In this document: piece by piece, positions 1 through 64,000 of the stretch
Numbering within the stretch: the first letter of the stretch is position 1
How the letters are laid out: every line of letters begins with the position of its first letter
From: an uncultured Peptococcaceae bacterium
GTDB taxonomy: Bacteria; Bacillota; Peptococcia; Peptococcales; Peptococcaceae
DNA length: 64,000 nucleotides
Reading direction: 5' to 3'
Assembly: GCA_963558655.1 (NCBI GenBank)
Contig: CAUWHJ010000008.1
Coordinates: forward strand, 3,688 to 67,687
The notes under the pieces: model-generated
What the model saw: the letters and a program-made list of their open reading frames with translations, nothing else
Database searches by the model: none
Told to the model about the DNA's origin: nothing
Made by a program: the position numbers and the translations under genes

Positions 1-1269
1 ATGATTTGGCCAAGTATTGTAGCTATGGTTGCAGTTGGATTAGAAACCGGAATGACAAAGATGTTGGGGGCAGGAATTGCAAATCCGGTAATAGCAGGGT
101 TGTTAATTTTGTTTCCTATGTTTTCGGTATTGAGTGACCTTCATGTTACTGAGTGGTTGGCAAATAAATTTATTACAAATAGATTTGCATTAGGGCGGCC
201 TTGGGTTGGTATTTCTATTATTTTCTTAGGAGCTTTTTTGACGTCATTTATTAATACAATTCTGGTTGTTATTATTTTTTGTACATTTGCTGTGAGTTTA
301 TGTAACAATTTAGGCATAGCTCCTTATAGTAAGTTTGCAACTTCTTTAGTTATTGGAATTGTATATGCGATTATGCTTGGTCAGGTAACGGTTCCATTTA
401 TTGGTACAGGTTTGACTTTTTCAACAGCTTATCAGGGGATGTTTCAAACGCCTATTTCTTATGGAAAATATCTGGCTTTTATTTATCCAGCTGGAATCGT
501 TCTTGTGCTTCTCTATGTATTGGTGATGAAATATATTATTCGTGTTGATGTTTCACCATTGAAGAATTTGACTGAAGATATGCTTGGTGCAGCAACAGCA
601 AAATTGAGCAAAGATCAAAAAAAGGCGATTATCTTTTTTCTGATTTTTGTTGTTCTTGTGGTATTATCTTCAGTTTTACCAAAAGATATTGTCATAGGTG
701 GGGTATTAAGTAATTTGGGCTTCTTTGGTATTTGTGCTGTACTGGGTGCAATTATGATGCTTGCGAAAAGATCGAATGGTGAGCCAATGCTTAACTTTTC
801 TAAGATGGCAGAGCATTTGCCATGGGAAGCATTCTTTATGACAGCTTTTATTATGGTCATTTCTGCGTTTTTGACGACTCCGGAAACGGGATTAAATGAA
901 ACGATTGCAGATCTAATTATGCCAATGACGAAATTAAATCCATGGATTTTTATTGTATTGGTATTATGTTTTGCAGCAATTGTGACAAACTTTGCCAATA
1001 ATGTAGTGTTAACGATCGTAATTATGCCAATTTTGTTTAATTTTGGCACAATGGTAGGAATGAATCCAACCGGTCTCATTTTAATATTACTGATTGTAAC
1101 ACAGTTGGCGTTAGCTACTCCTGGAGCATCGCCAGTGACAGCAATAGCAATGACGTATAAAAAAATTGTTAAAGTTACAGATATGATGAAAATGAGTTTG
1201 CTCATTATTCCTATCATGTTGATTCTATCGATTTTAGTATGCTTTGGCTGGTCGCTTGTTATTTTTTAA
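1..1269 (+). CDS. Ion-transporter (IT) superfamily permease, DASS/ArsB-like; 5' end lies outside the window
   Basis: ORF is open to the window edge. The protein is almost entirely hydrophobic and multi-TM, with a C-terminal re-entrant-type motif NFANNVVLTIVIMPI. It is a clear paralogue of the ORF at 37472..38923 (shared (M/L)IWPS, GRPW, NF(A/T)NN motifs). AT-rich (~35% GC by eye). Confidence 0.7.
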   Translation: MIWPSIVAMVAVGLETGMTKMLGAGIANPVIAGLLILFPMFSVLSDLHVTEWLANKFITNRFALGRPWVGISIIFLGAFLTSFINTILVVIIFCTFAVSLCNNLGIAPYSKFATSLVIGIVYAIMLGQVTVPFIGTGLTFSTAYQGMFQTPISYGKYLAFIYPAGIVLVLLYVLVMKYIIRVDVSPLKNLTEDMLGAATAKLSKDQKKAIIFFLIFVVLVVLSSVLPKDIVIGGVLSNLGFFGICAVLGAIMMLAKRSNGEPMLNFSKMAEHLPWEAFFMTAFIMVISAFLTTPETGLNETIADLIMPMTKLNPWIFIVLVLCFAAIVTNFANNVVLTIVIMPILFNFGTMVGMNPTGLILILLIVTQLALATPGASPVTAIAMTYKKIVKVTDMMKMSLLIIPIMLILSILVCFGWSLVIF

Positions 1270-1287
1270 GTACGATTTAGTAGAAGT

Positions 1288-1318
1288 GAGGTAGGCAATT
1301 GTTTTGTCTACCTTTTTA
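1288..1318 (+). terminator. Intrinsic terminator after the permease gene
   Basis: Imperfect hairpin (ggtaggcaa / ttgtctacc arms, 5-nt loop) followed by ttttt, 20 nt after the stop codon. Confidence 0.6.
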
Positions 1319-1343
1319 GTATTAAAAAGAAAAAGTATAAAGG

Positions 1344-1784
1344 ATGGTTAGTCAAATGGAAAAAATAGAACGTATTGAGTTTTTAAAGGATAGGGCGAAA
1401 CATTGTGTTTGTAAATATTGCGGTGGTCGCTTAGAAGTAAGACAAATTATTTTTTACGACCAAAAAGAAGCTCGTATAGAGTTATATTGTACAGAATGTA
1501 ATCGAATGGAGTATGGTGTGGAAAAAGAAATTTTTAAAAGTGCGAAATATTTCGTAGAGGAAATGGCGTTTAATCACTATCCTGACTTAGATGATAATGA
1601 AAAAACAAAACAGATGAATATAGCTAAGGTGAGTGAGATTTTAAACTGGGGATGTAAGACAATGGGGGTTTTAGATGATAATGGTTTTAAAGTTTCGGTA
1701 AAAATGGATGAAGAACTATTGGGGAAAAGTATTGTTTTAGATGAAGATTCTTTATTGAAACTTTTGCAGGAGATGGAGTTATGA
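1344..1784 (+). CDS. Hypothetical Zn-ribbon protein (146 aa)
   Basis: Two CxxC pairs (CKYCGG ... CTECN) about 20 aa apart near the N-terminus, then an acidic C-terminal half. The stop overlaps the next start (ATGA at 1781-1784). The start could instead be ATG 1356. Confidence 0.6.
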   Translation: MVSQMEKIERIEFLKDRAKHCVCKYCGGRLEVRQIIFYDQKEARIELYCTECNRMEYGVEKEIFKSAKYFVEEMAFNHYPDLDDNEKTKQMNIAKVSEILNWGCKTMGVLDDNGFKVSVKMDEELLGKSIVLDEDSLLKLLQEMEL

Positions 1785-2569
1785 GTACGGGTGTTGTGTG
1801 TTTAAAAAATGTGTCTTGTCAAGTTGGGCATCGATATTTATTACAAAATATTAATTTTGATTTACAAGCTGGTAGTAATTGTTTGATCCTTGGTGAAAAT
1901 GGGAGTGGGAAAACGACATTATTGAGTGTCATTTCAGGGATGAAACATTGTTCTGCTGGCAGCGTGGAAGTTTTTGGTCAAGCGCAAATGGAGACATCTA
2001 TAATAGAAATGCGTAAGAAGATTGGATTTGTAAGCACATCGTTTTATGATCGCTATTATCACAAGGAGTCTGTATTAAATATTGTGTTATCAGGAAAATG
2101 TGGAACATTTGGTATTGATAAAAATATCGATTATTGTGATGTTGTAGAAGCTAAAGCAATATTAAAAGCGTTGAATTTAATAGATGTTATAGACTATCCA
2201 TTTTCATATTTATCCAAAGGAGAGCGTCAAAATACTCTGCTGGCTAGGACGTTGTTACAACATCCCAATCTTTTTTTGATGGATGAACCTATGAGTGGTT
2301 TGGATATTTTAAATGTGAAAAAAGTGAAAAAATTGGTGAAAAGTTTGGCGAAAAATAAAGATATATCAATGTTGTATGTTACTCATCACATTGAAGAGAT
2401 TTCGATAGAGTGTTTTGATTATCTTATGTTATTGAGACGTGGACGAATTTATCGATATGGAAAAATAGAAGATCTATTGAATCAAGATATTCTAAGCGAA
2501 TTTTTTGGCTATGATGTAATGTTGGTGAATGGGAAAGATGGTTATTGTTCCCTAAAGGTGGTGGAATAA
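1781..2569 (+). CDS. Orphan single-domain ABC ATPase, YlmA/ModF-like, with no permease partner
   Basis: Walker A GENGSGKTT, signature LSKGERQ, Walker B LFLMDEP, H-loop VTHH. Overall pattern resembles B. subtilis YlmA (IVLSGK..., ...LSEFFGY tail). RBS aggag lies 8 nt upstream. Confidence 0.85.
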   Translation: MSTGVVCLKNVSCQVGHRYLLQNINFDLQAGSNCLILGENGSGKTTLLSVISGMKHCSAGSVEVFGQAQMETSIIEMRKKIGFVSTSFYDRYYHKESVLNIVLSGKCGTFGIDKNIDYCDVVEAKAILKALNLIDVIDYPFSYLSKGERQNTLLARTLLQHPNLFLMDEPMSGLDILNVKKVKKLVKSLAKNKDISMLYVTHHIEEISIECFDYLMLLRRGRIYRYGKIEDLLNQDILSEFFGYDVMLVNGKDGYCSLKVVE

Positions 2570-2570
2570 A

Positions 2571-3374
2571 GTGACAACTTCATTAAGAGATGTTTCGGCA
2601 GCTCAGATGGTAAATGCATTGGCAGAGGTAGGCTATTTTGATAATGAGTATAATGTGTACGGTTGTGCATTTTGGTATGAGAATAAGGTACATTACATTG
2701 TAAGTGATGATTATAATGCGATCTGTAATTTTAAAAAAAAGGCAGTATGGGAAGATATTTATGCTTCGCCAGTGTGGAAACGTGAAATAAAAGATTCTTT
2801 TTTAGAAGGCATGGAGCGAAGACATATTTTAAAATTAAAGCTTGAATTGGCTAAGGAATTGTATAATGCTTATCCTGCGTCGTATTTTAAAGAAAGGGTG
2901 GCTGAAAACTATCAAGATAGTGCTTATGATATTTTAAAAGATTGGCAACAAGAAATTGATGGATATTTTGATGAAGATGAATTGATTCTTTTTGAAGAAG
3001 CTGTTCGTTGTGCTTATCAAGGTCATAAAATAACACCAGAACATATGAAATCATTTCGTTTTTGGATTAAGCATGTACGAATGCAAATGACAGAAAACAT
3101 TGAAAAAAAGGATCGGTTTAGTCGAACTTTATATGGCTTTGCGTATGAAAATGAAGGCAAAATATTATATGTATCCAATGCAAATCAAAAAGTGATTTAT
3201 GAACGTAAAGAAGAGGTGGTCGCTAAGGGATTGTTTGTAACGCCGATTTTTGAAAAAGAATATTGGTATCATCAAAGTGAACAACTATATAAATTGAGAG
3301 GATTGTTTGAAGAAAATTTAAAAAGCATATATAATAAAAGACGTATAAAAGAGATGAAAAAAATATTATTATAG
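2571..3374 (+). CDS. Hypothetical soluble protein (267 aa), no recognisable motifs
   Basis: GTG start 1 nt after the upstream stop, with RBS aaggtgg. No TM segments. Aromatic and charged-rich. Followed by a strong terminator. Confidence 0.6.
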   Translation: MTTSLRDVSAAQMVNALAEVGYFDNEYNVYGCAFWYENKVHYIVSDDYNAICNFKKKAVWEDIYASPVWKREIKDSFLEGMERRHILKLKLELAKELYNAYPASYFKERVAENYQDSAYDILKDWQQEIDGYFDEDELILFEEAVRCAYQGHKITPEHMKSFRFWIKHVRMQMTENIEKKDRFSRTLYGFAYENEGKILYVSNANQKVIYERKEEVVAKGLFVTPIFEKEYWYHQSEQLYKLRGLFEENLKSIYNKRRIKEMKKILL

Positions 3375-3401
3375 ATTTAAAGATCATCTTAGATTATAGA
3401 T

Positions 3402-3437
3402 AAACCCTATTTGGAATTTTCTAAAATAGGGTTTTTT
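3402..3437 (+). terminator. Intrinsic terminator closing the three-gene module
   Basis: 11-bp perfect stem aaaccctattt / aaatagggttt, 11-nt loop, then tttt. Confidence 0.8.
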
Positions 3438-3620
3438 ATATTTCAGGAAAATAGGCAGATAATTGTTCTAAGATTGTTGAATAATTTACCAAAATGTTTT
3501 CAGAGATATGGAATAGCCTTCTAGTTTGTTTTTGGTAGTAGGGAACTTAATAGATTTGAAACCTTTATAGCTTATTGTTTTATATATGGTAATCTGACAT
3601 TTTTTCAGCACAGTGTTCTC

Positions 3621-3649
3621 TTGAAAGTTTGCAATCTTTCAGTTAAGAT
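3621..3649 (+). promoter_or_regulatory. Sigma-70-type promoter upstream of prfA
   Basis: TTGAAA (3621-3626), 17-nt spacer, TAAGAT (3644-3649). Confidence 0.5.
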
Positions 3650-3661
3650 AAATTCGGATGT

Positions 3662-3686
3662 CCGGGCAGTAGCCCGGCCTTTTTTC
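3662..3686 (+). terminator. Terminator-like hairpin in the prfA leader (possible attenuator or orphan terminator)
   Basis: ccgggc-agta-gcccgg stem-loop followed by ccttttttc. It ends 20 nt before the prfA ATG and lies just downstream of the predicted promoter. Confidence 0.5.
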
Positions 3687-3706
3687 AGTGTGAACAGAAG
3701 GGAGCG

Positions 3707-4795
3707 ATGCAGATGTTAGATAAGCTGCAAAACTTAGATGATAAATATGAAGAACTGGGGCGTTTATTGGCTGATCCAGAGGTGCTTGGCAATCCTGAGG
3801 AGTTGCGTAAAACTGCCAAGGCGCGTGCCGATTTGGAAGATGTGGTTATGGCTTGGCGCGAGTACCGTAAGTCTTCAGAGGAGTTGGAAGAAGCCAAAGT
3901 GATGCTTGCTGACGATTTGGACGATGAGATGGCGCAGATGGTTAAGGAAGAAATTAAAACATTGAGCGCTCAAGTGGAGAAATTGGAGCATGAGATCAAT
4001 GTGCTCTTATTGCCGAAAGATCCGAACGATGAACGTAATGTTATTGTAGAGGTGCGTGCGGGTACTGGCGGTGACGAGGCAGCCCTGTTTGCGGCGGATT
4101 TGTATAAGATGTATGTGCGCTATGCAGAAAAACAAGGCTGGAAAGTAGACGTGATGAACTCTAACGAGACAGATGGCGGTGGTTATAAAGAAGTGACCTT
4201 TATGATTATCGGTAAGGGTGCCTACAGCAAACTCAAGTTTGAAAGCGGGGTGCATCGTGTGCAGCGTGTGCCGGCTACCGAGGCGAGCGGCCGTATTCAC
4301 ACATCGGCAGCAACGGTGGCGGTATTGCCGGAAGCCGATGATGTGGAAGTGCACATCGAGCCAAAGGACTTGCGTATTGATGTGTTCTGCTCTAGCGGTC
4401 CTGGTGGGCAGTCGGTTAACACGACAAAATCGGCTGCACGTGTCACGCACATTCCAACAGGGCTTGTGGTGAGCTGCCAAGATGAAAAATCTCAGCAGAT
4501 GAATAAGGAAAAAGCCATTAAGGTGCTCAAGAGCCGTCTGTATGAAAAAATGATGGAAGAACAGCATGGCGAAGAAGCGGCATTGCGCCGTTCTATGATT
4601 GGCAGCGGCGACCGCAGTGAACGTATTCGCACCTATAATTTCCCACAAGGCCGCATTACAGACCATCGTATCAATTTAACGACTCATCGCCTGGAGCAGA
4701 CCTTGATGGGGGATCTTGAAGAACTTATTGACGCTCTTGTGAGCACCGACCAGGCACGCAAACTCAAACAGGCGGCCGAGGAGGTTGAAGCATGA
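3707..4795 (+). CDS. prfA: Peptide chain release factor 1
   Basis: GGQ motif ([11 protein letters not shown]). RF1-type PAT tripeptide (RVPATE). RBS gaagggag upstream. Confidence 0.97.
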
Positions 4796-5613
4796 CGCTG
4801 CGCCAGTGGCTGCACACAGCGCAGGCAGCGTGTCCGCATTTGGAACGGTTTGACCTGGAACATTTGTTATCGGTACGGCTGGATACAGCGCGCGCCCATC
4901 TTTTGGCGCATTTAGACGATGCCTTGCCGGAAATGGTACAAGCACAGCTTGCGGACGATATAGCGGCGCTTTCGGCGCATATGCCGCTGCAATATGTGCT
5001 CGGCGAAGCTTGGTTTGCCGGTGAACGTTACGAAGTGAACGAGCACGTGTTGATTCCGCGTTTTGACACCGAATATTTGGTTGAAGCGGTCTTGGAAAAA
5101 GTGAGCAAACCGCAGGCGCAGGTGCTTGACCTCTGCACGGGCAGCGGCATCATTGCCATTACGCTGGCACGGGCGCGGCATGATTGGCAGCTTTTTGCTT
5201 CCGATTTGTCGGCAGAGGCGTTGGCGGTGGCGAAACGCAACGCTGAACGCTTACAGGCAAAGGTGGCGTGGCGACAGGGCGACTTTTTGTTGCCATGGCA
5301 GGGTATGCGTTTTGATGTCATTGTGTCTAATCCGCCTTATATTAGCGCCGAAGAGTATGCTGCTTTATCACCGGAGGTGCATAAAGAACCCGAGATGGCG
5401 CTTATTGCCGCGCATGATGGTCTTGCGTTTTATGAACGTTTGGCCAAGGAAGCGTCTCACTACCTTTTGCCCAAGGGCTGGCTGGCTGTTGAAATTGGCT
5501 GGCAGCAGGGACAGGCTGTGCAGGCGTTGTTCAAACACTACGGCTTGAAGGAGGTGGCGTGTCTGCCCGACGGTCAGGGGCATGATCGTGTTGTGGTCGG
5601 ACAATGCTTATGA
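4792..5613 (+). CDS. prmC: Release-factor glutamine N5-methyltransferase
   Basis: ATGA overlap with the prfA stop. NPPY motif (VSNPPYI). SAM-binding [12 protein letters not shown]. Confidence 0.9.
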
Positions 5614-7001
5614 GTACGTTTTCCAGAAAAAATGATGTCAGTTTAATTTTTGTCATTGTTATCGCCTGTTTTTTGGCACTTTTTAATTCCACCGCATTGA
5701 ATGCGGGTTTGCCAATTTTCATCGACATTTTTGATGCGTCTGTTACAGAGGTGCAGTGGATTATGATTGGCTACACCGTCATTATGGGGGTGGCCAGCCC
5801 GTTGGCGGCATGGTTTGTGCATCGCTTTACGCTGCGTAATTATTTTGTTTATAGTATGTTTGCCTATGCCATTCTTTCTTTTGTGAGTGGTTTGTTTGCA
5901 AATGTGTATTTTATTATCGTCATTCGTGCCTTTCAGGGCATTGCCGGTGCAGCGCTGGTTCCGGTCACCATGATTGCCATTTATCGCTTTATTCCACGAC
6001 ATCGCCAACCATTTTTCCTGACGATTCAAAATATGAGCCTTTCTTTGGGGCCGGCGATTGGCCCAGTGATTGCAGGCTTGTTGTTGATGGTTTTAAGCTG
6101 GCGTTGGCTCTTTTGGTTCAGTGTGCCGTTGTCGGTATTGGCTGGCGTGCTTGGTATGCGGGTGCTGCCAAAAGAAGTGCCGCAAAGTGGTGAGAAAATT
6201 GACGTGCCATCGCTGATGACGATTGTCATTGGCAGTATGCTGGTGCTTATGGGATTTAGTTTGGCGAGCGATATGGGGCTGGCGAATCCGCTCATCATTG
6301 CGATGATTGTTGTTGGCTGTATTCTGTGCGTGTATTTCATCAGACGTCAGGGCAAACTGACTTCGCCAATTCTCACCTTCACTGCCTGCCGCAATCGGGA
6401 ATTTGCGCTGGCGCTGATTGCCAATGTGTTGCTTTCCATGGCACTGTGTCTGGCACCTTTCGTGCTTGCCATCTATTTGCAGACAGTGCGCGGCTTCTCG
6501 GCTTTTGAATATGGCTTGCTTTTACTGATACCGGCCATCTTTTCGGTTGGCGGTGCGCCAATCAGCCAGAAACTGTACACCAAGGTGTCATCAAAGGTGC
6601 TTGTGATCGGTGGGCTGCTGTGCCTTTCTGTGGGTAATTTAGCACTTGGTTTTAGCAAAATTGATACCAGCATTGTTTTGTTTATTGCCATACTGTGCCT
6701 GCGTTATCTCGGCATTGGCATTATGGGGATGCCGGTTACGGATCATGGGATGCGCGCCTTGCCGTCTGAGCTTCAAGATGATGGCTCCACGCTTATCAAC
6801 TGGGCAAAACTCATGGCCAACAGCTTTGCGCTCAGTGTGTTCACGATGGTGTACACGCTTGTTTCCAGCGATGTTGCTGGTGCTGGTGGTGAAATGTTGG
6901 CGATGGTTAAAGGTGTCGATGAGGTGTTCATCAGCTCTGCCGTCATGCTGATTCTTGGGTTGATTCCTGCCTTCATGCTTAAGCGTCAGCCACCGCAATG
7001 A
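5604..7001 (+). CDS. MFS transporter, DHA2/EmrB-like (about 14 TM)
   Basis: 465-aa polytopic membrane protein with typical MFS helix spacing. The start overlaps the prmC stop. Confidence 0.85.
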   Translation: MLMSTFSRKNDVSLIFVIVIACFLALFNSTALNAGLPIFIDIFDASVTEVQWIMIGYTVIMGVASPLAAWFVHRFTLRNYFVYSMFAYAILSFVSGLFANVYFIIVIRAFQGIAGAALVPVTMIAIYRFIPRHRQPFFLTIQNMSLSLGPAIGPVIAGLLLMVLSWRWLFWFSVPLSVLAGVLGMRVLPKEVPQSGEKIDVPSLMTIVIGSMLVLMGFSLASDMGLANPLIIAMIVVGCILCVYFIRRQGKLTSPILTFTACRNREFALALIANVLLSMALCLAPFVLAIYLQTVRGFSAFEYGLLLLIPAIFSVGGAPISQKLYTKVSSKVLVIGGLLCLSVGNLALGFSKIDTSIVLFIAILCLRYLGIGIMGMPVTDHGMRALPSELQDDGSTLINWAKLMANSFALSVFTMVYTLVSSDVAGAGGEMLAMVKGVDEVFISSAVMLILGLIPAFMLKRQPPQ

Positions 7002-7090
7002 CATCGTTTTCAATATGCGTGAAAATTTTGGATGAACTGTGGAGCGATTTCGGTTATAATAGGAACGAATGAATAGAGGAGAGATGTCTG

Positions 7091-7735
7091 ATGGCGCTTA
7101 AGGCGTGCATTTTCGATTTGGACGGCACCTTGCTGGATACCTTGGAAGATTTAGCAACGAGTGCTAATAGTGCCCTGGCGGCTTGTGGTTTGCCGACGCG
7201 CAGCCGTGAAGACATTCGTTCTTTCGTGGGCAATGGTGTGCGTGTGCTGATGCGCCGTGCGCTGCCGGAAGGAACCGATGCCGATACGGCGCAAAAAGCG
7301 TATGAAGCATTTTTGGACATTTATGCCCGCAACAAAGCGCAAACCACCAAGCCATACGAGGGCATTATTTCCATGTTGGAAGCACTTCATGCGCGTGGTT
7401 TGCAGCTGGCGGTGCTCTCAAACAAAGATGATGCAGCTGTAGCGGCTTTGTGCGCGCAGTATTTTCCGGACATCTTTGCTCTTACCCAGGGGATGCGTGA
7501 TGGCGTGCGGCCAAAACCGGCGCCAGATGCCCTGCTTTCCCTTTGTGCGCGCCTGGGTGTGGCGCCTGATGAAGTGATCTATATTGGCGATTCAGAAGTG
7601 GATGTGCAGACAGCCAAAGCTGCTGATATGCGCCTGATTGCGGTAACCTGGGGGTTCCGCAGCCGCCAGACGTTGCTTGAAGCTGGCGCGCAGACTTTCG
7701 CGGAGAAACCGATGGATGTGTTGGCTCTCGTGTGA
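7091..7735 (+). CDS. HAD-superfamily hydrolase, phosphoglycolate-phosphatase-like
   Basis: Motif I IFDLDGTLLDT, SNK motif, motif III GDSEVD. RBS agaggagag upstream. Confidence 0.85.
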   Translation: MALKACIFDLDGTLLDTLEDLATSANSALAACGLPTRSREDIRSFVGNGVRVLMRRALPEGTDADTAQKAYEAFLDIYARNKAQTTKPYEGIISMLEALHARGLQLAVLSNKDDAAVAALCAQYFPDIFALTQGMRDGVRPKPAPDALLSLCARLGVAPDEVIYIGDSEVDVQTAKAADMRLIAVTWGFRSRQTLLEAGAQTFAEKPMDVLALV

Positions 7736-7780
7736 CCTGATATGTATTTTTGAAGTATGGAAGATAGAGGAGGTGCTGCC

Positions 7781-8662
7781 ATGGAAGCTTGCTATTACAG
7801 AAAGCTTGACGATGGCGCGGTAGAATGCCAGTTGTGTTCCCATCAGTGTGTGATACAACCTGGCGAAATGGGTCTGTGTAAATGTCGCATCAACGACAAG
7901 GGCACACTGATTGCAAAAACCTACGGAGAAATCAGCGGAATGACCACGGAAGATCTGACGGAAATGGGATTTTACTTTTATCCTGATAAGGATTTGAAAC
8001 TCTTGTCCATTTCGGCGTATGGCTGCAACATGAATTGCCCTTATTGCATCAATCGTCACATTTCTCAGGGACGCATTCATACCGAACACCTGAATTTAGA
8101 AGATTTGGTAGAACGTTTGAAAAACCTGCACCGTTCGCAGGGGGTCAATGGCGTGTGCTATACGTTCAACGAACCCTTGATTTGGTTTGAACACGTGCGT
8201 GATTATTCCAAAGTGGTGCGAGAAAACGGTTACATGAACGCATTGGAAACCAATGGCATGATTCATCCGGAAGCCTTTAAGATACTTTTAGAAACCATGG
8301 ATATGGTGAATATTGATTATAAAGGCTTCAATGCAGACTTTTATCGCAACTATGTCCAGGGTGATTATGAAAATGTGTTGGAAAACATTGCAACTCTGGC
8401 AAAAAGCGGTGTGTATTATGAAGTAACCTGCCTGATTGTTGCTGGTGAAAACGATGCCGAAGCCGATTTTGAACAAGGTATGCAGGCCCTTCAGACGGTG
8501 GCGCCAGATGCGCCGGTGAATCTTTTAGCGGTGGTGCCAGGCAACAAAGAAGACGTTGTATCGCAGCCAAGCATGGAAAAAATGGCGGATCTTCTGGCGA
8601 TTGCAGAAAAATATTTTGACAAGGTGCAAATCGTTGCGCGCGACCAGGCACCACAGTGGTGA
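7781..8662 (+). CDS. Radical SAM enzyme of the PflA-like / AmmeMemoRadiSam-type activase class
   Basis: CxxxCxxC motif GCNMNCPYC, preceded by an N-terminal Cys cluster CQLCSHQC...GLCKCR. Start placed at ATG 7781, 7 nt behind RBS agaggagg (the track ORF begins at 7757). Confidence 0.8.
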   Translation: MEACYYRKLDDGAVECQLCSHQCVIQPGEMGLCKCRINDKGTLIAKTYGEISGMTTEDLTEMGFYFYPDKDLKLLSISAYGCNMNCPYCINRHISQGRIHTEHLNLEDLVERLKNLHRSQGVNGVCYTFNEPLIWFEHVRDYSKVVRENGYMNALETNGMIHPEAFKILLETMDMVNIDYKGFNADFYRNYVQGDYENVLENIATLAKSGVYYEVTCLIVAGENDAEADFEQGMQALQTVAPDAPVNLLAVVPGNKEDVVSQPSMEKMADLLAIAEKYFDKVQIVARDQAPQW

Positions 8663-9528
8663 GTGGTATGGAGCATTATAAAGACAGCTTGGTGACCATC
8701 AACTATGAGCTGCGCGACTGCCAGAAAAAAGAAGAAAAACTGCTCTTTGCCGATCCTATGTGGAAAAAGGCAGTGAGCAAAACCACTGGTTCTGTGCGTG
8801 CGAAGGTGGAAGAAAAAATTCCTGAAAAATTGGAAGAAACGCTCAATGCCGCTTTTACCACAGCTTTTAAGATGGTTTTTCAAGAAGGAAAGGCACTTAT
8901 CAAGAAAACTTACGATAAAGAAAAACTCAAAAATGAGTATGTAGAAAAACGTGTGGAGGTTCAAACCAAAGGGGATCGCTCCCTGCTCAAACGTTTGCGT
9001 CAACCAAGCGAAAAGCGTTATGTTAAATCTCTTGGTGTTGCCACAACAGAGGGCGTTGGTTTGGGGCTTTTGGGCATTGGCTTGCCGGATATTCCCATTT
9101 TAATAGGAAACATGATTCGCACCTGCACTGTTTCGGCACAGGCGCATGGGCTTGACACCGACCGTTTGGATGAGCAGGTGTATATGCTGCGCTTGATTCG
9201 TCTTTTAGCCATGCCTGTTGAAGAACGTGGTGAAGAAAATACGCGGCTTGATGTATTGGGCGAAGACATTGATGCAGGTGCAGCCAAATCATTTGACCTT
9301 GAAGCAGAAATGCAAACCACCTCTGAACGTTTAGCGATGACCATGCTCTTTAGCCGCTTTGTCATGGGTTTGCCGATTGTAGGCGTGGCAGGTGGGCTGT
9401 ATAATCCGGTGATCGTCTCGCAGCTTCATCAGCTGGCAGAGATCAAATATGAAAAAAGATTGCTAAAACGATGCAAAGCGGATCTCGTTCGCCAGCATCA
9501 TAAAGAACAAGGAGAGATGAAACAATGA
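8656..9528 (+). CDS. EcsC-family-like protein
   Basis: Central GLGLLGIGLPDIPILIGNMIR...GLD and C-terminal GLPIVGVAGG...YEKRLL patterns resemble B. subtilis EcsC. The start overlaps the upstream stop. Confidence 0.55.
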   Translation: MVSGMEHYKDSLVTINYELRDCQKKEEKLLFADPMWKKAVSKTTGSVRAKVEEKIPEKLEETLNAAFTTAFKMVFQEGKALIKKTYDKEKLKNEYVEKRVEVQTKGDRSLLKRLRQPSEKRYVKSLGVATTEGVGLGLLGIGLPDIPILIGNMIRTCTVSAQAHGLDTDRLDEQVYMLRLIRLLAMPVEERGEENTRLDVLGEDIDAGAAKSFDLEAEMQTTSERLAMTMLFSRFVMGLPIVGVAGGLYNPVIVSQLHQLAEIKYEKRLLKRCKADLVRQHHKEQGEMKQ

Positions 9529-10472
9529 AGAAACTTGTTGTATTAGAACCTCTTAGCGTACCAAACGACGTGCTTGAAGGAATGTTGCAGGAAAAGTTGG
9601 GCGGACAGGTAGAATGGACCCTCTATGATAAGCGTGCCACTTCTGATGAAGAAATGATTGAACGCGCAAAAGATGCAGAACTGGTGGTGATTGCCAATCA
9701 GCCAATGAGCGCCAATGTCATGGAGCATCTTGAAAAAATTGAACTTTTGGCTGTTGCTTTCACTGGTTTTGATCACATTCCAATGGACGTGTGCAAAGCC
9801 AAAGGCGTTACCGTTTGCAATGCCAGTGGTTATTCCAATGAAGCGGTGACCGACCTTGTATTCGGCATGACCATCTCTTTGCTGCGTAATATGCGCGAAT
9901 GTGACAAGGTGGTACGCGAAGGTGGTACCATGGCTGGTCTTGTAGGGCAGGAACTTTCTGCGCTTAAGTTTGGCGTTGTGGGTTGTGGGCACATTGCACA
10001 GCAGGTGCTTAAAGTTGCTCAAGCCTTCGGCTGCGAATGCTATGCGTATAACCGCACACCTAAGACCATCGAGGGTGTGACCTTTGTAGATTTGGATACG
10101 CTCATGTCAACGTGTGATGTTGTTTCTGTACATCTGGCGATGAACGACCAAACCCGTGGCTTCATTGGCAAGAAAGAAATTGATGAAATGAAACCAACCG
10201 CCATTCTCATTAACTGTGCGCGTGGTCCAATCGTTGACATTGATGCACTGGCTCAGGCACTTAACGAAGGACGTCTTGGCGGTGCCGGTATTGATGTGTT
10301 CTACACCGAACCACCACTGGAAGCTGGTCACCCACTGTTCACCACGCCACACACCCTGCTGACGCCACACGTTGCCTTCGCTACCGACGAGGCTTTTGTA
10401 AAACGTGCCAACATTGTCACGGATAACATTGCAGCGTTCCTGTCTGGTGCACCAACGAACGTTGTTGGCTAA
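9525..10472 (+). CDS. D-isomer-specific 2-hydroxyacid dehydrogenase (NAD-dependent)
   Basis: GxGxxG fold motif GVVGCGHIAQQV. Catalytic context NCARGPIVD ... TPHVAF. ATGA overlap with the upstream gene. Confidence 0.85.
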   Translation: MKKLVVLEPLSVPNDVLEGMLQEKLGGQVEWTLYDKRATSDEEMIERAKDAELVVIANQPMSANVMEHLEKIELLAVAFTGFDHIPMDVCKAKGVTVCNASGYSNEAVTDLVFGMTISLLRNMRECDKVVREGGTMAGLVGQELSALKFGVVGCGHIAQQVLKVAQAFGCECYAYNRTPKTIEGVTFVDLDTLMSTCDVVSVHLAMNDQTRGFIGKKEIDEMKPTAILINCARGPIVDIDALAQALNEGRLGGAGIDVFYTEPPLEAGHPLFTTPHTLLTPHVAFATDEAFVKRANIVTDNIAAFLSGAPTNVVG

Positions 10473-10529
10473 CACAAACGTATAAAACATAAGTTTTAGA
10501 ACACAGAATGATAAAAAATATTGATAAAA

Positions 10530-10559
10530 CGGCTCTCCGAGAATGGAGAGCCGTTTTTT
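10530..10559 (+). terminator. Intrinsic terminator
   Basis: cggctctcc-gagaat-ggagagccg followed by tttttt. Confidence 0.9.
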
Positions 10560-10630
10560 GCGCTCATGTAGGGAGAACCCCTTGTTTTTAAGCGTAATTT
10601 AAGGCGCAACCACGCTGCTTTTAGGGCAAT

Positions 10631-10690
10631 AAAGGGTGGAAATTGTGAGGAAATTAGTGTAAAGTGGAGAGGAAAGGGACGAAGTGGGAG
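10631..10690 (+). promoter_or_regulatory. Candidate MraZ operator: array of (A)AAGTGG/GTGNG repeats
   Basis: GTGG/GTGA/GTGT/GTGG/GTGGG cores begin at 10636, 10645, 10657, 10664 and 10684, immediately upstream of mraZ. The spacing is irregular. Confidence 0.3.
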
Positions 10691-10717
10691 AAGATGGTTG
10701 GAAGGAGCACGATATTT

Positions 10718-11143
10718 ATGTTTTTAGGAGAATATAAACATACTATTGACAATAAATGTCGGCTTACCATTCCTGCTAAATTTCGCGAGCGATTAGGTCC
10801 TCAATGTGTTGTTGCAAAAGGACTTGATGGCTGTCTCACCGTTTATCCAATGGACGAATGGGCGTTGGTTTGCGAAAAAATTGACGCTAAACCTTCCAGC
10901 GATTTGAAAGTCCGCCGTTTCAAGCGACTGTTTTACGCCAGTGCCAGTGTTGAAGAATTAGACAAGCAGGGACGCTTGTCCATTCCACCGGCGTTGAAAG
11001 AGTATGCAGGGATTGAAAAAGATGTTTTTGTCGTGGGAGAATCCAACACGTTTGAACTTTGGAGTGCAGAACGTTGGTCTTCTCAGCAAGCTGAAGAGGA
11101 AGAGGAATCTTTTGAAGAGCTTGCCGGCTTTTTGGGGATTTAA
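10718..11143 (+). CDS. mraZ: Transcriptional regulator MraZ
   Basis: Two DxxxR repeats (DNKCRLTIP, DKQGRLSIP). ATG 10718 lies behind RBS ggaaggag. First gene of the dcw cluster. Confidence 0.95.
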   Translation: MFLGEYKHTIDNKCRLTIPAKFRERLGPQCVVAKGLDGCLTVYPMDEWALVCEKIDAKPSSDLKVRRFKRLFYASASVEELDKQGRLSIPPALKEYAGIEKDVFVVGESNTFELWSAERWSSQQAEEEEESFEELAGFLGI

Positions 11144-11157
11144 GGATGGTGGCAAGT

Positions 11158-12117
11158 ATGGCGTTTCAACACATACCAGTGCTCTATAACGAGGTGCTTG
11201 AAGGGCTGGCGCTGAAAACGGGTGGAACCTATGTGGACGGTACCGTTGGTGGCGGCGGACATTCAAGCGGTATCCTTGCCGGTATCGGCAAAGAAGGGCG
11301 TTTGCTGGCCATTGATCAGGATAAAAACGCTTTGGCAGCGGCTAAAGAACGGCTGGCACCTTATGCAGATCAGGTGACCTTTTTTCATGCCAATTTTGTG
11401 GAAATGCCCGCCATTATTGATACCTACGCACCAGATGGGGTAGATGGCATTTTGATAGATATTGGTGTGTCTTCTCCGCAAATTGATGATGCCAGTCGTG
11501 GCTTCAGCTATATGCACGATGCACCACTGGATATGCGCATGAATCGAGACGCCGCCTTCTCTGCTTACGAGCTTGTTAATGAATATGACGAGGACGCTTT
11601 GGAACGGGTGCTGAGGGAATATGGCGAAGAAAAATGGTCCAGGCGTATTGCCAAAATCATTGTGGAACGTCGGGCGCTTGCGCCGATTGAAACCACCTTT
11701 CAGTTGGTAGATTGCATTGAGCGTGCGATTCCAAAGGGCGCACGAGAAAAGGGCTCTCATGTGGCAAAGCGCAGTTTTCAAGCCATTCGCATTGAAGTGA
11801 ACCATGAGCTGGAAGTGCTGGAAAATGTTCTTGACCAGGCGACGGAGCGTTTGAAAATTGGCGGACGCATGGCTGTTATTACGTTCCACTCGCTGGAAGA
11901 TCGTATTGTCAAACAGCATTTCAAATATTTGGCAAGTGATTGTATTTGCCCGCCGGAATTGCCGTTTTGTCAATGTGATAAGATGGCAACGGTGAAAATT
12001 ATTACACGAAAACCGATCGTTGCTTCAAAAGAGGAGCTGGCACAAAATTCACGGGCAGGGAGTGCCAAACTCCGTATTGTAGAAAAAATCCCTGCCACAA
12101 AACGAAAAAAATATTAA
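11158..12117 (+). CDS. rsmH: 16S rRNA (cytosine1402-N4)-methyltransferase
   Basis: N-terminus MAFQHIPVL and SAM motif DGTVGGGGHS (the track ORF starts at 11146). Confidence 0.95.
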   Translation: MAFQHIPVLYNEVLEGLALKTGGTYVDGTVGGGGHSSGILAGIGKEGRLLAIDQDKNALAAAKERLAPYADQVTFFHANFVEMPAIIDTYAPDGVDGILIDIGVSSPQIDDASRGFSYMHDAPLDMRMNRDAAFSAYELVNEYDEDALERVLREYGEEKWSRRIAKIIVERRALAPIETTFQLVDCIERAIPKGAREKGSHVAKRSFQAIRIEVNHELEVLENVLDQATERLKIGGRMAVITFHSLEDRIVKQHFKYLASDCICPPELPFCQCDKMATVKIITRKPIVASKEELAQNSRAGSAKLRIVEKIPATKRKKY

Positions 12118-12122
12118 ACGAG

Positions 12123-12593
12123 ATGCTGGGGATGATAGCCATGGGTGCAGCGAGAAAACAAGAAGAGAGAGTGGATTCCTTCCAAGGAGCCATCAAACAG
12201 AAAAATGGGGCAGAGAATAGTATGTTTAGCACGAATTCAAAGCGGGCGATTGCTAAAAAGCAAAATGAACGTGTTTTGCGTAGAAAATTTGAAAAAAAGA
12301 AACCGCGCCTGACTGTGCTTCGTGCTCTCATCATTGCATTTATTTTAGGTGTCTTGTGTGTCGCTCAGTATGGGATCATTCAGGATATGGGCTTGACGAT
12401 TAACACCAAGCAGCAGGATTTGGATGACATCAATGCTGAAAATGAAGCGTTGAAGCAGGAAAGTGCAGCGTTGAGCAACCGCAGCGTGGTTAAAGAAAAA
12501 GCCGAGAAAGAGCTTGGTATGCAGGAAGCAGAGAGCATCATTGTTTACACACCGTCAACGCCGCAGCAGGGGCAGGCTGACGACGCACAATAA
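12123..12593 (+). CDS. ftsL: FtsL-like cell-division protein
   Basis: Single TM (LRALIIAFILGVLCVAQYGII) followed by a coiled-coil (QQDLDDINAENEALKQE). Canonical position between rsmH and the PBP. Basic N-terminal extension of about 60 aa; start uncertain. Confidence 0.6.
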   Translation: MLGMIAMGAARKQEERVDSFQGAIKQKNGAENSMFSTNSKRAIAKKQNERVLRRKFEKKKPRLTVLRALIIAFILGVLCVAQYGIIQDMGLTINTKQQDLDDINAENEALKQESAALSNRSVVKEKAEKELGMQEAESIIVYTPSTPQQGQADDAQ

Positions 12594-12608
12594 GGAGTTG
12601 TTTGAATC

Positions 12609-14885
12609 ATGGAGCCCCATAAAACACGTATTCCTTTTATCATTGTTTTTGCTTTTTGTCTTTTAGCGTTCTTTATTTCAGCAAAACTGTTTTATGTACA
12701 GATTTTGGCCAGTGAGCGTTACAGTGACGAATCGCTCAATAACCGTTTGCAAAATGTAGAAATTACGCCAAATCGCGGCATTATCTACGATCGCAACGAT
12801 GAAGCGATGGCGATTAGTGTAGAAAAAATGTCGGTATATATTACACCATCGGTTATTAAAGATTCTGATAGCCGTGACAAGATTGTTGACGATATTGTAA
12901 AATGTTTGCATATGTCACGCTCGGAAGTGAATAAAATTATCGACGAAAGCAGCAGCGATTTCGCCTGGCTGAAACGTCAGTGTGAAAAAGAAGATGCGCT
13001 GAAATTACAGGAAAAAGACTATCTCGGTATTGGTTTCACAACAGAATATGCGAGAGAATATCCAAATAACGAAGAAGCTTGTCATGTGTTGGGCTTTTGT
13101 GGTTTGGACAATCAGGGGTTGGCTGGTATTGAGTTGCAGTATGACGATACGCTGGCTGGCACACCTGGGCGTTTGGTGGTTGAGTATGATAAACTTGGCA
13201 ATGCCATTCCACAATCCATTCAAGAATCTATTCCGGCTTCTCAGGGGCAAAATGTGCATCTGACGCTTGATTCAACGGTTCAATATTATGTAGAATCAGC
13301 GTTAGAAGCTGCTCAGGAGAAACAGCCGGCCGAAGCAATGACAAGCATTGTTATGGATGTGAATACTGGTGAGATTTTGGCAATGGCCAATACCCAAGAC
13401 TTTGATCCTAACAATTATGGCGATTATGAGCCCGAAACCTGGACAAATCTTGCCATTTCAAAACTCTATGAGCCGGGGTCGACGTTCAAAAGTGTGACGA
13501 CGTCGATGTATCTTGAAGAAGACATTGTTGAACCAGATACGCAGTTGTATTGCCCTGGCTATGTGATGATTGATGGTCACCGTTTTCAGGACTGGGATTA
13601 TCCAGAAGGCGATGGCTTGCAAACCATGAAGCACGCTTTGGAGCAGTCGTGCAACGTGGCGCAGGCAGAGAATGTCAGCAAACTGGGGTATGAACGTTTC
13701 TATGATTACCTCGAAGGGTTTGGTATGACAGAACGTACTGGTATTGATTTGCCTTCGGAATCTTCACCGCTTTTGATTGATCAGAAAGATGCTGTTGACA
13801 TTGACCTGGCTTCTTCTGCGATTGGTCAGGGTAATGCTTATACGGCACTTCAAGTAATTACAGCTTTTTCCGCTGTTGTGAATGGTGGCAAATTGATGAA
13901 GCCACAGATTGTTTCAAAAATTACTGATGACAAAGGTAAAGTTGTCAGTGAGACAAAGCCAGAAGTGGTGCGGCAGGTGATTTCGGAAGAAACTTCTGCT
14001 GAGATGCGTGATATGCTTGAAGGCGTTGTTGAAGAAGGCCTCGGGACAGGCGGCGCTGTGGAAGGTTATCGTGTTGGTGGCAAAACCGGTACAGCAGAAA
14101 TCGCTCAAGGTGGGACTTATATGGATGGCACCTACATCCTTAGTTTCATGGGCTTTGCACCGGTGGACGATCCAAAATATGCTTGTCTGGTGGTTGTAGA
14201 CAGCCCAGAAGGCGGCGGTAATAGTGGCACATTAGCAGGTAATATTTTTGCTGACATCATGGGCAATGTGCTGAATTATTATCAGGTACCACAAACGGAA
14301 GCCCCAAGCGCTGAGAATGAAAATATTACAGAGGCTGAGGAAGGCGAAACTGTTGTTGTGCCAGATCTGGATTTACCAATGAGCACCGAAGAAGCGCGTG
14401 CCATTATGGCAGAAGCAGGCTTGCAGGTGTCGGATGTTACCACCGGCGACCAGTTGGTATGTTGTCTGCCTGCACCAGGTTCCAAAGTGACGGCTGGTTC
14501 CACCATAGAGTTTTACAGCATCAATTCTAATAGCGACAGTATTACGCTGCCATCTTTTGAAGGGAAAACCATCAAAGATGTGGATATGATTCTTCATGGT
14601 TTTGGCTTAGAATCTAAACTTTCCGGCAGTGGCTTGGCTTATCGTCAACAGCCGCAAGCAGGAACCACTGTTTTGCGCGGCGATGAAATTAAAGTTTGGT
14701 TCGCCGGACGAGACGAATTAGCGAATATTGAAGCGGCGGCACAGGAACTTGAAGAAGAAGCAAACAGCCGTACCTCGCAAGATGCAACAGAAAATAACAA
14801 TACAACCTCAAACAGCAATGCGTCCGGACAAAGTACATCGAATTCTTCTCAAAAAGAAGACAATGATGACGAGGAAGGCGGCTGA
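12609..14885 (+). CDS. ftsI: Class B penicillin-binding protein (FtsI/PBP2B type) with C-terminal PASTA repeats
   Basis: SxxK (STFK), SxN (SCN) and KTG (GKTGT) motifs. Two PASTA-like repeats. N/S/T/D-rich low-complexity tail. Confidence 0.9.
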   Translation: MEPHKTRIPFIIVFAFCLLAFFISAKLFYVQILASERYSDESLNNRLQNVEITPNRGIIYDRNDEAMAISVEKMSVYITPSVIKDSDSRDKIVDDIVKCLHMSRSEVNKIIDESSSDFAWLKRQCEKEDALKLQEKDYLGIGFTTEYAREYPNNEEACHVLGFCGLDNQGLAGIELQYDDTLAGTPGRLVVEYDKLGNAIPQSIQESIPASQGQNVHLTLDSTVQYYVESALEAAQEKQPAEAMTSIVMDVNTGEILAMANTQDFDPNNYGDYEPETWTNLAISKLYEPGSTFKSVTTSMYLEEDIVEPDTQLYCPGYVMIDGHRFQDWDYPEGDGLQTMKHALEQSCNVAQAENVSKLGYERFYDYLEGFGMTERTGIDLPSESSPLLIDQKDAVDIDLASSAIGQGNAYTALQVITAFSAVVNGGKLMKPQIVSKITDDKGKVVSETKPEVVRQVISEETSAEMRDMLEGVVEEGLGTGGAVEGYRVGGKTGTAEIAQGGTYMDGTYILSFMGFAPVDDPKYACLVVVDSPEGGGNSGTLAGNIFADIMGNVLNYYQVPQTEAPSAENENITEAEEGETVVVPDLDLPMSTEEARAIMAEAGLQVSDVTTGDQLVCCLPAPGSKVTAGSTIEFYSINSNSDSITLPSFEGKTIKDVDMILHGFGLESKLSGSGLAYRQQPQAGTTVLRGDEIKVWFAGRDELANIEAAAQELEEEANSRTSQDATENNNTTSNSNASGQSTSNSSQKEDNDDEEGG

Positions 14886-15012
14886 CAAATTGTAAAAGCG
14901 TGTGCAAAGCACGCTCATGACGATTGAATCATCGCTCATTACTTCATAGCTTAGAGAAGCCGGAGAGTGCTTAGGCATTTCCGGCTTACTCGATTTAATG
15001 GAGGATAACATT

Positions 15013-16407
15013 ATGTATCATATTCCAATCGACCAAATCGCCCAGGAACTGGGGTGTGACTATCATGGCCCGCAAGGGGTGGTCATTCGCCGTGTGGTGT
15101 TTGACAGTCGCGAGGTAGAAGCTGGCGATTTATTTGTGGCCATTCGTGGCGCGCGTGTTGATGGGCATCGCTTTGTACAGCAAGCCATTGCTGCTGGTGC
15201 TTGTGCGGTGGTAGTTGACGAGAAACATTCTTTTACCGATGCAGCAGTGGGCTGTTTGGTGGCAGAAGACGGCCAGGCTTTCATTCAAGCGTTGGGGCAG
15301 TGGTGCCGCACACATTTCACAGGACCGGTGATTGCCATCACCGGCAGTCAGGGGAAAACCAGCACCAAGGATTTGCTGGCACAAGTGTGCGGGCGTTCTC
15401 ACACTGTTGTGGTGACGAAAGAAAACCAGAACAACGAATTGGGCCTGCCGCTTACCCTGACCCGTCTGGATGAAAATACGCAGATTCTTATTGTGGAAAT
15501 GGGCATGACAGGCTTTGGTGAAATTGATTTCCTTTGTCAGTTGGCCTGCCCAACCCACGCCATTATCACCGGTATTGGTCTGGTTCATGCCGAATATTTG
15601 GGTAGCCAGCAAGGTATTGCGCGTGCAAAAACAGAGCTTTTCAAGTATCTGCCGGAAAATGGTACAGTGGCGTTGCGTATGAAGGATAAAGATCTTGTGG
15701 CGCCCTATTTGGAAGAGTGTGCGGCGCAGATTGTCTGGTGTGGTGATGCCAGTGAAGGCGGCGATGTGACCAGCCAGAATGTGGTGTTGAATGCTGAGAG
15801 CAGCCAGTTTGTTTGCCAGCTGCCAACGGACCAGTTTGATGTGAATCTGCCATTTGCAGGACGACATTTTGTAGATAATGCGCTTTTGGTTACAGCCGTA
15901 GCACGCGCTATTGACATTTCGGTAGCAGACATTCAAAATGGATTAGGGTCGGCAGTTTCTTTGTCGTCCAGTCGCATGGAAATGCATGAATTGGCAGGCG
16001 GACGCCTATTGATTAACGATTGCTATAACGCCAATCCGGATTCTATGATAGCAACGTTAGATGTGCTGGCCGGTTATCAGCCACGCCCAACCGTGGCCTG
16101 CCTTGGGAATATGTATGAACTTGGGCAGTACGAACACGAAGGTCATGCCAAAGTGGGGCGTCATTTAGCGGCGCGTGGCATTGACTATCTGATTTGCCTG
16201 GGCACGTTGGCGGAAGAAATTGGCACAAGTGCCATTGCCGCAGGCATGGCCTATGCGAAGGTGTTCTTTGTAGATACCAACAAACAAGTGGCAACTATTC
16301 TTGAAGAATATGCACCGGAGGATGCTGTTATCCTAGTAAAGGGCAGCAACAGCATGAAAATGGCAGACGTGTATCGTTCGCTGTTGAGCGATCAACGATT
16401 GGTTTAA
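15013..16407 (+). CDS. murF: UDP-MurNAc-tripeptide--D-Ala-D-Ala ligase
   Basis: P-loop ITGSQGKTSTKD and the MurF-type DCYNANPDSM motif. ATG 15013 lies 7 nt behind ggagga (the track ORF starts at 14998). Confidence 0.9.
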   Translation: MYHIPIDQIAQELGCDYHGPQGVVIRRVVFDSREVEAGDLFVAIRGARVDGHRFVQQAIAAGACAVVVDEKHSFTDAAVGCLVAEDGQAFIQALGQWCRTHFTGPVIAITGSQGKTSTKDLLAQVCGRSHTVVVTKENQNNELGLPLTLTRLDENTQILIVEMGMTGFGEIDFLCQLACPTHAIITGIGLVHAEYLGSQQGIARAKTELFKYLPENGTVALRMKDKDLVAPYLEECAAQIVWCGDASEGGDVTSQNVVLNAESSQFVCQLPTDQFDVNLPFAGRHFVDNALLVTAVARAIDISVADIQNGLGSAVSLSSSRMEMHELAGGRLLINDCYNANPDSMIATLDVLAGYQPRPTVACLGNMYELGQYEHEGHAKVGRHLAARGIDYLICLGTLAEEIGTSAIAAGMAYAKVFFVDTNKQVATILEEYAPEDAVILVKGSNSMKMADVYRSLLSDQRLV

Positions 16408-16523
16408 TACAACATGGTGGTTTAATGCCGTTTGTGTGCAAAACAAGGGGTTGACACATGGCTGGCGTTAGGCGGCTCCTAAAATTTTCTAAAAATAAAC
16501 TTTAGCGGCGGGAGGAACAGAAT

Positions 16524-17483
16524 ATGTGGGCATTAGGATTTGCAATCAGTTTGGTGATCGGTTTGGTGGTCGGTCATTTCATGATTCCTGTACTACATAA
16601 GTTGAAATTTGGCCAGTCCATTCGTGAAGAAGGGCCAAAGAGTCACCAGAAAAAACAGGGGACGCCAACCATGGGCGGCATTTTGTTTATGATTACGGTG
16701 GTGCTGACGTTATTAGTAACGGGTCAGTTTAGTGGTGTGACATGGTTCATTGTTGGCAGCGCCTTTCTCTTTGGCGGCATTGGCTTGGCTGATGATGCCA
16801 TTAAAATCGTTATGCACCACAATGAAGGTTTGACACCAAAGCAGAAAATTGTGTTGCAGCTTTTGGCGGCAATTTTGGTGATTTTCTGGGCATCTCGCCT
16901 GGATATGAATGTCAGCGATTTGTGGGTACCGCTCTTCAATGTTGTCTTGCCACTGGGTGTGGTGTATTGGCCAATCATGATTTTTATCATTTTGGGAACC
17001 ACCAACAGTGCCAATCTGACAGACGGCTTGGACGGCTTGCTGACCACGGTGAGCATCATCATTTTCTTGGGGCTTTTTGCGATTGTAAAACTCTACAACG
17101 AACCAAATTCCCTTGTGGTGATTGCAGTGATGCTTGGCGCTTGTCTGGCGTTCCTTTTCTACAACCGTCACCCGGCACGTGTGTTTATGGGTGACACAGG
17201 CAGCTTTTTTATCGGTGGTATGGTGGTTGCTTTAACCATGGTAACAAAAACAGAGCTGCTTATTCCGGTGTTGTGCTTCACCTACCTGATAGAAGCCTGC
17301 TCAGACATCATTCAGGTGCTGGTTTACAAAAAGACGAAGCGACGTGTTTTTCGTATGGCGCCGCTGCATCACCATTTTGAATTGGGTGGTCGCACGGAAA
17401 ATCAAGTGGTGCTTTTGTTTAGCATCATTACGCTGGTAACCAGCGTGCTGGCGGTTGCTATTTTCTGGACAGCCCTGCTGTAA
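16524..17483 (+). CDS. mraY: Phospho-MurNAc-pentapeptide translocase
   Basis: Polytopic protein with NLTDGLDGL and DTGS motifs. RBS ggagga upstream. Confidence 0.95.
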   Translation: MWALGFAISLVIGLVVGHFMIPVLHKLKFGQSIREEGPKSHQKKQGTPTMGGILFMITVVLTLLVTGQFSGVTWFIVGSAFLFGGIGLADDAIKIVMHHNEGLTPKQKIVLQLLAAILVIFWASRLDMNVSDLWVPLFNVVLPLGVVYWPIMIFIILGTTNSANLTDGLDGLLTTVSIIIFLGLFAIVKLYNEPNSLVVIAVMLGACLAFLFYNRHPARVFMGDTGSFFIGGMVVALTMVTKTELLIPVLCFTYLIEACSDIIQVLVYKKTKRRVFRMAPLHHHFELGGRTENQVVLLFSIITLVTSVLAVAIFWTALL

Positions 17484-17501
17484 TTATGAAGGAGAATGTG
17501 C

Positions 17502-18857
17502 ATGGGAGACGTTATTTTAATCATTGGAGCAGCTCGCAGCGGCATCGCCAGTGCGGAATATTTGCTCTCCATCGGAAAAAACATTGTTGTCAGTGATATG
17601 AATACCGCTTTGGCGGAACGTGTAGAGGCGCAGCTTGGCCATGCGTCTGTTTCCTATGTCTGGGGCAAACAGCCGGACGTGGCGGCATTGCAGCCGGAGC
17701 TGGTTGTGATGAGTCCAGGGGTGCCGCTGTCTATTCCACCGGTTGTGCAGGCAAAGGCATTGAATATTCCGGTGATTAGTGAACCGGAACTTGCTTTTCG
17801 TTATAGTAAAGTGCCTTTTGTGGCCATCACGGGGACAAACGGCAAAACAACAACCACAACCTTGGCGGCGCTGCTTTTGGAAAAAGAAGGGCGTCGTGTG
17901 GTGGCTGGCGGGAACATCGGCTTGCCGTTGATTAGCCAATGCCCACAAATGAGTGAGCAGGATATTGTGGTTGCCGAAATGAGCAGCTTCCAGCTTGAAA
18001 GTGTCGATAGTTTCCGGCCAAAGGTGGCTGTTGTGATGAATCTGACACCGGATCATCTTGACCGCCATAAAACCATGGAAGCTTATGCAGCGGCAAAGGC
18101 TAATATCTTTAAGAATCAACAGGCAGACGACTATTTGCTGCTCAATAAAGATGATGTGCTTGTGGCAGCGATGGCAGCAGAAGCAAAAAGCCATGTTTAC
18201 TTCTTCAGCCAAAAGGAAATTCTCGAAGAGGGAATGTGGCTGGAAGAGGGTGAAGTGCGCTATGCGCTGAGCAAGGGCGTACGTCCGGAAATGCTTATTG
18301 CCGCTAAAGACATTGGTATTCTTGGCAGCCACAATTTGCAAAATGCCATGGCGGCATCGTTGGCGGCCCTTTTAATGGGGCAAGATGCGAAAACGGTTGC
18401 CGAGCGTCTGCGTGCCTTCAAAGGTGTGGCGCATCGTATGGAGCCGGTAGCGACCATCGGTGGTGTGCTTTATGTCAACGATTCCAAAGGCACCAATCCT
18501 GATTCCACCGAAAAAGCGCTCGGCTCTTATGGCAAGCGGCCGATTGTGCTGATTGCCGGTGGGCGCAACAAAGGCAGCGACATGGCAGTTTTGGTGCCAC
18601 TGATGCGTGAACATTGCCGCGGCGTTGTGGTTGTTGGCGAAGCAACAGGTGATTTTGTTGATGCGTTCAAACGCACAGGCTACGAAGCGTATGTTTGTGC
18701 AGATTCTTTTGAAGAAGCGGTTGATAAAGCGCATAACATGGCGCAAGAAGGCGATGTTGTGCTGTTGTCGCCGGCTTGTGCAAGTTGGGATATGTTCGAT
18801 AACTTTGAACAACGCGGAGAACGATTCAAAGAACTGGTGAGAGGTTATGCAGTATAA
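17502..18857 (+). CDS. murD: UDP-MurNAc-L-Ala--D-Glu ligase
   Basis: ITGTNGKTTTT P-loop. ATG 17502 lies 7 nt behind aaggag (the track ORF starts at 17496). Confidence 0.95.
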   Translation: MGDVILIIGAARSGIASAEYLLSIGKNIVVSDMNTALAERVEAQLGHASVSYVWGKQPDVAALQPELVVMSPGVPLSIPPVVQAKALNIPVISEPELAFRYSKVPFVAITGTNGKTTTTTLAALLLEKEGRRVVAGGNIGLPLISQCPQMSEQDIVVAEMSSFQLESVDSFRPKVAVVMNLTPDHLDRHKTMEAYAAAKANIFKNQQADDYLLLNKDDVLVAAMAAEAKSHVYFFSQKEILEEGMWLEEGEVRYALSKGVRPEMLIAAKDIGILGSHNLQNAMAASLAALLMGQDAKTVAERLRAFKGVAHRMEPVATIGGVLYVNDSKGTNPDSTEKALGSYGKRPIVLIAGGRNKGSDMAVLVPLMREHCRGVVVVGEATGDFVDAFKRTGYEAYVCADSFEEAVDKAHNMAQEGDVVLLSPACASWDMFDNFEQRGERFKELVRGYAV

Positions 18858-20328
18858 TAACAATAATCGGCCGAAACGGCCGGTGTTAGTTGAAAAAAAT
18901 CCTCATAATAATACAGTGCCTTCCCCAAGAAAGCAAACGGGGCAGAGAAAACAAACCGTTCGTCAGCGCCAGACGATGCAGCAGACGTCGCATCAGGCGA
19001 TGTCCATGGCCAATCATCGCGGCCCAAGCATTCAGGAACGCGCGGAACAACATCGCAGAGAGCAGGAACTTCACCAAGCTGGTCATTCTCAAGCACCGCG
19101 GAGCAAACCGCAGGCGAAACAGAAAAAAACGGCGAAAAAGAAGCCAATGGTTCAGGTGAAGAAAAATGGGCTCATCAATAAATGTTTTGTGTTCAACCAA
19201 CCTGGTGTTGGTGCGCCGGATTATTTACTGATTGAAATTTTTGCAGTGCTTTTGGTGATAGGGCTTGTCATGGTGTTTTCGGCAAGCAGCTACCGCTCTC
19301 TGTTGGAAAGTGGCAATGTGTATAGTTATTTTCTTACACAAGCGGTTTCAGCGGTGATAGGTATTATTGCAGCCACGTTCATTATTTTTGTGAATCCGAC
19401 TATTTTTCAAAAACTGGCGCCGTTTTTCCTTTTTGGCGTACTGCTCTTAGTGCTTTTTACCATGTTTGTTGCTGGTGAAGAGACATTGGGGGCAACACGT
19501 TGGGTGACCATTCTTGGTGTGCGTTTCACACCATCAGAATTGGCGAAACCGTTTATGATTATTTGTGCAGCAGATTTGGTTAAAAACAGCCCTTACGATG
19601 TGGTGAAGAGCCGCAACAACTTCATTGTTTTTGCAATGATGGTTGTAACGCTGGCGTGCATTGCTATTGAAGACTTAGGCTCGGCGCTGGCCATTTTGGG
19701 CGGCTGCTTTGCTGTGTTCATCGTTGCCGGCTTGTCTAAACGCTGGATTGCAGGAGTTTGTGCAGCGGGTTTGGCATTTGTCTTTATATACTGCTGTTTA
19801 GAGCCTTATCGTTGGCAGCGTATATTTGGTTTTCTTAATCAGGCAAATGCCGACGCCGCCGATGGTACTGCTTATCAGCTGACACAGAGCTTGTATGCGT
19901 TTGGCTCAGGTGGTCTCTTTGGCGTCGGTCTTGGGAACAGTGGGCAAAAACTGCTCTATTTGCCTGGGATGCATACCGACTTTATCTATTCAGTCATTGG
20001 TGAAGAACTGGGCCTGGTTGGCGCTTTGTTGGTGCTGGGTTTATTTTTGGCGCTTGCATGGCGTGGTTTCATCATTGCAACACGCATTAGTGACCCATTC
20101 AAATCGTATTTGGCATTTGGCGCAGCGTCCATTCTTGTTGTGCAGGCGTTAATCAATATGGGTGTTGCTGTTGGTGTGGTGCCAGTTACAGGTATTACAC
20201 TGCCGTTCATTAGTTATGGTGGCACCTCGCTTCTGGTAAGCCTGGCTATTGCTGGGGTGTTGTTGAATATGTCGCGCTATGCCGACAACAGCAAGCGGCG
20301 CCCACGAAAAAAGAAAGCAAATGACTGA
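18847..20328 (+). CDS. ftsW: SEDS-family peptidoglycan polymerase FtsW/SpoVE, with a possible 100-aa basic/Q-rich N-terminal extension
   Basis: Multi-TM core with SELAKP and LPFISYGGTS motifs. The N-terminal 100 aa are low complexity. An alternative start at ATG 19147 would give a canonical length. Confidence 0.9.
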   Translation: MQYNNNNRPKRPVLVEKNPHNNTVPSPRKQTGQRKQTVRQRQTMQQTSHQAMSMANHRGPSIQERAEQHRREQELHQAGHSQAPRSKPQAKQKKTAKKKPMVQVKKNGLINKCFVFNQPGVGAPDYLLIEIFAVLLVIGLVMVFSASSYRSLLESGNVYSYFLTQAVSAVIGIIAATFIIFVNPTIFQKLAPFFLFGVLLLVLFTMFVAGEETLGATRWVTILGVRFTPSELAKPFMIICAADLVKNSPYDVVKSRNNFIVFAMMVVTLACIAIEDLGSALAILGGCFAVFIVAGLSKRWIAGVCAAGLAFVFIYCCLEPYRWQRIFGFLNQANADAADGTAYQLTQSLYAFGSGGLFGVGLGNSGQKLLYLPGMHTDFIYSVIGEELGLVGALLVLGLFLALAWRGFIIATRISDPFKSYLAFGAASILVVQALINMGVAVGVVPVTGITLPFISYGGTSLLVSLAIAGVLLNMSRYADNSKRRPRKKKAND

Positions 20329-20357
20329 AGAACCATGAAAATATTGGGGGAAGACGT

Positions 20358-21470
20358 ATGAGAGTGATAGTAAGCGGAGGCGGAACCGGCGGGCATATTT
20401 ATCCGGCGTTGGCCATTGCGGAACGTATTTTGCAGGAGATAGCCGGCAGCGAGGTGCTCTATATCGGGTGTGATAATGGTCTGGAAAATAATATTGTGCC
20501 CCAGACTGCCATTCCGTTCAAAACCATTTCGGCGAAGGGATTACCTCGAAAGCCAACGCCGGCGCTGGCGAAGTCTTTGTTTATCAATTCCAAGGGTGTC
20601 GCTCAAGCGCGTCGTTATATTAAAGATTTTAAGCCGGATTTGGTCATTGGAACGGGCGGTTTTGTGTGTGGGCCAACGGTGCTGATGGCGTGCATGAACC
20701 ACGTTCCGGCGATGATTCATGAACAAAACGCCTATCCTGGCATGACCAATCGTCTGCTGGCTTCCCGTGTAAACAAGGTGATGATCAATTATCCGGAAGC
20801 CGCCAAGTTTTTTGTGAAGGCCAAGGAAACGGTGCTGACGGGCTTGCCGGTGCGTGCCGATGTCGGTAAAATCAGCAAAGAAGAAGGCTGTGCGGCTTTT
20901 GAGCTGGACCCTGCAAAGAAAACAGTGCTCATCACAGGCGGCAGCCGTGGCGCACGAACCATTAACCGTGTGTGTGCCTTGGCGTTGCAGAGCATCTTGG
21001 CCGATGACAATGTGCAGGTGATTTTTATTACCGGCAAAGCGGGCTATGTAGAAACCAGCCTGCTTCTCAAAGAAAGTGACAACAGCGTGCTGCGTAATGA
21101 GCGCTTGCGCTTTTTGGAATATAGCCACAATATGCCATATGCGTTGGCTGCGGCTGATGTTGTGATTGGACGTGCTGGCGCAACGTTTTTGGCAGAAATT
21201 GCTATGTGTGGTTTGCCGGGCATTTTGGTGCCTTATCCTTATGCCAGTGATAACCATCAGCAATTTAACGCTCAAGCGGTGGTTGACGCTGGCGCCGGTG
21301 AAATGATTTTGGACAACGAAATGACGGTGCCAAAATTGCTGAGTACTTTGCAAAAATTCCTTAACGATGAGACGTATTATGCCAATAAGCGCGCCAATAT
21401 GAGCGCATTGGCGCGTCCTCAAGCGTTGGATGATATTATGATGTTGATTAAGAGTTTTACGAAAAAATAA
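20358..21470 (+). CDS. murG: Lipid II synthase (UDP-GlcNAc transferase)
   Basis: GGTGGHIYPALA N-terminal motif, in dcw context. Confidence 0.95.
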   Translation: MRVIVSGGGTGGHIYPALAIAERILQEIAGSEVLYIGCDNGLENNIVPQTAIPFKTISAKGLPRKPTPALAKSLFINSKGVAQARRYIKDFKPDLVIGTGGFVCGPTVLMACMNHVPAMIHEQNAYPGMTNRLLASRVNKVMINYPEAAKFFVKAKETVLTGLPVRADVGKISKEEGCAAFELDPAKKTVLITGGSRGARTINRVCALALQSILADDNVQVIFITGKAGYVETSLLLKESDNSVLRNERLRFLEYSHNMPYALAAADVVIGRAGATFLAEIAMCGLPGILVPYPYASDNHQQFNAQAVVDAGAGEMILDNEMTVPKLLSTLQKFLNDETYYANKRANMSALARPQALDDIMMLIKSFTKK

Positions 21471-21482
21471 AGAAGGTGCCCT

Positions 21483-22865
21483 ATGGAAACGATGAATACT
21501 ATTAAACACGCACATTTTATTGGTATTGGCGGCATTGGTATGAGCGCCGTTGCTGAAGTAATGCTGGAACGTGGATACCGCATTAGTGGTTCGGACCTTA
21601 ATGAGTCGGACCAGGTGCATATGTTGCGTGAGCGTGGTGCGGTTGTTGGTGTGCCGCAGAAAGCCGAAAATATTACAGACGATATTGACGTGGTGGTACG
21701 TTCAACCGCCATTCGAGAAAACAATGTGGAATATAGAACAGCGCAGGAAAAGGGCATTCCTGTTGTGCATCGTTCTGAAATGTTGGGCTACCTGATGCGT
21801 GAGCAGAAGGCGATTTGTGTGGCTGGCTCACACGGCAAAACAACCACTTCGTCAATGATTGCGCTGTGCCTGGAGAAGAATGGCTTGGACCCAACCATCG
21901 TTGTTGGTGGCGTTATCAGCGATATTGGTAGCAACGCTAAAAATGGTAAAGGCGAATGGTTTGTGGCAGAAGCCGATGAAAGCGATGGCAGCTTTATTAA
22001 CCTCTTGCCTTGGTATGCGGTCATTACGAATATTGAAGAAGATCACCTCGACCACTACAAAGACATCAACGAAATTCGAGAATCCTTCAAGAAATTCTTG
22101 CATAAAACCAATCCAAATGGCCGCTGCCTGCTTTGCGCCGATAACGACGAATCTTTCGGTATTGCCTCGCAGTGTCCGGTGCCAATGAAAACCTATGGCT
22201 TCCATGAACGCTCTCAGTATCGCATCATGAACCACAAGCAAGTGGGCATGAAGAACGAAGCAGACATTTATAATGGCGATCGTTTCATTGGTCATCTTGA
22301 ATTGCAAGTGCCTGGTAAACACAACATTGCCAATGCGACAGCGGCTGTCGTTGTGGGGCTGGATGTGGGGCTGAGCTTTGAACAAATTGCTCGTGTGCTT
22401 AAAGAATACAAAGGCACGCGCCGTCGTTTCCAACATCAGGGAACGGTCAATGGGATTGCGGTTTATGACGATTACGCCCATCATCCAACGGAAATTATGG
22501 CAACCTTGGAAGCTGCTCGTGCGGTTAATGATGGTCGTGTGGTGGCCATTTTCCAGCCGCATCGCTACTCCCGCACCCAGTTTTTGGCAAAAGAGTTTGC
22601 TAAGGCGCTCTCGCAAGCCGATGCTGTGATGCTCTTAGACGTTTTTCCGGCTGGCGAAGCACCAATCGAAGGGGTATCCAGTCAGCTGATCGTAGATCAG
22701 GTGGACCCTGGCAAACACGCCCAGGTGGTTAATGACGAATACTTGACCAGCGGTTTTATTTCCACCCTTCAACCGGGGGATCTTGTGCTTGTTTTGGGGG
22801 CAGGGTCTATTTGGAAACAAGCGCCATTGATTGTGAAAGCGCTGGAAGAGACCTATGGCAAATAA
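21483..22865 (+). CDS. murC: UDP-MurNAc--L-Ala ligase
   Basis: GIGGIGMSAVA and GSHGKTTTSSM motifs. Confidence 0.95.
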   Translation: METMNTIKHAHFIGIGGIGMSAVAEVMLERGYRISGSDLNESDQVHMLRERGAVVGVPQKAENITDDIDVVVRSTAIRENNVEYRTAQEKGIPVVHRSEMLGYLMREQKAICVAGSHGKTTTSSMIALCLEKNGLDPTIVVGGVISDIGSNAKNGKGEWFVAEADESDGSFINLLPWYAVITNIEEDHLDHYKDINEIRESFKKFLHKTNPNGRCLLCADNDESFGIASQCPVPMKTYGFHERSQYRIMNHKQVGMKNEADIYNGDRFIGHLELQVPGKHNIANATAAVVVGLDVGLSFEQIARVLKEYKGTRRRFQHQGTVNGIAVYDDYAHHPTEIMATLEAARAVNDGRVVAIFQPHRYSRTQFLAKEFAKALSQADAVMLLDVFPAGEAPIEGVSSQLIVDQVDPGKHAQVVNDEYLTSGFISTLQPGDLVLVLGAGSIWKQAPLIVKALEETYGK

Positions 22866-22890
22866 CATCAATAGAAATAGGTGATGTTGC

Positions 22891-24327
22891 GTGAAACTTT
22901 TCAGAGATAAAGAACGCGGTCCGAAAATAAAAAGCGAAGACGTTATCATACCAGAGGAGTATCTGGAATATGAGCGTGAGGCTGAAGCACGCAAACAGCG
23001 TGAACGCAGCGAGCAGGAAGTGCAAAAAAAAGCGGCAGATGAAGACCCGTTAGCTATTCGTGTGGAAAACCTTTTGAATGCGAGCAAGCAGGCCTTGCAG
23101 GAGCAAAAAGCCAGTGCTTCTTACGAAAAGCCAGACGTGACCATTGGCGAGGTTGTGGAAACCCTGGAAGAGATGATGCCGGAACCCGATGCGGCACCAA
23201 CAGTTGATGACAGCGAACCGATGGACCTTGAAGAAGCCTTGCGTGCAGAAAAAGAGCGTTCAAATTATGAGGCACGCATGGCACGCCGCCGCCGTAAAGA
23301 GAAAACGTCCAGAAAACCAGATAAACCAGCAGGCGAAAGCAAGGCAAAAGCAAAGAAAAACAATGATGTGCCAACGGCTCTCAAAGTGTTGTTTGTGGCC
23401 ATTGTTCTGGTGGTTGCCACGGTGGTGGTGCTTTTAGGGCCAATCATGACAATCAATGAGGTGCAGGTGAACGACCTGAACAATATGACAGAAGCGCAAG
23501 TAGAGGAAATTGCTGGCCATCCTGTTGGTCAAAACCTGTTCCGCTATGATGCGTCTCAAGCAGAAGAAGAGCTGCGTTATTACCCGTATGTTCAAGATGT
23601 AAAGATTTCTCGTCACTGGCCACATTGGTTGGAGATTCATATTACCGAGCGTAAGCCGGTTGGTGTGCTTTTGAACAATGGCAATTATTTGCAATTCAGT
23701 GCAGATGGTGTGCTTTTGGATAACACCGCTTCGCTAACCGACCAGAATTTGCCCCTGATTACCGGCTTTTCGATGACAGAAGTGCCATCACCGGGCGAGG
23801 CGTTTCAAGACAATGAGCGGTTTTCCGATGCTTTGAAAATCGTCAATGCTTGCTCGGACGATCTTTTAGGAATGATTCAGGAAATCAACATTAAAGACCG
23901 CAACAATATTCTTGCTTATACAAGTCAGGGCTTGGAAATTCGTATTGGGAATGTGGACAATATTAAAGACCGCATGGCCATTCTCAACGACATTATGAAC
24001 CAGGTTATTTTGAGCGACATTGTAGAAGAACCGATTGAGGCCATTGACATTCGCTACGAAAAATCGCCGGTAATTGTGCTGGAAGGGTATGACAATATTG
24101 ATGTGTCCGATATGATTAACAACGAGGAGACCGGCGAACAAAGCGACCAAAATACCCAGGCTGCGGACGACCAAACGGGCGGCAGAATGCTTCACAAACA
24201 ACTGACGATGCCGACGACACAAACACATCTGACAACACAGCAGCGAATGGCAGCAGTAATGGGCAGCAGGGTAGCAGTGGCACAACAACAGATAATGGCA
24301 GCGTTGACGGCACGCAGAGCGATGTGA
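22891..24327 (+). CDS. ftsQ: FtsQ/DivIB cell-division protein with a long charged N-terminal tail; the 3' end is possibly frameshifted
   Basis: GTG start 6 nt behind aggtga. Cytoplasmic K/E/R-rich region of about 165 aa, one TM (VLFVAIVLVVATVVVLLGPI), then a POTRA-like segment (INEVQVNDLNNMTEAQVEEI). Confidence 0.8.
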   Translation: MKLFRDKERGPKIKSEDVIIPEEYLEYEREAEARKQRERSEQEVQKKAADEDPLAIRVENLLNASKQALQEQKASASYEKPDVTIGEVVETLEEMMPEPDAAPTVDDSEPMDLEEALRAEKERSNYEARMARRRRKEKTSRKPDKPAGESKAKAKKNNDVPTALKVLFVAIVLVVATVVVLLGPIMTINEVQVNDLNNMTEAQVEEIAGHPVGQNLFRYDASQAEEELRYYPYVQDVKISRHWPHWLEIHITERKPVGVLLNNGNYLQFSADGVLLDNTASLTDQNLPLITGFSMTEVPSPGEAFQDNERFSDALKIVNACSDDLLGMIQEINIKDRNNILAYTSQGLEIRIGNVDNIKDRMAILNDIMNQVILSDIVEEPIEAIDIRYEKSPVIVLEGYDNIDVSDMINNEETGEQSDQNTQAADDQTGGRMLHKQLTMPTTQTHLTTQQRMAAVMGSRVAVAQQQIMAALTARRAM

Positions 24328-24418
24328 TGGACGATGGCACGCAAGGTACAACGACCGCTGTGGAATAATGAGAAAAGACTACAATTAAGTAAATTGTTCT
24401 GAAAGACGAGAAAAATAT

Positions 24419-24447
24419 TTGCAAGAGTTTGCAATATGAGTTATTAT
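24419..24447 (+). promoter_or_regulatory. Sigma-70-type promoter for ftsZ
   Basis: TTGCAA (24419-24424), 17-nt spacer, TATTAT (24442-24447). A second overlapping candidate is TTGCAA 24429-24434 with TATAAG 24452-24457. Confidence 0.55.
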
Positions 24448-24486
24448 ATACTATAAGGCTAGAAATTTTGTGTGGAGGGATCTTGG

Positions 24487-25584
24487 ATGTTCCAACTCGA
24501 TGATAAAAACAGCAATGTCGCCGTGATTAAGGTGATCGGCGTGGGCGGCGGCGGCGGAAACGCTGTAGAACGCATGATTGCAACCAATGTAGATAACGTA
24601 GAATTTATTGTGGCCAATACCGATGCACAGGTGTTGAGTCAGTCCAATGCAGACACCAAGATTCAGATTGGTGTGAAACTGACCCGTGGTCTTGGTGCTG
24701 GCGGTAACCCTGAAATTGGGCAGAAAGCCGCAGAGGAAAGCCGCGAAGAAATCGCTGCTGCGCTTGAAGGTGCAGACCTTGTTTTCGTAACGGCTGGTAT
24801 GGGCGGCGGCACAGGTACTGGTGCAGCATCTGTTGTGGCAGAAATTGCCAAGAGCCAGGGCGCACTCACCATTGGCGTTGTGACCAAACCTTTCAAATTT
24901 GAAGGTCGCAAACGTTTGAAAAATGCGCTCGAAGGCATTGAAGAACTGATTGATAAGGTCGACAGCCTTGTTACCATTCCTAACGACCGTTTGCTGGAAA
25001 TCGCCAGCAAGGAAATGACCATGAAGGAAGCGTTTGAATACGCTGATGATATTCTGCGTCAAGGGGTGCAGGGTATTGCTGATACCATCACGAAGAACGC
25101 CATGATTAACCTCGACTTTGCAGACGTGCGTTCCACCATGCAAAACACCGGTACTGCTCTGATGGGTGTTGGTGTTGGTAAGGGTGAAGACCGTGCCGTT
25201 GCAGCTGCAAAGGCAGCCATCTCCTCGCCACTTTTGGAAACCAGCATCGAAGGTGCTACGGCACTGCTTATTAACATCAGCGGTCAGAATCCAACGCTGT
25301 TGGAAACCCAGGAAGCTGTGGATTATATCAACGATGCAACCGGCGGCGAACCAGATGTCATCTTTGGTGTTATTGACGACCCAGGTGCGAAGGACGATAT
25401 TAAAGTTACCGTTATTGCAACGGGCTTTGCACGCAGACCGGAAGAACCAGTTTTCCATGCGTCCGCACCATCTAAAACCAGCAGCGCAACTCGTAGCAGC
25501 AGTGCTAGAAGCACCACAACTAGCCGCCACAGCGGTTATGACGATGTGCGTATTCCAGATTTCTTGAAAAATAGAAACCGCTAA
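24487..25584 (+). CDS. ftsZ: Cell-division GTPase FtsZ
   Basis: Tubulin signature GGGTGTGA and C-terminal peptide [15 protein letters not shown] 24487 lies behind ggaggg (the track ORF starts at GTG 24472). Confidence 0.97.
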
Positions 25585-25596
25585 GACATTGATAAA

Positions 25597-25628
25597 ACAT
25601 CTCGAATCTGAAGGTTCGAGATGTTTTT
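25597..25628 (+). terminator. Intrinsic terminator after ftsZ
   Basis: acatctcgaa / ttcgagatgt 10-bp stem, 8-nt loop, then tttt. Confidence 0.9.
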
Positions 25629-25683
25629 GTATGAGAAAAATTTGTCGGCTATTCATTGTGTAGATGTAAAGGAGAAGAGACGC

Positions 25684-25974
25684 ATGAATCTGAAAGGGAT
25701 TGTATTAGGGGCGATTTCGTTTCTTATTATTGGTGTGTGGCACCCTATTGTGATTAAAGGCGAGTACCATCTCGGTAAGAAAGTATGTATGCCATTATTT
25801 GCAGTCATTGGCGCTGCTTGTGTGGCTTTGTCGCTGCGTGTGAAAAATACCATGCTTAATGCCGCCATTGCTCTGTTTGGGTTTTCTGCTCTGTGGGGGA
25901 TTCAGGAAGTGGCAGAACAGGAAGAGCGTGTGGAACGTGGTTGGTTTCCAGCCAATCCAAAACGTGCAAAATGA
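25684..25974 (+). CDS. Small integral membrane protein (about 96 aa, 3 TM), DUF4491-like
   Basis: ATG 25684 lies 9 nt behind aaggag. Three hydrophobic helices. The WHPIVIKGEYHLG segment is reminiscent of DUF4491. The family assignment is from memory only. Confidence 0.6.
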   Translation: MNLKGIVLGAISFLIIGVWHPIVIKGEYHLGKKVCMPLFAVIGAACVALSLRVKNTMLNAAIALFGFSALWGIQEVAEQEERVERGWFPANPKRAK

Positions 25975-25993
25975 ACGTTTATAGCATGACAAG

Positions 25994-26020
25994 GCTCGGT
26001 GCATCAGCGCCGAGCTTTTT
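25994..26020 (+). terminator. Intrinsic terminator
   Basis: gctcggtgc-atca-gcgccgagc (one G-U pair) followed by ttttt. Confidence 0.85.
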
Positions 26021-26141
26021 CTTTGGGAGTGGTTTCAACGTAAATGGTAACAAATTGGCGGAAATGAACAGAGGTGCTGGTCAGGAAAAGAAAATTGTGT
26101 TACGATATATGCAATAATTCTGACAAATGGAGGCGAGTAAC

Positions 26142-27323
26142 ATGAAAACATCAATGAAAAAATGGATAGCCGGTGTCACTATGGCGACGGTTTTAGGTTT
26201 TTCAGTGGCACCTGCTTATGCAGCTGTGGAGGTAGGTTCAACGGATCTAACCTTGGTGGTTAATGGCAAGACTGTTACGACCAACGAAGAAATCGGACAG
26301 CCATTTATTACCAAAGATGGGCATACGATGATACCGTTGCGTCTTGTGAACAGTGAGCTGGGTTATGACACTGATTGGGAAGAAGATGGCAGCATTCACA
26401 TCACAAGTGCTGATGGCAAGGTTGACGTGTTATTGATAGTTGGGGCAGATAGCTATTTAGCAAACGGTAAACCAGGCGTTTTTAGCGCACGACCAACGCT
26501 GTTGAACGATCGTACCTATTTGCCAGTGCGCGATTTTATGGAACTTTACGGCGTGGTGAAATGGGATAATGACACCCGCACTGTTACCATCACAACTGGT
26601 GAGCAGCCAGCCAAAGAAACCAGCGATTGGACTTACCAGCTGAGCTTTGGCGGCGATATTGGTACTGTGATGAAGATGTACGTCACCGCAACCAATGAAA
26701 AGACTGGAAAAGTGGTGTATCTGACCGGTCTTGACAAAGTTTTTGGTGATTGGGTCAATCAATCGGAACATTATACCGACTACTATCTGAACGATACGAA
26801 AACCATCAATGGTCAGGACACCGTCACAGTTGGCCGCCAAGGTGTAGCTGGTGGATGTGAAGTGGCGCTGTTCTTAGTGCCGGATCTTGATAAGGTTGAT
26901 AAAACCGCAGAATTGACCTATGTGCGTAGTATCAATAATTCGACTGACTATACCATCGCCAACGGTTATCTCTATTACACACAAGGGATAAAGGGGCCAT
27001 GGGTCAACGACCCAAATGCGCTCTATTTTACCAAAGTTAGTGATGCTACCAGTAATGTTATCACCTTTGATCTCGACTTTGCTGTGAATGCTTGCGTGCT
27101 CACTGTGGAAGATGGTGTGCTCGTTGCCACTGAAAAAGATGGCACACGTCATGAAATTTTGAACGTGCCAGAAGCTGACTCCGTAGATGTGGCACACATG
27201 AAAGAAATTCTGGAAGCTGGTACGACACTGGAAGGTTTTTTGGAAACAGGCTTTTTAACTGCTGCTGAAATTTCCTGTTTGCCTGGGGCAGTAACGAGTA
27301 GCGAATTTGGCAGCTTACAATAA
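26142..27323 (+). CDS. Secreted protein with an N-terminal copper-amine-oxidase-like (stalk) domain
   Basis: Signal peptide MKTSMKKWIAGVTMATVLGFSVAPAYA. Cu_amine_oxidN1-like segment (VNGKTV...IPLRLV...TYLPVRDF...WDNDTRTVTI). ATG 26142 lies 8 nt behind ggagg. Confidence 0.75.
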   Translation: MKTSMKKWIAGVTMATVLGFSVAPAYAAVEVGSTDLTLVVNGKTVTTNEEIGQPFITKDGHTMIPLRLVNSELGYDTDWEEDGSIHITSADGKVDVLLIVGADSYLANGKPGVFSARPTLLNDRTYLPVRDFMELYGVVKWDNDTRTVTITTGEQPAKETSDWTYQLSFGGDIGTVMKMYVTATNEKTGKVVYLTGLDKVFGDWVNQSEHYTDYYLNDTKTINGQDTVTVGRQGVAGGCEVALFLVPDLDKVDKTAELTYVRSINNSTDYTIANGYLYYTQGIKGPWVNDPNALYFTKVSDATSNVITFDLDFAVNACVLTVEDGVLVATEKDGTRHEILNVPEADSVDVAHMKEILEAGTTLEGFLETGFLTAAEISCLPGAVTSSEFGSLQ

Positions 27324-27337
27324 CATTGACACAAAAA

Positions 27338-27367
27338 GGCGATTGTCCGAATGGCAGTCGCCTTTTT
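27338..27367 (+). terminator. Intrinsic terminator
   Basis: ggcgattg / cagtcgcc stem (one G-U pair), 9-nt loop, then ttttt. Confidence 0.8.
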
Positions 27368-27489
27368 GTGTGCAGTGAAAAGGGTGGTTGTGTTAATGAT
27401 GGTTTGACGAATAAATGTTGTGGCATTTTTCTGAAAACAGTGATAATATGACAGTATAAACTATACACATCGAACGGGAAAGAAAACGT

Positions 27490-27669
27490 GTGGTGGTTCT
27501 TAGGAGACTATTGGCAGCGTTGGCATTGTCTGGTGCGGTTTGCTGGGGGAATGCGGCGATTGATCATTGGCAGCAGTACAGCTTTTTGGCATTGCTTCCT
27601 CTGGCTTATGCGCTCAACATACTGCGTGTATCGCTTGTTGGTAGTTGGCTGCAAAAAATGCGTGAGTAA
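27490..27669 (+). CDS. Candidate small membrane protein (59 aa), below the cutoff of the ORF track
   Basis: A GTG-started frame gives VVLRRLLAALALSGAVCWGNAAIDHWQQYSFLALLPLAYALNILRVSLVGSWLQKMRE: a basic N-terminus plus two hydrophobic stretches. The overlapping track ORF 27488..27682 is W/C/R-rich and unprotein-like. An extended -10 (TGaTAATAT) sits at 27441-27449. Confidence 0.35.
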   Translation: MVVLRRLLAALALSGAVCWGNAAIDHWQQYSFLALLPLAYALNILRVSLVGSWLQKMRE

Positions 27670-27686
27670 GAGAGAGGTGTGAGCTT

Positions 27687-27938
27687 ATGGCATTCTGGAA
27701 GAAACGCATGGTGGATATTTATTCCACCACGAACGCTGAGGAGAAGTTTCACATTCAAGAGTTGTTTGCACAGCATGGCATTGAATATCGCATGAAGGTG
27801 AAGGACTATGCACGGCCAAATATAATGGGTTCGTCTGCGGCTATGGGCGGGCTGGGAAACTATCCGATACGGTTGACCACCATTTTCTATGTGCGTGAGG
27901 AGGACATAGAAGCTGCTCTGGCATTGATCCATCAATAA
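27687..27938 (+). CDS. Small hypothetical protein (83 aa), DUF2007-like pattern
   Basis: RBS agagagg upstream. The beta-alpha-beta-like pattern ending ...IFYVREEDIEAALALIHQ resembles DUF2007. The family call has low certainty. Confidence 0.55.
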   Translation: MAFWKKRMVDIYSTTNAEEKFHIQELFAQHGIEYRMKVKDYARPNIMGSSAAMGGLGNYPIRLTTIFYVREEDIEAALALIHQ

Positions 27939-27981
27939 ACAACGCGTCCGCGTGGGAAAATCCTGCGCGGACGCATTGTTG
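27849..27981. repeat. Direct repeat copy A: functional 3' end of the 83-aa gene plus its hairpin
   Basis: Aligns with 28777..28910. The hairpin part 27941-27981 matches 28870-28910 at 39/41 nt. The coding part is about two-thirds identical. Confidence 0.8.
27938..27980. terminator. Long hairpin (gcgtccgcg / cgcggacgc core), copy A
   Basis: 9-bp GC-rich stem (27944-27952 / 27966-27974) extended by aacaa/ttgtt. 13-nt loop and a weak T tract. Confidence 0.5.
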
Positions 27982-28776
27982 CTTTTAATTCGTCGTCGGC
28001 TCAGTTCCTTTCTTCTCCCTTCTTTTGGTTTGGAGAAAAACATAAAGGCATCTATTCCGAAAGGTAGTTGTTCATTGTATAATAGAGCCATTGATTAAAT
28101 GGAAATAGGGAGGGAAAGTATGGCTGTCACTTTTTATATTGTTCGGCATGGCGAAACTTTATTGAATAGTCTAGACAGAGCGCAAGGCTGGAGTGACTCA
28201 CCCCTTACTGATAATGGAAATAGCACTGCGATTGAATTGGGAAATAAACTCAGAGGTACTACTTTTAAAGCAGCATTTACCAGTGACACAATTAGGGCTA
28301 CACAAACAGCAGAATTGATTTTGGCAATGAGTGGGAATGACAATATTAAAATTCAAGATGATAAACGGTTGCGTGAATGGTGCTTAGGTATTATGGAGGG
28401 AGAAAACAACGCAATATTTGTTCAAACTGTATCTAAATGGCTAGGAGAAGTTTCATCATTTGCAGAATTAAATGAGCGTCTTGCCGATGTTGCTTCAGAA
28501 ATTTATAATTATGACACAACAGGTATGGCAGAACCGTTTTCAGCTATTTTAAAGCGTTTGAAAAGCGCTTTTATTGATATGGCTGAATTATATGATGATG
28601 GTGGCAACATATTAGTGGTAACTCATGCTTTTGTGATTAAAACCTTATTCTATCTTTTTTCGCCAGAACAATTATCTGCTGCGTACAATGTTAAAAACGC
28701 TACTATTTTCAAATTAGTATACGATAAAGGCAATTTTCTTTTTCAACATGGTTAAATTATGAGTGCTTAAAAACTG
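27982..28776. mobile_element. AT-rich single-gene insertion (histidine phosphatase cassette) between repeat copies A and B
   Basis: About 35% GC by eye versus about 50% in the flanks. Bracketed by the duplicated gene 3' end and hairpin. No recombinase gene. Confidence 0.5.
28120..28755 (+). CDS. Histidine phosphatase superfamily (phosphoglycerate-mutase-like) protein
   Basis: RHGE motif (IVRHGETLLN) and distal His (VTHAFVIK). ATG 28120 lies behind gggaggga. AT-rich. Confidence 0.85.
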   Translation: MAVTFYIVRHGETLLNSLDRAQGWSDSPLTDNGNSTAIELGNKLRGTTFKAAFTSDTIRATQTAELILAMSGNDNIKIQDDKRLREWCLGIMEGENNAIFVQTVSKWLGEVSSFAELNERLADVASEIYNYDTTGMAEPFSAILKRLKSAFIDMAELYDDGGNILVVTHAFVIKTLFYLFSPEQLSAAYNVKNATIFKLVYDKGNFLFQHG

Positions 28777-28867
28777 GGCTTAGAGAATTATCCGATACGT
28801 TTGCTCACTATTTTCTGTGTGCGCGAGGAAGATGCTATCGCTGCCTTGGCCTCGGATTTACCAATAA
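28777..28867 (+). pseudogene. Orphan, diverged 3' fragment of a homologue of the 83-aa gene
   Basis: Translates GLENYPIRLLTIFCVREEDAIAALAS..., compared with GLGNYPIRLTTIFYVREEDIEAALAL... in the intact gene. No 5' part is present and the terminal codons are out of register with the TAA. Confidence 0.5.
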
Positions 28868-28910
28868 AAAATGCGTCCGCGTGGAAAAATCCTGCGCGGA
28901 CGCATTGTTG
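28777..28910. repeat. Direct repeat copy B (remnant plus hairpin), abutting the stop of the minus-strand holin-like gene
   Basis: See copy A. The hairpin core is at 28873-28881 / 28895-28903 and ends 11 nt from the stop codon at 28921. Confidence 0.8.
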
Positions 28911-28920
28911 TATAGGTGTG

Positions 28921-29262
28921 TTAGTCGCTAATCAGCCAATCAATGATGCCACTGATGACGGTGAGAACCAAGGCAGCGAAAGTAGCTGTCCAGAAGCCGC
29001 CGACATCCATGCCCGGTACGATAAGGGATGTAATCTTGAGCAGGAAGCCGTTGATAACAAAAGTAAACAGACCGAGTGTGATAACATTGATTGGCAGGGT
29101 GAGAATGGTGATAATTGGTTTGATGATGGCGTTGACAATGGTGAGGACAACGGCGCCGAGCACCAAAGCAGCGAGGGTGTCAAAGTAGAGACCCTGTACG
29201 AGTTGGGCGGTGAGATACAGCCCGAGGCAGTAACTTAAAAGATGCACGATGAGAGATTTCAT
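28921..29262 (-). CDS. Phage-holin-family IV / DUF360 (YvlD-like) membrane protein
   Basis: 113 aa with 4 TM. Typical ...AIIKPIITILTLPINVITLGLFTFVINGFLL... pattern. Lies 24 nt downstream of uvrC on the same strand. Confidence 0.8.
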   Translation of the reverse strand: MKSLIVHLLSYCLGLYLTAQLVQGLYFDTLAALVLGAVVLTIVNAIIKPIITILTLPINVITLGLFTFVINGFLLKITSLIVPGMDVGGFWTATFAALVLTVISGIIDWLISD

Positions 29263-29286
29263 AGGGAAACTCCTTTCAAAAAGGGA

Positions 29287-31155
29287 CTATTGTTTGCGCC
29301 TGAGCCGTGCCTGGAGATCTTGATGGGTCTTCAGGTAAGTGTGGATGGTTTCAGCAAGATCATGGCTGATGCCGGGCACTTCGGCGAGCGCGTCTACGTC
29401 TGCACTTTGAATTTTACTAAATGAACCGAAGTGGGTCAAGAGATTCTCTTTGCGTTTTTTGCCAACACCGGGAATATCGTCAAGAATAGATGCCAGCTGA
29501 CGTTTACCGCGCAGGGAGCGATGGTAGGTGATGGCAAAGCGGTGCGATTCGTCTCGCACACGCTGGATGAGATAAAGGGCGTTGGACTGGCGTGGCAGGA
29601 CGATGGGTTCGTCTTCGTTTTCGCGGAAGAGCAGTTCTTCCTGTTTTGCCAGCCCAAAGGTGGGAATGTAGGCGTAACCTTGCTCGCGCATGGCGCGGCG
29701 TGCGTAACCGAGTTGGCCTTTACCGCCGTCAATGATGACGAGATCCGGCAGCCAGGCAAATTTGTCCATTTTGAGCCCGCTTTCCAGCTCTTTGGTGGCG
29801 TGGCTGAAACGGCGGGTGATGACTTCGTACATACTGGCGAAGTCGTTTGGCCCTTCGACGGTTTTAATCTTGAAATGGCGATACTGGCTTTTCATGGGTT
29901 TGCCGGCGACAAAAACGACCATTGAGGCCACAGAGTCGGTGCCTTGAATGTTGGAAATGTCGTAACATTCGATGCGGTTGGGTAAGCGTTCCAACCCCAG
30001 GTAGTTTTTCAGATCGACGAGAGCGCCTTCGGTGCGTTCGCGGGCTACATCACCGGCAACAATGCGCTTGGCAAGGGCTTCTTCAGCGTTGCGACGAACG
30101 AGGTCCATGAGCGCACGGTTTTGTCCTTGTTTGGGAACGTGAAATTGCACTTTGGCACCATGTTTGTCGGTGAGAAGCTGTTCCAGAAGTGTTTCATCAT
30201 CGAAATCCTGGTCGATGTAGATGGTGCGTGGTACGGCTTCTTGTTCAAGGTAAAATTGTTTCATGAAGCTGGAAAATACTTCTTCATCGCTGTCGTCTTT
30301 ACTGGCGTGCAGTGGGTAGGATTCGCGGCCGAGAATTTTGCCGCCGCGCACAAAGAACACCTGCATCATGGCGCCGAGGTCGTTTCGTGCCATGGCGACG
30401 AGGTCGTGATTGCCGGTGTTTTGGCCGGTGGCTTTTTGACGATCGTTGATGACATCGATGGCACGAATTTGGTCGCGTTTTTGTGCTGCTGTTTCAAAAT
30501 CAAGCGCATCGGAGGCAGCGAGCATTTCTTTTTCCAGGCGTTGGCGCAATGGTGCAATGTGGCCGCCGAAGAAATCGGCTACTTGGTCGATCATGGCATT
30601 GTAGTCGCTTTGGCTGATATGTCCAACGCAAGGCCCTTTGCAGAGTCCAAGATGCTCGTTGAGACAGCTCATGCCTTTATTAAACTGGGTGTTCGAGCAG
30701 GTGCGGAAAGGAAAAATGCGGTGGATTAAATCCAGCGTTTCACGTAGCTCAGTGACGTTGGGATAGGGGCCGAAGTAACGGGAACCATCACGGATCACCT
30801 GGCGGGTGATAAAGATGCGAGGGTAATCTTCTTTCGTAATACGGAGGTATGGGTAGGTTTTACCATCTTTGAGGCTGATGTTGTATTTAGGACGGTATTT
30901 TTTGATGAGGTTACACTCAAGCACCAGTGCTTCTGTTTCGTTGTCCACAATAATGTATTCTAAATCCTCAATGTGGCGCACCAGAGCCTTTGTTTTGACG
31001 GCTTCTTTTGGTTGTGTGCGGAAATAGGAGCGCACACGGTTTTTTAGATTGACCGCCTTGCCGACATAGATAATTTTGCCGTCTTTGTCTTTCATCAGAT
31101 AGACGCCGGGGTTTGTCGGCAATGTGGCCAGCTTTTGTTTGATGATGTCGTTCAT
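29287..31155 (-). CDS. uvrC: Excinuclease ABC subunit C
   Basis: GIY-YIG N-terminus (GVYLMKDKDGKIIYVGKA), UVR domain and C-terminal HhH. ATG at 31155 lies behind agaggtg (the track ORF extends to 31245). Confidence 0.95.
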   Translation of the reverse strand: MNDIIKQKLATLPTNPGVYLMKDKDGKIIYVGKAVNLKNRVRSYFRTQPKEAVKTKALVRHIEDLEYIIVDNETEALVLECNLIKKYRPKYNISLKDGKTYPYLRITKEDYPRIFITRQVIRDGSRYFGPYPNVTELRETLDLIHRIFPFRTCSNTQFNKGMSCLNEHLGLCKGPCVGHISQSDYNAMIDQVADFFGGHIAPLRQRLEKEMLAASDALDFETAAQKRDQIRAIDVINDRQKATGQNTGNHDLVAMARNDLGAMMQVFFVRGGKILGRESYPLHASKDDSDEEVFSSFMKQFYLEQEAVPRTIYIDQDFDDETLLEQLLTDKHGAKVQFHVPKQGQNRALMDLVRRNAEEALAKRIVAGDVARERTEGALVDLKNYLGLERLPNRIECYDISNIQGTDSVASMVVFVAGKPMKSQYRHFKIKTVEGPNDFASMYEVITRRFSHATKELESGLKMDKFAWLPDLVIIDGGKGQLGYARRAMREQGYAYIPTFGLAKQEELLFRENEDEPIVLPRQSNALYLIQRVRDESHRFAITYHRSLRGKRQLASILDDIPGVGKKRKENLLTHFGSFSKIQSADVDALAEVPGISHDLAETIHTYLKTHQDLQARLRRKQ

Positions 31156-31229
31156 GGACGGGACACCTCTGTTTATGATGATGTTACTATGATACCACAA
31201 GCGCGGGGTGCTGGCAAAAAATGAAAAAA

Positions 31230-31246
31230 CGTCAAAAAAGGTCAAA
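31230..31246 (+). promoter_or_regulatory. CtsR operator 1
   Basis: cGTCAAA-AAA-GGTCAAA matches the heptad direct repeat consensus (A/G)GTCAAA-NAN-(A/G)GTCAAA. Confidence 0.65.
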
Positions 31247-31315
31247 AAGTTGATGGTATATGATTATCTGTGATTAAAGGTAATTATAGATGATTATTGC
31301 AAAATAAGAACATGG

Positions 31316-31333
31316 TTTGACCAATATTTGACC
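31316..31333 (-). promoter_or_regulatory. CtsR operator 2 (inverted orientation, 4-nt spacer)
   Basis: TTTGACC-aata-TTTGACC, which reads GGTCAAA-tatt-GGTCAAA on the minus strand. It abuts the predicted -35. Confidence 0.55.
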
Positions 31334-31361
31334 TTGCGTTTTCCCAGTGGTGCGCTATAAT
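31334..31361 (+). promoter_or_regulatory. Promoter of the ctsR operon
   Basis: TTGCGT (31334-31339), 16-nt spacer, TATAAT (31356-31361). Confidence 0.55.
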
Positions 31362-31371
31362 AATGACATAA

Positions 31372-31388
31372 GGTCAATAAAGGTCAAG
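31372..31388 (+). promoter_or_regulatory. CtsR operator 3
   Basis: GGTCAAT-AAA-GGTCAAG with canonical 3-nt spacing, located just downstream of the -10. Confidence 0.65.
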
Positions 31389-31403
31389 AGTGAGGTGAGA
31401 AAA

Positions 31404-31934
31404 ATGGGCAGTCTATCCCATGATATTGAACTGTATTTGAAAAAAATGTTGGCTCAAGCAGATGGAGGTGTCCTGATTGTTCAGCGCAGTGTTTTATCCG
31501 AAAAATTTTGCTGTGTGCCCAGTCAGATTAACTATGTTTTGCAAACACGCTTTACACCTGCCAATGGCTATGTGGTAGAAACGCGCCGTGGCGGTGGGGG
31601 GTATGTGCGGATTCAAGCCATTCCGCTCAACGATGCCCATGATTTCCGCCCGTTGATGGAGGCATCTGGAAAAAGTTTAACAGAAAAACAGGCCGAGGGC
31701 ATTTTAACCTATTTGGTGGAAGAAAAAGTGCTGCCGCCAGATGTTGGCACGCTGCTTTCGGCGATTATGAAAGAGCGTGTGTTGCAGCCGCTGCGTTCGC
31801 TCTCGACCAATGAGATGCGTGCGCGCTTGATGGTGCAGCTGTTGGCACACATGAGCATCGGCTCGCAAGATGAAAAACAAACGACCGTTTCTGCCGATGA
31901 AGAGACGGATGACGATAACAATATAAAGGAGTAA
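31404..31934 (+). CDS. ctsR: Class III stress-gene repressor CtsR
   Basis: MGSLSHDIELYLKKML...SQINYVLQTRFT...VETRRGGGGYVRI is typical of CtsR. ATG 31404 lies behind gtgaggtgag. Confidence 0.9.
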   Translation: MGSLSHDIELYLKKMLAQADGGVLIVQRSVLSEKFCCVPSQINYVLQTRFTPANGYVVETRRGGGGYVRIQAIPLNDAHDFRPLMEASGKSLTEKQAEGILTYLVEEKVLPPDVGTLLSAIMKERVLQPLRSLSTNEMRARLMVQLLAHMSIGSQDEKQTTVSADEETDDDNNIKE

Positions 31935-31940
31935 TGACTT

Positions 31941-32510
31941 ATGTTATGTGAAAAATGCAGACAGCGCGAGGCTACCGTTCATAAACAAGTGATTATCAAT
32001 GGCGTTGCACACAGTGAGCACCTTTGTGCGGAATGTGCAGCCAAGGCGCGTGGTGGCAGAGATCCGTTCGCATCGTTTTTCCATAACGCGCTTTTTGGCG
32101 ATGGCTTTTTTGGACAGCCTTTCACAAACTGGTTAGAACCGTTCTTTGGGTTTGGTGGCCAAGCAATACAGCAGACGGAGAACAATGAGGGCGTCGGTGT
32201 ATGTCCATCTTGTGGTATGAGTTGGGATGAATTTCAACGCAATGGTTTCCTTGGTTGCAATGACTGCTATGAACATTTCAAGGAAGCGTTACCACCACTT
32301 ATGCAAGAATTGCACAATGGAACGACTGCACAAACCATATCAAAAACAACCAACGCTGCATCTGCGGCACCAATGAGCGCCAAAGAGCATCTCGAGCAGG
32401 AAATGGCACGGGCGATTGAAGCTGAAAACTTTGAAGAAGCAGCTCGTTTGCGTGATGCCATTAAGGCGTTGGAACAAGCAGGAAACGGCGACAGTTCAGC
32501 AACAGTCTGA
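31941..32510 (+). CDS. mcsA: McsA-like protein (Zn fingers plus UVR motif)
   Basis: CEKC...CAEC and CPSCG...CNDC pairs, with a C-terminal UVR-like IEAENFEEAARLRDAIKALE. Collinear with B. subtilis McsA. Confidence 0.8.
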   Translation: MLCEKCRQREATVHKQVIINGVAHSEHLCAECAAKARGGRDPFASFFHNALFGDGFFGQPFTNWLEPFFGFGGQAIQQTENNEGVGVCPSCGMSWDEFQRNGFLGCNDCYEHFKEALPPLMQELHNGTTAQTISKTTNAASAAPMSAKEHLEQEMARAIEAENFEEAARLRDAIKALEQAGNGDSSATV

Positions 32511-32550
32511 AACAATTACATACAATCATCCTTAAAAGGAGTGAACTTAT

Positions 32551-35016
32551 ATGGCAACTTTTAATTTTACAGAAAACGCAAAAATGGCACTGGCGTATGC
32601 TCAGGAAGAAGCCCTGCATATGCACCACCGCATGATTGGTACGGAGCATTTGTTGTTGGGGTTGATGCGTGCCGGTGGGATTGCCTCAAGCGTGCTTCAA
32701 ACGCTGCACGTTGATCAGGATAAAATTCGCCGTGATATTATCGGCATGGTTGGCGAAGGCAAGGAAGCCGTGAATGCCAATCAGCTGGCGTACACGCCGC
32801 GTGTGAAACGTTGCTTTGAGTTGGCATGGAGTTTGGCGGTGCGTTTACGCATGAACAGTATTGCCACGGAACATTTGTTGGTAGCGATGCTGCAATCGGG
32901 CGATGGCGTGGCTTTTCAGGCACTGGTCGATCAAGGCGTTACCTTGGAACAAATTGTGCGCGAGGTGAACAACCACTATGGTGGCGGTGTTTTTCAGCAG
33001 AAACAGCCTGGGCAAGGCGGGATGCCTGATGAATACGGCGCACAGGAAGGCGGTAACGGCAAAGGCAATGCCCTTGAGGAATATGGCCGCAATCTTAACC
33101 AGATGGCAAAAGAGGGCAAGATTGATCCGGTGATTGGGCGCAGCAAAGAGATTGAGCGTGTTATTCAGATTCTTATTCGCCGTACCAAAAACAATCCTGT
33201 GCTCATCGGTGAACCTGGCGTTGGTAAGACTGCTATTGCCGAAGGTTTGGCACAGCGCATTGTCAGCGGCGAGGTGCCGGAACTTTTGAAAGACAAAGAA
33301 ATCATCAATGTAGACATGGGTGGTCTTGTTGCCGGTAGCAAATACCGTGGTGATTTTGAAGAACGTGTGAAAAACATCATCGAAGAAGTGAAGAGTCGCA
33401 AGAACGTGATTCTCTTTATTGATGAATTGCATACCATCGTTGGTGCCGGTGCTGCGGAAGGCTCGCTTGATGCGGCAAACATTCTCAAGCCAGAATTGGC
33501 GCGTGGTGAATTGCAGGTAATTGGTGCCACCACCCTTGATGAATACCGTAAGTATATTGAAAAAGATGCGGCACTGGAACGTCGTTTCCAGCCTGTCACC
33601 GTAGACGAACCAACGGTGGACGATGTCATCGACATTTTGCGCGGCATCAAAGACAAATACGAAGCATTCCATAATGTAGAAATCGAAGATGCAGCCATCA
33701 TCAGTGCTGTGAAACTCTCTGACCGTTACATTAACGACCGCCAGCTTCCGGATAAAGCCATCGACCTGATAGACGAAGCCTGCTCGCGTGTGCGGCTGCG
33801 CCATAATGTGGCACCGGATACCATTCAGAAAATGGAAGCTGAGCTGGAAGGGTTGATAGGCGAAATGGAAGCCGCCATTCAGGCGCAGGCTTTTGAAAAA
33901 GCGGCAGAAATACGTGATAAAAAGAAAGTCTTGCAGGAACAGCTCACCAGCGCTCGTGACGCCTGGGATAAACAAAACAAGACCAGTCATCAGGTGGTAA
34001 CGGCTGAAGACATTGCCGAAGTGGTGTCGAATTGGTCCGGCGTGCCTGTGACCAAACTCACTGAAGAGGACAGCGAACGTTTGCTGCATCTTGAAACCAT
34101 TCTGCATGAGCGTGTCGTGGGGCAGGATGAAGCGGTTACTGCTGTCAGCAAAGCGGTTCGCCGTGCACACAGCGGTTTGAAAGATGCCAAACGCCCAATT
34201 GGCAGCTTCCTCTTCCTTGGGCCTACCGGTGTTGGTAAAACCGAATTGGCGAAAGCCCTTGCGGAAGCCCTCTTTGACGATGAAAATGCCATGGTGCGTA
34301 TCGACATGAGCGAGTACATGGAAAAATTTGCTGTCAGCCGCCTTGTTGGGGCGCCTCCAGGATATGTTGGCTATGACGAAGGCGGTCAGCTCACCGAAGC
34401 GGTGCGCCGCAAACCATACAGCGTCATCTTGCTTGACGAAATCGAAAAAGCGCATCCAGATGTGTTCAACATTCTTTTGCAAGTGTTGGACGATGGCCGT
34501 CTTACCGACAGTCAGGGACGTGTGGTTGACTTCAAAAACACCGTTATCATCATGACCTCTAACCTTGGCAGCCAAGCCATCATGAACAGCAAAACGCTGG
34601 GCTTTACCAGTGAAAGCGACGACCAGGAAAAAACGGACTATGAAGCCATGAAATCACGTGTGATGGACAACCTCAAGAAAGCTTTCCGTCCGGAATTTCT
34701 CAACCGTATTGATGACATTGTCGTCTTCCATCCACTTACGGCTGACGAACTGAAAGAAATCGTTGGCATCATGATGAAAGACCTTAAAAAGCGTCTTGCC
34801 GATCGTGACCTCAAAATCAGCATGAGCGATGAGGCGTTGGAAGAAATAGCCAAAGTTGGCTACGACCCAGAATTTGGCGCTCGTCCACTGCGCCGCGCTA
34901 TTCAGAATCAGATTGAAGACCCACTCGCCGATGATCTTCTTGCCGGTAAATTCAAAGCCGGCGACACCATTCATGTCAGCGTGAACGAGGACAAACAATT
35001 TGTTTTTGAAAAGTGA
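32551..35016 (+). CDS. clpC: ATP-dependent Clp protease ATPase subunit ClpC
   Basis: Double Clp_N repeat. Two AAA+ modules ([25 protein letters not shown]). UVR-like linker. Confidence 0.95.
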
Positions 35017-35030
35017 TTACAATAAGCGCA

Positions 35031-35068
35031 AAAAAGCATCGATCCTTTGAAAAGGATCGATGCTTTTT
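35031..35068. terminator. Bidirectional intrinsic terminator after clpC
   Basis: aaaaa-gcatcgatcc-tttgaaaa-ggatcgatgc-ttttt: a perfect 10-bp stem flanked by A and T tracts. Confidence 0.9.
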
Positions 35069-35080
35069 GTTGTTTATGTG

Positions 35081-35144
35081 GCGTTTATTCAACCGAAAAG
35101 GCGGCGCACACATGGGCGAGGACGCCGCTTGGCATGGCGTTTTC
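35081..35144. repeat. Left copy of the 64-nt direct repeat (attL-like); the 44-nt perfect core is 35101-35144
   Basis: 35101-35144 is identical to 40091-40134. 35081-35100 matches 40071-40090 at 15/20 nt. Confidence 0.9.
35085..35144 (-). pseudogene. Orphan 3' terminal fragment of the M20 amidohydrolase gene
   Basis: The minus strand reads ENAMPSGVLAHVCAAFSVE-stop, compared with ENAMPSGVLAHVCAALSVE-stop at the end of the intact gene 40075..41223. Confidence 0.75.
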
Positions 35145-35251
35145 CATCATAAAGGGGTGGTAAATATTATATGAACGATTTTTCATGCGATTGTTAGGGC
35201 GGGTGTTAAATAAAATATTGCACAAGTTGCAACATGATAAAGATACTGTAA

Positions 35252-35280
35252 TTCACATAAGATTAATTTATCGATATAAT
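35252..35280 (+). promoter_or_regulatory. Promoter of the islet phosphodiesterase-permease operon
   Basis: TTCACA (35252-35257), 17-nt spacer, TATAAT (35275-35280). Confidence 0.45.
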
Positions 35281-35326
35281 AAGCGTAAAGAGGTGACAAA
35301 TAAACAATTTGAATGGAGGGTCTATT

Positions 35327-37363
35327 ATGTTTGAGAAAAAAACTGACAAAGTCATTGTCTTAGGTGTTGATGGTTTTGATCCTAGATTGGCAAAATATTT
35401 CATGGATCAAGGAAAAATGCCAGCACTTAAAACATATATGGAAAAAGGGGCTGCGAGAGGAGATATGGTCTTGCTCGGCGGAATGCCTACCGTTACTCCG
35501 CCAATGTGGACAACTTTAGCAACCGGTGCTTATCCGGTGACGCATGGTATTACAGCGTTTTTTGGACAACATCCAGACAAACTAGATACATGTACTTATA
35601 ATTTGGATTCACGTTTATGCAGAGCAGAACAATTGTGGAATGTAACGGCAGAAGCGGGAAAGAAAACCTTAGTGTGGCATTGGCCAGGGTCAAGCTGGCC
35701 ACCAAGTAGCGATAGTCCAAATCTTTCAGTTGTAGATGGTACTCAACCAACAGCTATCAATCTTGGAACTGCATGTATAGATCAATCAATCCTTGGGATG
35801 GCAGATGAAAACATTCCTTCTGTTTTGTTTCATTCTCATGATGCTCCAGCGGATGGTGTTAATGGCTGTGTTATTACGGGGCTAGAGGATATGGTAGCGA
35901 AACAGAACAATGAAAATAAAAAAGGTAGAGGGGCTAGTGCTATATTAAAAGGTGAGAAAGAATTTAAAAATTTAATTATGAACGATGATGAAACAGAAAT
36001 TAATACGTTAGCTGAAATCGCAACGGACGTATGTAATAGTCCAATTACAATGGCAAAAGGTTGGTCGAAAGAGGTTGGTGACAGTAAAGAATTTACCATT
36101 CTAACTTCAAATGGGTTTGTACATAGACCATGTTTGATTGTGAAAAATGACAATGGTGTTTACGATCATATTGAAATTTATGCTAATAAAAAAGAAAGTA
36201 TGCCGATTGCGGTAGTGTATCCAGATACATATCATATAGATATTGTCGATAAGGTTTTGCACAATGATAAACAGATTGATGCAAATCGTAATATGGTAAT
36301 TTTTGATCTAGCAGAAGATGGCTCTTATATTCGTTATTGGTTGAGTAGGGCCTATGATATTCATTCAGACCTTGTTTGGCATCCGAAAGACCTTTATAGT
36401 GAAGTGGTTGAAAATGTCGGATATGTGCCACCGATCTGTATGTTAAGTGCAAAGAACCATGATTTTGTGGAAAAAGGTATTTTAAAAAGTTGGGATTATT
36501 ATTGTGATTGGCAGGCAAAAGCATTAACCTATTTCATGGATAATGAGAAATATGATGTTATTTTCTCGCATCTTCATAATATTGATGGCGTTGGGCATCT
36601 GTTCTGGCATTATGCAAAGCATAGTGACGAATGGGGAAACGATGAAGAATTTTATCAGAAAGCTTTTGAATATATGTATCAGCAAACAGATTGTTATTTT
36701 GGAAGATTCTTGAAATATCTTGATGAAGGTTGGACCATTATTTTAACATCGGATCATGGCTTAATTACAGAAGAATACCATCCGCCTATTTTGACTGAAG
36801 GAACGGTTAGTGTCCCTGTTATGGAAGAATTAGGATATACCGTATTGAAGAAAGATGAAAATGGTAACAAGTTAAGGGAAATTGACTGGGATAAAACAAA
36901 AGCTATCGCTATTAGAGGTGGTCATATTTATATTAATCTGAAGGGGAGAAATACAACTGGCATTGTAGCTCCAGAAGATAAATATGAATTGGAAGGTCAA
37001 ATTATTTCTGATTTATATAATTATAGAGATCCAAGAACAAATAAACGTGTTGTAGCTATAGCACTAAGAAATAAAGACGCTGTTCTTCTTGGTCTTGGTG
37101 GGGATCAATGTGGCGATATTATCTTCTTCATGGAAGAAGGGTTTAATATCATTCACATGGATTCGCTTTCAACTCAAAATGGCTACTTCCATACATCTGT
37201 TTCACCATTCTTTATTGCTGCTGGGGCTGGTATTAAGTCTAACTATCGTACCGATAGATATATTCGTCAAGTAGATGTTACTCCAACTATTGCGGCTTTA
37301 CTTGGTGTTCATTTGCCAAAACAGTCAGAAGGTTCTATCGTACATCAGATTTTTGAAGATTAA
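35327..37363 (+). CDS. Alkaline-phosphatase-superfamily enzyme, nucleotide pyrophosphatase/phosphodiesterase (NPP)-like, cytoplasmic
   Basis: Metal ligand VLGVDGFDP. Nucleophile region MPTVTPPMWTTLATGAYPVTHGI. Distal HLHNIDGVGH and LTSDHG. No signal peptide. ATG 35327 lies 6 nt behind ggaggg. Confidence 0.8.
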   Translation: MFEKKTDKVIVLGVDGFDPRLAKYFMDQGKMPALKTYMEKGAARGDMVLLGGMPTVTPPMWTTLATGAYPVTHGITAFFGQHPDKLDTCTYNLDSRLCRAEQLWNVTAEAGKKTLVWHWPGSSWPPSSDSPNLSVVDGTQPTAINLGTACIDQSILGMADENIPSVLFHSHDAPADGVNGCVITGLEDMVAKQNNENKKGRGASAILKGEKEFKNLIMNDDETEINTLAEIATDVCNSPITMAKGWSKEVGDSKEFTILTSNGFVHRPCLIVKNDNGVYDHIEIYANKKESMPIAVVYPDTYHIDIVDKVLHNDKQIDANRNMVIFDLAEDGSYIRYWLSRAYDIHSDLVWHPKDLYSEVVENVGYVPPICMLSAKNHDFVEKGILKSWDYYCDWQAKALTYFMDNEKYDVIFSHLHNIDGVGHLFWHYAKHSDEWGNDEEFYQKAFEYMYQQTDCYFGRFLKYLDEGWTIILTSDHGLITEEYHPPILTEGTVSVPVMEELGYTVLKKDENGNKLREIDWDKTKAIAIRGGHIYINLKGRNTTGIVAPEDKYELEGQIISDLYNYRDPRTNKRVVAIALRNKDAVLLGLGGDQCGDIIFFMEEGFNIIHMDSLSTQNGYFHTSVSPFFIAAGAGIKSNYRTDRYIRQVDVTPTIAALLGVHLPKQSEGSIVHQIFED

Positions 37364-37380
37364 AGTGTTATTCTAATAGT

Positions 37381-37417
37381 ATGAAGAGAGAAACAAGTTA
37401 ATTTCTCTCTTCATTTA
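37381..37417 (+). terminator. Hairpin after the phosphodiesterase gene (weak T tract)
   Basis: 13-bp perfect stem atgaagagagaaa / tttctctcttcat with an 8-nt loop. Confidence 0.55.
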
Positions 37418-37471
37418 TAGATTAGTGTCACATTTAATTTTGCATAAATATAATCAAAGTGAGGTGTAATT

Positions 37472-38923
37472 ATGTCCACGAAAGTAGCAATTAAAAAAGA
37501 TTATACCTTTTACATTCATGTTATTATTACGTTGTTTTTTATGTTTGTTTTTGGTCGTATTGTTCCTCCGGTTGGTCCATTGACTGAGATTGGTATGAAT
37601 TGCCTTGGAATTTTAATCGGAGTTATTTATGCTTGGACGACAACCAGCCTTATTTGGCCTAGTTTTCTTGGCATGGTTGCGATGGTTACTAATGGTGCAT
37701 ATACGATGACAGAATGGCTACCTGTTTTTTTTGCAAATACGACTGTAGTTTTTATGTTACTTATATTTGTTTTTACGCAGGTTATTAATGAATCTGGCTT
37801 GGTTAAATTTTTTGCTGCATGGCTGATGAGTCGGAAAATTATAGAGGGTAGACCTTGGCTATTCACGTCCTTTTTGTTATTAGGTGCATATCTTGGTGGT
37901 ATGTTTGTTAATGGTTTTGCGGTTTCATTAATTTTGTGGATGATTTTATATGACGTTTGCAACAAATTTGGTTTTAAGCCTTATGAAAAATATCCAACAA
38001 TGATGATTTTGGGTATTGTACTTTGTTCATGCATATTGGGAACTTCTGTAATGCCTTATCGTTTGACAGCAATGGTCATGATAGGGACTATTAATTCTGT
38101 TGCACCACAGTGGGCGGTGAATTCTTCTCAATATTTACTCTTTGCTGTGCCGACAACATTAATAATGGTTGTTAGCTATATACTTATTATGAAATTTGTA
38201 TTTCGAATTGATCTCTCTAAAATGAAAACGATTAGTAGTGATTATGTAAATCAAGGGGATCTAGCTCTTACAAAAATACAGAAGATTTCTGCGATTTTTC
38301 TGGTTGTTGCTGTTGTTTCGTTGATTGTTGTCGATTCTATTTCGAGTTTAGATAGCATAAGTAATATTGGCGTTATTTTGGCAGTTTTGGCAGTGATGTT
38401 ATTAATTAAAGTTGATGGAGAACCATTACTTGATTTTGCGAAAGCTGCAAGGGGAATTCAATGGCAGATGATATTTTTATTTGCTTTTATTCTTCCCTTT
38501 TCTAATTACCTTACATCAGATGCGACAGGCATTAAAACATTGTTAATTCAAAATGCTATTCCGTTTTTTTCATCTATGTCGCCATTGGTTTTTGTTTTCT
38601 TGATATCATTTATTGGCATGATCCTTACTAATTTTACAAATAATGCGGTCCTTTCGATTATGTTGATAACTATATCAATACCGATTTGTGAAGGGATGGG
38701 AATTTCACCATTACCACTTATTATGCTTGGCGTATTTACGAATCAATTTGCATTTCTTACGCCAGCAGCATCTGCTCCAGCGGCATTTGTATTTGCAAAT
38801 ACTGCATGGATTAAACCGGCTGATATGTATAAAATTATTCCGGTTACATTGCTTTTATTGTTTATTGTAGCGTGTGTAGTCGCCTTTCCTTATGCTTGTT
38901 TGATCTTTGGGTTCCATATTTAA
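37472..38923 (+). CDS. IT-superfamily permease, paralogue of the ORF at 1..1269
   Basis: 483-aa polytopic protein. Shares LIWPS, GRPW and NFTNNAVLSIML motifs with the first ORF of the window. RBS gtgaggtg upstream. Confidence 0.75.
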   Translation: MSTKVAIKKDYTFYIHVIITLFFMFVFGRIVPPVGPLTEIGMNCLGILIGVIYAWTTTSLIWPSFLGMVAMVTNGAYTMTEWLPVFFANTTVVFMLLIFVFTQVINESGLVKFFAAWLMSRKIIEGRPWLFTSFLLLGAYLGGMFVNGFAVSLILWMILYDVCNKFGFKPYEKYPTMMILGIVLCSCILGTSVMPYRLTAMVMIGTINSVAPQWAVNSSQYLLFAVPTTLIMVVSYILIMKFVFRIDLSKMKTISSDYVNQGDLALTKIQKISAIFLVVAVVSLIVVDSISSLDSISNIGVILAVLAVMLLIKVDGEPLLDFAKAARGIQWQMIFLFAFILPFSNYLTSDATGIKTLLIQNAIPFFSSMSPLVFVFLISFIGMILTNFTNNAVLSIMLITISIPICEGMGISPLPLIMLGVFTNQFAFLTPAASAPAAFVFANTAWIKPADMYKIIPVTLLLLFIVACVVAFPYACLIFGFHI

Positions 38924-38941
38924 AGGAAACAAAAAAGAAGG

Positions 38942-38990
38942 CCCACTTGTATAATGCAATGATTTACAGTGCATTGTAAGTGGGTTTTCT
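38942..38990. terminator. Imperfect long hairpin between the convergent permease and LysR genes
   Basis: cccactt...aatgc / gcatt...aagtggg arms with an internal loop, followed by ttttctttg. Confidence 0.5.
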
Positions 38991-39041
38991 TTGTATGAAG
39001 TTTTTTATGATGTGCGATTTCAGGTTTATCATTAAAGATAC

Positions 39042-39953
39042 TTAATTGAGACGACTGAATTCTTTAATGATTTGGATGAAGCGTTCAATAATTGAAATTG
39101 AATTAGATGTTTTATTATAGATAGCGTATGTTGGAAAAGATTGTAGGTTACAAATAGGAATGGCTTTTACATTATCATTTGTATAGTCAATCATATTGCT
39201 AAAGGTTAGACCTATGGCATTTTGACGGACAATAAGTTGACGAATGAGATTGATATTGTTTGAATATAGGACGATATTTACATTATCGAAATCAGAAAAA
39301 AGAGACTTATATGTTAAATCGTCAGATTGATCGGATGCGGTTAAAGCAAGTGGAAAAGTTATTATTTCCTCTAAGCTGACTGATTTACGTTGAGCAAAAA
39401 TAGATGATTCGTTCACCAAGATATACATACTTTCATAGTAAAGAAAATCATAGCAGTAATCGCTATAATCTTGAATATTATCAAGTTGTTTTGAATTACA
39501 AAAAGAAATTCCTATATCACTGATTCCAGTTAAAACGTCATCTATCACTAGATTGGATGACTTTTCGATGACTGAAAGTTTAATTTTTGGATTTTTTTCT
39601 AAGAAAAATGGAACAATTTCATGAAGATAGTAATTATTCGCAGCAAAAGTTAAACTTACTTTCAAAGATCCTGAAATTTCGGTAGAGAATGTTTGATTAT
39701 ATTGGATGGCAAGTTGGTCAAATTTACTTGTTAATGACAGAATTTGTTTCGAAAGTTCAAAAGCTGTTTGACCATATGATGTGAGTGTAACTCCAGAATG
39801 GTGGCGATTGAATAATGGAAAACCTATTTCTTGTTCAAGATTTTGTAAAGCAACGCTAAGAGCGGGAGAAGAGATAAATAAATTATCTGCTGCTTTACGA
39901 ATTGATCCGGTTTTTGCTATTTCAACAAAATATTTAAGCTGTTCAATACGCAT
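39042..39953 (-). CDS. LysR-family transcriptional regulator
   Basis: N-terminal HTH (IRKAADNLFISSPALSVALQNLEQEIGFPLFNR) plus a substrate-binding domain of typical length. Confidence 0.9.
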   Translation of the reverse strand: MRIEQLKYFVEIAKTGSIRKAADNLFISSPALSVALQNLEQEIGFPLFNRHHSGVTLTSYGQTAFELSKQILSLTSKFDQLAIQYNQTFSTEISGSLKVSLTFAANNYYLHEIVPFFLEKNPKIKLSVIEKSSNLVIDDVLTGISDIGISFCNSKQLDNIQDYSDYCYDFLYYESMYILVNESSIFAQRKSVSLEEIITFPLALTASDQSDDLTYKSLFSDFDNVNIVLYSNNINLIRQLIVRQNAIGLTFSNMIDYTNDNVKAIPICNLQSFPTYAIYNKTSNSISIIERFIQIIKEFSRLN

Positions 39954-40070
39954 AACAATCCCCTTTTCTCGTTATTATATACAGATCATTTTATCAAAAT
40001 GCTAACTGTGCTAACGATATGTCAAGTGAAAAAAGTTCTTGATAAAATACATCGGTGTTTTAAGGGTGAT

Positions 40071-40134
40071 GTGTTTATTCCACAGAAAGAGCGGCGCACA
40101 CATGGGCGAGGACGCCGCTTGGCATGGCGTTTTC
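40071..40134. repeat. Right copy of the 64-nt direct repeat (attR-like), forming the 3' end of the intact amidohydrolase gene
   Basis: See the left copy. The core is 40091-40134. Confidence 0.9.
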
Positions 40135-41223
40135 ATCGAAACGCACGCCGGCGTTGTGGATGTTGGCGTCGTAGCCTGGTACATGGGTACCGAGGGTCAT
40201 CATGGTGATGGGAACGTTTTGGCTGAAGTAGCCAAAGTCTTCGCTCCAGGAGAAAGGTGTTTCGTGAACGCTTGTGCGGCAGTCTGGTGCATAGTGAGCG
40301 AGCACAGCGATGATGTTTTTATTCAGTGAAGGATTGCTGGTGACTGCAGGCACGGAGGTGACCCAACGTGTTTCTGCGGTGCAGCGCAGGGTTTGGGCAA
40401 CGCCTGCAGCAATGGCTTCCAGGCGGCTTTTGAGTTGGCTGCGTAGTGCAGTGTCGTAGGTACGCAGGGTGCCGCGCAGTTGTGCAGTTTCCGGAACAAC
40501 GTTGTAAGTGGTGCCGGAGGTGATGGCACAAACCGAGAGCACGGCGGTGTCAAATGGAGAGATTTCACGGCTCATCAGTCCTTGCAGAGCGTTGTAGATT
40601 TGTACGGCGGCAAAGATGGGGTCGCAGCCGTTGTGCGGAGCGGCGCCATGGGTGCTGGTGCCATGTATGTCCATGAAAAATTCATCGGAAGCGGCATAGA
40701 GTGGGCCATCTTTATAATAGAGCACGCCGCTTTCCATGACGGGCGAAACGTGCAGGGCGAAGGCACCTTGATAGGTTGGCTCGATGAGGCCTTGTTCCAG
40801 AAGAAATTTGCCGCCGGTGGCGCCTTCTTCATCAGGCTGGAAGATGAGGCGTGTGCGATGGGTGAGCTTGTCGGCGTGCTTTTGCAGCAGGCAGGCAGCA
40901 CCCAAGAGCATGGCGGTGTGCAGGTCGTGGCCGCAGTTGTGCGCCCAGGTGGTTTCCGAGGAGAAAGGCAGACCGCTTTCTTCGTGCATAGGTAGTGCGT
41001 CGGTGTCGGCACGCAATATCATGCCTGCGGGGCCATTGCCAATGTCGCAGACGATGGTGCCTTGGCAGGGTTCGGAAAAGGAAACGCGATGTGCGTTTAG
41101 CACATCGCGAATGAGTTGCAGCGTTTCTGGCAGGTCGTAGCCGCCTTCTGCGTGTTGATGCAGGGTGCGGCGCCAGCGGATAAGCTCAGGCAATAAAGCG
41201 TTGGCATCGTTTGTTAGATTCAT
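40075..41223 (-). CDS. M20D-family amidohydrolase (N-acyl-amino-acid / hippurate-hydrolase-like)
   Basis: HNCGHDLH metal-binding motif, with M20 architecture and length. Confidence 0.9.
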   Translation of the reverse strand: MNLTNDANALLPELIRWRRTLHQHAEGGYDLPETLQLIRDVLNAHRVSFSEPCQGTIVCDIGNGPAGMILRADTDALPMHEESGLPFSSETTWAHNCGHDLHTAMLLGAACLLQKHADKLTHRTRLIFQPDEEGATGGKFLLEQGLIEPTYQGAFALHVSPVMESGVLYYKDGPLYAASDEFFMDIHGTSTHGAAPHNGCDPIFAAVQIYNALQGLMSREISPFDTAVLSVCAITSGTTYNVVPETAQLRGTLRTYDTALRSQLKSRLEAIAAGVAQTLRCTAETRWVTSVPAVTSNPSLNKNIIAVLAHYAPDCRTSVHETPFSWSEDFGYFSQNVPITMMTLGTHVPGYDANIHNAGVRFDENAMPSGVLAHVCAALSVE

Positions 41224-41233
41224 GATGACTCTC

Positions 41234-42049
41234 CTAGCTTAAAAGGAAGTAACCAAGGACAATAATCCCGAGTACGATGCGGTAGTAACCGAATGGTTTG
41301 AAGTCGTTCTTGGCTACATAAGCAACAAGGAACTTGATAGCGAGAATCGAGACGACGAAGGCTACAAGCATACCGAAAAGGAGGATGCAGGCTTCGTAGG
41401 CGGTGAAGTTGAACCCGAATTTAACGAGTTTTAAGAGGCTGGCACCAAACATGATTGGAATGCTCATGAAGAAAGAAAATTCCGTAGCTACTGTACGAGA
41501 GGTGCCAACAAGCATACCGCCGATGATGGTGGAACCGGAGCGAGAGGTGCCTGGAATTAAGGAGAGCACCTGGAAGCAGCCGATTTTGAAGGCAGTGAGA
41601 TAGCTCATTTTCTCGAAGCTGTCAACGGTTGGTTTGTAATTGTATTTGGTTTCAATCCAGATGAAAATGATACCGTAGACAATCAACGCAATGGCAACGA
41701 CGACATAATTGTAGAAATGTTCGTCCAGCCAGTCGTTGAGTGGCAAGCCGATGAGAGCGGCAGGCAGGCAGCCGATGATGACCTTGCCCCAGATTTGCCA
41801 GGTGTCGGATTTTTCTTTGGCACTTTTTCGTGGTGAGAAAGGGTTGAGTTTATGAAAATACACAACAACCACGGCTAAAATGGCCCCAAGTTGGATGACA
41901 ACGAGAAACATTTCCCAAAAATCACGGGATACATCCAACCGCAAAAAGTTTTCAACAAGAATCATGTGCCCGGTACTGGAAACTGGCAGCCATTCGGTAA
42001 TCCCTTCGACAATACCAAGTATCAGGACTTTGAGATATTCGATGATCAT
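41234..42049 (-). CDS. uppP: Undecaprenyl-diphosphate phosphatase
   Basis: [10 protein letters not shown] and PGTSRSG motifs. The ATG at 42049 lies 6 nt behind ggagg, which sits inside the longer track ORF. Confidence 0.92.
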
Positions 42050-42194
42050 TTCATTCCTCCATAACATTGTGATGTTACCATTTTAATGGATGTGTACGGT
42101 GGTCGCAAGGGAGGGGCGGGAGAATTTATGAAAAATTTAAGAATAACACGCCTTATCTGAGGGAAATTTGAAAAATATGACTGTGTTTAGTATA

Positions 42195-42223
42195 TTGAAG
42201 GCGGGAAGGATTGCTGATATAAT
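42195..42223 (+). promoter_or_regulatory. Sigma-70-type promoter
   Basis: TTGAAG (42195-42200), 17-nt spacer, TATAAT (42218-42223). Confidence 0.55.
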
Positions 42224-42306
42224 CTGGATATAAAAATGTGGCAAAGAAAATTAAAGATGCCATTAAAAATGTTGGCGGTATCAGCTAGTGAACAATTTTT
42301 GAAAGA

Positions 42307-43083
42307 ATGAAAAGGAACGGGAGATACAGAACGTTGGTACAACAAAATGACATCACTTTTTGGGCGATTGGCGATTTGCATTTGTCGATTGGCTTGGAAA
42401 AAGACAAACAAAAACCGATGGATCAATTTGGTGATGCCTGGGTGCAGCACACAGCGAAGATTGCACGGAGCTGGTGCGAGCGGGTGAAAAAAGATGATGT
42501 GGTGCTGCTTCTGGGCGATCTTATCTGGGGCAATCGTGTAGACGAGGTGCGCTTTGCTCTTGATTGGCTGGGCTGTTTGCCGGGGCGCAAGGTGTTGGTA
42601 CGTGGCAATCATGACAACTGGTGGCAAAGCATTTCTAAGGTGCGTGGCGCTTTGCCGGCAGGTATGTATGCGATTCAAAACGATGCGTTGCTTTTTGGGA
42701 GCGTGGCCATCGCAGGCAGCCGTGGCTGGACGTATGCCGACCCAGAGGGACTTGAGCATCAGGAAAAAATGCTCAGACGTGAATATGCCCGCCTGGAAGC
42801 CTCGCTTGCACAGATGGCGTCCGAAGCCAGCTATCGTATTGCCATGCTGCATTATCCGCCGTTTGATGGCGCAGAGCCAGCGGTGGAAATGGCTGCACTT
42901 TTGGAACGCTACCAGGTTGATGTGTGTGTGTTTGGACATTTGCATGGTCAGGAAGCGGCACAATTCCGAGCAATAGAAAAAAACAATGTGAAATATGTGT
43001 TGGCAAGTGCAGATTATGTTGATTTTTCACCGCTGCCGCTTTATAATTATCAATATATTCATGACCGCATAAGGTATAATTGA
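42307..43083 (+). CDS. Calcineurin-like metallophosphoesterase
   Basis: GDLHLS, GDLIWG, GNHDNWW and GHLHG motifs. Confidence 0.8.
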   Translation: MKRNGRYRTLVQQNDITFWAIGDLHLSIGLEKDKQKPMDQFGDAWVQHTAKIARSWCERVKKDDVVLLLGDLIWGNRVDEVRFALDWLGCLPGRKVLVRGNHDNWWQSISKVRGALPAGMYAIQNDALLFGSVAIAGSRGWTYADPEGLEHQEKMLRREYARLEASLAQMASEASYRIAMLHYPPFDGAEPAVEMAALLERYQVDVCVFGHLHGQEAAQFRAIEKNNVKYVLASADYVDFSPLPLYNYQYIHDRIRYN

Positions 43084-43100
43084 AAAAGGGGGTGAGAAAG

Positions 43101-43484
43101 ATGACAAAACGTATTCTCGCAACAGAAAAAGCGCCTGCCGCATTGGGACCCTATTCTCAAGGCGTGGCTGCCAGCGGCGAAATGATTTTTGTATCCGGTC
43201 AAATTCCTATTGACCCAGCAACCGGCGCACCTGTGGAGGGTGACATTGCGCGCCAAACCACACAGTGCATGGATAACATCATAGCTATTTTAGCGGAAGC
43301 TGGCGCAACGGCGGAGAACATTGTTAAGACGACCATTTATCTCAAGGATATGGACAACTTTGGCGCCGTCAATGAGGCGTATGGCAAGTATTTCAAGGGC
43401 GACGCTCCGGCACGTGGTTGCGTGGAAGTGGCACGTTTGCCAAAGGATATGCAGGTAGAAATTGAAGCCATTGCGGTTTTATAA
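43101..43484 (+). CDS. ridA: RidA/YjgF-family reactive-intermediate deaminase
   Basis: About 127 aa, with APAALGPYSQG ... VEIEAIA, typical of RidA. ATG 43101 lies behind aaaggggg. Confidence 0.9.
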   Translation: MTKRILATEKAPAALGPYSQGVAASGEMIFVSGQIPIDPATGAPVEGDIARQTTQCMDNIIAILAEAGATAENIVKTTIYLKDMDNFGAVNEAYGKYFKGDAPARGCVEVARLPKDMQVEIEAIAVL

Positions 43485-43529
43485 TCGCTGTGCGCTGTTT
43501 GAAGGAGATAAAGAAAAAGGAGGAAGGTT

Positions 43530-44909
43530 ATGCTTGACGCATTGGTTTTAGCCCGTTGGCAGTTTGCGATTACAACGGTGTATCACTTTTTGTTTGTACC
43601 GCTGACGCTCGGCCTGTCCATCATGACAGCAATGATTCAAACGAAATATTATAAAACAGGCGATCCGAAGTACAAAACCATGACGAAGTTCTGGGGAAAA
43701 CTTTTCCTGATTAACTTTGTGATGGGGGTTGTCACGGGGCTTGTGCAGGAATTCCAATTTGGGATGAACTGGTCGGAGTATGCACGTTTCATGGGTGACA
43801 TTTTTGGTGCACCTTTGGCGATTGAGGCGCTTTTGGCGTTCTTTATCGAATCAACGTTTTTGGGCGTGTGGGTCTTTGGTTGGGACCGTCTGCCAAAAGC
43901 GGTGCATTTAGCGAGCATTTGGTTGGTGGCGTTGGCGTCCAACCTGAGTGCGATGTGGATTCTTGTGGCCAACTCATTTATGCAGCATCCACAGGGGTAT
44001 GTGCTCAATAACGGCCGCGTAGAAATGGATAATTTTGCTGACATTGTTGGCAATTCGTATTTCTTCCATCAATTTGCCCATGTGTTCACAGCCGGGCTGA
44101 CAACGGCGGCGTTTTTCATGTTGGGCATCAGCGCTTATCATTTGTTGCGTAAAAAGAACGTGCCAATCATGAAATCATCGTTCAAGTTCGCTGCCATCAT
44201 GGGGCTGATTGCGTCCATCGCCGTAGCTGGTGTAGGGCATATGCAAGGTCAGTATCTGACAAAAGAAGTGCCAATGAAAATGGCTGCCATGGAAGCACTT
44301 TGGGAAACCGAAGAACACGCACCACTGGCGCTTGTTGCCGGTATTGATATGGAAAACCATGAAAACACGTTTGAAATTGCCATTCCTGGCGCATTGAGTT
44401 TTATGGCACATAACAACTTTACTGAAGAAGTGCAGGGGATTAACGATCTTCAGGAACAGTATGAAGAACAGTATGGCGAAGGCAATTATATTCCAGATGT
44501 ACCGCTCATGTTTTGGAGTTTTCGCATCATGGTTGGCGCCGGCAGCCTTTTGGTATTGGGTGCGCTGATTGCTTGCTTCATGGTGAAAACAAAACGTGAG
44601 ATAAAAGGTTCCAAGCTTTTATTGGCCTTTTTACCGTTGATGCTTTTCCCATATCTTGCCAATTCTTTTGGCTGGATTCTCACGGAAGTGGGGCGTCAGC
44701 CATGGATTGTTTATGGCTTGCAAAAGACGGCAGATGCGGTGTCGCAAGTGGTATCCGGCGGCGAAGTGCTGATTACGCTCGTAGGTTTCACCCTCGTTTA
44801 TCTGATATTGGCAATTATTGACGTTGGTTTGCTTGCTCGTGCAGCCAAGAAAGTGGAAGATGGCGACAAGAAGCCTAAAGCGGCAGAGGAGGGCTCGTTA
44901 TGGATTTAA
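43530..44909 (+). CDS. cydA: Cytochrome bd oxidase subunit I
   Basis: Polytopic protein with the GRQPW(I)VYG motif and conserved N-terminal WQFAITTVYHFLFVPLT. Confidence 0.95.
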   Translation: MLDALVLARWQFAITTVYHFLFVPLTLGLSIMTAMIQTKYYKTGDPKYKTMTKFWGKLFLINFVMGVVTGLVQEFQFGMNWSEYARFMGDIFGAPLAIEALLAFFIESTFLGVWVFGWDRLPKAVHLASIWLVALASNLSAMWILVANSFMQHPQGYVLNNGRVEMDNFADIVGNSYFFHQFAHVFTAGLTTAAFFMLGISAYHLLRKKNVPIMKSSFKFAAIMGLIASIAVAGVGHMQGQYLTKEVPMKMAAMEALWETEEHAPLALVAGIDMENHENTFEIAIPGALSFMAHNNFTEEVQGINDLQEQYEEQYGEGNYIPDVPLMFWSFRIMVGAGSLLVLGALIACFMVKTKREIKGSKLLLAFLPLMLFPYLANSFGWILTEVGRQPWIVYGLQKTADAVSQVVSGGEVLITLVGFTLVYLILAIIDVGLLARAAKKVEDGDKKPKAAEEGSLWI

Positions 44910-45907
44910 ATATTCTTTGGTTTATTCTCATTACGGTGCTGTTCATCGGCTTCTTCTTTCTGGAAGGATTCGATTATGGCGTGGGTGCGCTTATTCCAAT
45001 CATCGGTAAGGACGATGATGAACGCCGTGTGGTTTTGAACACCATCGGGCCGTTCTGGGACGGTAATGAGGTGTGGCTGATTACTGCCGGCGGCGCCATG
45101 TTTGCTGCTTTTCCTCATGTGTATGCCACCATGTTCAGTGGTTGGTATCTGGCGCTGTTTTTGATTCTTTTGGCGTTGATTTTGCGCGCTACCGGCATTG
45201 AGTTCCGCAGCCAAAAGCCAAGCCTTTCCTGGCGCAAGGGCTGGGATACGGTGATTGCTGTTTCATCGATTCTGTCTGCTGTGCTTTGGGGCGTGGCGGT
45301 GTCGAATTTGGTGATTGGCGTGCCTATTGATGAAAATATGCAGTATGCTGGCTCTTTCTTCACGCTTCTGCGTCCATTCTGCCTGGTTGGCGGTGTGATG
45401 CTGGCGTTGATTTTCCTCTACCATGGTGCTTGCTATCTCATGCTCAAGGCTGGTGAACAGTCGGTATTAGACCGTGCCCAGGGGATTGCCGAAAAACTTG
45501 GCCCAATCATGATTGTTGTCACGGTTGTTTGGGTGGTGTGGGCATTCTTTGCAAGCACCATGTTTGAGAATGTGCTGGCCATCATCTTCATTGCTCTGGC
45601 AGCGGTGCTGATGATTCTCTCAGTGTTTTGCACCAAAAAGAAAGCATCTGGGAAAGCATTCATCTTTATCGCTTTGGCGATTGCCTTCTGTGTGGCTGGT
45701 GTTTTCGCCGGTATGTTCCCGAACATCATGATTTCGACGATTGACCCAGCGTACAGCCTTGACATCTACAATGCAGCGTCCTCGCCTAAGACCCTGAGCT
45801 TTATGACGAAGGTAGCGCTGACCATGGTGCCGATTGTGCTTTTGTATCAGATTTGGTCTTTCTATGTGTTCCGCGCGCGTGTGACCAAAAAATCGGTGAA
45901 ATATTGA
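44900..45907 (+). CDS. cydB: Cytochrome bd oxidase subunit II
   Basis: Overlaps the cydA stop. 8-TM protein with the N-terminal pattern WF.LI..LF.GFF.LEGFDYGVG. Confidence 0.93.
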   Translation: MDLNILWFILITVLFIGFFFLEGFDYGVGALIPIIGKDDDERRVVLNTIGPFWDGNEVWLITAGGAMFAAFPHVYATMFSGWYLALFLILLALILRATGIEFRSQKPSLSWRKGWDTVIAVSSILSAVLWGVAVSNLVIGVPIDENMQYAGSFFTLLRPFCLVGGVMLALIFLYHGACYLMLKAGEQSVLDRAQGIAEKLGPIMIVVTVVWVVWAFFASTMFENVLAIIFIALAAVLMILSVFCTKKKASGKAFIFIALAIAFCVAGVFAGMFPNIMISTIDPAYSLDIYNAASSPKTLSFMTKVALTMVPIVLLYQIWSFYVFRARVTKKSVKY

Positions 45908-45913
45908 TGAATC

Positions 45914-45944
45914 AAGCGTTTCCTTTTTGGGGAGCGCTTTTTTC
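45914..45944 (+). terminator. Hairpin plus T tract after cydB (possibly a partial terminator)
   Basis: aagcgtttcc / ggagcgctt stem with G-U pairs, followed by tttttt. Confidence 0.5.
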
Positions 45945-45983
45945 TTAGCTTTAGGCAATGTTGAATGATTGAGGAGGTTTTTC

Positions 45984-47705
45984 ATGGTCGATAAAAAATT
46001 GCTCAGAGAGGCACGAGCGCAGCGGGCGCTGTTTGCCGCTTCGGTGCTTTGCAGTTTAGGGGCAGCAGCAGCGATTCTTTGGCAAACCTGGAGCGTGGCA
46101 GTGATTGTGAATGGCCTCTTTTTGGGTGACGCTTCAGCGGCTTCGCTAAAACCTGCTTTTGTGGCGGCGCTTTTGGCGCTTGGGCTGCGGATTTTTTTGG
46201 AGATGCTTGAGGACGTTGTGAGCTTACGCCTGGCAGCGCAGATTAAGAGCGATTTGCGCGCACGCCTTATTGACAAGCTGAGAACGTTGTCTCCTGTTCA
46301 GGTGCAGGCGATGCAGTCGGGCAAGTTGCTGAATTTGCTTTATGATGGCATTGATACGCTGGAGAGCTATTTCAGCGGCTATCTGCCGCAGCTTTACAAA
46401 GCGGTGTTTATTCCAATTCTCTTTCTTTGTGTCATCTTTCCAAAAGACGCCACCAGCGCTGTGATTATGTTGGTGACTTTGCCGCTGATTCCTATGTTTA
46501 TGGTGCTCATTGGCAAATGGACGAAACGGGAAAGTGTGCGGCAGTGGGTGCTTCTGACAAAATTTGCGGCATTTTTAGAGGATGTGCTGGCGGGGCTTAT
46601 GACGTTGAAATCCTTAGGCCGCAGCAAAAAACAGGGTGAGAAGATTGGGGAAATCAGCGAAGCGTATCGCCGCGCGACCTTTCAGGTGCAGAAGTGGGCG
46701 TTCATTTCATCGCTGGCGTTGGAGCTGGTTGCCACCATCTCCATTGCCATGGTGGCGGTTGGCTTGGGCTTGCGTTTGTGCAATGGCACGTTGACATTTT
46801 TAATTGGCTTTTACATCTTGCTTCTGGCGCCGGAATATTATCAGCCGATGCGTACGCTGGGACAGTATTTTCATTCTGGCATCAATGCCGAGGAAGCGGC
46901 AAAAAGTCTTTACGCTTTTCTCGACACTGAGCCGTGGCAGGTGCAGGAAGGGGACTATGCCGAGAAATGTGTGCGGGAGATTCGCTTTGAACACGTCAGT
47001 TATCGTTATCCGGGCGCAAAAGAGGACGCTGTCAAAGATGTGTCGCTGGTTCTTTCGGCGGGACAGTCGCTGGCGTTTGTCGGTGACAGTGGCAGCGGTA
47101 AGACAACGTTGATGATGTTGGCAATGTGCTTTTTGCAGCCAACGGCGGGAACCATCTATGTGAACGGTGTGCCGCTATCGTCCTGGCAGAGAAAGGCATA
47201 TCACCGCCGTTTGGCGGCTGTGTTGCAACGCCCCTATGTATTTGCCGGTACGGTGTTGGAAAATATTGTTTTTGCGGACACCGTGAACGCAGAGGAGGCG
47301 GCACGTGCCGGTGCGATTGCCGAACAGATTGGTCTTACGCATCTTTTACGCACAACGCCGCAAGGCTTGCAGACGAGAATCGGCCAGGGTGGTGCCCAGC
47401 TTTCCGGTGGCCAAACAGCCTTGCTTTTGGTAGCACGCGCGCTTTATCGTGACAGTGATGTGCTTTTCTTAGATGAGATGACCGATAACCTCGATGTGGA
47501 AAGTGAGTATGCGCTGGTGGAAGCGCTGGATACCGTGCGCCATGGTCGCACCACCTGGATTATTGCCCATCGTTTGCAAACGCTGCGTAAGGTGGACCAA
47601 ATTCTTCTTATGAAAGAAGGGCGTTTGGTAAGCAGCGGCAGTTTTGAGGAGATGGTTGATGCCGGCGGCTATGCAATCGGGAAGGAGGTGCTATGCGATG
47701 GTTAA
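45984..47705 (+). CDS. cydD: Thiol-reductant ABC exporter subunit CydD
   Basis: 6-TM domain plus NBD (GDSGSGKTT, LSGGQ, LFLDE). Follows cydAB. RBS gaggagg upstream. Confidence 0.85.
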   Translation: MVDKKLLREARAQRALFAASVLCSLGAAAAILWQTWSVAVIVNGLFLGDASAASLKPAFVAALLALGLRIFLEMLEDVVSLRLAAQIKSDLRARLIDKLRTLSPVQVQAMQSGKLLNLLYDGIDTLESYFSGYLPQLYKAVFIPILFLCVIFPKDATSAVIMLVTLPLIPMFMVLIGKWTKRESVRQWVLLTKFAAFLEDVLAGLMTLKSLGRSKKQGEKIGEISEAYRRATFQVQKWAFISSLALELVATISIAMVAVGLGLRLCNGTLTFLIGFYILLLAPEYYQPMRTLGQYFHSGINAEEAAKSLYAFLDTEPWQVQEGDYAEKCVREIRFEHVSYRYPGAKEDAVKDVSLVLSAGQSLAFVGDSGSGKTTLMMLAMCFLQPTAGTIYVNGVPLSSWQRKAYHRRLAAVLQRPYVFAGTVLENIVFADTVNAEEAARAGAIAEQIGLTHLLRTTPQGLQTRIGQGGAQLSGGQTALLLVARALYRDSDVLFLDEMTDNLDVESEYALVEALDTVRHGRTTWIIAHRLQTLRKVDQILLMKEGRLVSSGSFEEMVDAGGYAIGKEVLCDG

Positions 47706-49425
47706 AACGCTGCGTTGGTTAATGGCAATGCTTGCGCCGTATCGGTGGCAGGTGTTTTTTGGCAGTGTGCTGGTGGCATTGACGGTTTTGGGCAATGTGG
47801 GGCTTTTGGCAACGTCCGGTTTGCTTTTGTCGAAGGCCGCCTTAACGCCCGAAGTGTTGCTTTTGATGCCCTTGATTACAGGGGTGCGCTTTTTTGGCAT
47901 AGGACGTGCGGTGCTGCGCTATGCTGAGCGTTTGTTGAACCACAGCATTGCCTTTCGTATTCTCGGCCGTTTACGCAGAGATTTTTATGACCATCTGGAA
48001 CCGCTTGTGCCAGATGCCTTGCCCAACTATTCAAAGGGCAAGCTCTATAACCAGTTTATGACAGATATTGAGGTTTTACAGTATTTCTATCTCAAAGCGG
48101 TGTCGATTCCTTTGGGAAGCCTTTTTATTTATACGGCGTGTGCGCTTTTTTTGGCGTTTTTTGAACCACGCTTGATTCCTTTGTTGCTCGTTGGTCAGCT
48201 TGTTGCCGGTTTTGTGATGCCTTGTTTGGCGGTTTCCGGTGGGCGCAGCGATAAGCAGGAGGCGGCAGAGGTACAACAGGCCTTGTCAGAACAGTTTCTT
48301 GAGCACAAGCAAGGGTTGACCGATTTGCACCTGTTTGGCAAAATCGAAACGATGACTCAGGCGTTGCAGCGGAAAACAGCGCAGCTGACAGTCTTGCATA
48401 TGCGTATGAGTCTGAAAAAGAAGCTGCTCAGTCGTCTTACCTTCGCCCTTAGCCACCTCACTATGCTGGCAGCACTGTGGCTGATGCTGTCTACGGTGCA
48501 AACGCAGCGTCTTGACGGGGTGTATGTTGCCATGTTGGCTTTGTTGGTGCTGGCTAGTTTTGAAGCCATCTTGCAAATGCCAGAGGCGGTGTTGCAGATG
48601 GAAGAATCAGTGCAGGCGGCAGAAGAGATGCGTGCTGTTTATGAGCAGCCATGCGTGGAACGACCGCTGACAACGGCGGAACCTTCTTCGTACACGCTGA
48701 CCTGCGAACACCTCGATTTTCATTATCATCAAGATGGGCGACATTTGATTGAAGATTTGAATTTGGCCATTCCGGAAGGGCAGCATTTGGCCATTGTTGG
48801 CGAGAGTGGCAGCGGTAAATCTTCGCTGGCAAGGGTGCTCGCCGGGCAGTGGCAAATTGACGGCGGCAGTCTCCTTTTGGGCGATGTGCCATTGGCGGCG
48901 CTGGACGATGCTACCTTACATCGGCTGATAGCCAGCGTGGACCAGGAAAGCTATTTCTTTTACACGTCCATTCGTGAAAATATGCAGTTGGCCAATGTGC
49001 AGGTGACCGATGAAGCCATCTGGCAAGCCTTGGCCATGGTGGAATTGGAAACATTGGTGCGTGCCATGCCGCAGGGATTGGACACGGTGTTGGCAGAAAA
49101 TGCAGCGGCGCTTTCCGGGGGCGAACGTCAGCGTTTGGCCATTGCCCGCATGATTGTGCAGGAACCGCGCATTGTCATCTTAGATGAAGCTTTACAAAAG
49201 CTCGACAAGCGTATGGCAGAACGCATTTTTGCACGGCTTTTAGCATGGGGCGAAGGGCGCACGATGATTGTCATAAGCCACAGTTTGTCCATGGTGGCTG
49301 GGCTTGACTTGTCTTGCGTGATGTCATATGGTAAAATCATTGAACAAGGTGCACACGCTGCGCTTCTAAAGAAAGAAAATGGTTCTTATCGGGCCTTGTA
49401 TGATATTGAACGATCTCAGTTTTAA
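47698..49425 (+). CDS. cydC: Thiol-reductant ABC exporter subunit CydC
   Basis: ATG 47698 overlaps the cydD stop. TMD plus NBD (GESGSGKSS, LSGGERQR, ILDE). Confidence 0.85.
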   Translation: MVKTLRWLMAMLAPYRWQVFFGSVLVALTVLGNVGLLATSGLLLSKAALTPEVLLLMPLITGVRFFGIGRAVLRYAERLLNHSIAFRILGRLRRDFYDHLEPLVPDALPNYSKGKLYNQFMTDIEVLQYFYLKAVSIPLGSLFIYTACALFLAFFEPRLIPLLLVGQLVAGFVMPCLAVSGGRSDKQEAAEVQQALSEQFLEHKQGLTDLHLFGKIETMTQALQRKTAQLTVLHMRMSLKKKLLSRLTFALSHLTMLAALWLMLSTVQTQRLDGVYVAMLALLVLASFEAILQMPEAVLQMEESVQAAEEMRAVYEQPCVERPLTTAEPSSYTLTCEHLDFHYHQDGRHLIEDLNLAIPEGQHLAIVGESGSGKSSLARVLAGQWQIDGGSLLLGDVPLAALDDATLHRLIASVDQESYFFYTSIRENMQLANVQVTDEAIWQALAMVELETLVRAMPQGLDTVLAENAAALSGGERQRLAIARMIVQEPRIVILDEALQKLDKRMAERIFARLLAWGEGRTMIVISHSLSMVAGLDLSCVMSYGKIIEQGAHAALLKKENGSYRALYDIERSQF

Positions 49426-49427
49426 GG

Positions 49428-50252
49428 ATGATGAGTATGTACGCATTGAAACATTCCGGTGGGCTTGTCTGGGTTGAAGCCGATGCCTTAGCAGCAGAGC
49501 CGGACATTCTCCACGCTTTTTCTACCCGACATGGCGGGCACAGTCACTTTCCTTATCAGTCGTTAAACCTTGGGCTGCACACCCGTGATGACATCATGAC
49601 CGTGCGTGCGAACCGTGACCGTTATGTGACCAACTTTGGCATCAGCCCGAGTGAGGTGGTCAGTCTCCATTTCATTCATTCCAACAAGGTGCTTGAAGTT
49701 GGCGCAGCAGATGGCGGCAAAGGCTTTCACTCACCGGCAGATGCGCTTGGTGATGCCGATGGCATGATTACCAATGTGCCACGGCGTGCCCTTTTTGTTA
49801 CCTATGCCGACTGTGTACCCGTGCTTTTTTATGATCCGGAGCATAAGGCGATTGGCGCCTGCCATGCCGGTTGGCGTGGGACGGTGGCAGGTATTGTGAT
49901 GGAAACGCTTAAAGCCATGCAGGCGGCTTATGGTACGAAGCCGGAAGACGTGCTTTGTGCTGTGGGGCCGGGGATTGATCCGGATCACTTTGAAGTGGGC
50001 GAAGAGGTGGCAGAAGCGGTGCGTGCCCATGCTGTCAAACCGGAACGCCTGCTTAAAGAGCGTGCCAACGGAAAATATCTTTTCAATATTTGGCAGGCGA
50101 ATATCGATCAGCTGCTTACGATGGGCGTGCCTCAGACGCAAATAACGCTGGTGGACCTCTCTACCTTTGCGCGCGATGATCTCTTCTTCTCGTATCGCCG
50201 CCGTTTTGGCGGTGAAGTGGGACGTCAGGCTGCGTTCATCATGTTAAAATAA
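49428..50252 (+). CDS. pgeF: Peptidoglycan editing factor PgeF (YfiH/YlmD, laccase-domain protein)
   Basis: CHAGWRGTVAGI motif and overall DUF152 pattern. The start is uncertain (ATG 49428, 49431 or 49437). Confidence 0.85.
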   Translation: MMSMYALKHSGGLVWVEADALAAEPDILHAFSTRHGGHSHFPYQSLNLGLHTRDDIMTVRANRDRYVTNFGISPSEVVSLHFIHSNKVLEVGAADGGKGFHSPADALGDADGMITNVPRRALFVTYADCVPVLFYDPEHKAIGACHAGWRGTVAGIVMETLKAMQAAYGTKPEDVLCAVGPGIDPDHFEVGEEVAEAVRAHAVKPERLLKERANGKYLFNIWQANIDQLLTMGVPQTQITLVDLSTFARDDLFFSYRRRFGGEVGRQAAFIMLK

Positions 50253-50261
50253 GGAGACCTC

Positions 50262-50942
50262 ATGCTTTCAAAACGCTTAGAAGCCGTGGCAGAACGGGTG
50301 CCTCAAGCGGCACGAATGGCTGACATCGGCTGTGACCATGCTTATCTACCCCTGGCTTTGCTTCAACGCGGCCAGGTTTCTTATGCCATTGGCTGTGATG
50401 TCAATGCCGGGCCGTTAGAAGCGGCGCGAAAAAATGCAGCACAGGCCGGCGTGGCGTTGGAACTGCGTTTGGCTGATGGCTTGGCAGCATTGCAGGTGGG
50501 CGAAGTGGATGTTGTCACCTTGGCTGGCATGGGTGCAGGGCTGATGGTTGACATTCTGTCGGCGGAACCAGCCGTGACAGCGGCACTCAAACGCATTGTT
50601 GTTTCGCCGAATGTGGCGCCGTGGCTGTTGCGGCAGTGGGCGATGCGCGCAGGGTTTGCTGTCTGCGAAGAAACCGTTGTAGAGGAACACGGGCATTATT
50701 ACGAAGTGTTTGCACTGGAGCCTGCCGCTGAGCGGCCGGTGTATGATGAGATGGCCTTGTATTTTGGCATTACCTTGCCAAAGCAGCAGGATGCCGTAAC
50801 GACAGCTTATTTTGCAGCACGCAAAGCTAGCGATGCCAAACTTTTAGCCGCCTGGGAGGCGGTGCGAGAGCGGCGGGACGATGTCGCTGAGCGTTATGCA
50901 CGGCTGCATGGATTGTGGCAGCGATGGGAGGAGATGCAGTGA
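50262..50942 (+). CDS. trmK: tRNA (adenine22-N1)-methyltransferase
   Basis: DIGCDHAYLP motif. Canonical pairing with the downstream nif3-like gene. Confidence 0.8.
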   Translation: MLSKRLEAVAERVPQAARMADIGCDHAYLPLALLQRGQVSYAIGCDVNAGPLEAARKNAAQAGVALELRLADGLAALQVGEVDVVTLAGMGAGLMVDILSAEPAVTAALKRIVVSPNVAPWLLRQWAMRAGFAVCEETVVEEHGHYYEVFALEPAAERPVYDEMALYFGITLPKQQDAVTTAYFAARKASDAKLLAAWEAVRERRDDVAERYARLHGLWQRWEEMQ

Positions 50943-52045
50943 TGCAAGTAAAAGAAATAGCGCGCATTGTAGAAAATCTGGCGCCAACGCATCTTAAAGA
51001 AGAATGGGATAATGTTGGGTTGCAGCTGGGCGACCCGAACGCATCGGTGCAGCGTATTCTTTTGGCACTTACGCCTTCTCTGAGCGTGGTTGAAGAAGCG
51101 GTGGCACAGGGCGCTGATATGATTGTCAGCCATCACCCCCTCCTTTTCAAAGGAACAAAAACCCTGTGCACCGATAAAACCATTGGTGCCATAAGCCGAC
51201 TGTGTTTCAAACACGATATTGCCATCTACTGCGCGCACACCAACCTCGATGTGGCGTGGGGCGGTGTCAACGATGTGTTGGCGGAATGTTTGGGCTTGAC
51301 AGATGTTGCGCTTTTGCAGGAAACAGAGTGTAAAACACGCTATAAAGTGGTGGTGTTTGTGCCGCTTGACCATTTGGCAGCGGTTCAACAAGCGATGTTT
51401 GCTGCCGGTGCCGGCGCCCAGGGTGCTTACAAAGAATGTGCCTGGACGGTAAACGGAAAAGGACAGTTTGCGCCGCAAGAAGGAGCGACCCCTTATCTGG
51501 GGCAGGTTGGGCGTGTGGAACACGTTGAGGAAGCTCGGCTGGAAGTGCTTGTCGATTTGGAGTGCTTGCAAAACGTGCTGGCTGCCATGAAAGAGGCACA
51601 TCCTTATGAAGAAGTGGCGTATGATGTTTTTCGGAATGAAGCCAGCGTTGTGCGTCAGGGTTTGGGGCGCATCGGACGGCTATCTGCACCAAAACGGCTC
51701 GATGCCTGGCTAGAAGAGGTTAAGGAACGCCTGGGCATTTCACGGCTTGCTTTTGCCGGTGACGGCACACGCATGGTGGAACGAGTGGCGCTTTGCGGTG
51801 GCAGTGCCACAGAATTTTTGAACGTGGCAAAAGCAAAAGGCGCCGATGTGTATGTGACAGGGGATATGAAATATCACGATGCACAGCAGGCGGTAGAACT
51901 GAATTTGCCGATGGTTGATGTATCGCATTTTGCCGGCGAACGTCCGGTGCTGGCAAAATTGCAGCACTTACTCAAGGCGGCTTGCGGCTCAGCGGTTGAT
52001 GTGCGTATTTCGCAAAATGAACGTGATTTTATTCAGTATCAATAA
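50942..52045 (+). CDS. Nif3-like dinuclear-metal-centre protein (YqfO type, with inserted domain)
   Basis: HHPLLFKG motif. TGATG overlap with trmK. RBS gggaggag upstream. Confidence 0.85.
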   Translation: MQVKEIARIVENLAPTHLKEEWDNVGLQLGDPNASVQRILLALTPSLSVVEEAVAQGADMIVSHHPLLFKGTKTLCTDKTIGAISRLCFKHDIAIYCAHTNLDVAWGGVNDVLAECLGLTDVALLQETECKTRYKVVVFVPLDHLAAVQQAMFAAGAGAQGAYKECAWTVNGKGQFAPQEGATPYLGQVGRVEHVEEARLEVLVDLECLQNVLAAMKEAHPYEEVAYDVFRNEASVVRQGLGRIGRLSAPKRLDAWLEEVKERLGISRLAFAGDGTRMVERVALCGGSATEFLNVAKAKGADVYVTGDMKYHDAQQAVELNLPMVDVSHFAGERPVLAKLQHLLKAACGSAVDVRISQNERDFIQYQ

Positions 52046-52080
52046 TCTATATCAACAATCAAAAGAAGAGGAGCATGGGA

Positions 52081-53118
52081 ATGAAAAAATGGACCAAACG
52101 ATTAAGTGCTATATTGCTTTGCGGCGCATTGGCACTGAGTATGACTGCTTGCGGCGGCAATGAGACTGCCAATTCCGGCAGTGAAACACCGATGAGCTCG
52201 GCACCGGCTGCTGAACATACGCAGGAAACTGCCGACGTTATTCGTGTGGGGGTGCTCTCCATTGAGGACAGCCTGCCGGTATTTGCTGCCGAGCAGGAGA
52301 ATATGTTTGCAGAAGCTGGGCTTCAGGTGGAAATTTATCCATTTAAGAGCAGCTCTGATCAATCCAAGGCTGTTGAAGCCGGCGAATTGGATATTGTTAT
52401 GAACGACATGATTGTACAGAGCTTGATGAAGAAAGCCGATACTGATACGAAGGTGGTCAGCATGGCTTTTGGTGCCACCCAGGAAGAAGGACGTTTTGTT
52501 GTGGTGGCTGCGCCAAACAGCGGCATCAGCAAGCCGGAAGATTTGCAGGGTAAGCGTGTGGCTATTTCCACGAACACCATGATGGAATACCTGATGAACC
52601 AATATGAAAATTATTACCATCTTGACGCAGATAGCATTGAACTGGTAAATATGCCGGATTTGATGCTGCGTGTGGAAACCTTGCTTCAAGGTAAAGATAT
52701 TGATGCAGCCATTTTGCCGGACCCATTGGCATCGTTTGCACTGGCGAATGGCGCAATCAGCGTGATTGATGATACAACGCTGGATGAGAATTTTTCGCAG
52801 TCTGTCTTTTTAGCGACAGATGCCTTCATGACAGAACACCAACCAGAGTTAGATGCCTTCATGGACGTGCTTTTCCAAGCCATGACAGATATCAATGAAC
52901 ATCCAGATAAATACCGTGCACTGCTTATGGAAAAAGCCAATGTGCCAGAAACGCTTCAGGACAACTATCCAATGCCTACCTTTAGCCCTGGCACAGTGCC
53001 AAGTGAAGAAGAAGTAGCACGCTTGGAGGCCTGGATGGTGGAAACCAAGATGCTGGACAAGGTGTACAGCTATCCGGATTTGGTCAGCGACGCCTATGAG
53101 AAAGAGGCAGCAGAGTGA
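52081..53118 (+). CDS. ABC transporter substrate-binding lipoprotein, NMT1/THI5 (SsuA/TauA-like) family
   Basis: Lipobox LSMTAC. ATG 52081 lies 7 nt behind gaggag. NMT1-like fold pattern. Confidence 0.8.
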   Translation: MKKWTKRLSAILLCGALALSMTACGGNETANSGSETPMSSAPAAEHTQETADVIRVGVLSIEDSLPVFAAEQENMFAEAGLQVEIYPFKSSSDQSKAVEAGELDIVMNDMIVQSLMKKADTDTKVVSMAFGATQEEGRFVVVAAPNSGISKPEDLQGKRVAISTNTMMEYLMNQYENYYHLDADSIELVNMPDLMLRVETLLQGKDIDAAILPDPLASFALANGAISVIDDTTLDENFSQSVFLATDAFMTEHQPELDAFMDVLFQAMTDINEHPDKYRALLMEKANVPETLQDNYPMPTFSPGTVPSEEEVARLEAWMVETKMLDKVYSYPDLVSDAYEKEAAE

Positions 53119-53846
53119 TTTACCGTTTAGAAAATGTGTCATATATGTATAAGGAAAGCAGCAAAGCCATCCTGACACGGTTTGACTGGCAGATCAAGGC
53201 TCAGGAACGCTGGGCCTTGATTGGGCCGTCGGGTTGTGGAAAAACAACGCTGCTTTATCTTTTGGCCGGGCTCAAATCTCCGAGCACCGGCCGTGTTCTT
53301 TATCATGAGCAAGTGGCACAGGCGCCGATGGAAAAAGTGAGCTTTATTCAGCAGCATTACGGGCTTTTTCGCTGGAAAACGGTGCGTCAAAATCTGGCTT
53401 TGCCGTTACAGCTCAAAAAAGTGCCAAAAAAAGAACAGGAAGCACGTATCCGGCGTGAGCTTAAACGCTTGGGGCTGGAAGGCTTGGAAGAGCATTTTCC
53501 TTCTGCGCTTTCCGGCGGGCAGTGTCAGCGTGTGGCCATTGGTCGTGCGCTGATTGATGAGCCGGAAGTGCTGTTGATGGACGAACCGTTTTCTGCGCTT
53601 GATGCGCTGACGCGCGAGGGTTTACAGGAGGAGGTTCTGCGGCTTTCTCTTGAAAGCGGCGTAACGATGGTACTGGTGACGCACAGCATTGAAGAGGCGG
53701 TATATATGTGCGACCATCTGTTGGTTTACAGCAGCGAAGGGCCAGTTGCGATTGACAATAGCACCACACCGCATCAACGTTATGATGCACAGTTTGTGGC
53801 ACAATGTGCAGAAGTGAAACGATTATTGGAGGCGACAATGGCATGA
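53115..53846 (+). CDS. ABC transporter ATP-binding protein (SsuB/TauB-like)
   Basis: GPSGCGKTT, LSGGQCQRVAIGRAL, LLMDEP. Confidence 0.9.
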   Translation: MIYRLENVSYMYKESSKAILTRFDWQIKAQERWALIGPSGCGKTTLLYLLAGLKSPSTGRVLYHEQVAQAPMEKVSFIQQHYGLFRWKTVRQNLALPLQLKKVPKKEQEARIRRELKRLGLEGLEEHFPSALSGGQCQRVAIGRALIDEPEVLLMDEPFSALDALTREGLQEEVLRLSLESGVTMVLVTHSIEEAVYMCDHLLVYSSEGPVAIDNSTTPHQRYDAQFVAQCAEVKRLLEATMA

Positions 53847-54580
53847 AACATAAAGGCGTATCCATTTTGGTAGCCTCTCTCTTGTTGCTGCTTCTTTGGC
53901 AAGGTGCCAGCATGGCGTTGGATAAGGCGTTTTTGCCGGGACCTTGGACCTCATTCAAAGCCTTTTTGGCACTTTGTCAAAATGGCGATATGTGGCCGCA
54001 GTTTAGCATCAGTGCAGCGCGTGTGTTGATAAGCACAGCACTTGGCGTGGTGCTGGCAGTGCCCTTGGGCATGGCTTGCGGCCGTTCGGAGATGCTTTAT
54101 CAAGTGGCAACACCGTTGGTGGCCATTCTCTATCCATTGCCAAAAGTGGTGTTTTTGCCAATTTTGGTGGTGCTTTTTGGACTGGGTAATCTGCCGAAAA
54201 TTATTCTTATTACGCTCATTATTTTCTTTCAGATTTTTGTGGTGGTTTGCGATGCGTCGCACCAACTGCCGCAGGAAAGTGTGGACGCCATGCACACGAT
54301 GAGCAAGAAACGCCTGGACGTGTTTCGTCATTTGCTGTTACCGGCGTGCTTGCCATCGGTGCTGACCAGCCTGCGTATTTCCATTGGCACATCGGTGGCG
54401 GTGCTCTTTTTTGCCGAGACCTTTGCGTCTTTTGACGGCTTGGGCTATCTGATTCTTGATGGCATGGAGCGCCGTGAATATCCGGATATGTTTGCGGGCA
54501 TTATTGGCATGGCACTCTTGGGCGTGTTGTTGTATGAATGTATCTATTATTTGGAGAAACGCTGCTGCCGCTGGCTGTAA
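53843..54580 (+). CDS. ABC transporter permease (SsuC/TauC-like)
   Basis: 6-TM BPD-type permease. The ATG overlaps the upstream stop (ATGA). Confidence 0.85.
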   Translation: MKHKGVSILVASLLLLLLWQGASMALDKAFLPGPWTSFKAFLALCQNGDMWPQFSISAARVLISTALGVVLAVPLGMACGRSEMLYQVATPLVAILYPLPKVVFLPILVVLFGLGNLPKIILITLIIFFQIFVVVCDASHQLPQESVDAMHTMSKKRLDVFRHLLLPACLPSVLTSLRISIGTSVAVLFFAETFASFDGLGYLILDGMERREYPDMFAGIIGMALLGVLLYECIYYLEKRCCRWL

Positions 54581-54736
54581 CTCGGCGGACGACCTGAGCA
54601 AGTCGTTAAACGGCTTTTTTTCATTGTTAGTAATATGGAGATAATGTTGATATTTGGTGTAAATTACGCCGAAAGGCTTTTCTAAATGCCAATCCTGCGC
54701 TATGATATAATAGATTGGTAATGAGAAGGAGGCAGT

Positions 54737-56035
54737 ATGAAAAAAACAGCTATCATTTTTGCACTGACACTCTGTGCAATGACGTTGAGTGGATGTTCCA
54801 TCTTATTTGAAGAACCGTCCACCCTGATCCTTCCACCAGCCAGTGACCAGGAGGAATATGTTGAGCGTACGCTCATCAACTCTTTTCTCAGCAATGGAGA
54901 GCACCTCGTTGTGCCTGAGGATATGGAAGATCCTGCTGCTTTTATTGATCTTGACCTTGATGGAGACGATAGCAACGAAAAACTCGCTTTTTGGTCAAAC
55001 AACAATGGCCATGAAGTGGGCGTGCTGCTGATGAAACAAGGCGCAGATGGCAGCTGGGAATTGTTGGATCAGATTCGCCAATATGGAAACGATGTCAACT
55101 ATTTCAAAATGGTTGATCTTGATAATGACGGCAACGATGAAGCCTGCATCGGAATTGATGTTGGCGGTAATAATGTGCTTTATGTTTACAAATTGAGCGG
55201 AGAAGGTTTTTCTGAAATCAAACAGTTTAACTATTCGTATTTGGAAATTGCCGACATGAACGGCGATGGTGCCAATACCATTCTCTGCGCGCTGAACGAT
55301 TACGACGACACCACACCAACAGCCACGCTGACCATGTACGCTGGCAGCGGCACCATGGAAAGCCTTTATCAGAAAACCTTTGACGGCAACTGTATTGAAA
55401 TGGCGTTTGGGCCGGTCAGTACCACCAAAACAGGGCTGTATTTTATTCACACCAACAATTACAGCGACCTTAACGTGGAGCTTTTGCTGCCAACAGAGGA
55501 AAATGGCTTTGATGAACAGTTGACAGCCAGTGTGCGTTATGCGAACGCAACCGGCTCCGGCAATCCGATTATCAGCGATGTGACAGGTGATGGTGTGCTT
55601 GACGTGCGTACTTTGGTGGAACCAACAGAACCTTCCCAAAAAGGGGATGGTGATGCGCTCTATATTTGGAAATCCTGGGACGGTGCCGATTATTTGTCAA
55701 ACGTGTATGGTGTTTTTGAAAACACCACTGACGGTTATAGTTTTGTGCTGCCGTCGTATTGTCTGGATACCGTGCGTTACCAATGGATTTCTGAAAAAGG
55801 CAACAGTCAGGTGCGTTTTTACGATGGCGCTGCCAGCGAACCATCAATTATTCTCTATGCCCTGACCGGCGCAGATGAGCGTGGAATCGCCAATTATCCG
55901 GGTATTATAGCACTCGGCACCTCGCCAAGTTCGCAGCGTTCTTATTATGCACTGTGCAATACCCAAACCTTTGCGGGGCAATTTATTGATATGAACAATA
56001 TGAAACAATTCTTCCAAATTAAAGGAGGACAATGA
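54737..56035 (+). CDS. Lipoprotein with four DxDxDG (FG-GAP/calcium-loop-like) repeats
   Basis: Signal peptide plus lipobox (TLSGC). Repeats DLDGDDSNE, DLDNDGNDE, DMNGDGANT and DVTGDGVLD. RBS aaggagg upstream. Confidence 0.7.
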   Translation: MKKTAIIFALTLCAMTLSGCSILFEEPSTLILPPASDQEEYVERTLINSFLSNGEHLVVPEDMEDPAAFIDLDLDGDDSNEKLAFWSNNNGHEVGVLLMKQGADGSWELLDQIRQYGNDVNYFKMVDLDNDGNDEACIGIDVGGNNVLYVYKLSGEGFSEIKQFNYSYLEIADMNGDGANTILCALNDYDDTTPTATLTMYAGSGTMESLYQKTFDGNCIEMAFGPVSTTKTGLYFIHTNNYSDLNVELLLPTEENGFDEQLTASVRYANATGSGNPIISDVTGDGVLDVRTLVEPTEPSQKGDGDALYIWKSWDGADYLSNVYGVFENTTDGYSFVLPSYCLDTVRYQWISEKGNSQVRFYDGAASEPSIILYALTGADERGIANYPGIIALGTSPSSQRSYYALCNTQTFAGQFIDMNNMKQFFQIKGGQ

Positions 56036-56036
56036 T

Positions 56037-56735
56037 ATGGATCATAAGATTTTAGTTGTAGAAGATGAAGAAGCCATTCGTGGTTTTATTAAAGTGAATC
56101 TGAAACGCAACAACTTTGATGTAATCGAAGCCGGCAGCGGCGAAGAAGCCTTGGAAAAACTTGATGACACAGTGGACATTGTTCTGCTCGATGTCATGCT
56201 TCCAGGCATGAACGGTTATGAAGTGTGCGCCAAAGCACGCGAGGCTTTTCCACAGTTGGGGGTTATTATTCTGACCGCCAAAGGGCAGGAAGAAAACAAG
56301 ATTGAAGGCTTGGAAGCCGGCGCCGATGATTATATTGTCAAGCCATTCAGCCCAAAAGAACTGTTGGCACGCATCAATGCCTTGCTGCGGCGTCTGTCCA
56401 TTCAGGTGGACGAAGCAGGCGAAGAAACCAAGGAACTGGTAACAGGCATCTTTACAATGAACATTGATGAGCGCCGTTTCCTGAAGAATGGTGAAGAAAT
56501 TGAACTGACGCCAATCGAGTTCTCCTTAGTGAAATATTTCATGGAAAATGCCAATAAAGCGGTACACCGTGATGAAATCCTCAACAATGTGTGGGGCTAT
56601 AATTATGTAGGCGACTTTAAGATTGTCGATGTCAATATTCGCCGCATTCGCCAAAAAATTGAAGAAGACCCATCAAAACCAAAGTACATTGAAAAAGTAT
56701 GGGGCTATGGCTACCGTTGGTGGGGTGGTGATTGA
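56037..56735 (+). CDS. OmpR-family response regulator
   Basis: Receiver domain (LLDVMLPGMNG) plus winged-helix output (VWGY...GYRW). Its RBS lies inside the last codons of the lipoprotein gene. Confidence 0.93.
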   Translation: MDHKILVVEDEEAIRGFIKVNLKRNNFDVIEAGSGEEALEKLDDTVDIVLLDVMLPGMNGYEVCAKAREAFPQLGVIILTAKGQEENKIEGLEAGADDYIVKPFSPKELLARINALLRRLSIQVDEAGEETKELVTGIFTMNIDERRFLKNGEEIELTPIEFSLVKYFMENANKAVHRDEILNNVWGYNYVGDFKIVDVNIRRIRQKIEEDPSKPKYIEKVWGYGYRWWGGD

Positions 56736-58207
56736 TTGTGGCTACCGGTCTTGGGACCAAGCTATCATGGAGCTATGTGCTGATTAGCCTGATTTCCGTG
56801 TTCATCATGGGCGGGCTTTTCTGTTTTGCGCTCTTTCAGTACTATATTTCCGGTATTGAACAAACGTTAGTCAACAATGCGGGCGCCAGTGCTTCTATGG
56901 TTGACCGCTATGCACCGGCTGGCGATATCGACGACAAGTTGCAGTTCATTTTTGAGAACTTTGACAGCCAGGAAAAAGCATTGATTGAAGTATATGACAC
57001 CAACGGCGATTTTCTTATCAATAACATTGGCGAAACAGAAAATGGTGCCACAGAATTGACAGAGGATTATGATGCGGCTGTTGCGGGTGAAATTGATTCA
57101 TGGCGTGGCCGTACAAATACCAATGAATCCATCATGTCTGTTTCGGTACCTGTTTACGATGGCAAAAAAGTGGTCGGCGTTTTGCGTTATGTGTCCAGCT
57201 TGTCGATGGTGTATACGCTGCTTAAATCCAATTTCCTTGCCGTTTTTTCAATCGGCATTATCATATTGGGGGCTGCTGCCATTATTGGTCGCCTGATGAG
57301 CGGATTGATTTTGAAACCGATTCGCAACCTCATTCGTGTTACTCAGGAAATCTCTAAAGGAAACCTGAACGCCAAAGCAACGGTGTATAACAACGATGAA
57401 ATTGGACAGTTGTCTCGTGCTATTAACCGTATGACAGACGAGATTGCCTTGTCAACAAAGACAAAGAACGATTTTATTTCCAGCATTTCTCATGAATTGC
57501 GTACACCGCTGACCTCTATCAATGGCTGGGCGGAAACCATCGAAGATTCGCCGGACGATGTGGAAACCACCCGCATGGGTATGGAAATCATCTCGCGCGA
57601 AACCAAACGAATGATACGCCTTGTCAACGACCTTCTGGATTTTTCCAAGCTGCAAGCACACCGCATTGAGTTGGAAAAAGAAAGCGTTTGGATGAACGGC
57701 TTTTTGGAAAGCCTGTATAATCAGTTTTTACCCCGCGCCAGCCAGGAAGACATTGCACTGCGTTTGCATTTGAGCAATACCGATGTGATGGTCATGGCAG
57801 ATGAAAACAGACTGAGCCAGGTGTTTATCAACATCATGGACAATGCGTTCAAATTTGTTAAAGGCCGTGCTTATCCGGAAATCGTTATTCAGTCGCATAT
57901 GTTGGACGATCAAATTGTGGTGACGGTTGAGGACAATGGGCCGGGGATGTCCAGCGAAGAACTTTTGCGTGTCAAAGAAAAGTTCTACAAAGGCTCCAGC
58001 AAGCAGAGCGGCACGGGGCTTGGTCTTTCCATTGCCAACGAAATCATCGCACTGCACGATGGCACCTTCTACATTGACAGCATTCGTGGCGTTGGCACGA
58101 AAGTGTCGGTGGTTTTGCCGTTTGAAGATTCCACCACCGATGAAGAAGACATTAACTTGCAAAGTCATCAGGAACTGGATGCGGAAACGTCTGAACAAGA
58201 ATCATAA
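56732..58207 (+). CDS. Sensor histidine kinase (2 TM, extracytoplasmic domain, HAMP, HisKA, HATPase_c)
   Basis: H-box SHELRTPLT, N-box, DNGPGM, GTGLGLSI. Overlaps the response-regulator stop. Confidence 0.9.
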   Translation: MIVATGLGTKLSWSYVLISLISVFIMGGLFCFALFQYYISGIEQTLVNNAGASASMVDRYAPAGDIDDKLQFIFENFDSQEKALIEVYDTNGDFLINNIGETENGATELTEDYDAAVAGEIDSWRGRTNTNESIMSVSVPVYDGKKVVGVLRYVSSLSMVYTLLKSNFLAVFSIGIIILGAAAIIGRLMSGLILKPIRNLIRVTQEISKGNLNAKATVYNNDEIGQLSRAINRMTDEIALSTKTKNDFISSISHELRTPLTSINGWAETIEDSPDDVETTRMGMEIISRETKRMIRLVNDLLDFSKLQAHRIELEKESVWMNGFLESLYNQFLPRASQEDIALRLHLSNTDVMVMADENRLSQVFINIMDNAFKFVKGRAYPEIVIQSHMLDDQIVVTVEDNGPGMSSEELLRVKEKFYKGSSKQSGTGLGLSIANEIIALHDGTFYIDSIRGVGTKVSVVLPFEDSTTDEEDINLQSHQELDAETSEQES

Positions 58208-58223
58208 AACTAAACTGTGCTTG

Positions 58224-58259
58224 AACACCTCTTTGGCTTTTACCAAAGAGGTGTTTTTC
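58224..58259 (+). terminator. Intrinsic terminator after the kinase gene
   Basis: aacacctctttgg-ctttta-ccaaagaggtgtt followed by tttt. Confidence 0.9.
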
Positions 58260-58586
58260 TATGGGGAAAATCGTTAGAAAGATGAGTGGGAACCGAGCGA
58301 TAAATAGACTTTATTGATACAGAAAAGCGTGCTTGAAAACTGTTGTTTGACAGAAAGAAAGTAGTAGTTTAGGTGTGGTGCTTGCGAAAAATAAAAGAAT
58401 AGAGAAGAAAATCTGTGCTTTAAGCTGTATATGCGTATAAAATGCCGCTGAATAGACTGTGTTTTAGTGCAAAAAGAGAGAAAGTTAAGAACGTGCATTA
58501 GCATTGGTTATTGATCCATTAGAAAAAGTGTATTACAACAGATAAAAAAAATAAGTTCTGTTATAGCACAAAATTGCCTTTTAGGG

Positions 58587-58614
58587 TTGAATTATCCGAA
58601 AATATCGCTATAAT
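58587..58614 (+). promoter_or_regulatory. Sigma-70-type promoter of the ilv operon
   Basis: TTGAAT (58587-58592), 16-nt spacer, TATAAT (58609-58614). Confidence 0.55.
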
Positions 58615-58679
58615 AGAGATAACGAAAGTGATTCCGCAAGCATTGTTATAAAGGTTAAGAAAAGAAGGTGTGCATAGAC

Positions 58680-60365
58680 GTGATTGGAGCAGATGTTTTA
58701 TTAAAATGTCTTGAAAAGCAAGGCGTTGATTTGGTTTTTGGGTTGCCGGGGGGCGCAGTGATTCCGCTGTATGATCGCCTGAAGCATTTTAGTGTGAAAC
58801 ACATTTTGATGCGTCACGAACAAGGGGCGGTTCATGCTGCCGATGGTTATGCGCGCGCAACAGGCAAAGTTGGCGTTTGTTTTGCAACGAGCGGTCCTGG
58901 TGCTGCCAATATGATGACAGGTTTGGGCACGGCGTCGATGGACTCCATTCCTTTGGTGATGATTAGTGGTCAGGTGGCCAGCTCTTTGCTTGGCAAGGAC
59001 AGCTTCCAGGAAGCGTATGTGACAGGTATGGCAGATGCAGTAACAAAAGCCAGCGTGATGATTACAGATGCCAGCCAGATTCCGCAGGTGATTGCAGATG
59101 CGTTTTATATTGCGGCCAGTGGTCGTCCAGGACCGGTGTTGGTGGATATTCCAAAAGACCTTTTCACGCAGGATGTGAAAGATCCTGATTTAGATGCAGA
59201 GCCAACCGAACGCTACAAAAGAAAACTGAGAAATCCGGTCATCACGCGTGACCAAACACGTAAAGTGGCACATATGTTGATGGAAGCAGAACGTCCGCTG
59301 ATTATTGTTGGCGGCGGTGTCAATACAACAGAAGCTGTGCAGAAAAACATTCTGACGGTGGTTGATAATCTCGATGTGCCTATTTGCCAAACCTTGATGG
59401 CCAATGGTGTCATTCCTGGCGACCACAAGAATTTTGTAGGCATGGTGGGGATGCACGGCACCACCGATGGCAACTATGCCATTCAGCATTGCGATTTGCT
59501 GCTGGCAGTGGGAATGCGTTTTGATGACCGTGTTACCAGCGATACAAGCCGTTTCTCCAAGAACTCTAAGAAAATTCATGTTGACATTGACTCGTCGGAA
59601 ATAGGCAAGAATGTGTCGGTGGATTTTCCTATCGTTGGTGATGCAGGTGAATTTTTTGAACAGCTTGCACACGAAGCCGCCAATGAGTATGTAGAACATA
59701 CTGCGTGGCGGCAGGAGATTGAAGCTCACTATCGGGCTTTGCGCCAGGGTGATCCGGATACGTTGCCACCAATGGAATTATGTGATGTCATCAATGCTGA
59801 GCTTGATGAAAATACGATTGTTGTTACCGATGTTGGGCAGCATCAGATGTGGTCGGCGCTGTTTCTGCATCCAAAAGGCCCTCGTCATTTTTTAACTTCA
59901 GGCGGTTTAGGCACAATGGGTTATGGGCTGCCTGCGGCGATTGGTGCACAGTTTGGCGAAAAAGACAAACGTGTTGTTTTGATTACTGGCGATGGCAGTT
60001 TTCAGATGAACGAGCAGGAACTCTGTATTGTTAAAGAATTTTCTGTTCCGCTGAAGATTGTGATGTTTAACAATGGCTATCTTGGCATGGTGCGCCAGTG
60101 GCAGGAAATGTTTAACGATGCCAATTATGCGGCAACACCACTTGAAGTTGGGCCAAATTGGGAAAAACTGATGGATGCGTATGATATTCCATACGATCAC
60201 ATTGATACCCTGAATGAAGCGAAGCAACGGCTTCCAGAATTGCTGCGTAAAGAAGGGCCAATGTTTATTGAATGTAAAATCAATAGATTGTCCAATGTTT
60301 ATCCAATGATTCCAGCAGGTTGCTCGTTAGATGAAATAGTGGGGGAATTTGAAGATGAAGCATAA
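58680..60365 (+). CDS. ilvB: Acetolactate synthase large (catalytic) subunit
   Basis: N-terminus (M)IGADVLLKCLEKQGV and ThDP motif GDGSFQMN. GTG 58680 lies behind aagaaggtg (the track ORF starts at GTG 58668). Confidence 0.9.
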   Translation: MIGADVLLKCLEKQGVDLVFGLPGGAVIPLYDRLKHFSVKHILMRHEQGAVHAADGYARATGKVGVCFATSGPGAANMMTGLGTASMDSIPLVMISGQVASSLLGKDSFQEAYVTGMADAVTKASVMITDASQIPQVIADAFYIAASGRPGPVLVDIPKDLFTQDVKDPDLDAEPTERYKRKLRNPVITRDQTRKVAHMLMEAERPLIIVGGGVNTTEAVQKNILTVVDNLDVPICQTLMANGVIPGDHKNFVGMVGMHGTTDGNYAIQHCDLLLAVGMRFDDRVTSDTSRFSKNSKKIHVDIDSSEIGKNVSVDFPIVGDAGEFFEQLAHEAANEYVEHTAWRQEIEAHYRALRQGDPDTLPPMELCDVINAELDENTIVVTDVGQHQMWSALFLHPKGPRHFLTSGGLGTMGYGLPAAIGAQFGEKDKRVVLITGDGSFQMNEQELCIVKEFSVPLKIVMFNNGYLGMVRQWQEMFNDANYAATPLEVGPNWEKLMDAYDIPYDHIDTLNEAKQRLPELLRKEGPMFIECKINRLSNVYPMIPAGCSLDEIVGEFEDEA

Positions 60366-60840
60366 ATTAGCAGTAACCGTAGAAAACACCCCTGGTGTTT
60401 TATCGCGTGTTTCCGGTCTTTTTTCCAGACGTGGCTATAACATTGATAGCCTTGTCGTCAGCGACACTGAAGACCCGAGTGTTTCGCGCATGACCATTGT
60501 GGTCGATGGTGATGAGGTGACCATCGAGCAAGTCACCAAGCAGCTTCATAAGCTCATTGATGTCATCAAGGTCAACGACATTACCCGTGAAGACATTGTT
60601 GAACGTCAGCTTCTGATGGTGCGTGTGTCCTGCGATCACGAAACACGCGGAGAAATTAAAACGTTGATGGATATTTTTCATGCACGCATCATTGATGTTG
60701 GGCGCCGCTCCATGATTATTGAAGCGACAGGTGATGATGATAAAATTGAAGCCATCATTAAAACCCTGCGTCCGTTTGGTGTGCAGGAAATTGTTAAAAC
60801 AGGGATTAGCGCCATGGTACGCAGTCCTAAGGAAAAATAA
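60349..60840 (+). CDS. ilvN: Acetolactate synthase small (regulatory) subunit
   Basis: ACT domain LAVTVENTPGVLSRVSGLFSRRGYNIDSL. Overlaps the ilvB 3' end. Confidence 0.9.
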   Translation: MKMKHKLAVTVENTPGVLSRVSGLFSRRGYNIDSLVVSDTEDPSVSRMTIVVDGDEVTIEQVTKQLHKLIDVIKVNDITREDIVERQLLMVRVSCDHETRGEIKTLMDIFHARIIDVGRRSMIIEATGDDDKIEAIIKTLRPFGVQEIVKTGISAMVRSPKEK

Positions 60841-60860
60841 TTGTCCGATATAGTCGGTAA

Positions 60861-61901
<1,041 letters not shown>

Positions 61902-61963
61902 TAACAGATCTCTGACAGGAGCGCAGGTCGCTCTGGGCTAATGAAGTAAGGAAGGTGTAGCTA

Positions 61964-63613
61964 TTGAACGGCGCGGAGATTTTAGTGCAAGCATTGCGCG
62001 ACGAAGGCGTAACCGATATTTTTGGCTATCCGGGTGGCGCCTTATTGGAAATATTTGACGCTCTGGACAAGAGTCCAATCAACAACATTCTTGTTCGTCA
62101 GGAGCAGGGAGCCGTGCATGAAGCGAGCGGCTACGCACGGGCAAAGCACACCGTCGGTGTTTGTATCGCCACAAGTGGGCCGGGGGCGACCAACATGGTA
62201 ACGGGCATTGCCACTGCCTATATGGACTCTATTCCGGTGGTTGCCATTACCGGTCAGGTTGCCAAGCATTTGATTGGAACAGATGCGTTTCAGGAAACGG
62301 ATATTACCGGCATTACCACGCCTATTACCAAGCACAACATTCTTGTGCAAAATGCCGAAGACTTACCGCGCATTGTGGCGGAAGCGTTTTACATTGCTAA
62401 GGCAGGGCGCCCTGGTCCTGTGCTGATTGATATTCCACGCGATGTGTCTCAACAGCAGGTGGCTGTCTACGAGCCGTGGAGACAGGTGGATATTCGCAGC
62501 TACAAGCCAACGATTTATGGGCATACAGGCATGATTAAACGTGCTGCCAAGACGATTGCCGAAGCAGAACGGTTGGCCATCATTGTTGGCGGCGGTGTTA
62601 ATACGTCTGGTGCAAGCAAAGAAGTGCTGGCATTGGCAGAAAAGAAAAATTGCCCTGTTGTGTGCACTATGATGGGATTGGGGGCTGTACCAGCTAGCTC
62701 GCCGTATGTGGTTGGTATGCTTGGCACCTATGGCAATCAGGAAGCTAATGATTTGGTGCGTGATGCCGATGTTCTTCTTGCCATAGGCACACGTTTTGAT
62801 GACCGCATCATCAATGCACCAAACCTTTTTGCACCGCACAGTTTCATTATTCATGTGGATGTTGATCCGGCGGAAATTGGCAAAAATATTCAGCCTGACA
62901 TTCCGATTGTTGGCGATGCCAAACAGGTGATGATACAGTTGGAAGAAGCCATGCAGCGTAAAGACGCTCAGATGGTCAACTGTCATTATCTGGAACGGGC
63001 AAAAGGGGCACCTGTGCCTGACCGCATTGTTCCGAAAGTGTTGCGTGCACTGAGTGACATTGTTGATCTTGAGCATACCATTTTTACAACGGACGTTGGT
63101 CAGCATCAGGTTTGGGCAGCCAACTATCTGCAATGCGAGGTGCCGCATCAGTTTATATCATCTTGCGGCCTTGGCACAATGGGATACGGTATTCCTGCCG
63201 CTGTCGGCGCACAGGTAGCTTGTCCGGAGGCGACGGTTGTTGCCATTACTGGTGATGGCAGCTTCCAAATGGGTATGTATGAACTGGGCACCATCATGGA
63301 GCAAAAGCTGCCGGTGAAGGTTCTTTTGTTTAACAACCAAACATTGGGCATGGTGCGGCAGCTCCAGTATCATTATGTTGGTCAACGTTATTCTAATGTA
63401 TTGTTTCAATGTGATATTGATTTCTCAAAGATTTTTGAAGCGTATGGTTTCAACACTTATCGTATTGAATCGGAAGAGGAGATCAAAGCGGTTTTACAGA
63501 AAGCGCTTGCCGATCCTGCCTGCTGTCTGATAGAATGTCGTGTGCCGATGCCGGATAATTGTTCGCCAATTACGCTCGGTGGGGCGGACATTAACGATAT
63601 GATTACCTGTTGA
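61964..63613 (+). CDS. Second acetolactate-synthase-type ThDP enzyme (large-subunit paralogue, no adjacent small subunit)
   Basis: TTG start 6 nt behind gaaggtg. NGAEILVQALRDEGV N-terminus. GDGSFQMG ThDP motif. Confidence 0.85.
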   Translation: MNGAEILVQALRDEGVTDIFGYPGGALLEIFDALDKSPINNILVRQEQGAVHEASGYARAKHTVGVCIATSGPGATNMVTGIATAYMDSIPVVAITGQVAKHLIGTDAFQETDITGITTPITKHNILVQNAEDLPRIVAEAFYIAKAGRPGPVLIDIPRDVSQQQVAVYEPWRQVDIRSYKPTIYGHTGMIKRAAKTIAEAERLAIIVGGGVNTSGASKEVLALAEKKNCPVVCTMMGLGAVPASSPYVVGMLGTYGNQEANDLVRDADVLLAIGTRFDDRIINAPNLFAPHSFIIHVDVDPAEIGKNIQPDIPIVGDAKQVMIQLEEAMQRKDAQMVNCHYLERAKGAPVPDRIVPKVLRALSDIVDLEHTIFTTDVGQHQVWAANYLQCEVPHQFISSCGLGTMGYGIPAAVGAQVACPEATVVAITGDGSFQMGMYELGTIMEQKLPVKVLLFNNQTLGMVRQLQYHYVGQRYSNVLFQCDIDFSKIFEAYGFNTYRIESEEEIKAVLQKALADPACCLIECRVPMPDNCSPITLGGADINDMITC

Positions 63614-63625
63614 TCTAAAGACGCA

Positions 63626-63652
63626 CTGCAGCACGAAAGTGCTGCAGTTTTT
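63626..63652 (+). terminator. Intrinsic terminator of the ilv operon
   Basis: ctgcagcac-gaaa-gtgctgcag followed by ttttt. Confidence 0.9.
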
Positions 63653-63718
63653 GTATGTGGAAAATTTTACAGAACATTTCAGCAAAATCGAGAGAGAACA
63701 TTTCTTGAAAAAGTCCTC

Positions 63719-63747
63719 TTGACAAGGACGCGAATGTTCGCTAATAT
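63719..63747 (+). promoter_or_regulatory. Sigma-70-type promoter
   Basis: TTGACA (63719-63724), 17-nt spacer, TAATAT (63742-63747). Confidence 0.6.
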
Positions 63748-63799
63748 CCTTTAGTAGCGGATAAAAATCCGCGAAGAATAGACGAAAGGATGGGGCACC

Positions 63800-64000
63800 A
63801 TGAAAGATAATGCGGTGTATAAACGCTACATTGTTGACGAACGTATTTTGCCTGAAGTGATTTTGAAAACAGCTCAGACGAAAGAACTGTTGGCGAAACA
63901 GCCGGGGTTGACAATCAATGAAGCAGTGAAGCAAGTTGGACTTAGTCGTAGTGCCTTTTACAAATACCGAGATGGCATCTTCCCGTTTTATGAAGCGGTG
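63800..64000 (+). CDS. pheB: UPF0735 ACT-domain protein (PheB-like), 3' end outside the window
   Basis: ATG 63800 lies behind aaaggatgggg. It translates [67 protein letters not shown], which matches the PheB N-terminal pattern (...[15 protein letters not shown]). It is absent from the ORF track because it runs off the window. Confidence 0.65.

Follow-up and report, generated by a model that had tools for sequence, protein, structure and literature searches.

ABC ATPases that act on soluble enzyme complexes are known from SufBC2D, from PhnK/PhnL of the C-P lyase and from the methyl-CoM reductase component A2, and in ArsA-ArsB a soluble ATPase turns a secondary carrier into a pump. The stand-alone ABC ATPases of the ModF/YlmA type are without settled function. 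To our knowledge none of them has protein partners like the two described below, and we know of no ATPase partner for an enzyme of the alkaline-phosphatase superfamily. In the titles and abstract openings of the literature covered, no description of the present module or of its cassette was found.

The locus analyzed here lies at the start of a window of 64,000 nucleotides, the whole stretch of DNA under study, from an uncultured Peptococcaceae bacterium. Three of its genes, ZR, ABC and U267 (the trio), form the accessory portion of a catabolic cassette of six genes that also holds a LysR regulator, an enzyme of the alkaline-phosphatase superfamily (AP697) and an anion permease. This cassette is a nutrient-breakdown unit that has been copied dozens of times in one gut-bacterial family. 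Its features are listed below in window positions, except for the coordinates marked L001, which lie upstream of the window.

L001:130-1092, upstream of the window: LysR regulator (HTH_1, E 3.5e-14)
L001:1301-3394, upstream of the window: AP697 enzyme, 697 aa (PF01663, E 2e-20)
1-1269, + strand: 3' part of a CitMHS/DASS-type anion permease of 482 aa (PF03600), which starts off the window at L001:3508
1288-1314, + strand: terminator-like hairpin between the permease and ZR genes (-15.1 kcal/mol, z -4.25), then TTTTTAG
1344-1784, + strand: ZR, soluble zinc-ribbon protein of 146 aa
1781-2569, + strand: ABC, single nucleotide-binding domain (NBD) of 262 aa, ModF/YlmA (COG1119) type
2571-3374, + strand: U267, soluble protein of 267 aa from an unnamed family, GTG start
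3404-3433, + strand: intrinsic-terminator-like hairpin at the cassette end, with a T-run to 3440 (-16.3 kcal/mol, z -4.30)

An earlier note on this DNA had described the trio as a discrete unit around an orphan ATPase, and in this respect it has to be corrected, since the trio belongs to the cassette. Its statement that the unit encodes no membrane domain is right for the three trio genes, in none of which a hydrophobic segment was detected when all three proteins were scanned, but not for their surroundings, as the permease (PF03600, E 3.4e-17, 63 bits against a cutoff of 31.9, with many hydrophobic windows) ends at 1269, 75 nt before the trio. The coupling of the genes was read in the sequence as the note had it, with an ATGA overlap at 1781-1784 and a 1-nt spacer ahead of the GTG at 2571, a start codon that is confirmed by homologues starting with MTTSL. 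In the case of ZR, ATG 1356 appears a more likely true start than 1344, giving a protein of 142 aa, because AAGGATGG at 1340-1347 abuts ATG 1344. The trio is also AT-rich as described (GC 0.28-0.35 vs 0.42-0.54 downstream), and it makes up just the final third of an AT-rich block of at least 7.3 kb that reaches the contig end. No Rfam match at E 1 or better was obtained in window positions 1-4000.

The two hairpins followed by T-runs that bound the trio proved to be real by their folding energies and z scores, and the one at 3404-3433, which is followed by TTTTTTAT, was not equaled in stability by any of 200 shuffled sequences. A similar hairpin with a T-run was found 5' of ZR in 31 of 49 related loci, vs 18 of 55 control intergenic regions between enzyme and permease, and a semi-separate sub-operon is therefore plausible. 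The hairpin at 1288-1314 is probably an intra-operon attenuator or a sub-operon boundary; a sigma-70 promoter would have no room between it and ZR, because only 29 nt are left to ATG 1344. This hairpin would probably keep the level of the trio below that of the enzyme and the permease.

The middle protein belongs to the ABC ATPase superfamily (PF00005, E 8.5e-26, 91.6 bits against a cutoff of 25) and is a complete single NBD, in which Walker A, the signature, the DE of Walker B and the H-loop are kept across 61 relatives, in such a way that the motifs GxNGSGKTT, LSKGERQ, LDEP, GLD and TH are invariant or above 90% conserved. The glutamine of the Q-loop, a residue that contacts the coupling helix and couples NBDs to membrane domains, is absent; a VSxS is found instead in these 61 sequences, with an invariant S85. 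Position 13 (C13) is a cysteine in 79% of the NBDs. The top NCBIfam match was the C-terminal half of ModF (2.5e-39), and the closest solved chains were 2ihy (3.2e-38) and 4hzi (4.9e-33). Identity with the ModF equivalog itself (NF008186) was ruled out, with 135 bits against a cutoff of 459 and an alignment restricted to positions 260-485 of 490. No ABC membrane gene adjoins the NBD in the typical locus or in any of the 11 copies of the window's genome, and with no cognate membrane gene and the Q-loop glutamine replaced, the protein falls outside the NBDs of membrane-coupled ABC transporters.

The ribbon noted earlier in the 146-aa protein corresponds to a five-cysteine zinc ribbon (Cys21, 23, 26, 49 and 52, invariant or 98% conserved) that is conserved among its relatives, 320 of which were collected by homologue search. 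Its model (pLDDT 92) places beta-hairpins at 29-36 and 43-49 between the cysteine knuckles, so that ZR has the two CxxC knuckles on beta-hairpins that define zinc ribbons, with the metal being predicted; no specific Pfam zinc-ribbon family reached its cutoff. The motifs RIEYGVExE and QMNIAKV are conserved as well, and longer fused forms of ZR were absent among 8000 candidates, which is weak evidence.

U267 was modeled with a pLDDT of 93.1 as two homologous beta-beta-alpha-beta-alpha modules (around residues 18-104 and 176-258) surrounding a three-helix bundle, and the comparison of one half with the other by hhalign (97.2% probability, E 3.6e-11) shows an internal duplication. The family comprises 560 representative clusters with a typical length of around 310 aa, and the copy in the window is without the C-terminal tail of about 45 residues of these typical members. 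It is the most variable component of the trio, with a mean column identity of 35% vs 53% for the NBD, and its conserved residues (D7, G31, Y42, F133, W165 and P225) give no indication of a catalytic site. In one case ABC and U267 are naturally fused in a single ORF of 624 aa. Neither ZR nor U267 had a family or fold match in Pfam, NCBIfam, PADLOC, the PDB or the fold comparison, their profiles gave nothing meaningful against PDB sequences, and no recurrent Pfam family was detected across all 64 U267 members. The 267-aa protein is soluble and carries no recognized motif, as first described, also after profile and structure comparisons. With two partners of no known family or fold, and a gene order that is fixed elsewhere, the proposal of an undescribed three-component soluble system on a ModF/YlmA-like NBD is sustained.

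The remaining enzyme of the cassette, AP697, is a cytoplasmic protein of around 690 aa from the alkaline-phosphatase superfamily, NPP/PhnA-like (PF01663, 74 bits against a cutoff of 23), with a threonine nucleophile and the aspartate and histidine ligands of a two-metal site. It looks catalytically active from its residues, as D16, T58 (in PTxTPP), H416/D419/H423, D476/H477 and H627 are 98-100% conserved (n=87). Three cysteines (C98, C180 and C684) are conserved at around 90%, and the protein carries an insertion of about 280 residues. Its profile matches PhnA (2e-9), PafA (7e-7) and NPP (1e-6), and also ENPP6, and no NCBIfam equivalog was matched. A formylglycine sulfatase (PF00884) was considered and rejected, given a score of 14.8 bits against a cutoff of 25 and the presence of PTxTPP, not C/S-x-P-x-R. 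Two true PF00884 genes lie elsewhere in the genome, on contig C10.

The context of the trio was surveyed in 80 related loci. The order ZR-ABC was present in 71, the full trio in 57, and 10 more were cut by the contig end, so the three families do co-occur in fixed order; the commonest junction was a 4-nt overlap. These trio counts are lower bounds because antisense ORFs stand at the expected ZR positions: ORF calling keeps the longest non-overlapping ORF, and an antisense ORF displaced ZR in at least 3 of the 80 loci (L008, L011, L023), with the same effect at two sites of the window's genome (C5:24015 and C6:33314). An AP697 homologue was found near 63 of the 71 ZR-ABC pairs, in most cases together with an anion permease and a LysR regulator, the 8 other pairs all having no more than 3.1 kb of sequence on their upstream side, and a LysR gene accompanied 47 of the 71, often divergent from the trio (e.g., L026, L030, L068). 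Records titled Desulfitobacterium, Clostridia and Actinomycetes hold the LysR gene, enzyme, transporter and trio together. Among 25 unlabelled neighbours, 6 were divergent DASS/CitMHS proteins, 8 MFS and 1 SulP; no further conserved neighbour family was found in the related loci.

The module is nearly confined to one Bacillota family, where it was detected in 21 of 24 genomes vs none of around 390 elsewhere in the phylum sample. The window's genome (2.47 Mb) has 11 U267 genes, 28 AP697 paralogs and 26 permease genes of the same type (Perm482), and in two relatives, with 89 and 153 candidates at first look, 28 AP697 matches were scored. Cassettes carry one to three AP697 enzymes. The whole cassette of the window has a low GC content and occupies a variable position upstream of prfA, in agreement with the horizontal acquisition proposed in the earlier note, but the family is native to the lineage: the window's genome contains another 10 U267 genes, at GC 0.29-0.52.

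AP697 also occurs without the module. One genome (G001, 92% completeness) has 8 AP697 matches and no U267 match, and in the sister family 5 of 9 genomes have 1-2 AP697 genes and no U267. In the window's genome, 8 of the 26 full-length AP697 genes have no trio part among the five nearest genes on either side, and a second permease-enzyme cassette of the window is without the trio. Trio linkage is unclustered on the AP697 tree, with 7 changes vs 7.0 when the labels were shuffled. Distance matrices were further compared by the mirror-tree approach, and r was 0.80-0.83 within the trio, whose paralogue-specific modules co-diversify, 0.81-0.86 for trio and permease and 0.58-0.63 for trio and enzyme, the last being also blurred by the ambiguous pick among several enzyme genes per locus; with shared descent as a confounder, this approach does not tell whether the enzyme or the permease is the partner.

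Gene content and order, coupling, conservation, amplification within one bacterial family, solubility and intact ATPase motifs are directly established. We tentatively propose, with somewhat less than even confidence, that the trio is an ATP-driven accessory module that acts on the enzyme of its cassette, and is neither a transporter engine nor a defence system. The NBD would dimerize on ATP, and binding and hydrolysis of ATP would produce conformational work, which ZR and U267 would pass to a soluble client, most likely the AP697 of the cassette. This work could consist of activation, assembly, servicing of the metal or thiol active site, or remodeling during turnover. The pseudo-twofold U267 would take the place of the membrane domains of a transporter, and its internal duplication would suit a twofold NBD dimer, with ZR acting as a conserved adaptor or as a metal- or thiol-bearing piece. 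The reading is favored by the fixed order and coupling of the trio, by its constancy while the type of transporter varies, by the presence of AP697 in most ZR-ABC loci and the active-looking residues of this enzyme, by a soluble and complete NBD without the Q-loop glutamine, by the ABC-U267 fusion and the co-diversification within the trio, and by thioredoxin and thioredoxin reductase genes that recur beside AP697 and hint at thiol chemistry. Against it stand the occurrence of AP697 without U267, the unclustered trio linkage on the AP697 tree, conserved residues of U267 that do not look catalytic, and an r of trio and permease at least as high as that of trio and enzyme; moreover, a generic maturase would need one copy per genome, and the 11 divergent copies seem to speak against the proposal. 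A complex prediction with two ABC chains, ZR and U267, with U267 as the partner, scored 0.20 and 0.18 against a mark of 0.32 and counts neither way.

The correlation of trio and permease, together with the position of the trio directly 3' of a Perm482-type permease in the window and in many loci, could also be expected if the NBD module used the secondary anion permease next to it as a docking site and energized or gated uptake, in the way of ArsA with ArsB, with ZR and U267 as adaptors, and the closest named relatives of the NBD are indeed those of oxyanion importers (ModF, ModC, CysA-type, PhnC). We consider such transport coupling unlikely, since the transporter changes from DASS/CitMHS to MFS, to SulP or, in L014, to an ABC importer that stands downstream, in around 20 loci the trio directly follows the enzyme with no intervening permease, many permease-enzyme cassettes have no trio (26 Perm482 vs 11 U267 genes in the genome), and the Q-loop glutamine is replaced. 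This replacement, the 11 paralogous copies that go each with ZR and U267 and never with ABC membrane genes, the order kept in 57 loci and the stand-alone nature of 2ihy and 4hzi make it very improbable that a complete NBD, however similar to those of importers, simply serves an ordinary ABC transporter whose membrane partner is encoded elsewhere. A defence role, which the earlier note had offered as an option, or that of a toxin-antitoxin module on a mobile island, is hardly credible. The cassette is GC-poor and in a variable spot, ABC-like ATPases are known from several defence systems, and the NBD gave weak PADLOC cross-matches to mad3 (1.5e-23, residues 140-221 only) and AriA (3e-11), but these are generic ATPase matches; ZR, U267 and AP697 had none in PADLOC-DB 2.0 (library of 2023), where the system finds no place, nuclease, protease or other effector domains are absent, up to 32 matches are found in a single genome, and the genes constantly found around the trio code for a catabolic enzyme, a permease and a LysR regulator.

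This frequent LysR neighbour, and the variability of U267, which could bind a variable ligand, led us to consider a sensor of substrate, product (phosphate or sulfate) or ATP that would modulate LysR or the enzyme, by analogy with PstB-PhoU of the Pho system. It seems improbable to us, as LysR proteins normally bind their own inducer, no DNA-binding or known ligand-binding domain is present in the trio, and trio and LysR gave the weakest r (0.13-0.34 among divergent pairs). Equally improbable is an ATP-coupled thiol or electron relay, in which thioredoxin (Trx) and its reductase (TrxR), the cysteine-rich ZR and the ATPase would reduce or reactivate AP697, perhaps for a reductive step, as component A2 supports reductive activation of methyl-CoM reductase. 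Conserved cysteines are found in AP697 (three), ZR (five) and the NBD (C13), Trx or TrxR-Trx fusions lie in or beside cassettes at L017, L026, L029, L030 and L077, and a Trx/TrxR pair directly follows trio-less AP697 orthologues in L098-L100. On the other hand, Trx genes are present at only around 6 of the 80 loci, the CxxC...CxxC of ZR finds its simplest explanation in a structural zinc site, and domain searches found no redox cofactor domain in the trio proteins. The window's genome has one long TrxR-Trx fusion, away from the cassettes (C3:42781-44040), and this form follows the phyletic profile of AP697 in a positive trend that is phylogenetically confounded and unspecific, as it also occurs in three genomes without AP697 (G006, G035, G039). 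If AP697 needed both the ATPase module and thioredoxin, its chemistry might exceed simple hydrolysis. As a long shot, the AP697 cassettes could form a route that turns imported organic sulfate esters into sulfite for respiration. The threonine of AP697 would accept the sulfuryl group and hand it on to a conserved cysteine, from which Trx would free sulfite in a chemistry resembling that of PAPS reductase or the Trx-coupled ArsC, and ZR-ABC-U267 would contribute an ATP-driven step where esters are less activated. The Na+/sulfate symporter-like and SulP permeases, the Trx/TrxR neighbours and the conserved cysteines are compatible with this route, without showing it, and the window's genome (99.4% completeness) fits the profile of a sulfite reducer that lacks sulfate activation, with DsrAB present, Sat not found and AprA below cutoff. 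If the route were true, sulfite reducers without sulfate activation could respire host or dietary sulfate conjugates.

Dozens of loci with LysR, AP-superfamily enzyme and anion-permease cassettes in a single family of gut anaerobes suggest a large uncharted capacity for the cleavage of phosphate or sulfate esters, for which host, dietary or drug origins are candidate sources. Steroid and aryl sulfatases of Peptococcus niger have reportedly been studied at the bench.

When the locus is compared with known systems, AP697 shares with NPP, PhnA (phosphonoacetate hydrolase) and PafA the PF01663 domain, the threonine nucleophile motif and the metal ligands, and differs from them in its length, its large insertion, its cytoplasmic location, its three conserved cysteines and its neighbours, namely Trx and, in one family, the trio. 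As in ArsA-ArsB, a soluble ATPase gene adjoins that of an anion carrier of the ion-transporter superfamily, but ArsA is not an ABC protein and the carrier family next to the trio varies (DASS, MFS, SulP). The proposed principle, that an NBD dimer would spend ATP on the assembly, opening or activation of a co-encoded soluble enzyme and not on membrane transport, is by analogy that of SufBC2D, PhnK/PhnL and component A2, although SufB/D, PhnG-J and the Mcr activation proteins have no homology to ZR or U267 detectable in Pfam, NCBIfam or the PDB. Closest to the NBD in sequence are the ModF/YlmA proteins (COG1119), 2ihy and 4hzi, which are likewise soluble and encoded without an adjacent ABC membrane gene; 2ihy, 4hzi and the trio protein are single NBDs, whereas ModF has two. 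Here a stand-alone ATPase of this type is found in a fixed and repeatedly copied context, with two partners outside any known family and a likely client enzyme, and its function is therefore directly testable.

The structure of the trio was analyzed by calling the ORFs anew, and the three genes that the earlier note had delimited were recovered at the same positions. They encode a Cys5 zinc-ribbon protein (ZR), an ABC protein with a single nucleotide-binding domain (NBD) and a 267-aa protein (U267):

1288-1314: hairpin, -15.1 kcal/mol, z -4.25, T-run after it
1344-1784: ZR ORF, 146 aa
1781-2569: ABC ORF, 262 aa
2571-3374: U267 ORF, 267 aa, GTG start
3404-3433: hairpin, -16.3 kcal/mol, z -4.30, T-run after it

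The proposed translational coupling was borne out, as an ATGA is shared by the ZR stop and the ABC start, and a single base separates the ABC stop from the GTG at 2571, a start backed by homologues with the N-terminus MTTSLRDV. For ZR, the ATG at 1356 seems preferable to 1344 because a AAGGATGG box at 1340-1347 abuts the latter. The folding energies of both flanking hairpins are well beyond those of shuffled sequences, and hydrophobic segments are absent from ZR, ABC and U267, in agreement with a soluble trio.

By contrast, the description of the trio as an orphan did not hold, since it sits in a six-gene cassette. The AT-rich block is 7.3 kb long and starts at the contig end (locus L001, equal to positions 1-8000 of contig C8; window coordinates are those of L001 minus 3687), the left edge of the window cutting through a gene. 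Its gene order is LysR, AP697, permease, ZR, ABC, U267, the three genes ahead of the trio being:

L001, AT-rich block: LysR regulator, 320 aa
L001, AT-rich block: AP697, alkaline-phosphatase-superfamily enzyme, 697 aa; PF01663, 74 bits vs a cutoff of 23
L001, AT-rich block: permease (Perm482), 482 aa, CitMHS/DASS-type

To study its conservation, relatives were found by a ZR alignment scan with one genome per species (114), and 80 loci were retained, their gene content being defined by our own ORF calls and phmmer. These come mostly from records titled Peptococcaceae, and also from Desulfitobacterium, Syntrophomonas, Gracilibacteraceae, Clostridia, Eubacterium and Actinomycetes. ZR is followed by ABC in 71 of the 80, and the full ordered trio is present in 57, so that the three families do co-occur elsewhere; 10 more are truncated by a contig end, and four have space and yet no neighbouring U267, two of them carrying it elsewhere in the locus. 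In the nine loci lacking a called ZR-ABC pair, an antisense ORF occupies the ZR position in at least three (L008, L011, L023), and others are truncated at contig ends. An AP697 homologue was detected in 63 of the 71 ZR-ABC loci, the remaining eight all having at most 3.1 kb of upstream sequence; transporters apart, no other conserved neighbour family was found. The trio is an optional add-on to a cassette of an ester-cleaving enzyme, an anion permease and a LysR regulator. Of the 49 distinct intergenic regions ahead of ZR, 31 hold a terminator-like hairpin, compared with 18/55 between the enzyme and permease genes and 21/57 after U267, and therefore the trio is probably a semi-separate sub-operon with lower expression than the rest.

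Two variant arrangements were also observed. One 624-aa ORF (L055:6200-8074, on the same contig as L088) joins ABC (residues 17-267) to U267 (328-574), the sole case seen; the two genes are either naturally fused there or joined by an error of assembly. In an inverted duo without U267 (L089:1397-2655, which is C6:101396-102654 of the window's own genome; L004:2367-3561), ABC (261-274 aa) precedes a ZR-like protein that is short (120-126 aa). The neighbours of this duo are an MFS or SulP transporter and an enzyme of the AP superfamily that is more divergent.

ABC consists of one complete NBD (PF00005, 8.5e-26), with Walker A, the LSKGERQ signature, the Walker B DE, the D-loop and the TH of the H-loop kept across 61 relatives, in which an invariant Ser stands in place of the Q-loop Gln. 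Among solved chains, two stand-alone NBDs, 2ihy (3.2e-38) and 4hzi (4.9e-33), are the closest. ZR has 320 relatives at about 50% identity, the few with a source name being "hypothetical protein"; C21, C23, C26, C49 and C52 show little or no variation, and RIEYGVExE and QMNIAKV are conserved motifs. Its predicted model is confident (pLDDT 92), and it had no match in Pfam, NCBIfam, PDB sequences or a fold search. The unnamed U267 family (560 representative clusters) has as a rule about 310 aa, the window's copy being without the C-terminal 45 or so residues. In its confident model (pLDDT 93.1) a three-helix bundle is flanked by two beta-beta-alpha-beta-alpha modules, which are homologous to each other (hhalign 97.2%, E 3.6e-11). 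No recurrent Pfam family was found among 64 members, and fold searches, which in effect covered the helical part alone, matched solely a generic helical bundle.

In AP697 the catalytic residues of the NPP/PhnA branch are kept in 87 sequences (D16, T58 in PTxTPP, H416/D419/H423, D476/H477, H627), and its profile matched PhnA (2e-9), PafA, a bacterial NPP and ENPP6 in the PDB; three cysteines are around 90% conserved. Its assignment as a formylglycine sulfatase was rejected on the Pfam family search.

The GC content of the trio region is 0.28-0.35 vs 0.42-0.54 from prfA onward. Four congeners differ in what lies upstream of prfA: G010 and G004 have no cassette there, G005 has an inverted enzyme-permease-LysR cassette without the trio, and the window's own genome has all six genes, so the cassette is an insertion in a variable spot. 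The claim of horizontal acquisition is sustained in part; trios of the own genome range from 0.29 to 0.52 in GC, and low GC is not special to the window's copy. A GC-rich hairpin (CCGGGC...GCCCGG, 3662-3677; -12.7 kcal/mol, z only -2.0) with a T-run lies where the GC content shifts at the edge of the inserted cassette, 30 nt 5' of the prfA start, and may be the terminator of the pre-insertion upstream neighbour of prfA.

In the own genome U267 has 11 genes and one additional weak match, and ZR has 10 genes; there are 28, 26 and 40 matches to AP697, Perm482 and LysR; nine complete trios were called, together with two ABC-U267 pairs with ZR uncalled and one inverted duo. Of 26 full-length AP697 genes, 18 have a trio part no more than five genes away, and linked and unlinked ones interleave on a quick tree (7 changes vs 7.0 for shuffled labels). 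A second cassette, without the trio, lies in the window (35309-39953):

35309-37363: AP697 paralogue, 684 aa
37472-38923: Perm482 paralogue, 483 aa
39042-39953, minus strand: divergent LysR, 303 aa

The U267 profile matched 21 of 24 other genomes of the family and, in three further families of the order, 0/16; when the phylum was sampled evenly, it matched 7/9 of the family and 8/401 in total, including the own genome, with none outside the family (genomes from about 140 families). AP697 is found in 22/24 genomes of the family, several with at least 28 scored matches, and is wider than U267, as 5/9 sister-family genomes have one or two copies and no U267; G001 (92% completeness) has eight AP697 matches and no U267. 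Amplification is extreme in G014 and G015, the latter (a 3 Mb assembly of 650 contigs) giving 32 matches to U267 and, at first look, 153 AP697 candidates, and the cassettes may be the cause of these fragmented assemblies.

Taken together, these comparisons show a conserved, predictedly soluble NBD with intact catalytic motifs and two private partners, which we class as a non-transport ABC ATPase module. Our leading reading, held at a little under even chances, is that a dimer of the NBD, powered by ATP, performs conformational work on a soluble client, likeliest the cassette's own enzyme. Such work could be enzyme activation, servicing of a metal or thiol site, or remodelling, in which the pseudo-twofold U267 would face the NBD dimer and ZR would be a conserved adaptor. 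This reading is weakened above all by the many enzyme genes, and some genomes, that manage without the trio. Distance matrices correlate within the trio (r 0.80-0.83), with the permease (0.81-0.86) and with the nearest enzyme (0.58-0.63), values confounded by shared descent and by the choice among several enzyme genes. Transport coupling is unlikely: besides Perm482-type carriers, 25 unlabelled trio neighbours included 6 divergent DASS/CitMHS, 8 MFS and 1 SulP, a further search added two MFS, and L014 has an ABC importer downstream, so the transporter type changes while the trio stays, which argues against a dedicated transport engine. That ABC is an ordinary NBD with a membrane partner encoded far away is very improbable. 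Defence, an option of the earlier note, or a toxin-antitoxin role is hardly credible, ZR, U267 and the enzyme all being without a PADLOC match.

That the trio serves, with thioredoxin, as an ATP-coupled thiol or electron relay is also rather unlikely, as is, to the same degree, a sensor for the LysR regulator of the cassette. Thioredoxin genes do recur in trio cassettes or at their side: L029 has the order enzyme, trio, TrxR-Trx, permease, Trx, in L017 and L077 Trx follows the trio, and in L026 and L030 TrxR-Trx lies about 5 kb upstream; the phyletic pattern of the long TrxR-Trx tracks AP697 only loosely. The own genome encodes a reductase of about 419 aa with a C-terminal thioredoxin domain (C3:42781-44040), away from any cassette, an ortholog (463 bits) of the TrxR-Trx adjoining AP697 in other lineages. 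In the sister family (L098-L100, from G031, G040 and G026) thioredoxin and a TrxR-Trx fusion come right after trio-less AP697 orthologues, followed by microcompartment shell proteins and an acetylating aldehyde dehydrogenase (L098:6477-14970, L099, L100) and, in L098 only, choline trimethylamine-lyase CutC (1564 bits vs a cutoff of 1050); there AP697 may supply the cut pathway with choline by cleaving an ester. The own genome has DsrA (530 bits, above cutoff) and DsrB (C14:66206-68403), Sat was not found in it at 99.4% completeness, and AprA was below cutoff only, so that the organism looks like a sulfite reducer rather than a sulfate reducer. Two true PF00884 sulfatase genes are present at C10:37550-40878. 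This profile, sulfate-type permeases, thioredoxin and the conserved cysteines leave room for reductive release of sulfite from sulfate esters, which we consider improbable.

A surface-level literature search brought up nothing that describes the module or the cassette. By sequence, ABC is nearest to the ModF/YlmA-type orphans, its best named relative being ModF, whose C-terminal half it matches with 135 bits, well below the 459-bit cutoff, so it fails the ModF equivalog test. In its proposed working principle ABC would be like SufC, PhnK/L and methyl-CoM reductase component A2; ZR and U267 showed no detectable homology to the partner proteins of these ATPases in Pfam, NCBIfam and PDB searches.

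Follow-up and report, generated by a model that had tools for sequence, protein, structure and literature searches.

The window, which is the whole 64-kb stretch of DNA analysed here, carries a three-gene AT-rich islet between the convergent genes for ClpC and an M20 amidohydrolase, and the islet is bracketed by two copies of the amidohydrolase 3' end (Table 1). Its GC content compares with 48.4% in the rest of the window; the GC profile runs at 0.30-0.40 over 35.1-40.0 kb against 0.48-0.57 in the flanks, and GC3 of the three islet genes is 0.26, 0.28 and 0.22 compared with 0.514±0.054 in 46 core genes (z -4.3 to -5.5). The original prediction of an AT-rich islet (about 35% GC) is thus borne out, with GC3 lying 4-5 SD under the core, and the cargo that it named (an NPP-like phosphodiesterase, a permease and a LysR regulator) is supported for all three genes by Pfam and NCBIfam. 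Intergenic gaps within the islet measure 108-182 nt.

Table 1 Features of the islet, its flanks and the second locus in window coordinates.
Feature	Position	Strand	Remarks
DUF2007-like gene, 83 aa	27687-27938	+	host of the second-locus gene-proximal unit
Second locus, gene-proximal repeat	27858-27981	+	~124-nt unit spanning the end of the DUF2007-like gene (~27 codons and stop) with its terminator
Second locus, His_Phos_1 cassette	28120-28755	+	PF00300; AT-rich, GC3 0.26
Second locus, orphan gene-end-plus-terminator unit	28786-28910	+	adjoins holin-like gene 28921-29262
clpC	32551-35016	+	left core flank, convergent with amidohydrolase; Pfam Clp_N/AAA_2/ClpB_D2-small
Bidirectional terminator hairpin	35031-35068	.	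17-pair stem, then T run
Left repeat copy	35083-35144	-	orphaned native amidohydrolase 3' end, attL-like; last 19 codons, stop and 2 nt
Left 44-nt core	35101-35144	.	presumed crossover region
Islet body	35145-40072	.	4,928 nt, 34.3% GC; absent from L090, L091, L174, L082
NPP / alkaline-phosphatase-superfamily enzyme, 678 aa	35327-37363	+	PF01663 at 2.5e-31 (Pfam/NCBIfam)
CitMHS/DASS-type anion permease	37472-38923	+	PF03600, TIGR00785
LysR-family regulator	39042-39953	-	PF00126 and PF03466; convergent with permease, co-directional with amidohydrolase
Imported spacer	40040-40072	-	directly after replacement stop codon
Tail joined to islet on imported side			TCT GTG GAA TAA ACACATCAC
Right repeat copy	40073-40134	-	imported replacement 3' end, attR-like; 44-nt core 40091-40134
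M20 amidohydrolase, intact target, 382 aa	40075-41223	-	PF01546/PF07687, TIGR01891

At the heart of the duplication is a 44-mer that occurs twice in the 64-kb window with zero mismatches, with no third copy there at up to three mismatches and a chance expectation of 0 matches in 100 shuffles. A repeat search extends the direct repeat to 62 nt, of which 58 are identical between the copies (94%), and 15 of the 20 nt adjoining the 44-mer match. Read on the minus strand, the intact amidohydrolase terminates in the right copy (...CAALSVE*); the left copy gives ...CAAFSVE* and a stop codon at 35085-35087, which lies 16 nt from the terminator hairpin. The four differences between the copies, three synonymous and one Leu/Phe, all fall within the last 18 nt, a clustering that departs from random placement (P=0.0055), and the alleles involved, GCC TTT and GCT CTT, are both natural. 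The original prediction had given the same coordinates and 15/20 extension, had read both copies as the C-terminus and stop of the amidohydrolase (AALSVE right, AAFSVE left) and had confined their mostly synonymous differences to the last six codons, all of which we reproduce. At the core's inner side, islet DNA adjoins the left copy and the gene body adjoins the right copy. The repeats fold no better than shuffled sequences (z +0.1 to -1.5), and the 44-mer finds no match in viral and JGI metagenome collections; a dispersed repeat, which the prediction had named as a possible objection, is not what it represents.

The predicted empty site, with the clpC terminator followed directly by one amidohydrolase 3' end, is present in three conspecific assemblies (L090, L091 and L174) and in the congener L082, and these relatives without the segment hold one gene-end copy only. 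Their layout runs from the amidohydrolase stop through 59-68 nt, including the terminator, into clpC; the hairpin occupies the same position in all of them, where it is common to clpC and the amidohydrolase. The clpC gene is collinear with that of all four, and the amidohydrolase is 99% identical to P0001 and 87% identical to P0002. Positions 12533-12594 of L090 are single copy there and occur twice in the window, meaning that exactly 62 nt were duplicated. Among the other conspecific assemblies (n=5), three are empty and another, L081, carries in the same slot a different LysR insert, seen only in part and joined 22 nt downstream of the stop, outside the 44-mer. Slot content thus differs among conspecifics (empty, NPP islet, L081 insert), as in the hotspots of Oliveira et al., and because L081 holds a different islet, the clpC-amidohydrolase slot is a strain-variable hotspot. 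An islet body identical to the window's is found in Logan contig L083 from another sample, a contig whose ends any repeat would produce in a k=31 assembly graph, and the identical NPP protein is encoded on four contigs of 50-200 kb in NCBI and ENA assemblies.

The orphan left copy is the native gene end, because its AAFSVE tail is the natural allele of the intact gene in L174 and runs on collinearly into the native spacer, matching the tail plus spacer of L090 at 56/60 positions. The gene-completing right copy is imported, because it bears two window-private synonymous changes (40081 and 40084, both within 10 nt of the junction) and runs into a spacer unrelated to the native one (shuffle test P=0.43); the similarity of that spacer to the L082 spacer and terminator arm is marginal (shuffle test P=0.04). 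A displaced native orphan and a supplied replacement end, as originally proposed, are therefore both recovered, the left tail matching conspecifics and the right tail being private. The imported 44 nt are exactly those of the window's own gene, and the congener L082 has 7 mismatches there; by its sequence, the imported gene end is species-like. Homologous recombination is active at the locus. Divergence from L090 drops from 2.95% to 0.91% as one crosses the islet; there are 18 window-private SNPs in 1815 nt to its left compared with 5 in 2387 nt to its right, and clpC of L174 contains a private tract.

The signature recurs on unrelated genes. A second, smaller insertion had been proposed to follow the same logic; both of its repeats (near 27.9 and 28.9 kb) are real, but the terminator is duplicated there besides the gene end. 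In L082, this second locus shows tandem accretion, with a third copy of the unit and one more cassette. An independent relative, L107, carries the same signature on an ABC transporter gene with a 37-nt repeat, so that three unrelated gene ends are now represented (the M20 amidohydrolase, the L107 ABC transporter and, twice, the DUF2007-like gene). The repeats are locus-specific and 37-124 nt long, no motif is common to those of different loci, and all three or four insertion events lie at or beside intrinsic terminators. Of about 10 NPP islands with an AT shift, only 2 still have a boundary repeat.

Domain searches find no integrase, transposase or relaxase in the islet, in keeping with the original prediction, and no PHROG integration families; none of the three is found in the 64-kb window or in the related islands L084/85, L086-89, L093 and L107, and five related island contexts have no recombinase. 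A recombinase-bearing element targeting the amidohydrolase 3' end was not found in the window or the related islands. No pseudogene or decay remnants are visible in the islet, it matches no plasmid or phage record, and no Rfam family reaches its gathering threshold anywhere in the window. The islet is horizontally acquired and non-autonomous, with the structure of an integrative islet that entered by one reciprocal crossover at homologous gene ends. Several classes of element were rejected: an autonomous genomic island, ICE, IME or prophage, given the lack of its own integrase and of plasmid or phage matches; a transposon or IS-bounded element, given no transposase and no terminal inverted repeats among those reported; a transposon-type target-site duplication (2-14 bp, identical), given a 62-nt repeat whose copies carry different alleles; an integron cassette, given repeats that fold like shuffles, no integrase and no Rfam match; and a group II intron or RNA-based terminator insertion, given no Rfam family and no RT domain in the window.

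Taken as observed, the insertion has a definite polarity and exact boundaries, its native and imported copies are told apart, and it encodes no recombinase in cis. With rather less than even confidence, we favour a Campbell-type crossover through host homologous recombination, and not a dedicated integrase, as its origin; the original prediction had left room for both a site-specific and a Campbell-type event. The DNA that came in, in the simplest case the islet as a circle, would have carried a short copy of the amidohydrolase gene end and undergone one reciprocal crossover with the last ~60 nt of the gene, inside the 44-nt identity; the imported end would then finish the gene and leave the native end as an orphan next to the clpC terminator. 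The reaction would be Campbell-type insertion-duplication catalysed by the host. The insert is indeed flanked by a duplicated homology segment, and each copy is a donor/recipient hybrid, reciprocal to the other, with the join in the identical 44-nt core. Spread among strains would then have followed by homologous recombination of the usual kind between the core genes on either side, and recombination between the repeats would remove the islet precisely. Integrase-free hotspots that diversify via flanking homologous recombination are documented (PMC5635113).

One difficulty for host recombination is the shortness of the homology. Stretches of 37-62 nt are at or below the length for efficient RecA-type single crossover, so that recurrence of the signature speaks for catalysis by an enzyme. 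Tyrosine and serine recombinases, moreover, classically leave direct repeats at the 3' end of a target gene; host recombination offers no account of how a replicon-less circle with a gene end first arises and reaches a new cell, no circular form or excision product was observed, and the scarcity of boundary repeats among the NPP islands also weighs against host recombination. Integrase-less derivatives with such repeats are known, namely CIMEs (PMC5704250) and ψSCC elements (PMC4723332). A non-autonomous site-specific element of this CIME or ccr-less ψSCC-like kind is only slightly less likely than host recombination: the 62-nt repeats would be attL and attR, the recombinase would reside elsewhere (on an ICE, IME or prophage of the same or the donor cell) or have been deleted, and excision, transfer and re-integration would need it in trans or after accretion. 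The architecture fits, with 3'-end insertion, a 44-nt core with diverged arms and a protein-preserving replacement end, and repeats of 37 nt (L107) and 44-62 nt (window), short for RecA, are typical of att identity segments. The slot is a hotspot, as L081 has another islet in it, and the accretion at the second locus of L082 is the pattern of CIME/IME tandems (PMC5704250) and of SCC arrays partitioned by direct repeats (PMC4723332). Against such an element stand the unsuccessful searches for a recombinase-bearing relative with this target, the compactness of the remnant-free islet, the absence of the 44-mer from any other context in the viral and JGI collections and the L081 insert, which joins past the stop and not in the 44-mer; three unrelated gene ends with no common motif would also demand three specificities.

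Duplication of the target in situ, in which illegitimate or microhomology repair of a break or a stalled fork close to the terminator takes in foreign DNA, is distinctly improbable. It would need no recombinase, and the placement of every event at or beside an intrinsic terminator, a possible microhomology at the left junction (...TTTATGATG followed by G across the junction, against the gene's ...TTTCGATG) and the closeness of the two private changes to the junction all agree with it. The 62 native nt would be copied on both sides and the differences arise later, via junction-proximal mutagenesis and allele exchange, but the GCC TTT and GCT CTT alleles cannot come from one template without extra events, the mismatches are clustered, and both private changes are synonymous; we know of no case in bacteria in which illegitimate or microhomology repair yields target duplications of 37-124 nt. 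An islet ancestral in the lineage, with the empty sites produced by deletion between the repeats, is very improbable: such recombination would restore a site in any one strain that looks never occupied, but the low GC3, the empty sites of L082 and of three of the five other conspecific assemblies (a fourth holding a different insert) and the related cassettes at other loci in other genomes speak for acquisition. That the junctions are an assembly artefact, in which a free 4,990-nt circle or foreign DNA with the 44-mer was threaded into the chromosome, is hardly credible. A metagenome-assembled genome is the probable source of the window, and the L083 unitig (k=31 graph) fits a free circle plus an empty site equally; the artefact would, however, require two chimeric joins at reciprocal positions, the orphan and replacement tails are each unique and contiguous with the repeat, and the NPP protein recurs unchanged on the four long contigs.

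The structure is of a known kind, and its recurrent recombinase-free pattern is unusual. CIME19258 and CIME302, related to ICESt1/ICESt3, occupy the 3' end of fda in Streptococcus thermophilus (PMC5704250, refs 79, 80). Like CIMEs, the islet lies between direct repeats of attL/attR type, each containing the end of a protein gene, with the right copy of its 62-nt repeat completing the amidohydrolase and the left being an orphan; it holds cargo only (NPP, permease and LysR) and no integration or transfer genes. CIMEs also stand in tandem with other elements with site copies between, as does the second locus in L082. By contrast, CIMEs are defined as products of ICE or IME decay, and a cognate integrase acts on their att sites; here, no decay remnants and no related intact element were found in a small sample, no cognate element or integrase is known, and the signature lies at three unrelated gene ends. 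In staphylococci, ψSCC cassettes similarly insert at the 3' end of a housekeeping gene left functional (rlmH/orfX; PMC4723332), are bounded and partitioned by direct repeats, lack their own recombinase and fill a strain-variable hotspot slot. Target and host differ, however: SCC repeats are ~15 nt and recognised by CcrAB/CcrC, unlike the 37-124-nt locus-specific repeats here, where the target is an M20 amidohydrolase and the window has no Ccr-like serine recombinase or resolvase domain. Campbell insertion-duplication, in which a circular molecule with a chromosomal fragment inserts by a single crossover (as in laboratory insertion-duplication mutagenesis and episome integration), shares the topology, with homology duplicated on both sides and copies that are reciprocal donor/recipient hybrids, but usually involves plasmid- or IS-borne homologies of hundreds of bp. 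To our knowledge, a natural replicon-less 5-kb cassette using a gene end of 44-62 nt has not been described as a recurrent route. The hotspots of Oliveira et al. likewise are variable slots between core genes with no mobility genes and with recombination in the flanks, but that model predicts clean replacement with no flank duplication (PMC5635113); it accounts for spread and turnover at this slot but not for how the 62-nt repeat arose.

In bacteria, about half of the hotspots for gene transfer have no recognisable mobile element, and how genes first enter them is an open question (PMC5635113). The locus offers a clean molecular scar of one entry into an integrase-free hotspot, with both junctions intact, conspecific empty sites, distinguishable native and imported tails and independent events on other genes. 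If a trans-acting recombinase was responsible, the range of CIME/ψSCC-type non-autonomous cassettes would widen to include uncultured gut Peptococcaceae and new target genes; if the host's recombination is enough, the islet would mark an entry route missed by island finders keyed to integrases. It is rather unlikely, though conceivable, that cassettes of this AT-rich kind are a class of mobile units that lack a recombinase and rely on host recombination only, with a gene-3'-end copy as their sole integration signal. Such units would enter by single crossover, be rendered neutral by the replacement end, leave via the repeats and build tandem arrays through reuse of the orphan end; guided by homology, they would parallel the site-specific integrative elements and account for some of the many integrase-free hotspots.

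As for the cargo, the islet encodes a LysR-regulated module of an anion permease and a cytoplasmic NPP-family hydrolase, which probably takes up and cleaves an anionic phospho- or phosphono-ester. The N-terminal part of the NPP enzyme shows a weak match to phosphonoacetate hydrolase.

The 44-nt sequence GCGGCGCACACATGGGCGAGGACGCCGCTTGGCATGGCGTTTTC occurs twice in the window, at 35101-35144 and 40091-40134; no third copy with up to three mismatches was found in the window, and 100 dinucleotide-preserving shuffles yielded none. Extended to the left, the two copies form a 62-nt direct repeat (35083-35144 and 40073-40134) with 58 of 62 positions identical, all four mismatches falling within the last 18 positions (P=0.0055). 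Both copies represent the 3' end of an M20 amidohydrolase gene and enclose an AT-rich segment (hereinafter the islet). The repeats fold no better than shuffled sequences, and a hairpin-type site was rejected on this ground. What the original prediction had stated about the repeat, the gene ends, and the composition and genes of the islet was confirmed throughout.

Features of the islet, its borders and the second insertion locus (window coordinates)
Feature	Position	Strand	Remarks
DUF2007-like gene, 83 aa (second locus)	27687-27938		followed by its terminator, then by an AT-rich His_Phos_1 gene
Orphan unit (second locus)	28786-28910		last ~27 codons, stop and terminator; ~124 nt, 83-89% identity
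clpC	32551-35016		followed by a 17-pair hairpin at 35031-35068
Orphan left copy of the amidohydrolase end	35083-35144	-	reads ...CAAFSVE-stop; 16 nt from the hairpin 3' of clpC
Islet	35145-40072		4,928 nt
NPP / alkaline-phosphatase-superfamily enzyme	35327-37363	+	
CitMHS/DASS permease	37472-38923	+	
LysR regulator	39042-39953	-	
M20 amidohydrolase, intact, 382 aa	40075-41223	-	PF01546/PF07687, TIGR01891; right repeat copy forms the gene end

The islet has a GC content of 34.3%, compared with 48.4% for the rest of the window. Its genes have GC3 values of 0.22-0.28 against 0.514±0.054 for the core genes (n=46; z -4.3 to -5.5), and the codon-usage distance of the three genes lies 1.7-2.3 sd above the core mean; composition and codon usage, proposed earlier as a check, both differ from the core. 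The genes are separated by gaps of 108-182 nt, and every other ORF overlaps one of them. The putative functions of the cargo are drawn from weak family matches, and the NPP-family enzyme matches phosphonoacetate hydrolase weakly and in its N-terminal part only. The target amidohydrolase has the highest GC3 among the core genes of the window (0.63; z +2.1); it may itself be an older acquisition.

Exact searches for the amidohydrolase and ClpC proteins of the window gave no record, and relatives were reached through a homologous-protein search instead; every comparator is a metagenome-derived contig. In three assemblies of the same species, namely L090 (GCA_036303485.1; nucleotide sequence 97-99% identical with that of the window), L091 and L174, the amidohydrolase and clpC genes converge with 68 nt from stop to stop and without the islet. 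L082, from a congener (84-86% nucleotide identity), has the same convergent arrangement with 59 nt between stops, and the predicted empty site, a single gene end followed by clpC, is therefore present in all four. In blastn alignments, window 26944-35144 corresponds to L090 4388-12594 and window 40073-50003 to L090 12533-22466, with exactly 62 nt (L090 12533-12594) aligning twice. L001, a 66% relative among the species representatives, was unusable as an empty site since it lacks clpC synteny, and L092 (ClpC 89%) was set aside as a comparator locus, being neither syntenic nor furnished with repeats. In the conspecific contig L081 (99.5% identical; Logan SRR33398660), the slot between clpC and the amidohydrolase holds an AT-rich insert of its own, with a LysR gene other than that of the islet (L081 2447-3452); the insert starts 22 nt past the amidohydrolase stop, outside the 44-mer, and has one end only on the contig. 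The slot is a hotspot.

Comparison of the gene ends distinguishes the native from the imported tail.

Last seven codons of the amidohydrolase gene and adjoining spacer, in gene-sense orientation
Source	Sequence
L090, L091 (empty)	GCC GCC CTT TCG GTT GAA TAA ACGCCCGATAAACAACAAAAAGCA...
L174 (empty)	GCC GCC TTT TCG GTT GAA TAA ACGCCCGAT...
Window left (orphan)	GCC GCC TTT TCG GTT GAA TAA ACGCCACATAAACAACAAAAAGCA...
Window right (intact gene)	GCC GCT CTT TCT GTG GAA TAA ACACATCACCCTTAAAACACCGATG...

The AAFSVE tail of the orphan is a natural allele of the species, as in L174, and a reading of its Leu-to-Phe change as decay was rejected accordingly; the orphan continues into the native spacer, the terminator and clpC (56/60 identical to L090). 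The gene-proximal copy has a different allele, GCT CTT, shared with L081, and two synonymous changes seen only in the window, at 40081 and 40084. Its spacer shows no similarity to the native spacer (P=0.43) and marginal similarity to the L082 spacer (P=0.04); the proposal that it is an L082-type terminator arm was lowered to suggestive, as the shuffle test gave only this P value. Inward of the core, the left copy gives way to islet DNA as ...CCCCTTTATGATG|GAAAAC... and the gene reads ...GCGTTTCGATG|AAAAC.... Since alleles and spacers differ and the mismatches are clustered, the two copies are reciprocal hybrids in which two distinct molecules meet inside the 44-nt identity. The native end was displaced and the replacement end arrived with the islet, as the original prediction had proposed and as the L174 allele, the native spacer and the private changes demonstrate. 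An imported tract reaching ~340 nt into the gene was also considered and abandoned, only two window-private SNPs being left with three comparators, which is not significant.

Pfam scans of every major ORF, together with the precomputed annotations of the collinear L082 and L090, detected no integrase, transposase, resolvase, relaxase or reverse transcriptase across the 64-kb window, where the genes are of housekeeping and transport type only (including RF-1, prmC, the mraZ-ftsZ cluster, uvrC, ctsR-mcsA-clpC, bacA, cydABCD and ilv). The unknown ORFs of the window gave no match to PHROG integration families; the claim of an islet devoid of recombinase holds and extends to the whole window. The window also contains no tRNA or tmRNA gene and no Rfam family, group II introns and riboswitches included. 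Islet DNA matched nothing in plasmid and phage collections, and the 44-mer, sought as an attP beside an integrase, had no match at all in viral and JGI metagenome contigs. The analysis shows that the islet is an insertion with exactly defined ends that varies between strains, that the end of its target gene was duplicated as reciprocal hybrids while the gene stayed intact, and that no recombinase is encoded in cis.

The NPP-permease-LysR module occurs in other genomes (74-78% protein identity) at other chromosomal sites, namely 3' of a GMP-synthase-like gene (L084/85), of Iso_dh (L086-89) and of a 2-hydroxyacid dehydrogenase gene (L093); it is AT-shifted at each of these sites, and a recombinase was never found beside it there. 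A metagenome scan with the family alignment added 80 NPP loci (49-64% identity), the majority of which look native and a subset of which are AT-shifted by 10-20 points; a boundary repeat is kept in only 2 of ~10 AT-shifted islands. Screening 57 further NPP loci for bracketing repeats returned one true case, the other matches being paralogue or regulatory repeats (L110, L120, L099, L102 and L121), an assembly duplication (L123) and a contig-end overlap (L132). The true case, L107 (OLOM01000362.1, 3583-10739), is a 7.1-kb AT-rich island bracketed by a 37-nt repeat (36/37), which is made up of the final 10 codons of a GC-rich ABC-transporter gene with its stop and 5 nt. It encodes NPP, DASS permease, 170-aa ORF, ABC ATPase, 308-aa ORF and LysR, with no recombinase in the island; the orphan copy adjoins a GC-rich terminator and the gene-proximal copy an AT-rich one. 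L107 is an independent example of the same signature on a different gene.

A second insertion of like logic, noted earlier at 27849-28910 of the window, was borne out as an orphan gene end with an AT-rich cassette. This arrangement is old, since L090 and L082 share it with the window. In L082 (17317-20072) the unit occurs in three copies, and one further cassette (HTH, 116 aa, DUF3267) has been inserted at the orphan unit; the locus there is a tandem accretion, with cassettes in an array.

The islet would be explained by a single reciprocal crossover between the gene end on the chromosome and its counterpart on an incoming circle, for which the predicted circle junction is ...CACAGAAAGA + 44-mer + CATCATAAAGGGGTGG... 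and the predicted empty junction ...CAACCGAAAAG + 44-mer + ATCGAAACGCACGCC.... Our tentative choice of catalyst is host homologous recombination of Campbell type. It is favoured because recombinases and their remnants are completely lacking in all five island contexts and at all three target genes, because the repeats are locus-specific, motif-free and variable in length, because the imported end is species-like in sequence, and because the locus bears clear signs of homologous exchange. Divergence from L090 is 2.95% on the left side of the islet and drops to 0.91% on the right side, the window has 18 private SNPs in 1815 nt to the left against 5 in 2387 nt to the right, and L174 has a private tract in clpC. 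A site-specific recombinase acting in trans, as for a cis-mobilizable element (CIME) or a ccr-less SCC cassette (ψSCC), would also fit as the catalyst and is only slightly less likely; a strong prior for this architecture, the accretion pattern and the repeat length of 37-62 nt, short relative to efficient RecA use, speak for it.

Duplication of the gene end in situ during break repair would also leave two copies, and is unlikely given that the copies carry different alleles. That the islet is ancestral and was later deleted from the empty sites is highly improbable. An assembly artefact is scarcely credible: the identical NPP protein is present on four 50-200 kb contigs. The islet with its repeats also occurs outside the window, in Logan contig L083, whose sequence is that of window 35115-40120 without a single mismatch. 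L083 is nearly islet-sized and was considered as a circle, a reading dropped because its ends lie 30 nt inside each 44-mer, where a break of the k=31 graph yields such contig ends. Whichever event made the repeat, the islet would afterwards be expected to pass from strain to strain through double homologous recombination in its flanks and to be lost precisely by recombination between the repeats (PMC5635113).

In its working the islet resembles a CIME or a ccr-less SCC cassette; it is not assigned to either family, there being no known cognate recombinase or parent element, a different target gene and no decay remnants. It also fits Campbell-type insertion-duplication, a textbook topology; as a natural route that replicon-less cassettes take repeatedly, it is to our knowledge undescribed. 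The structure in itself would not surprise a specialist; its value lies in the materials it provides for asking how genes get into integrase-free hotspots, namely a clean scar, conspecific empty sites, an independent second example and an accreted array.

Further variation was observed around the slot and among the screened loci. In L174, a dense tract of private SNPs at the equivalent of window 34641-35001 (clpC 3' end) indicates homologous recombination directly beside the slot. The mcsA-like gene of the window differs from L090 at ~60 of 113 nt (32095-32207) and is ~98% identical elsewhere, which suggests a recombination patch or a variable linker. The lineage has ctsR-mcsA-clpC without mcsB (window 31347-35016); in L092 (7813-12481), the next lineage out, with ClpC 89% identical, mcsB is present and another gene lies 3' of clpC. 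L090 has two Cu_amine_oxidN1-domain paralogues (2046-4770) and the window one (~26000-26944), and the window lacks an equivalent of ~1.1 kb of L090 (3243-4387). L132 (Ga0209643_1002635) has identical 47-nt ends (1-47 and 10971-11017) and may be a circular molecule of ~10,970 nt; it encodes MttB-family, BCCT-transporter, NPP-homologue, thioredoxin-reductase-like and LysR proteins, with no recognised mobility or replication genes. In L110, three ~80% identical copies of a ~140-nt non-coding element (6012-6153, 8388-8499 and 10210-10352), possibly a regulatory site, possibly a small repeat element, lie 5' of, between and 3' of the NPP gene and its permease. A third AT-rich patch, at window 1-3690 (GC3 0.23-0.30), is cut by the window edge. 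It encodes a CitMHS permease, a 146-aa ORF, an ABC ATPase and a 267-aa ORF, the gene series of mid-L107, and stops at a GC-rich terminator (3661-3690) just 5' of the RF-1 gene; on account of this gene series and this end, the patch probably represents a further member of the islet family.
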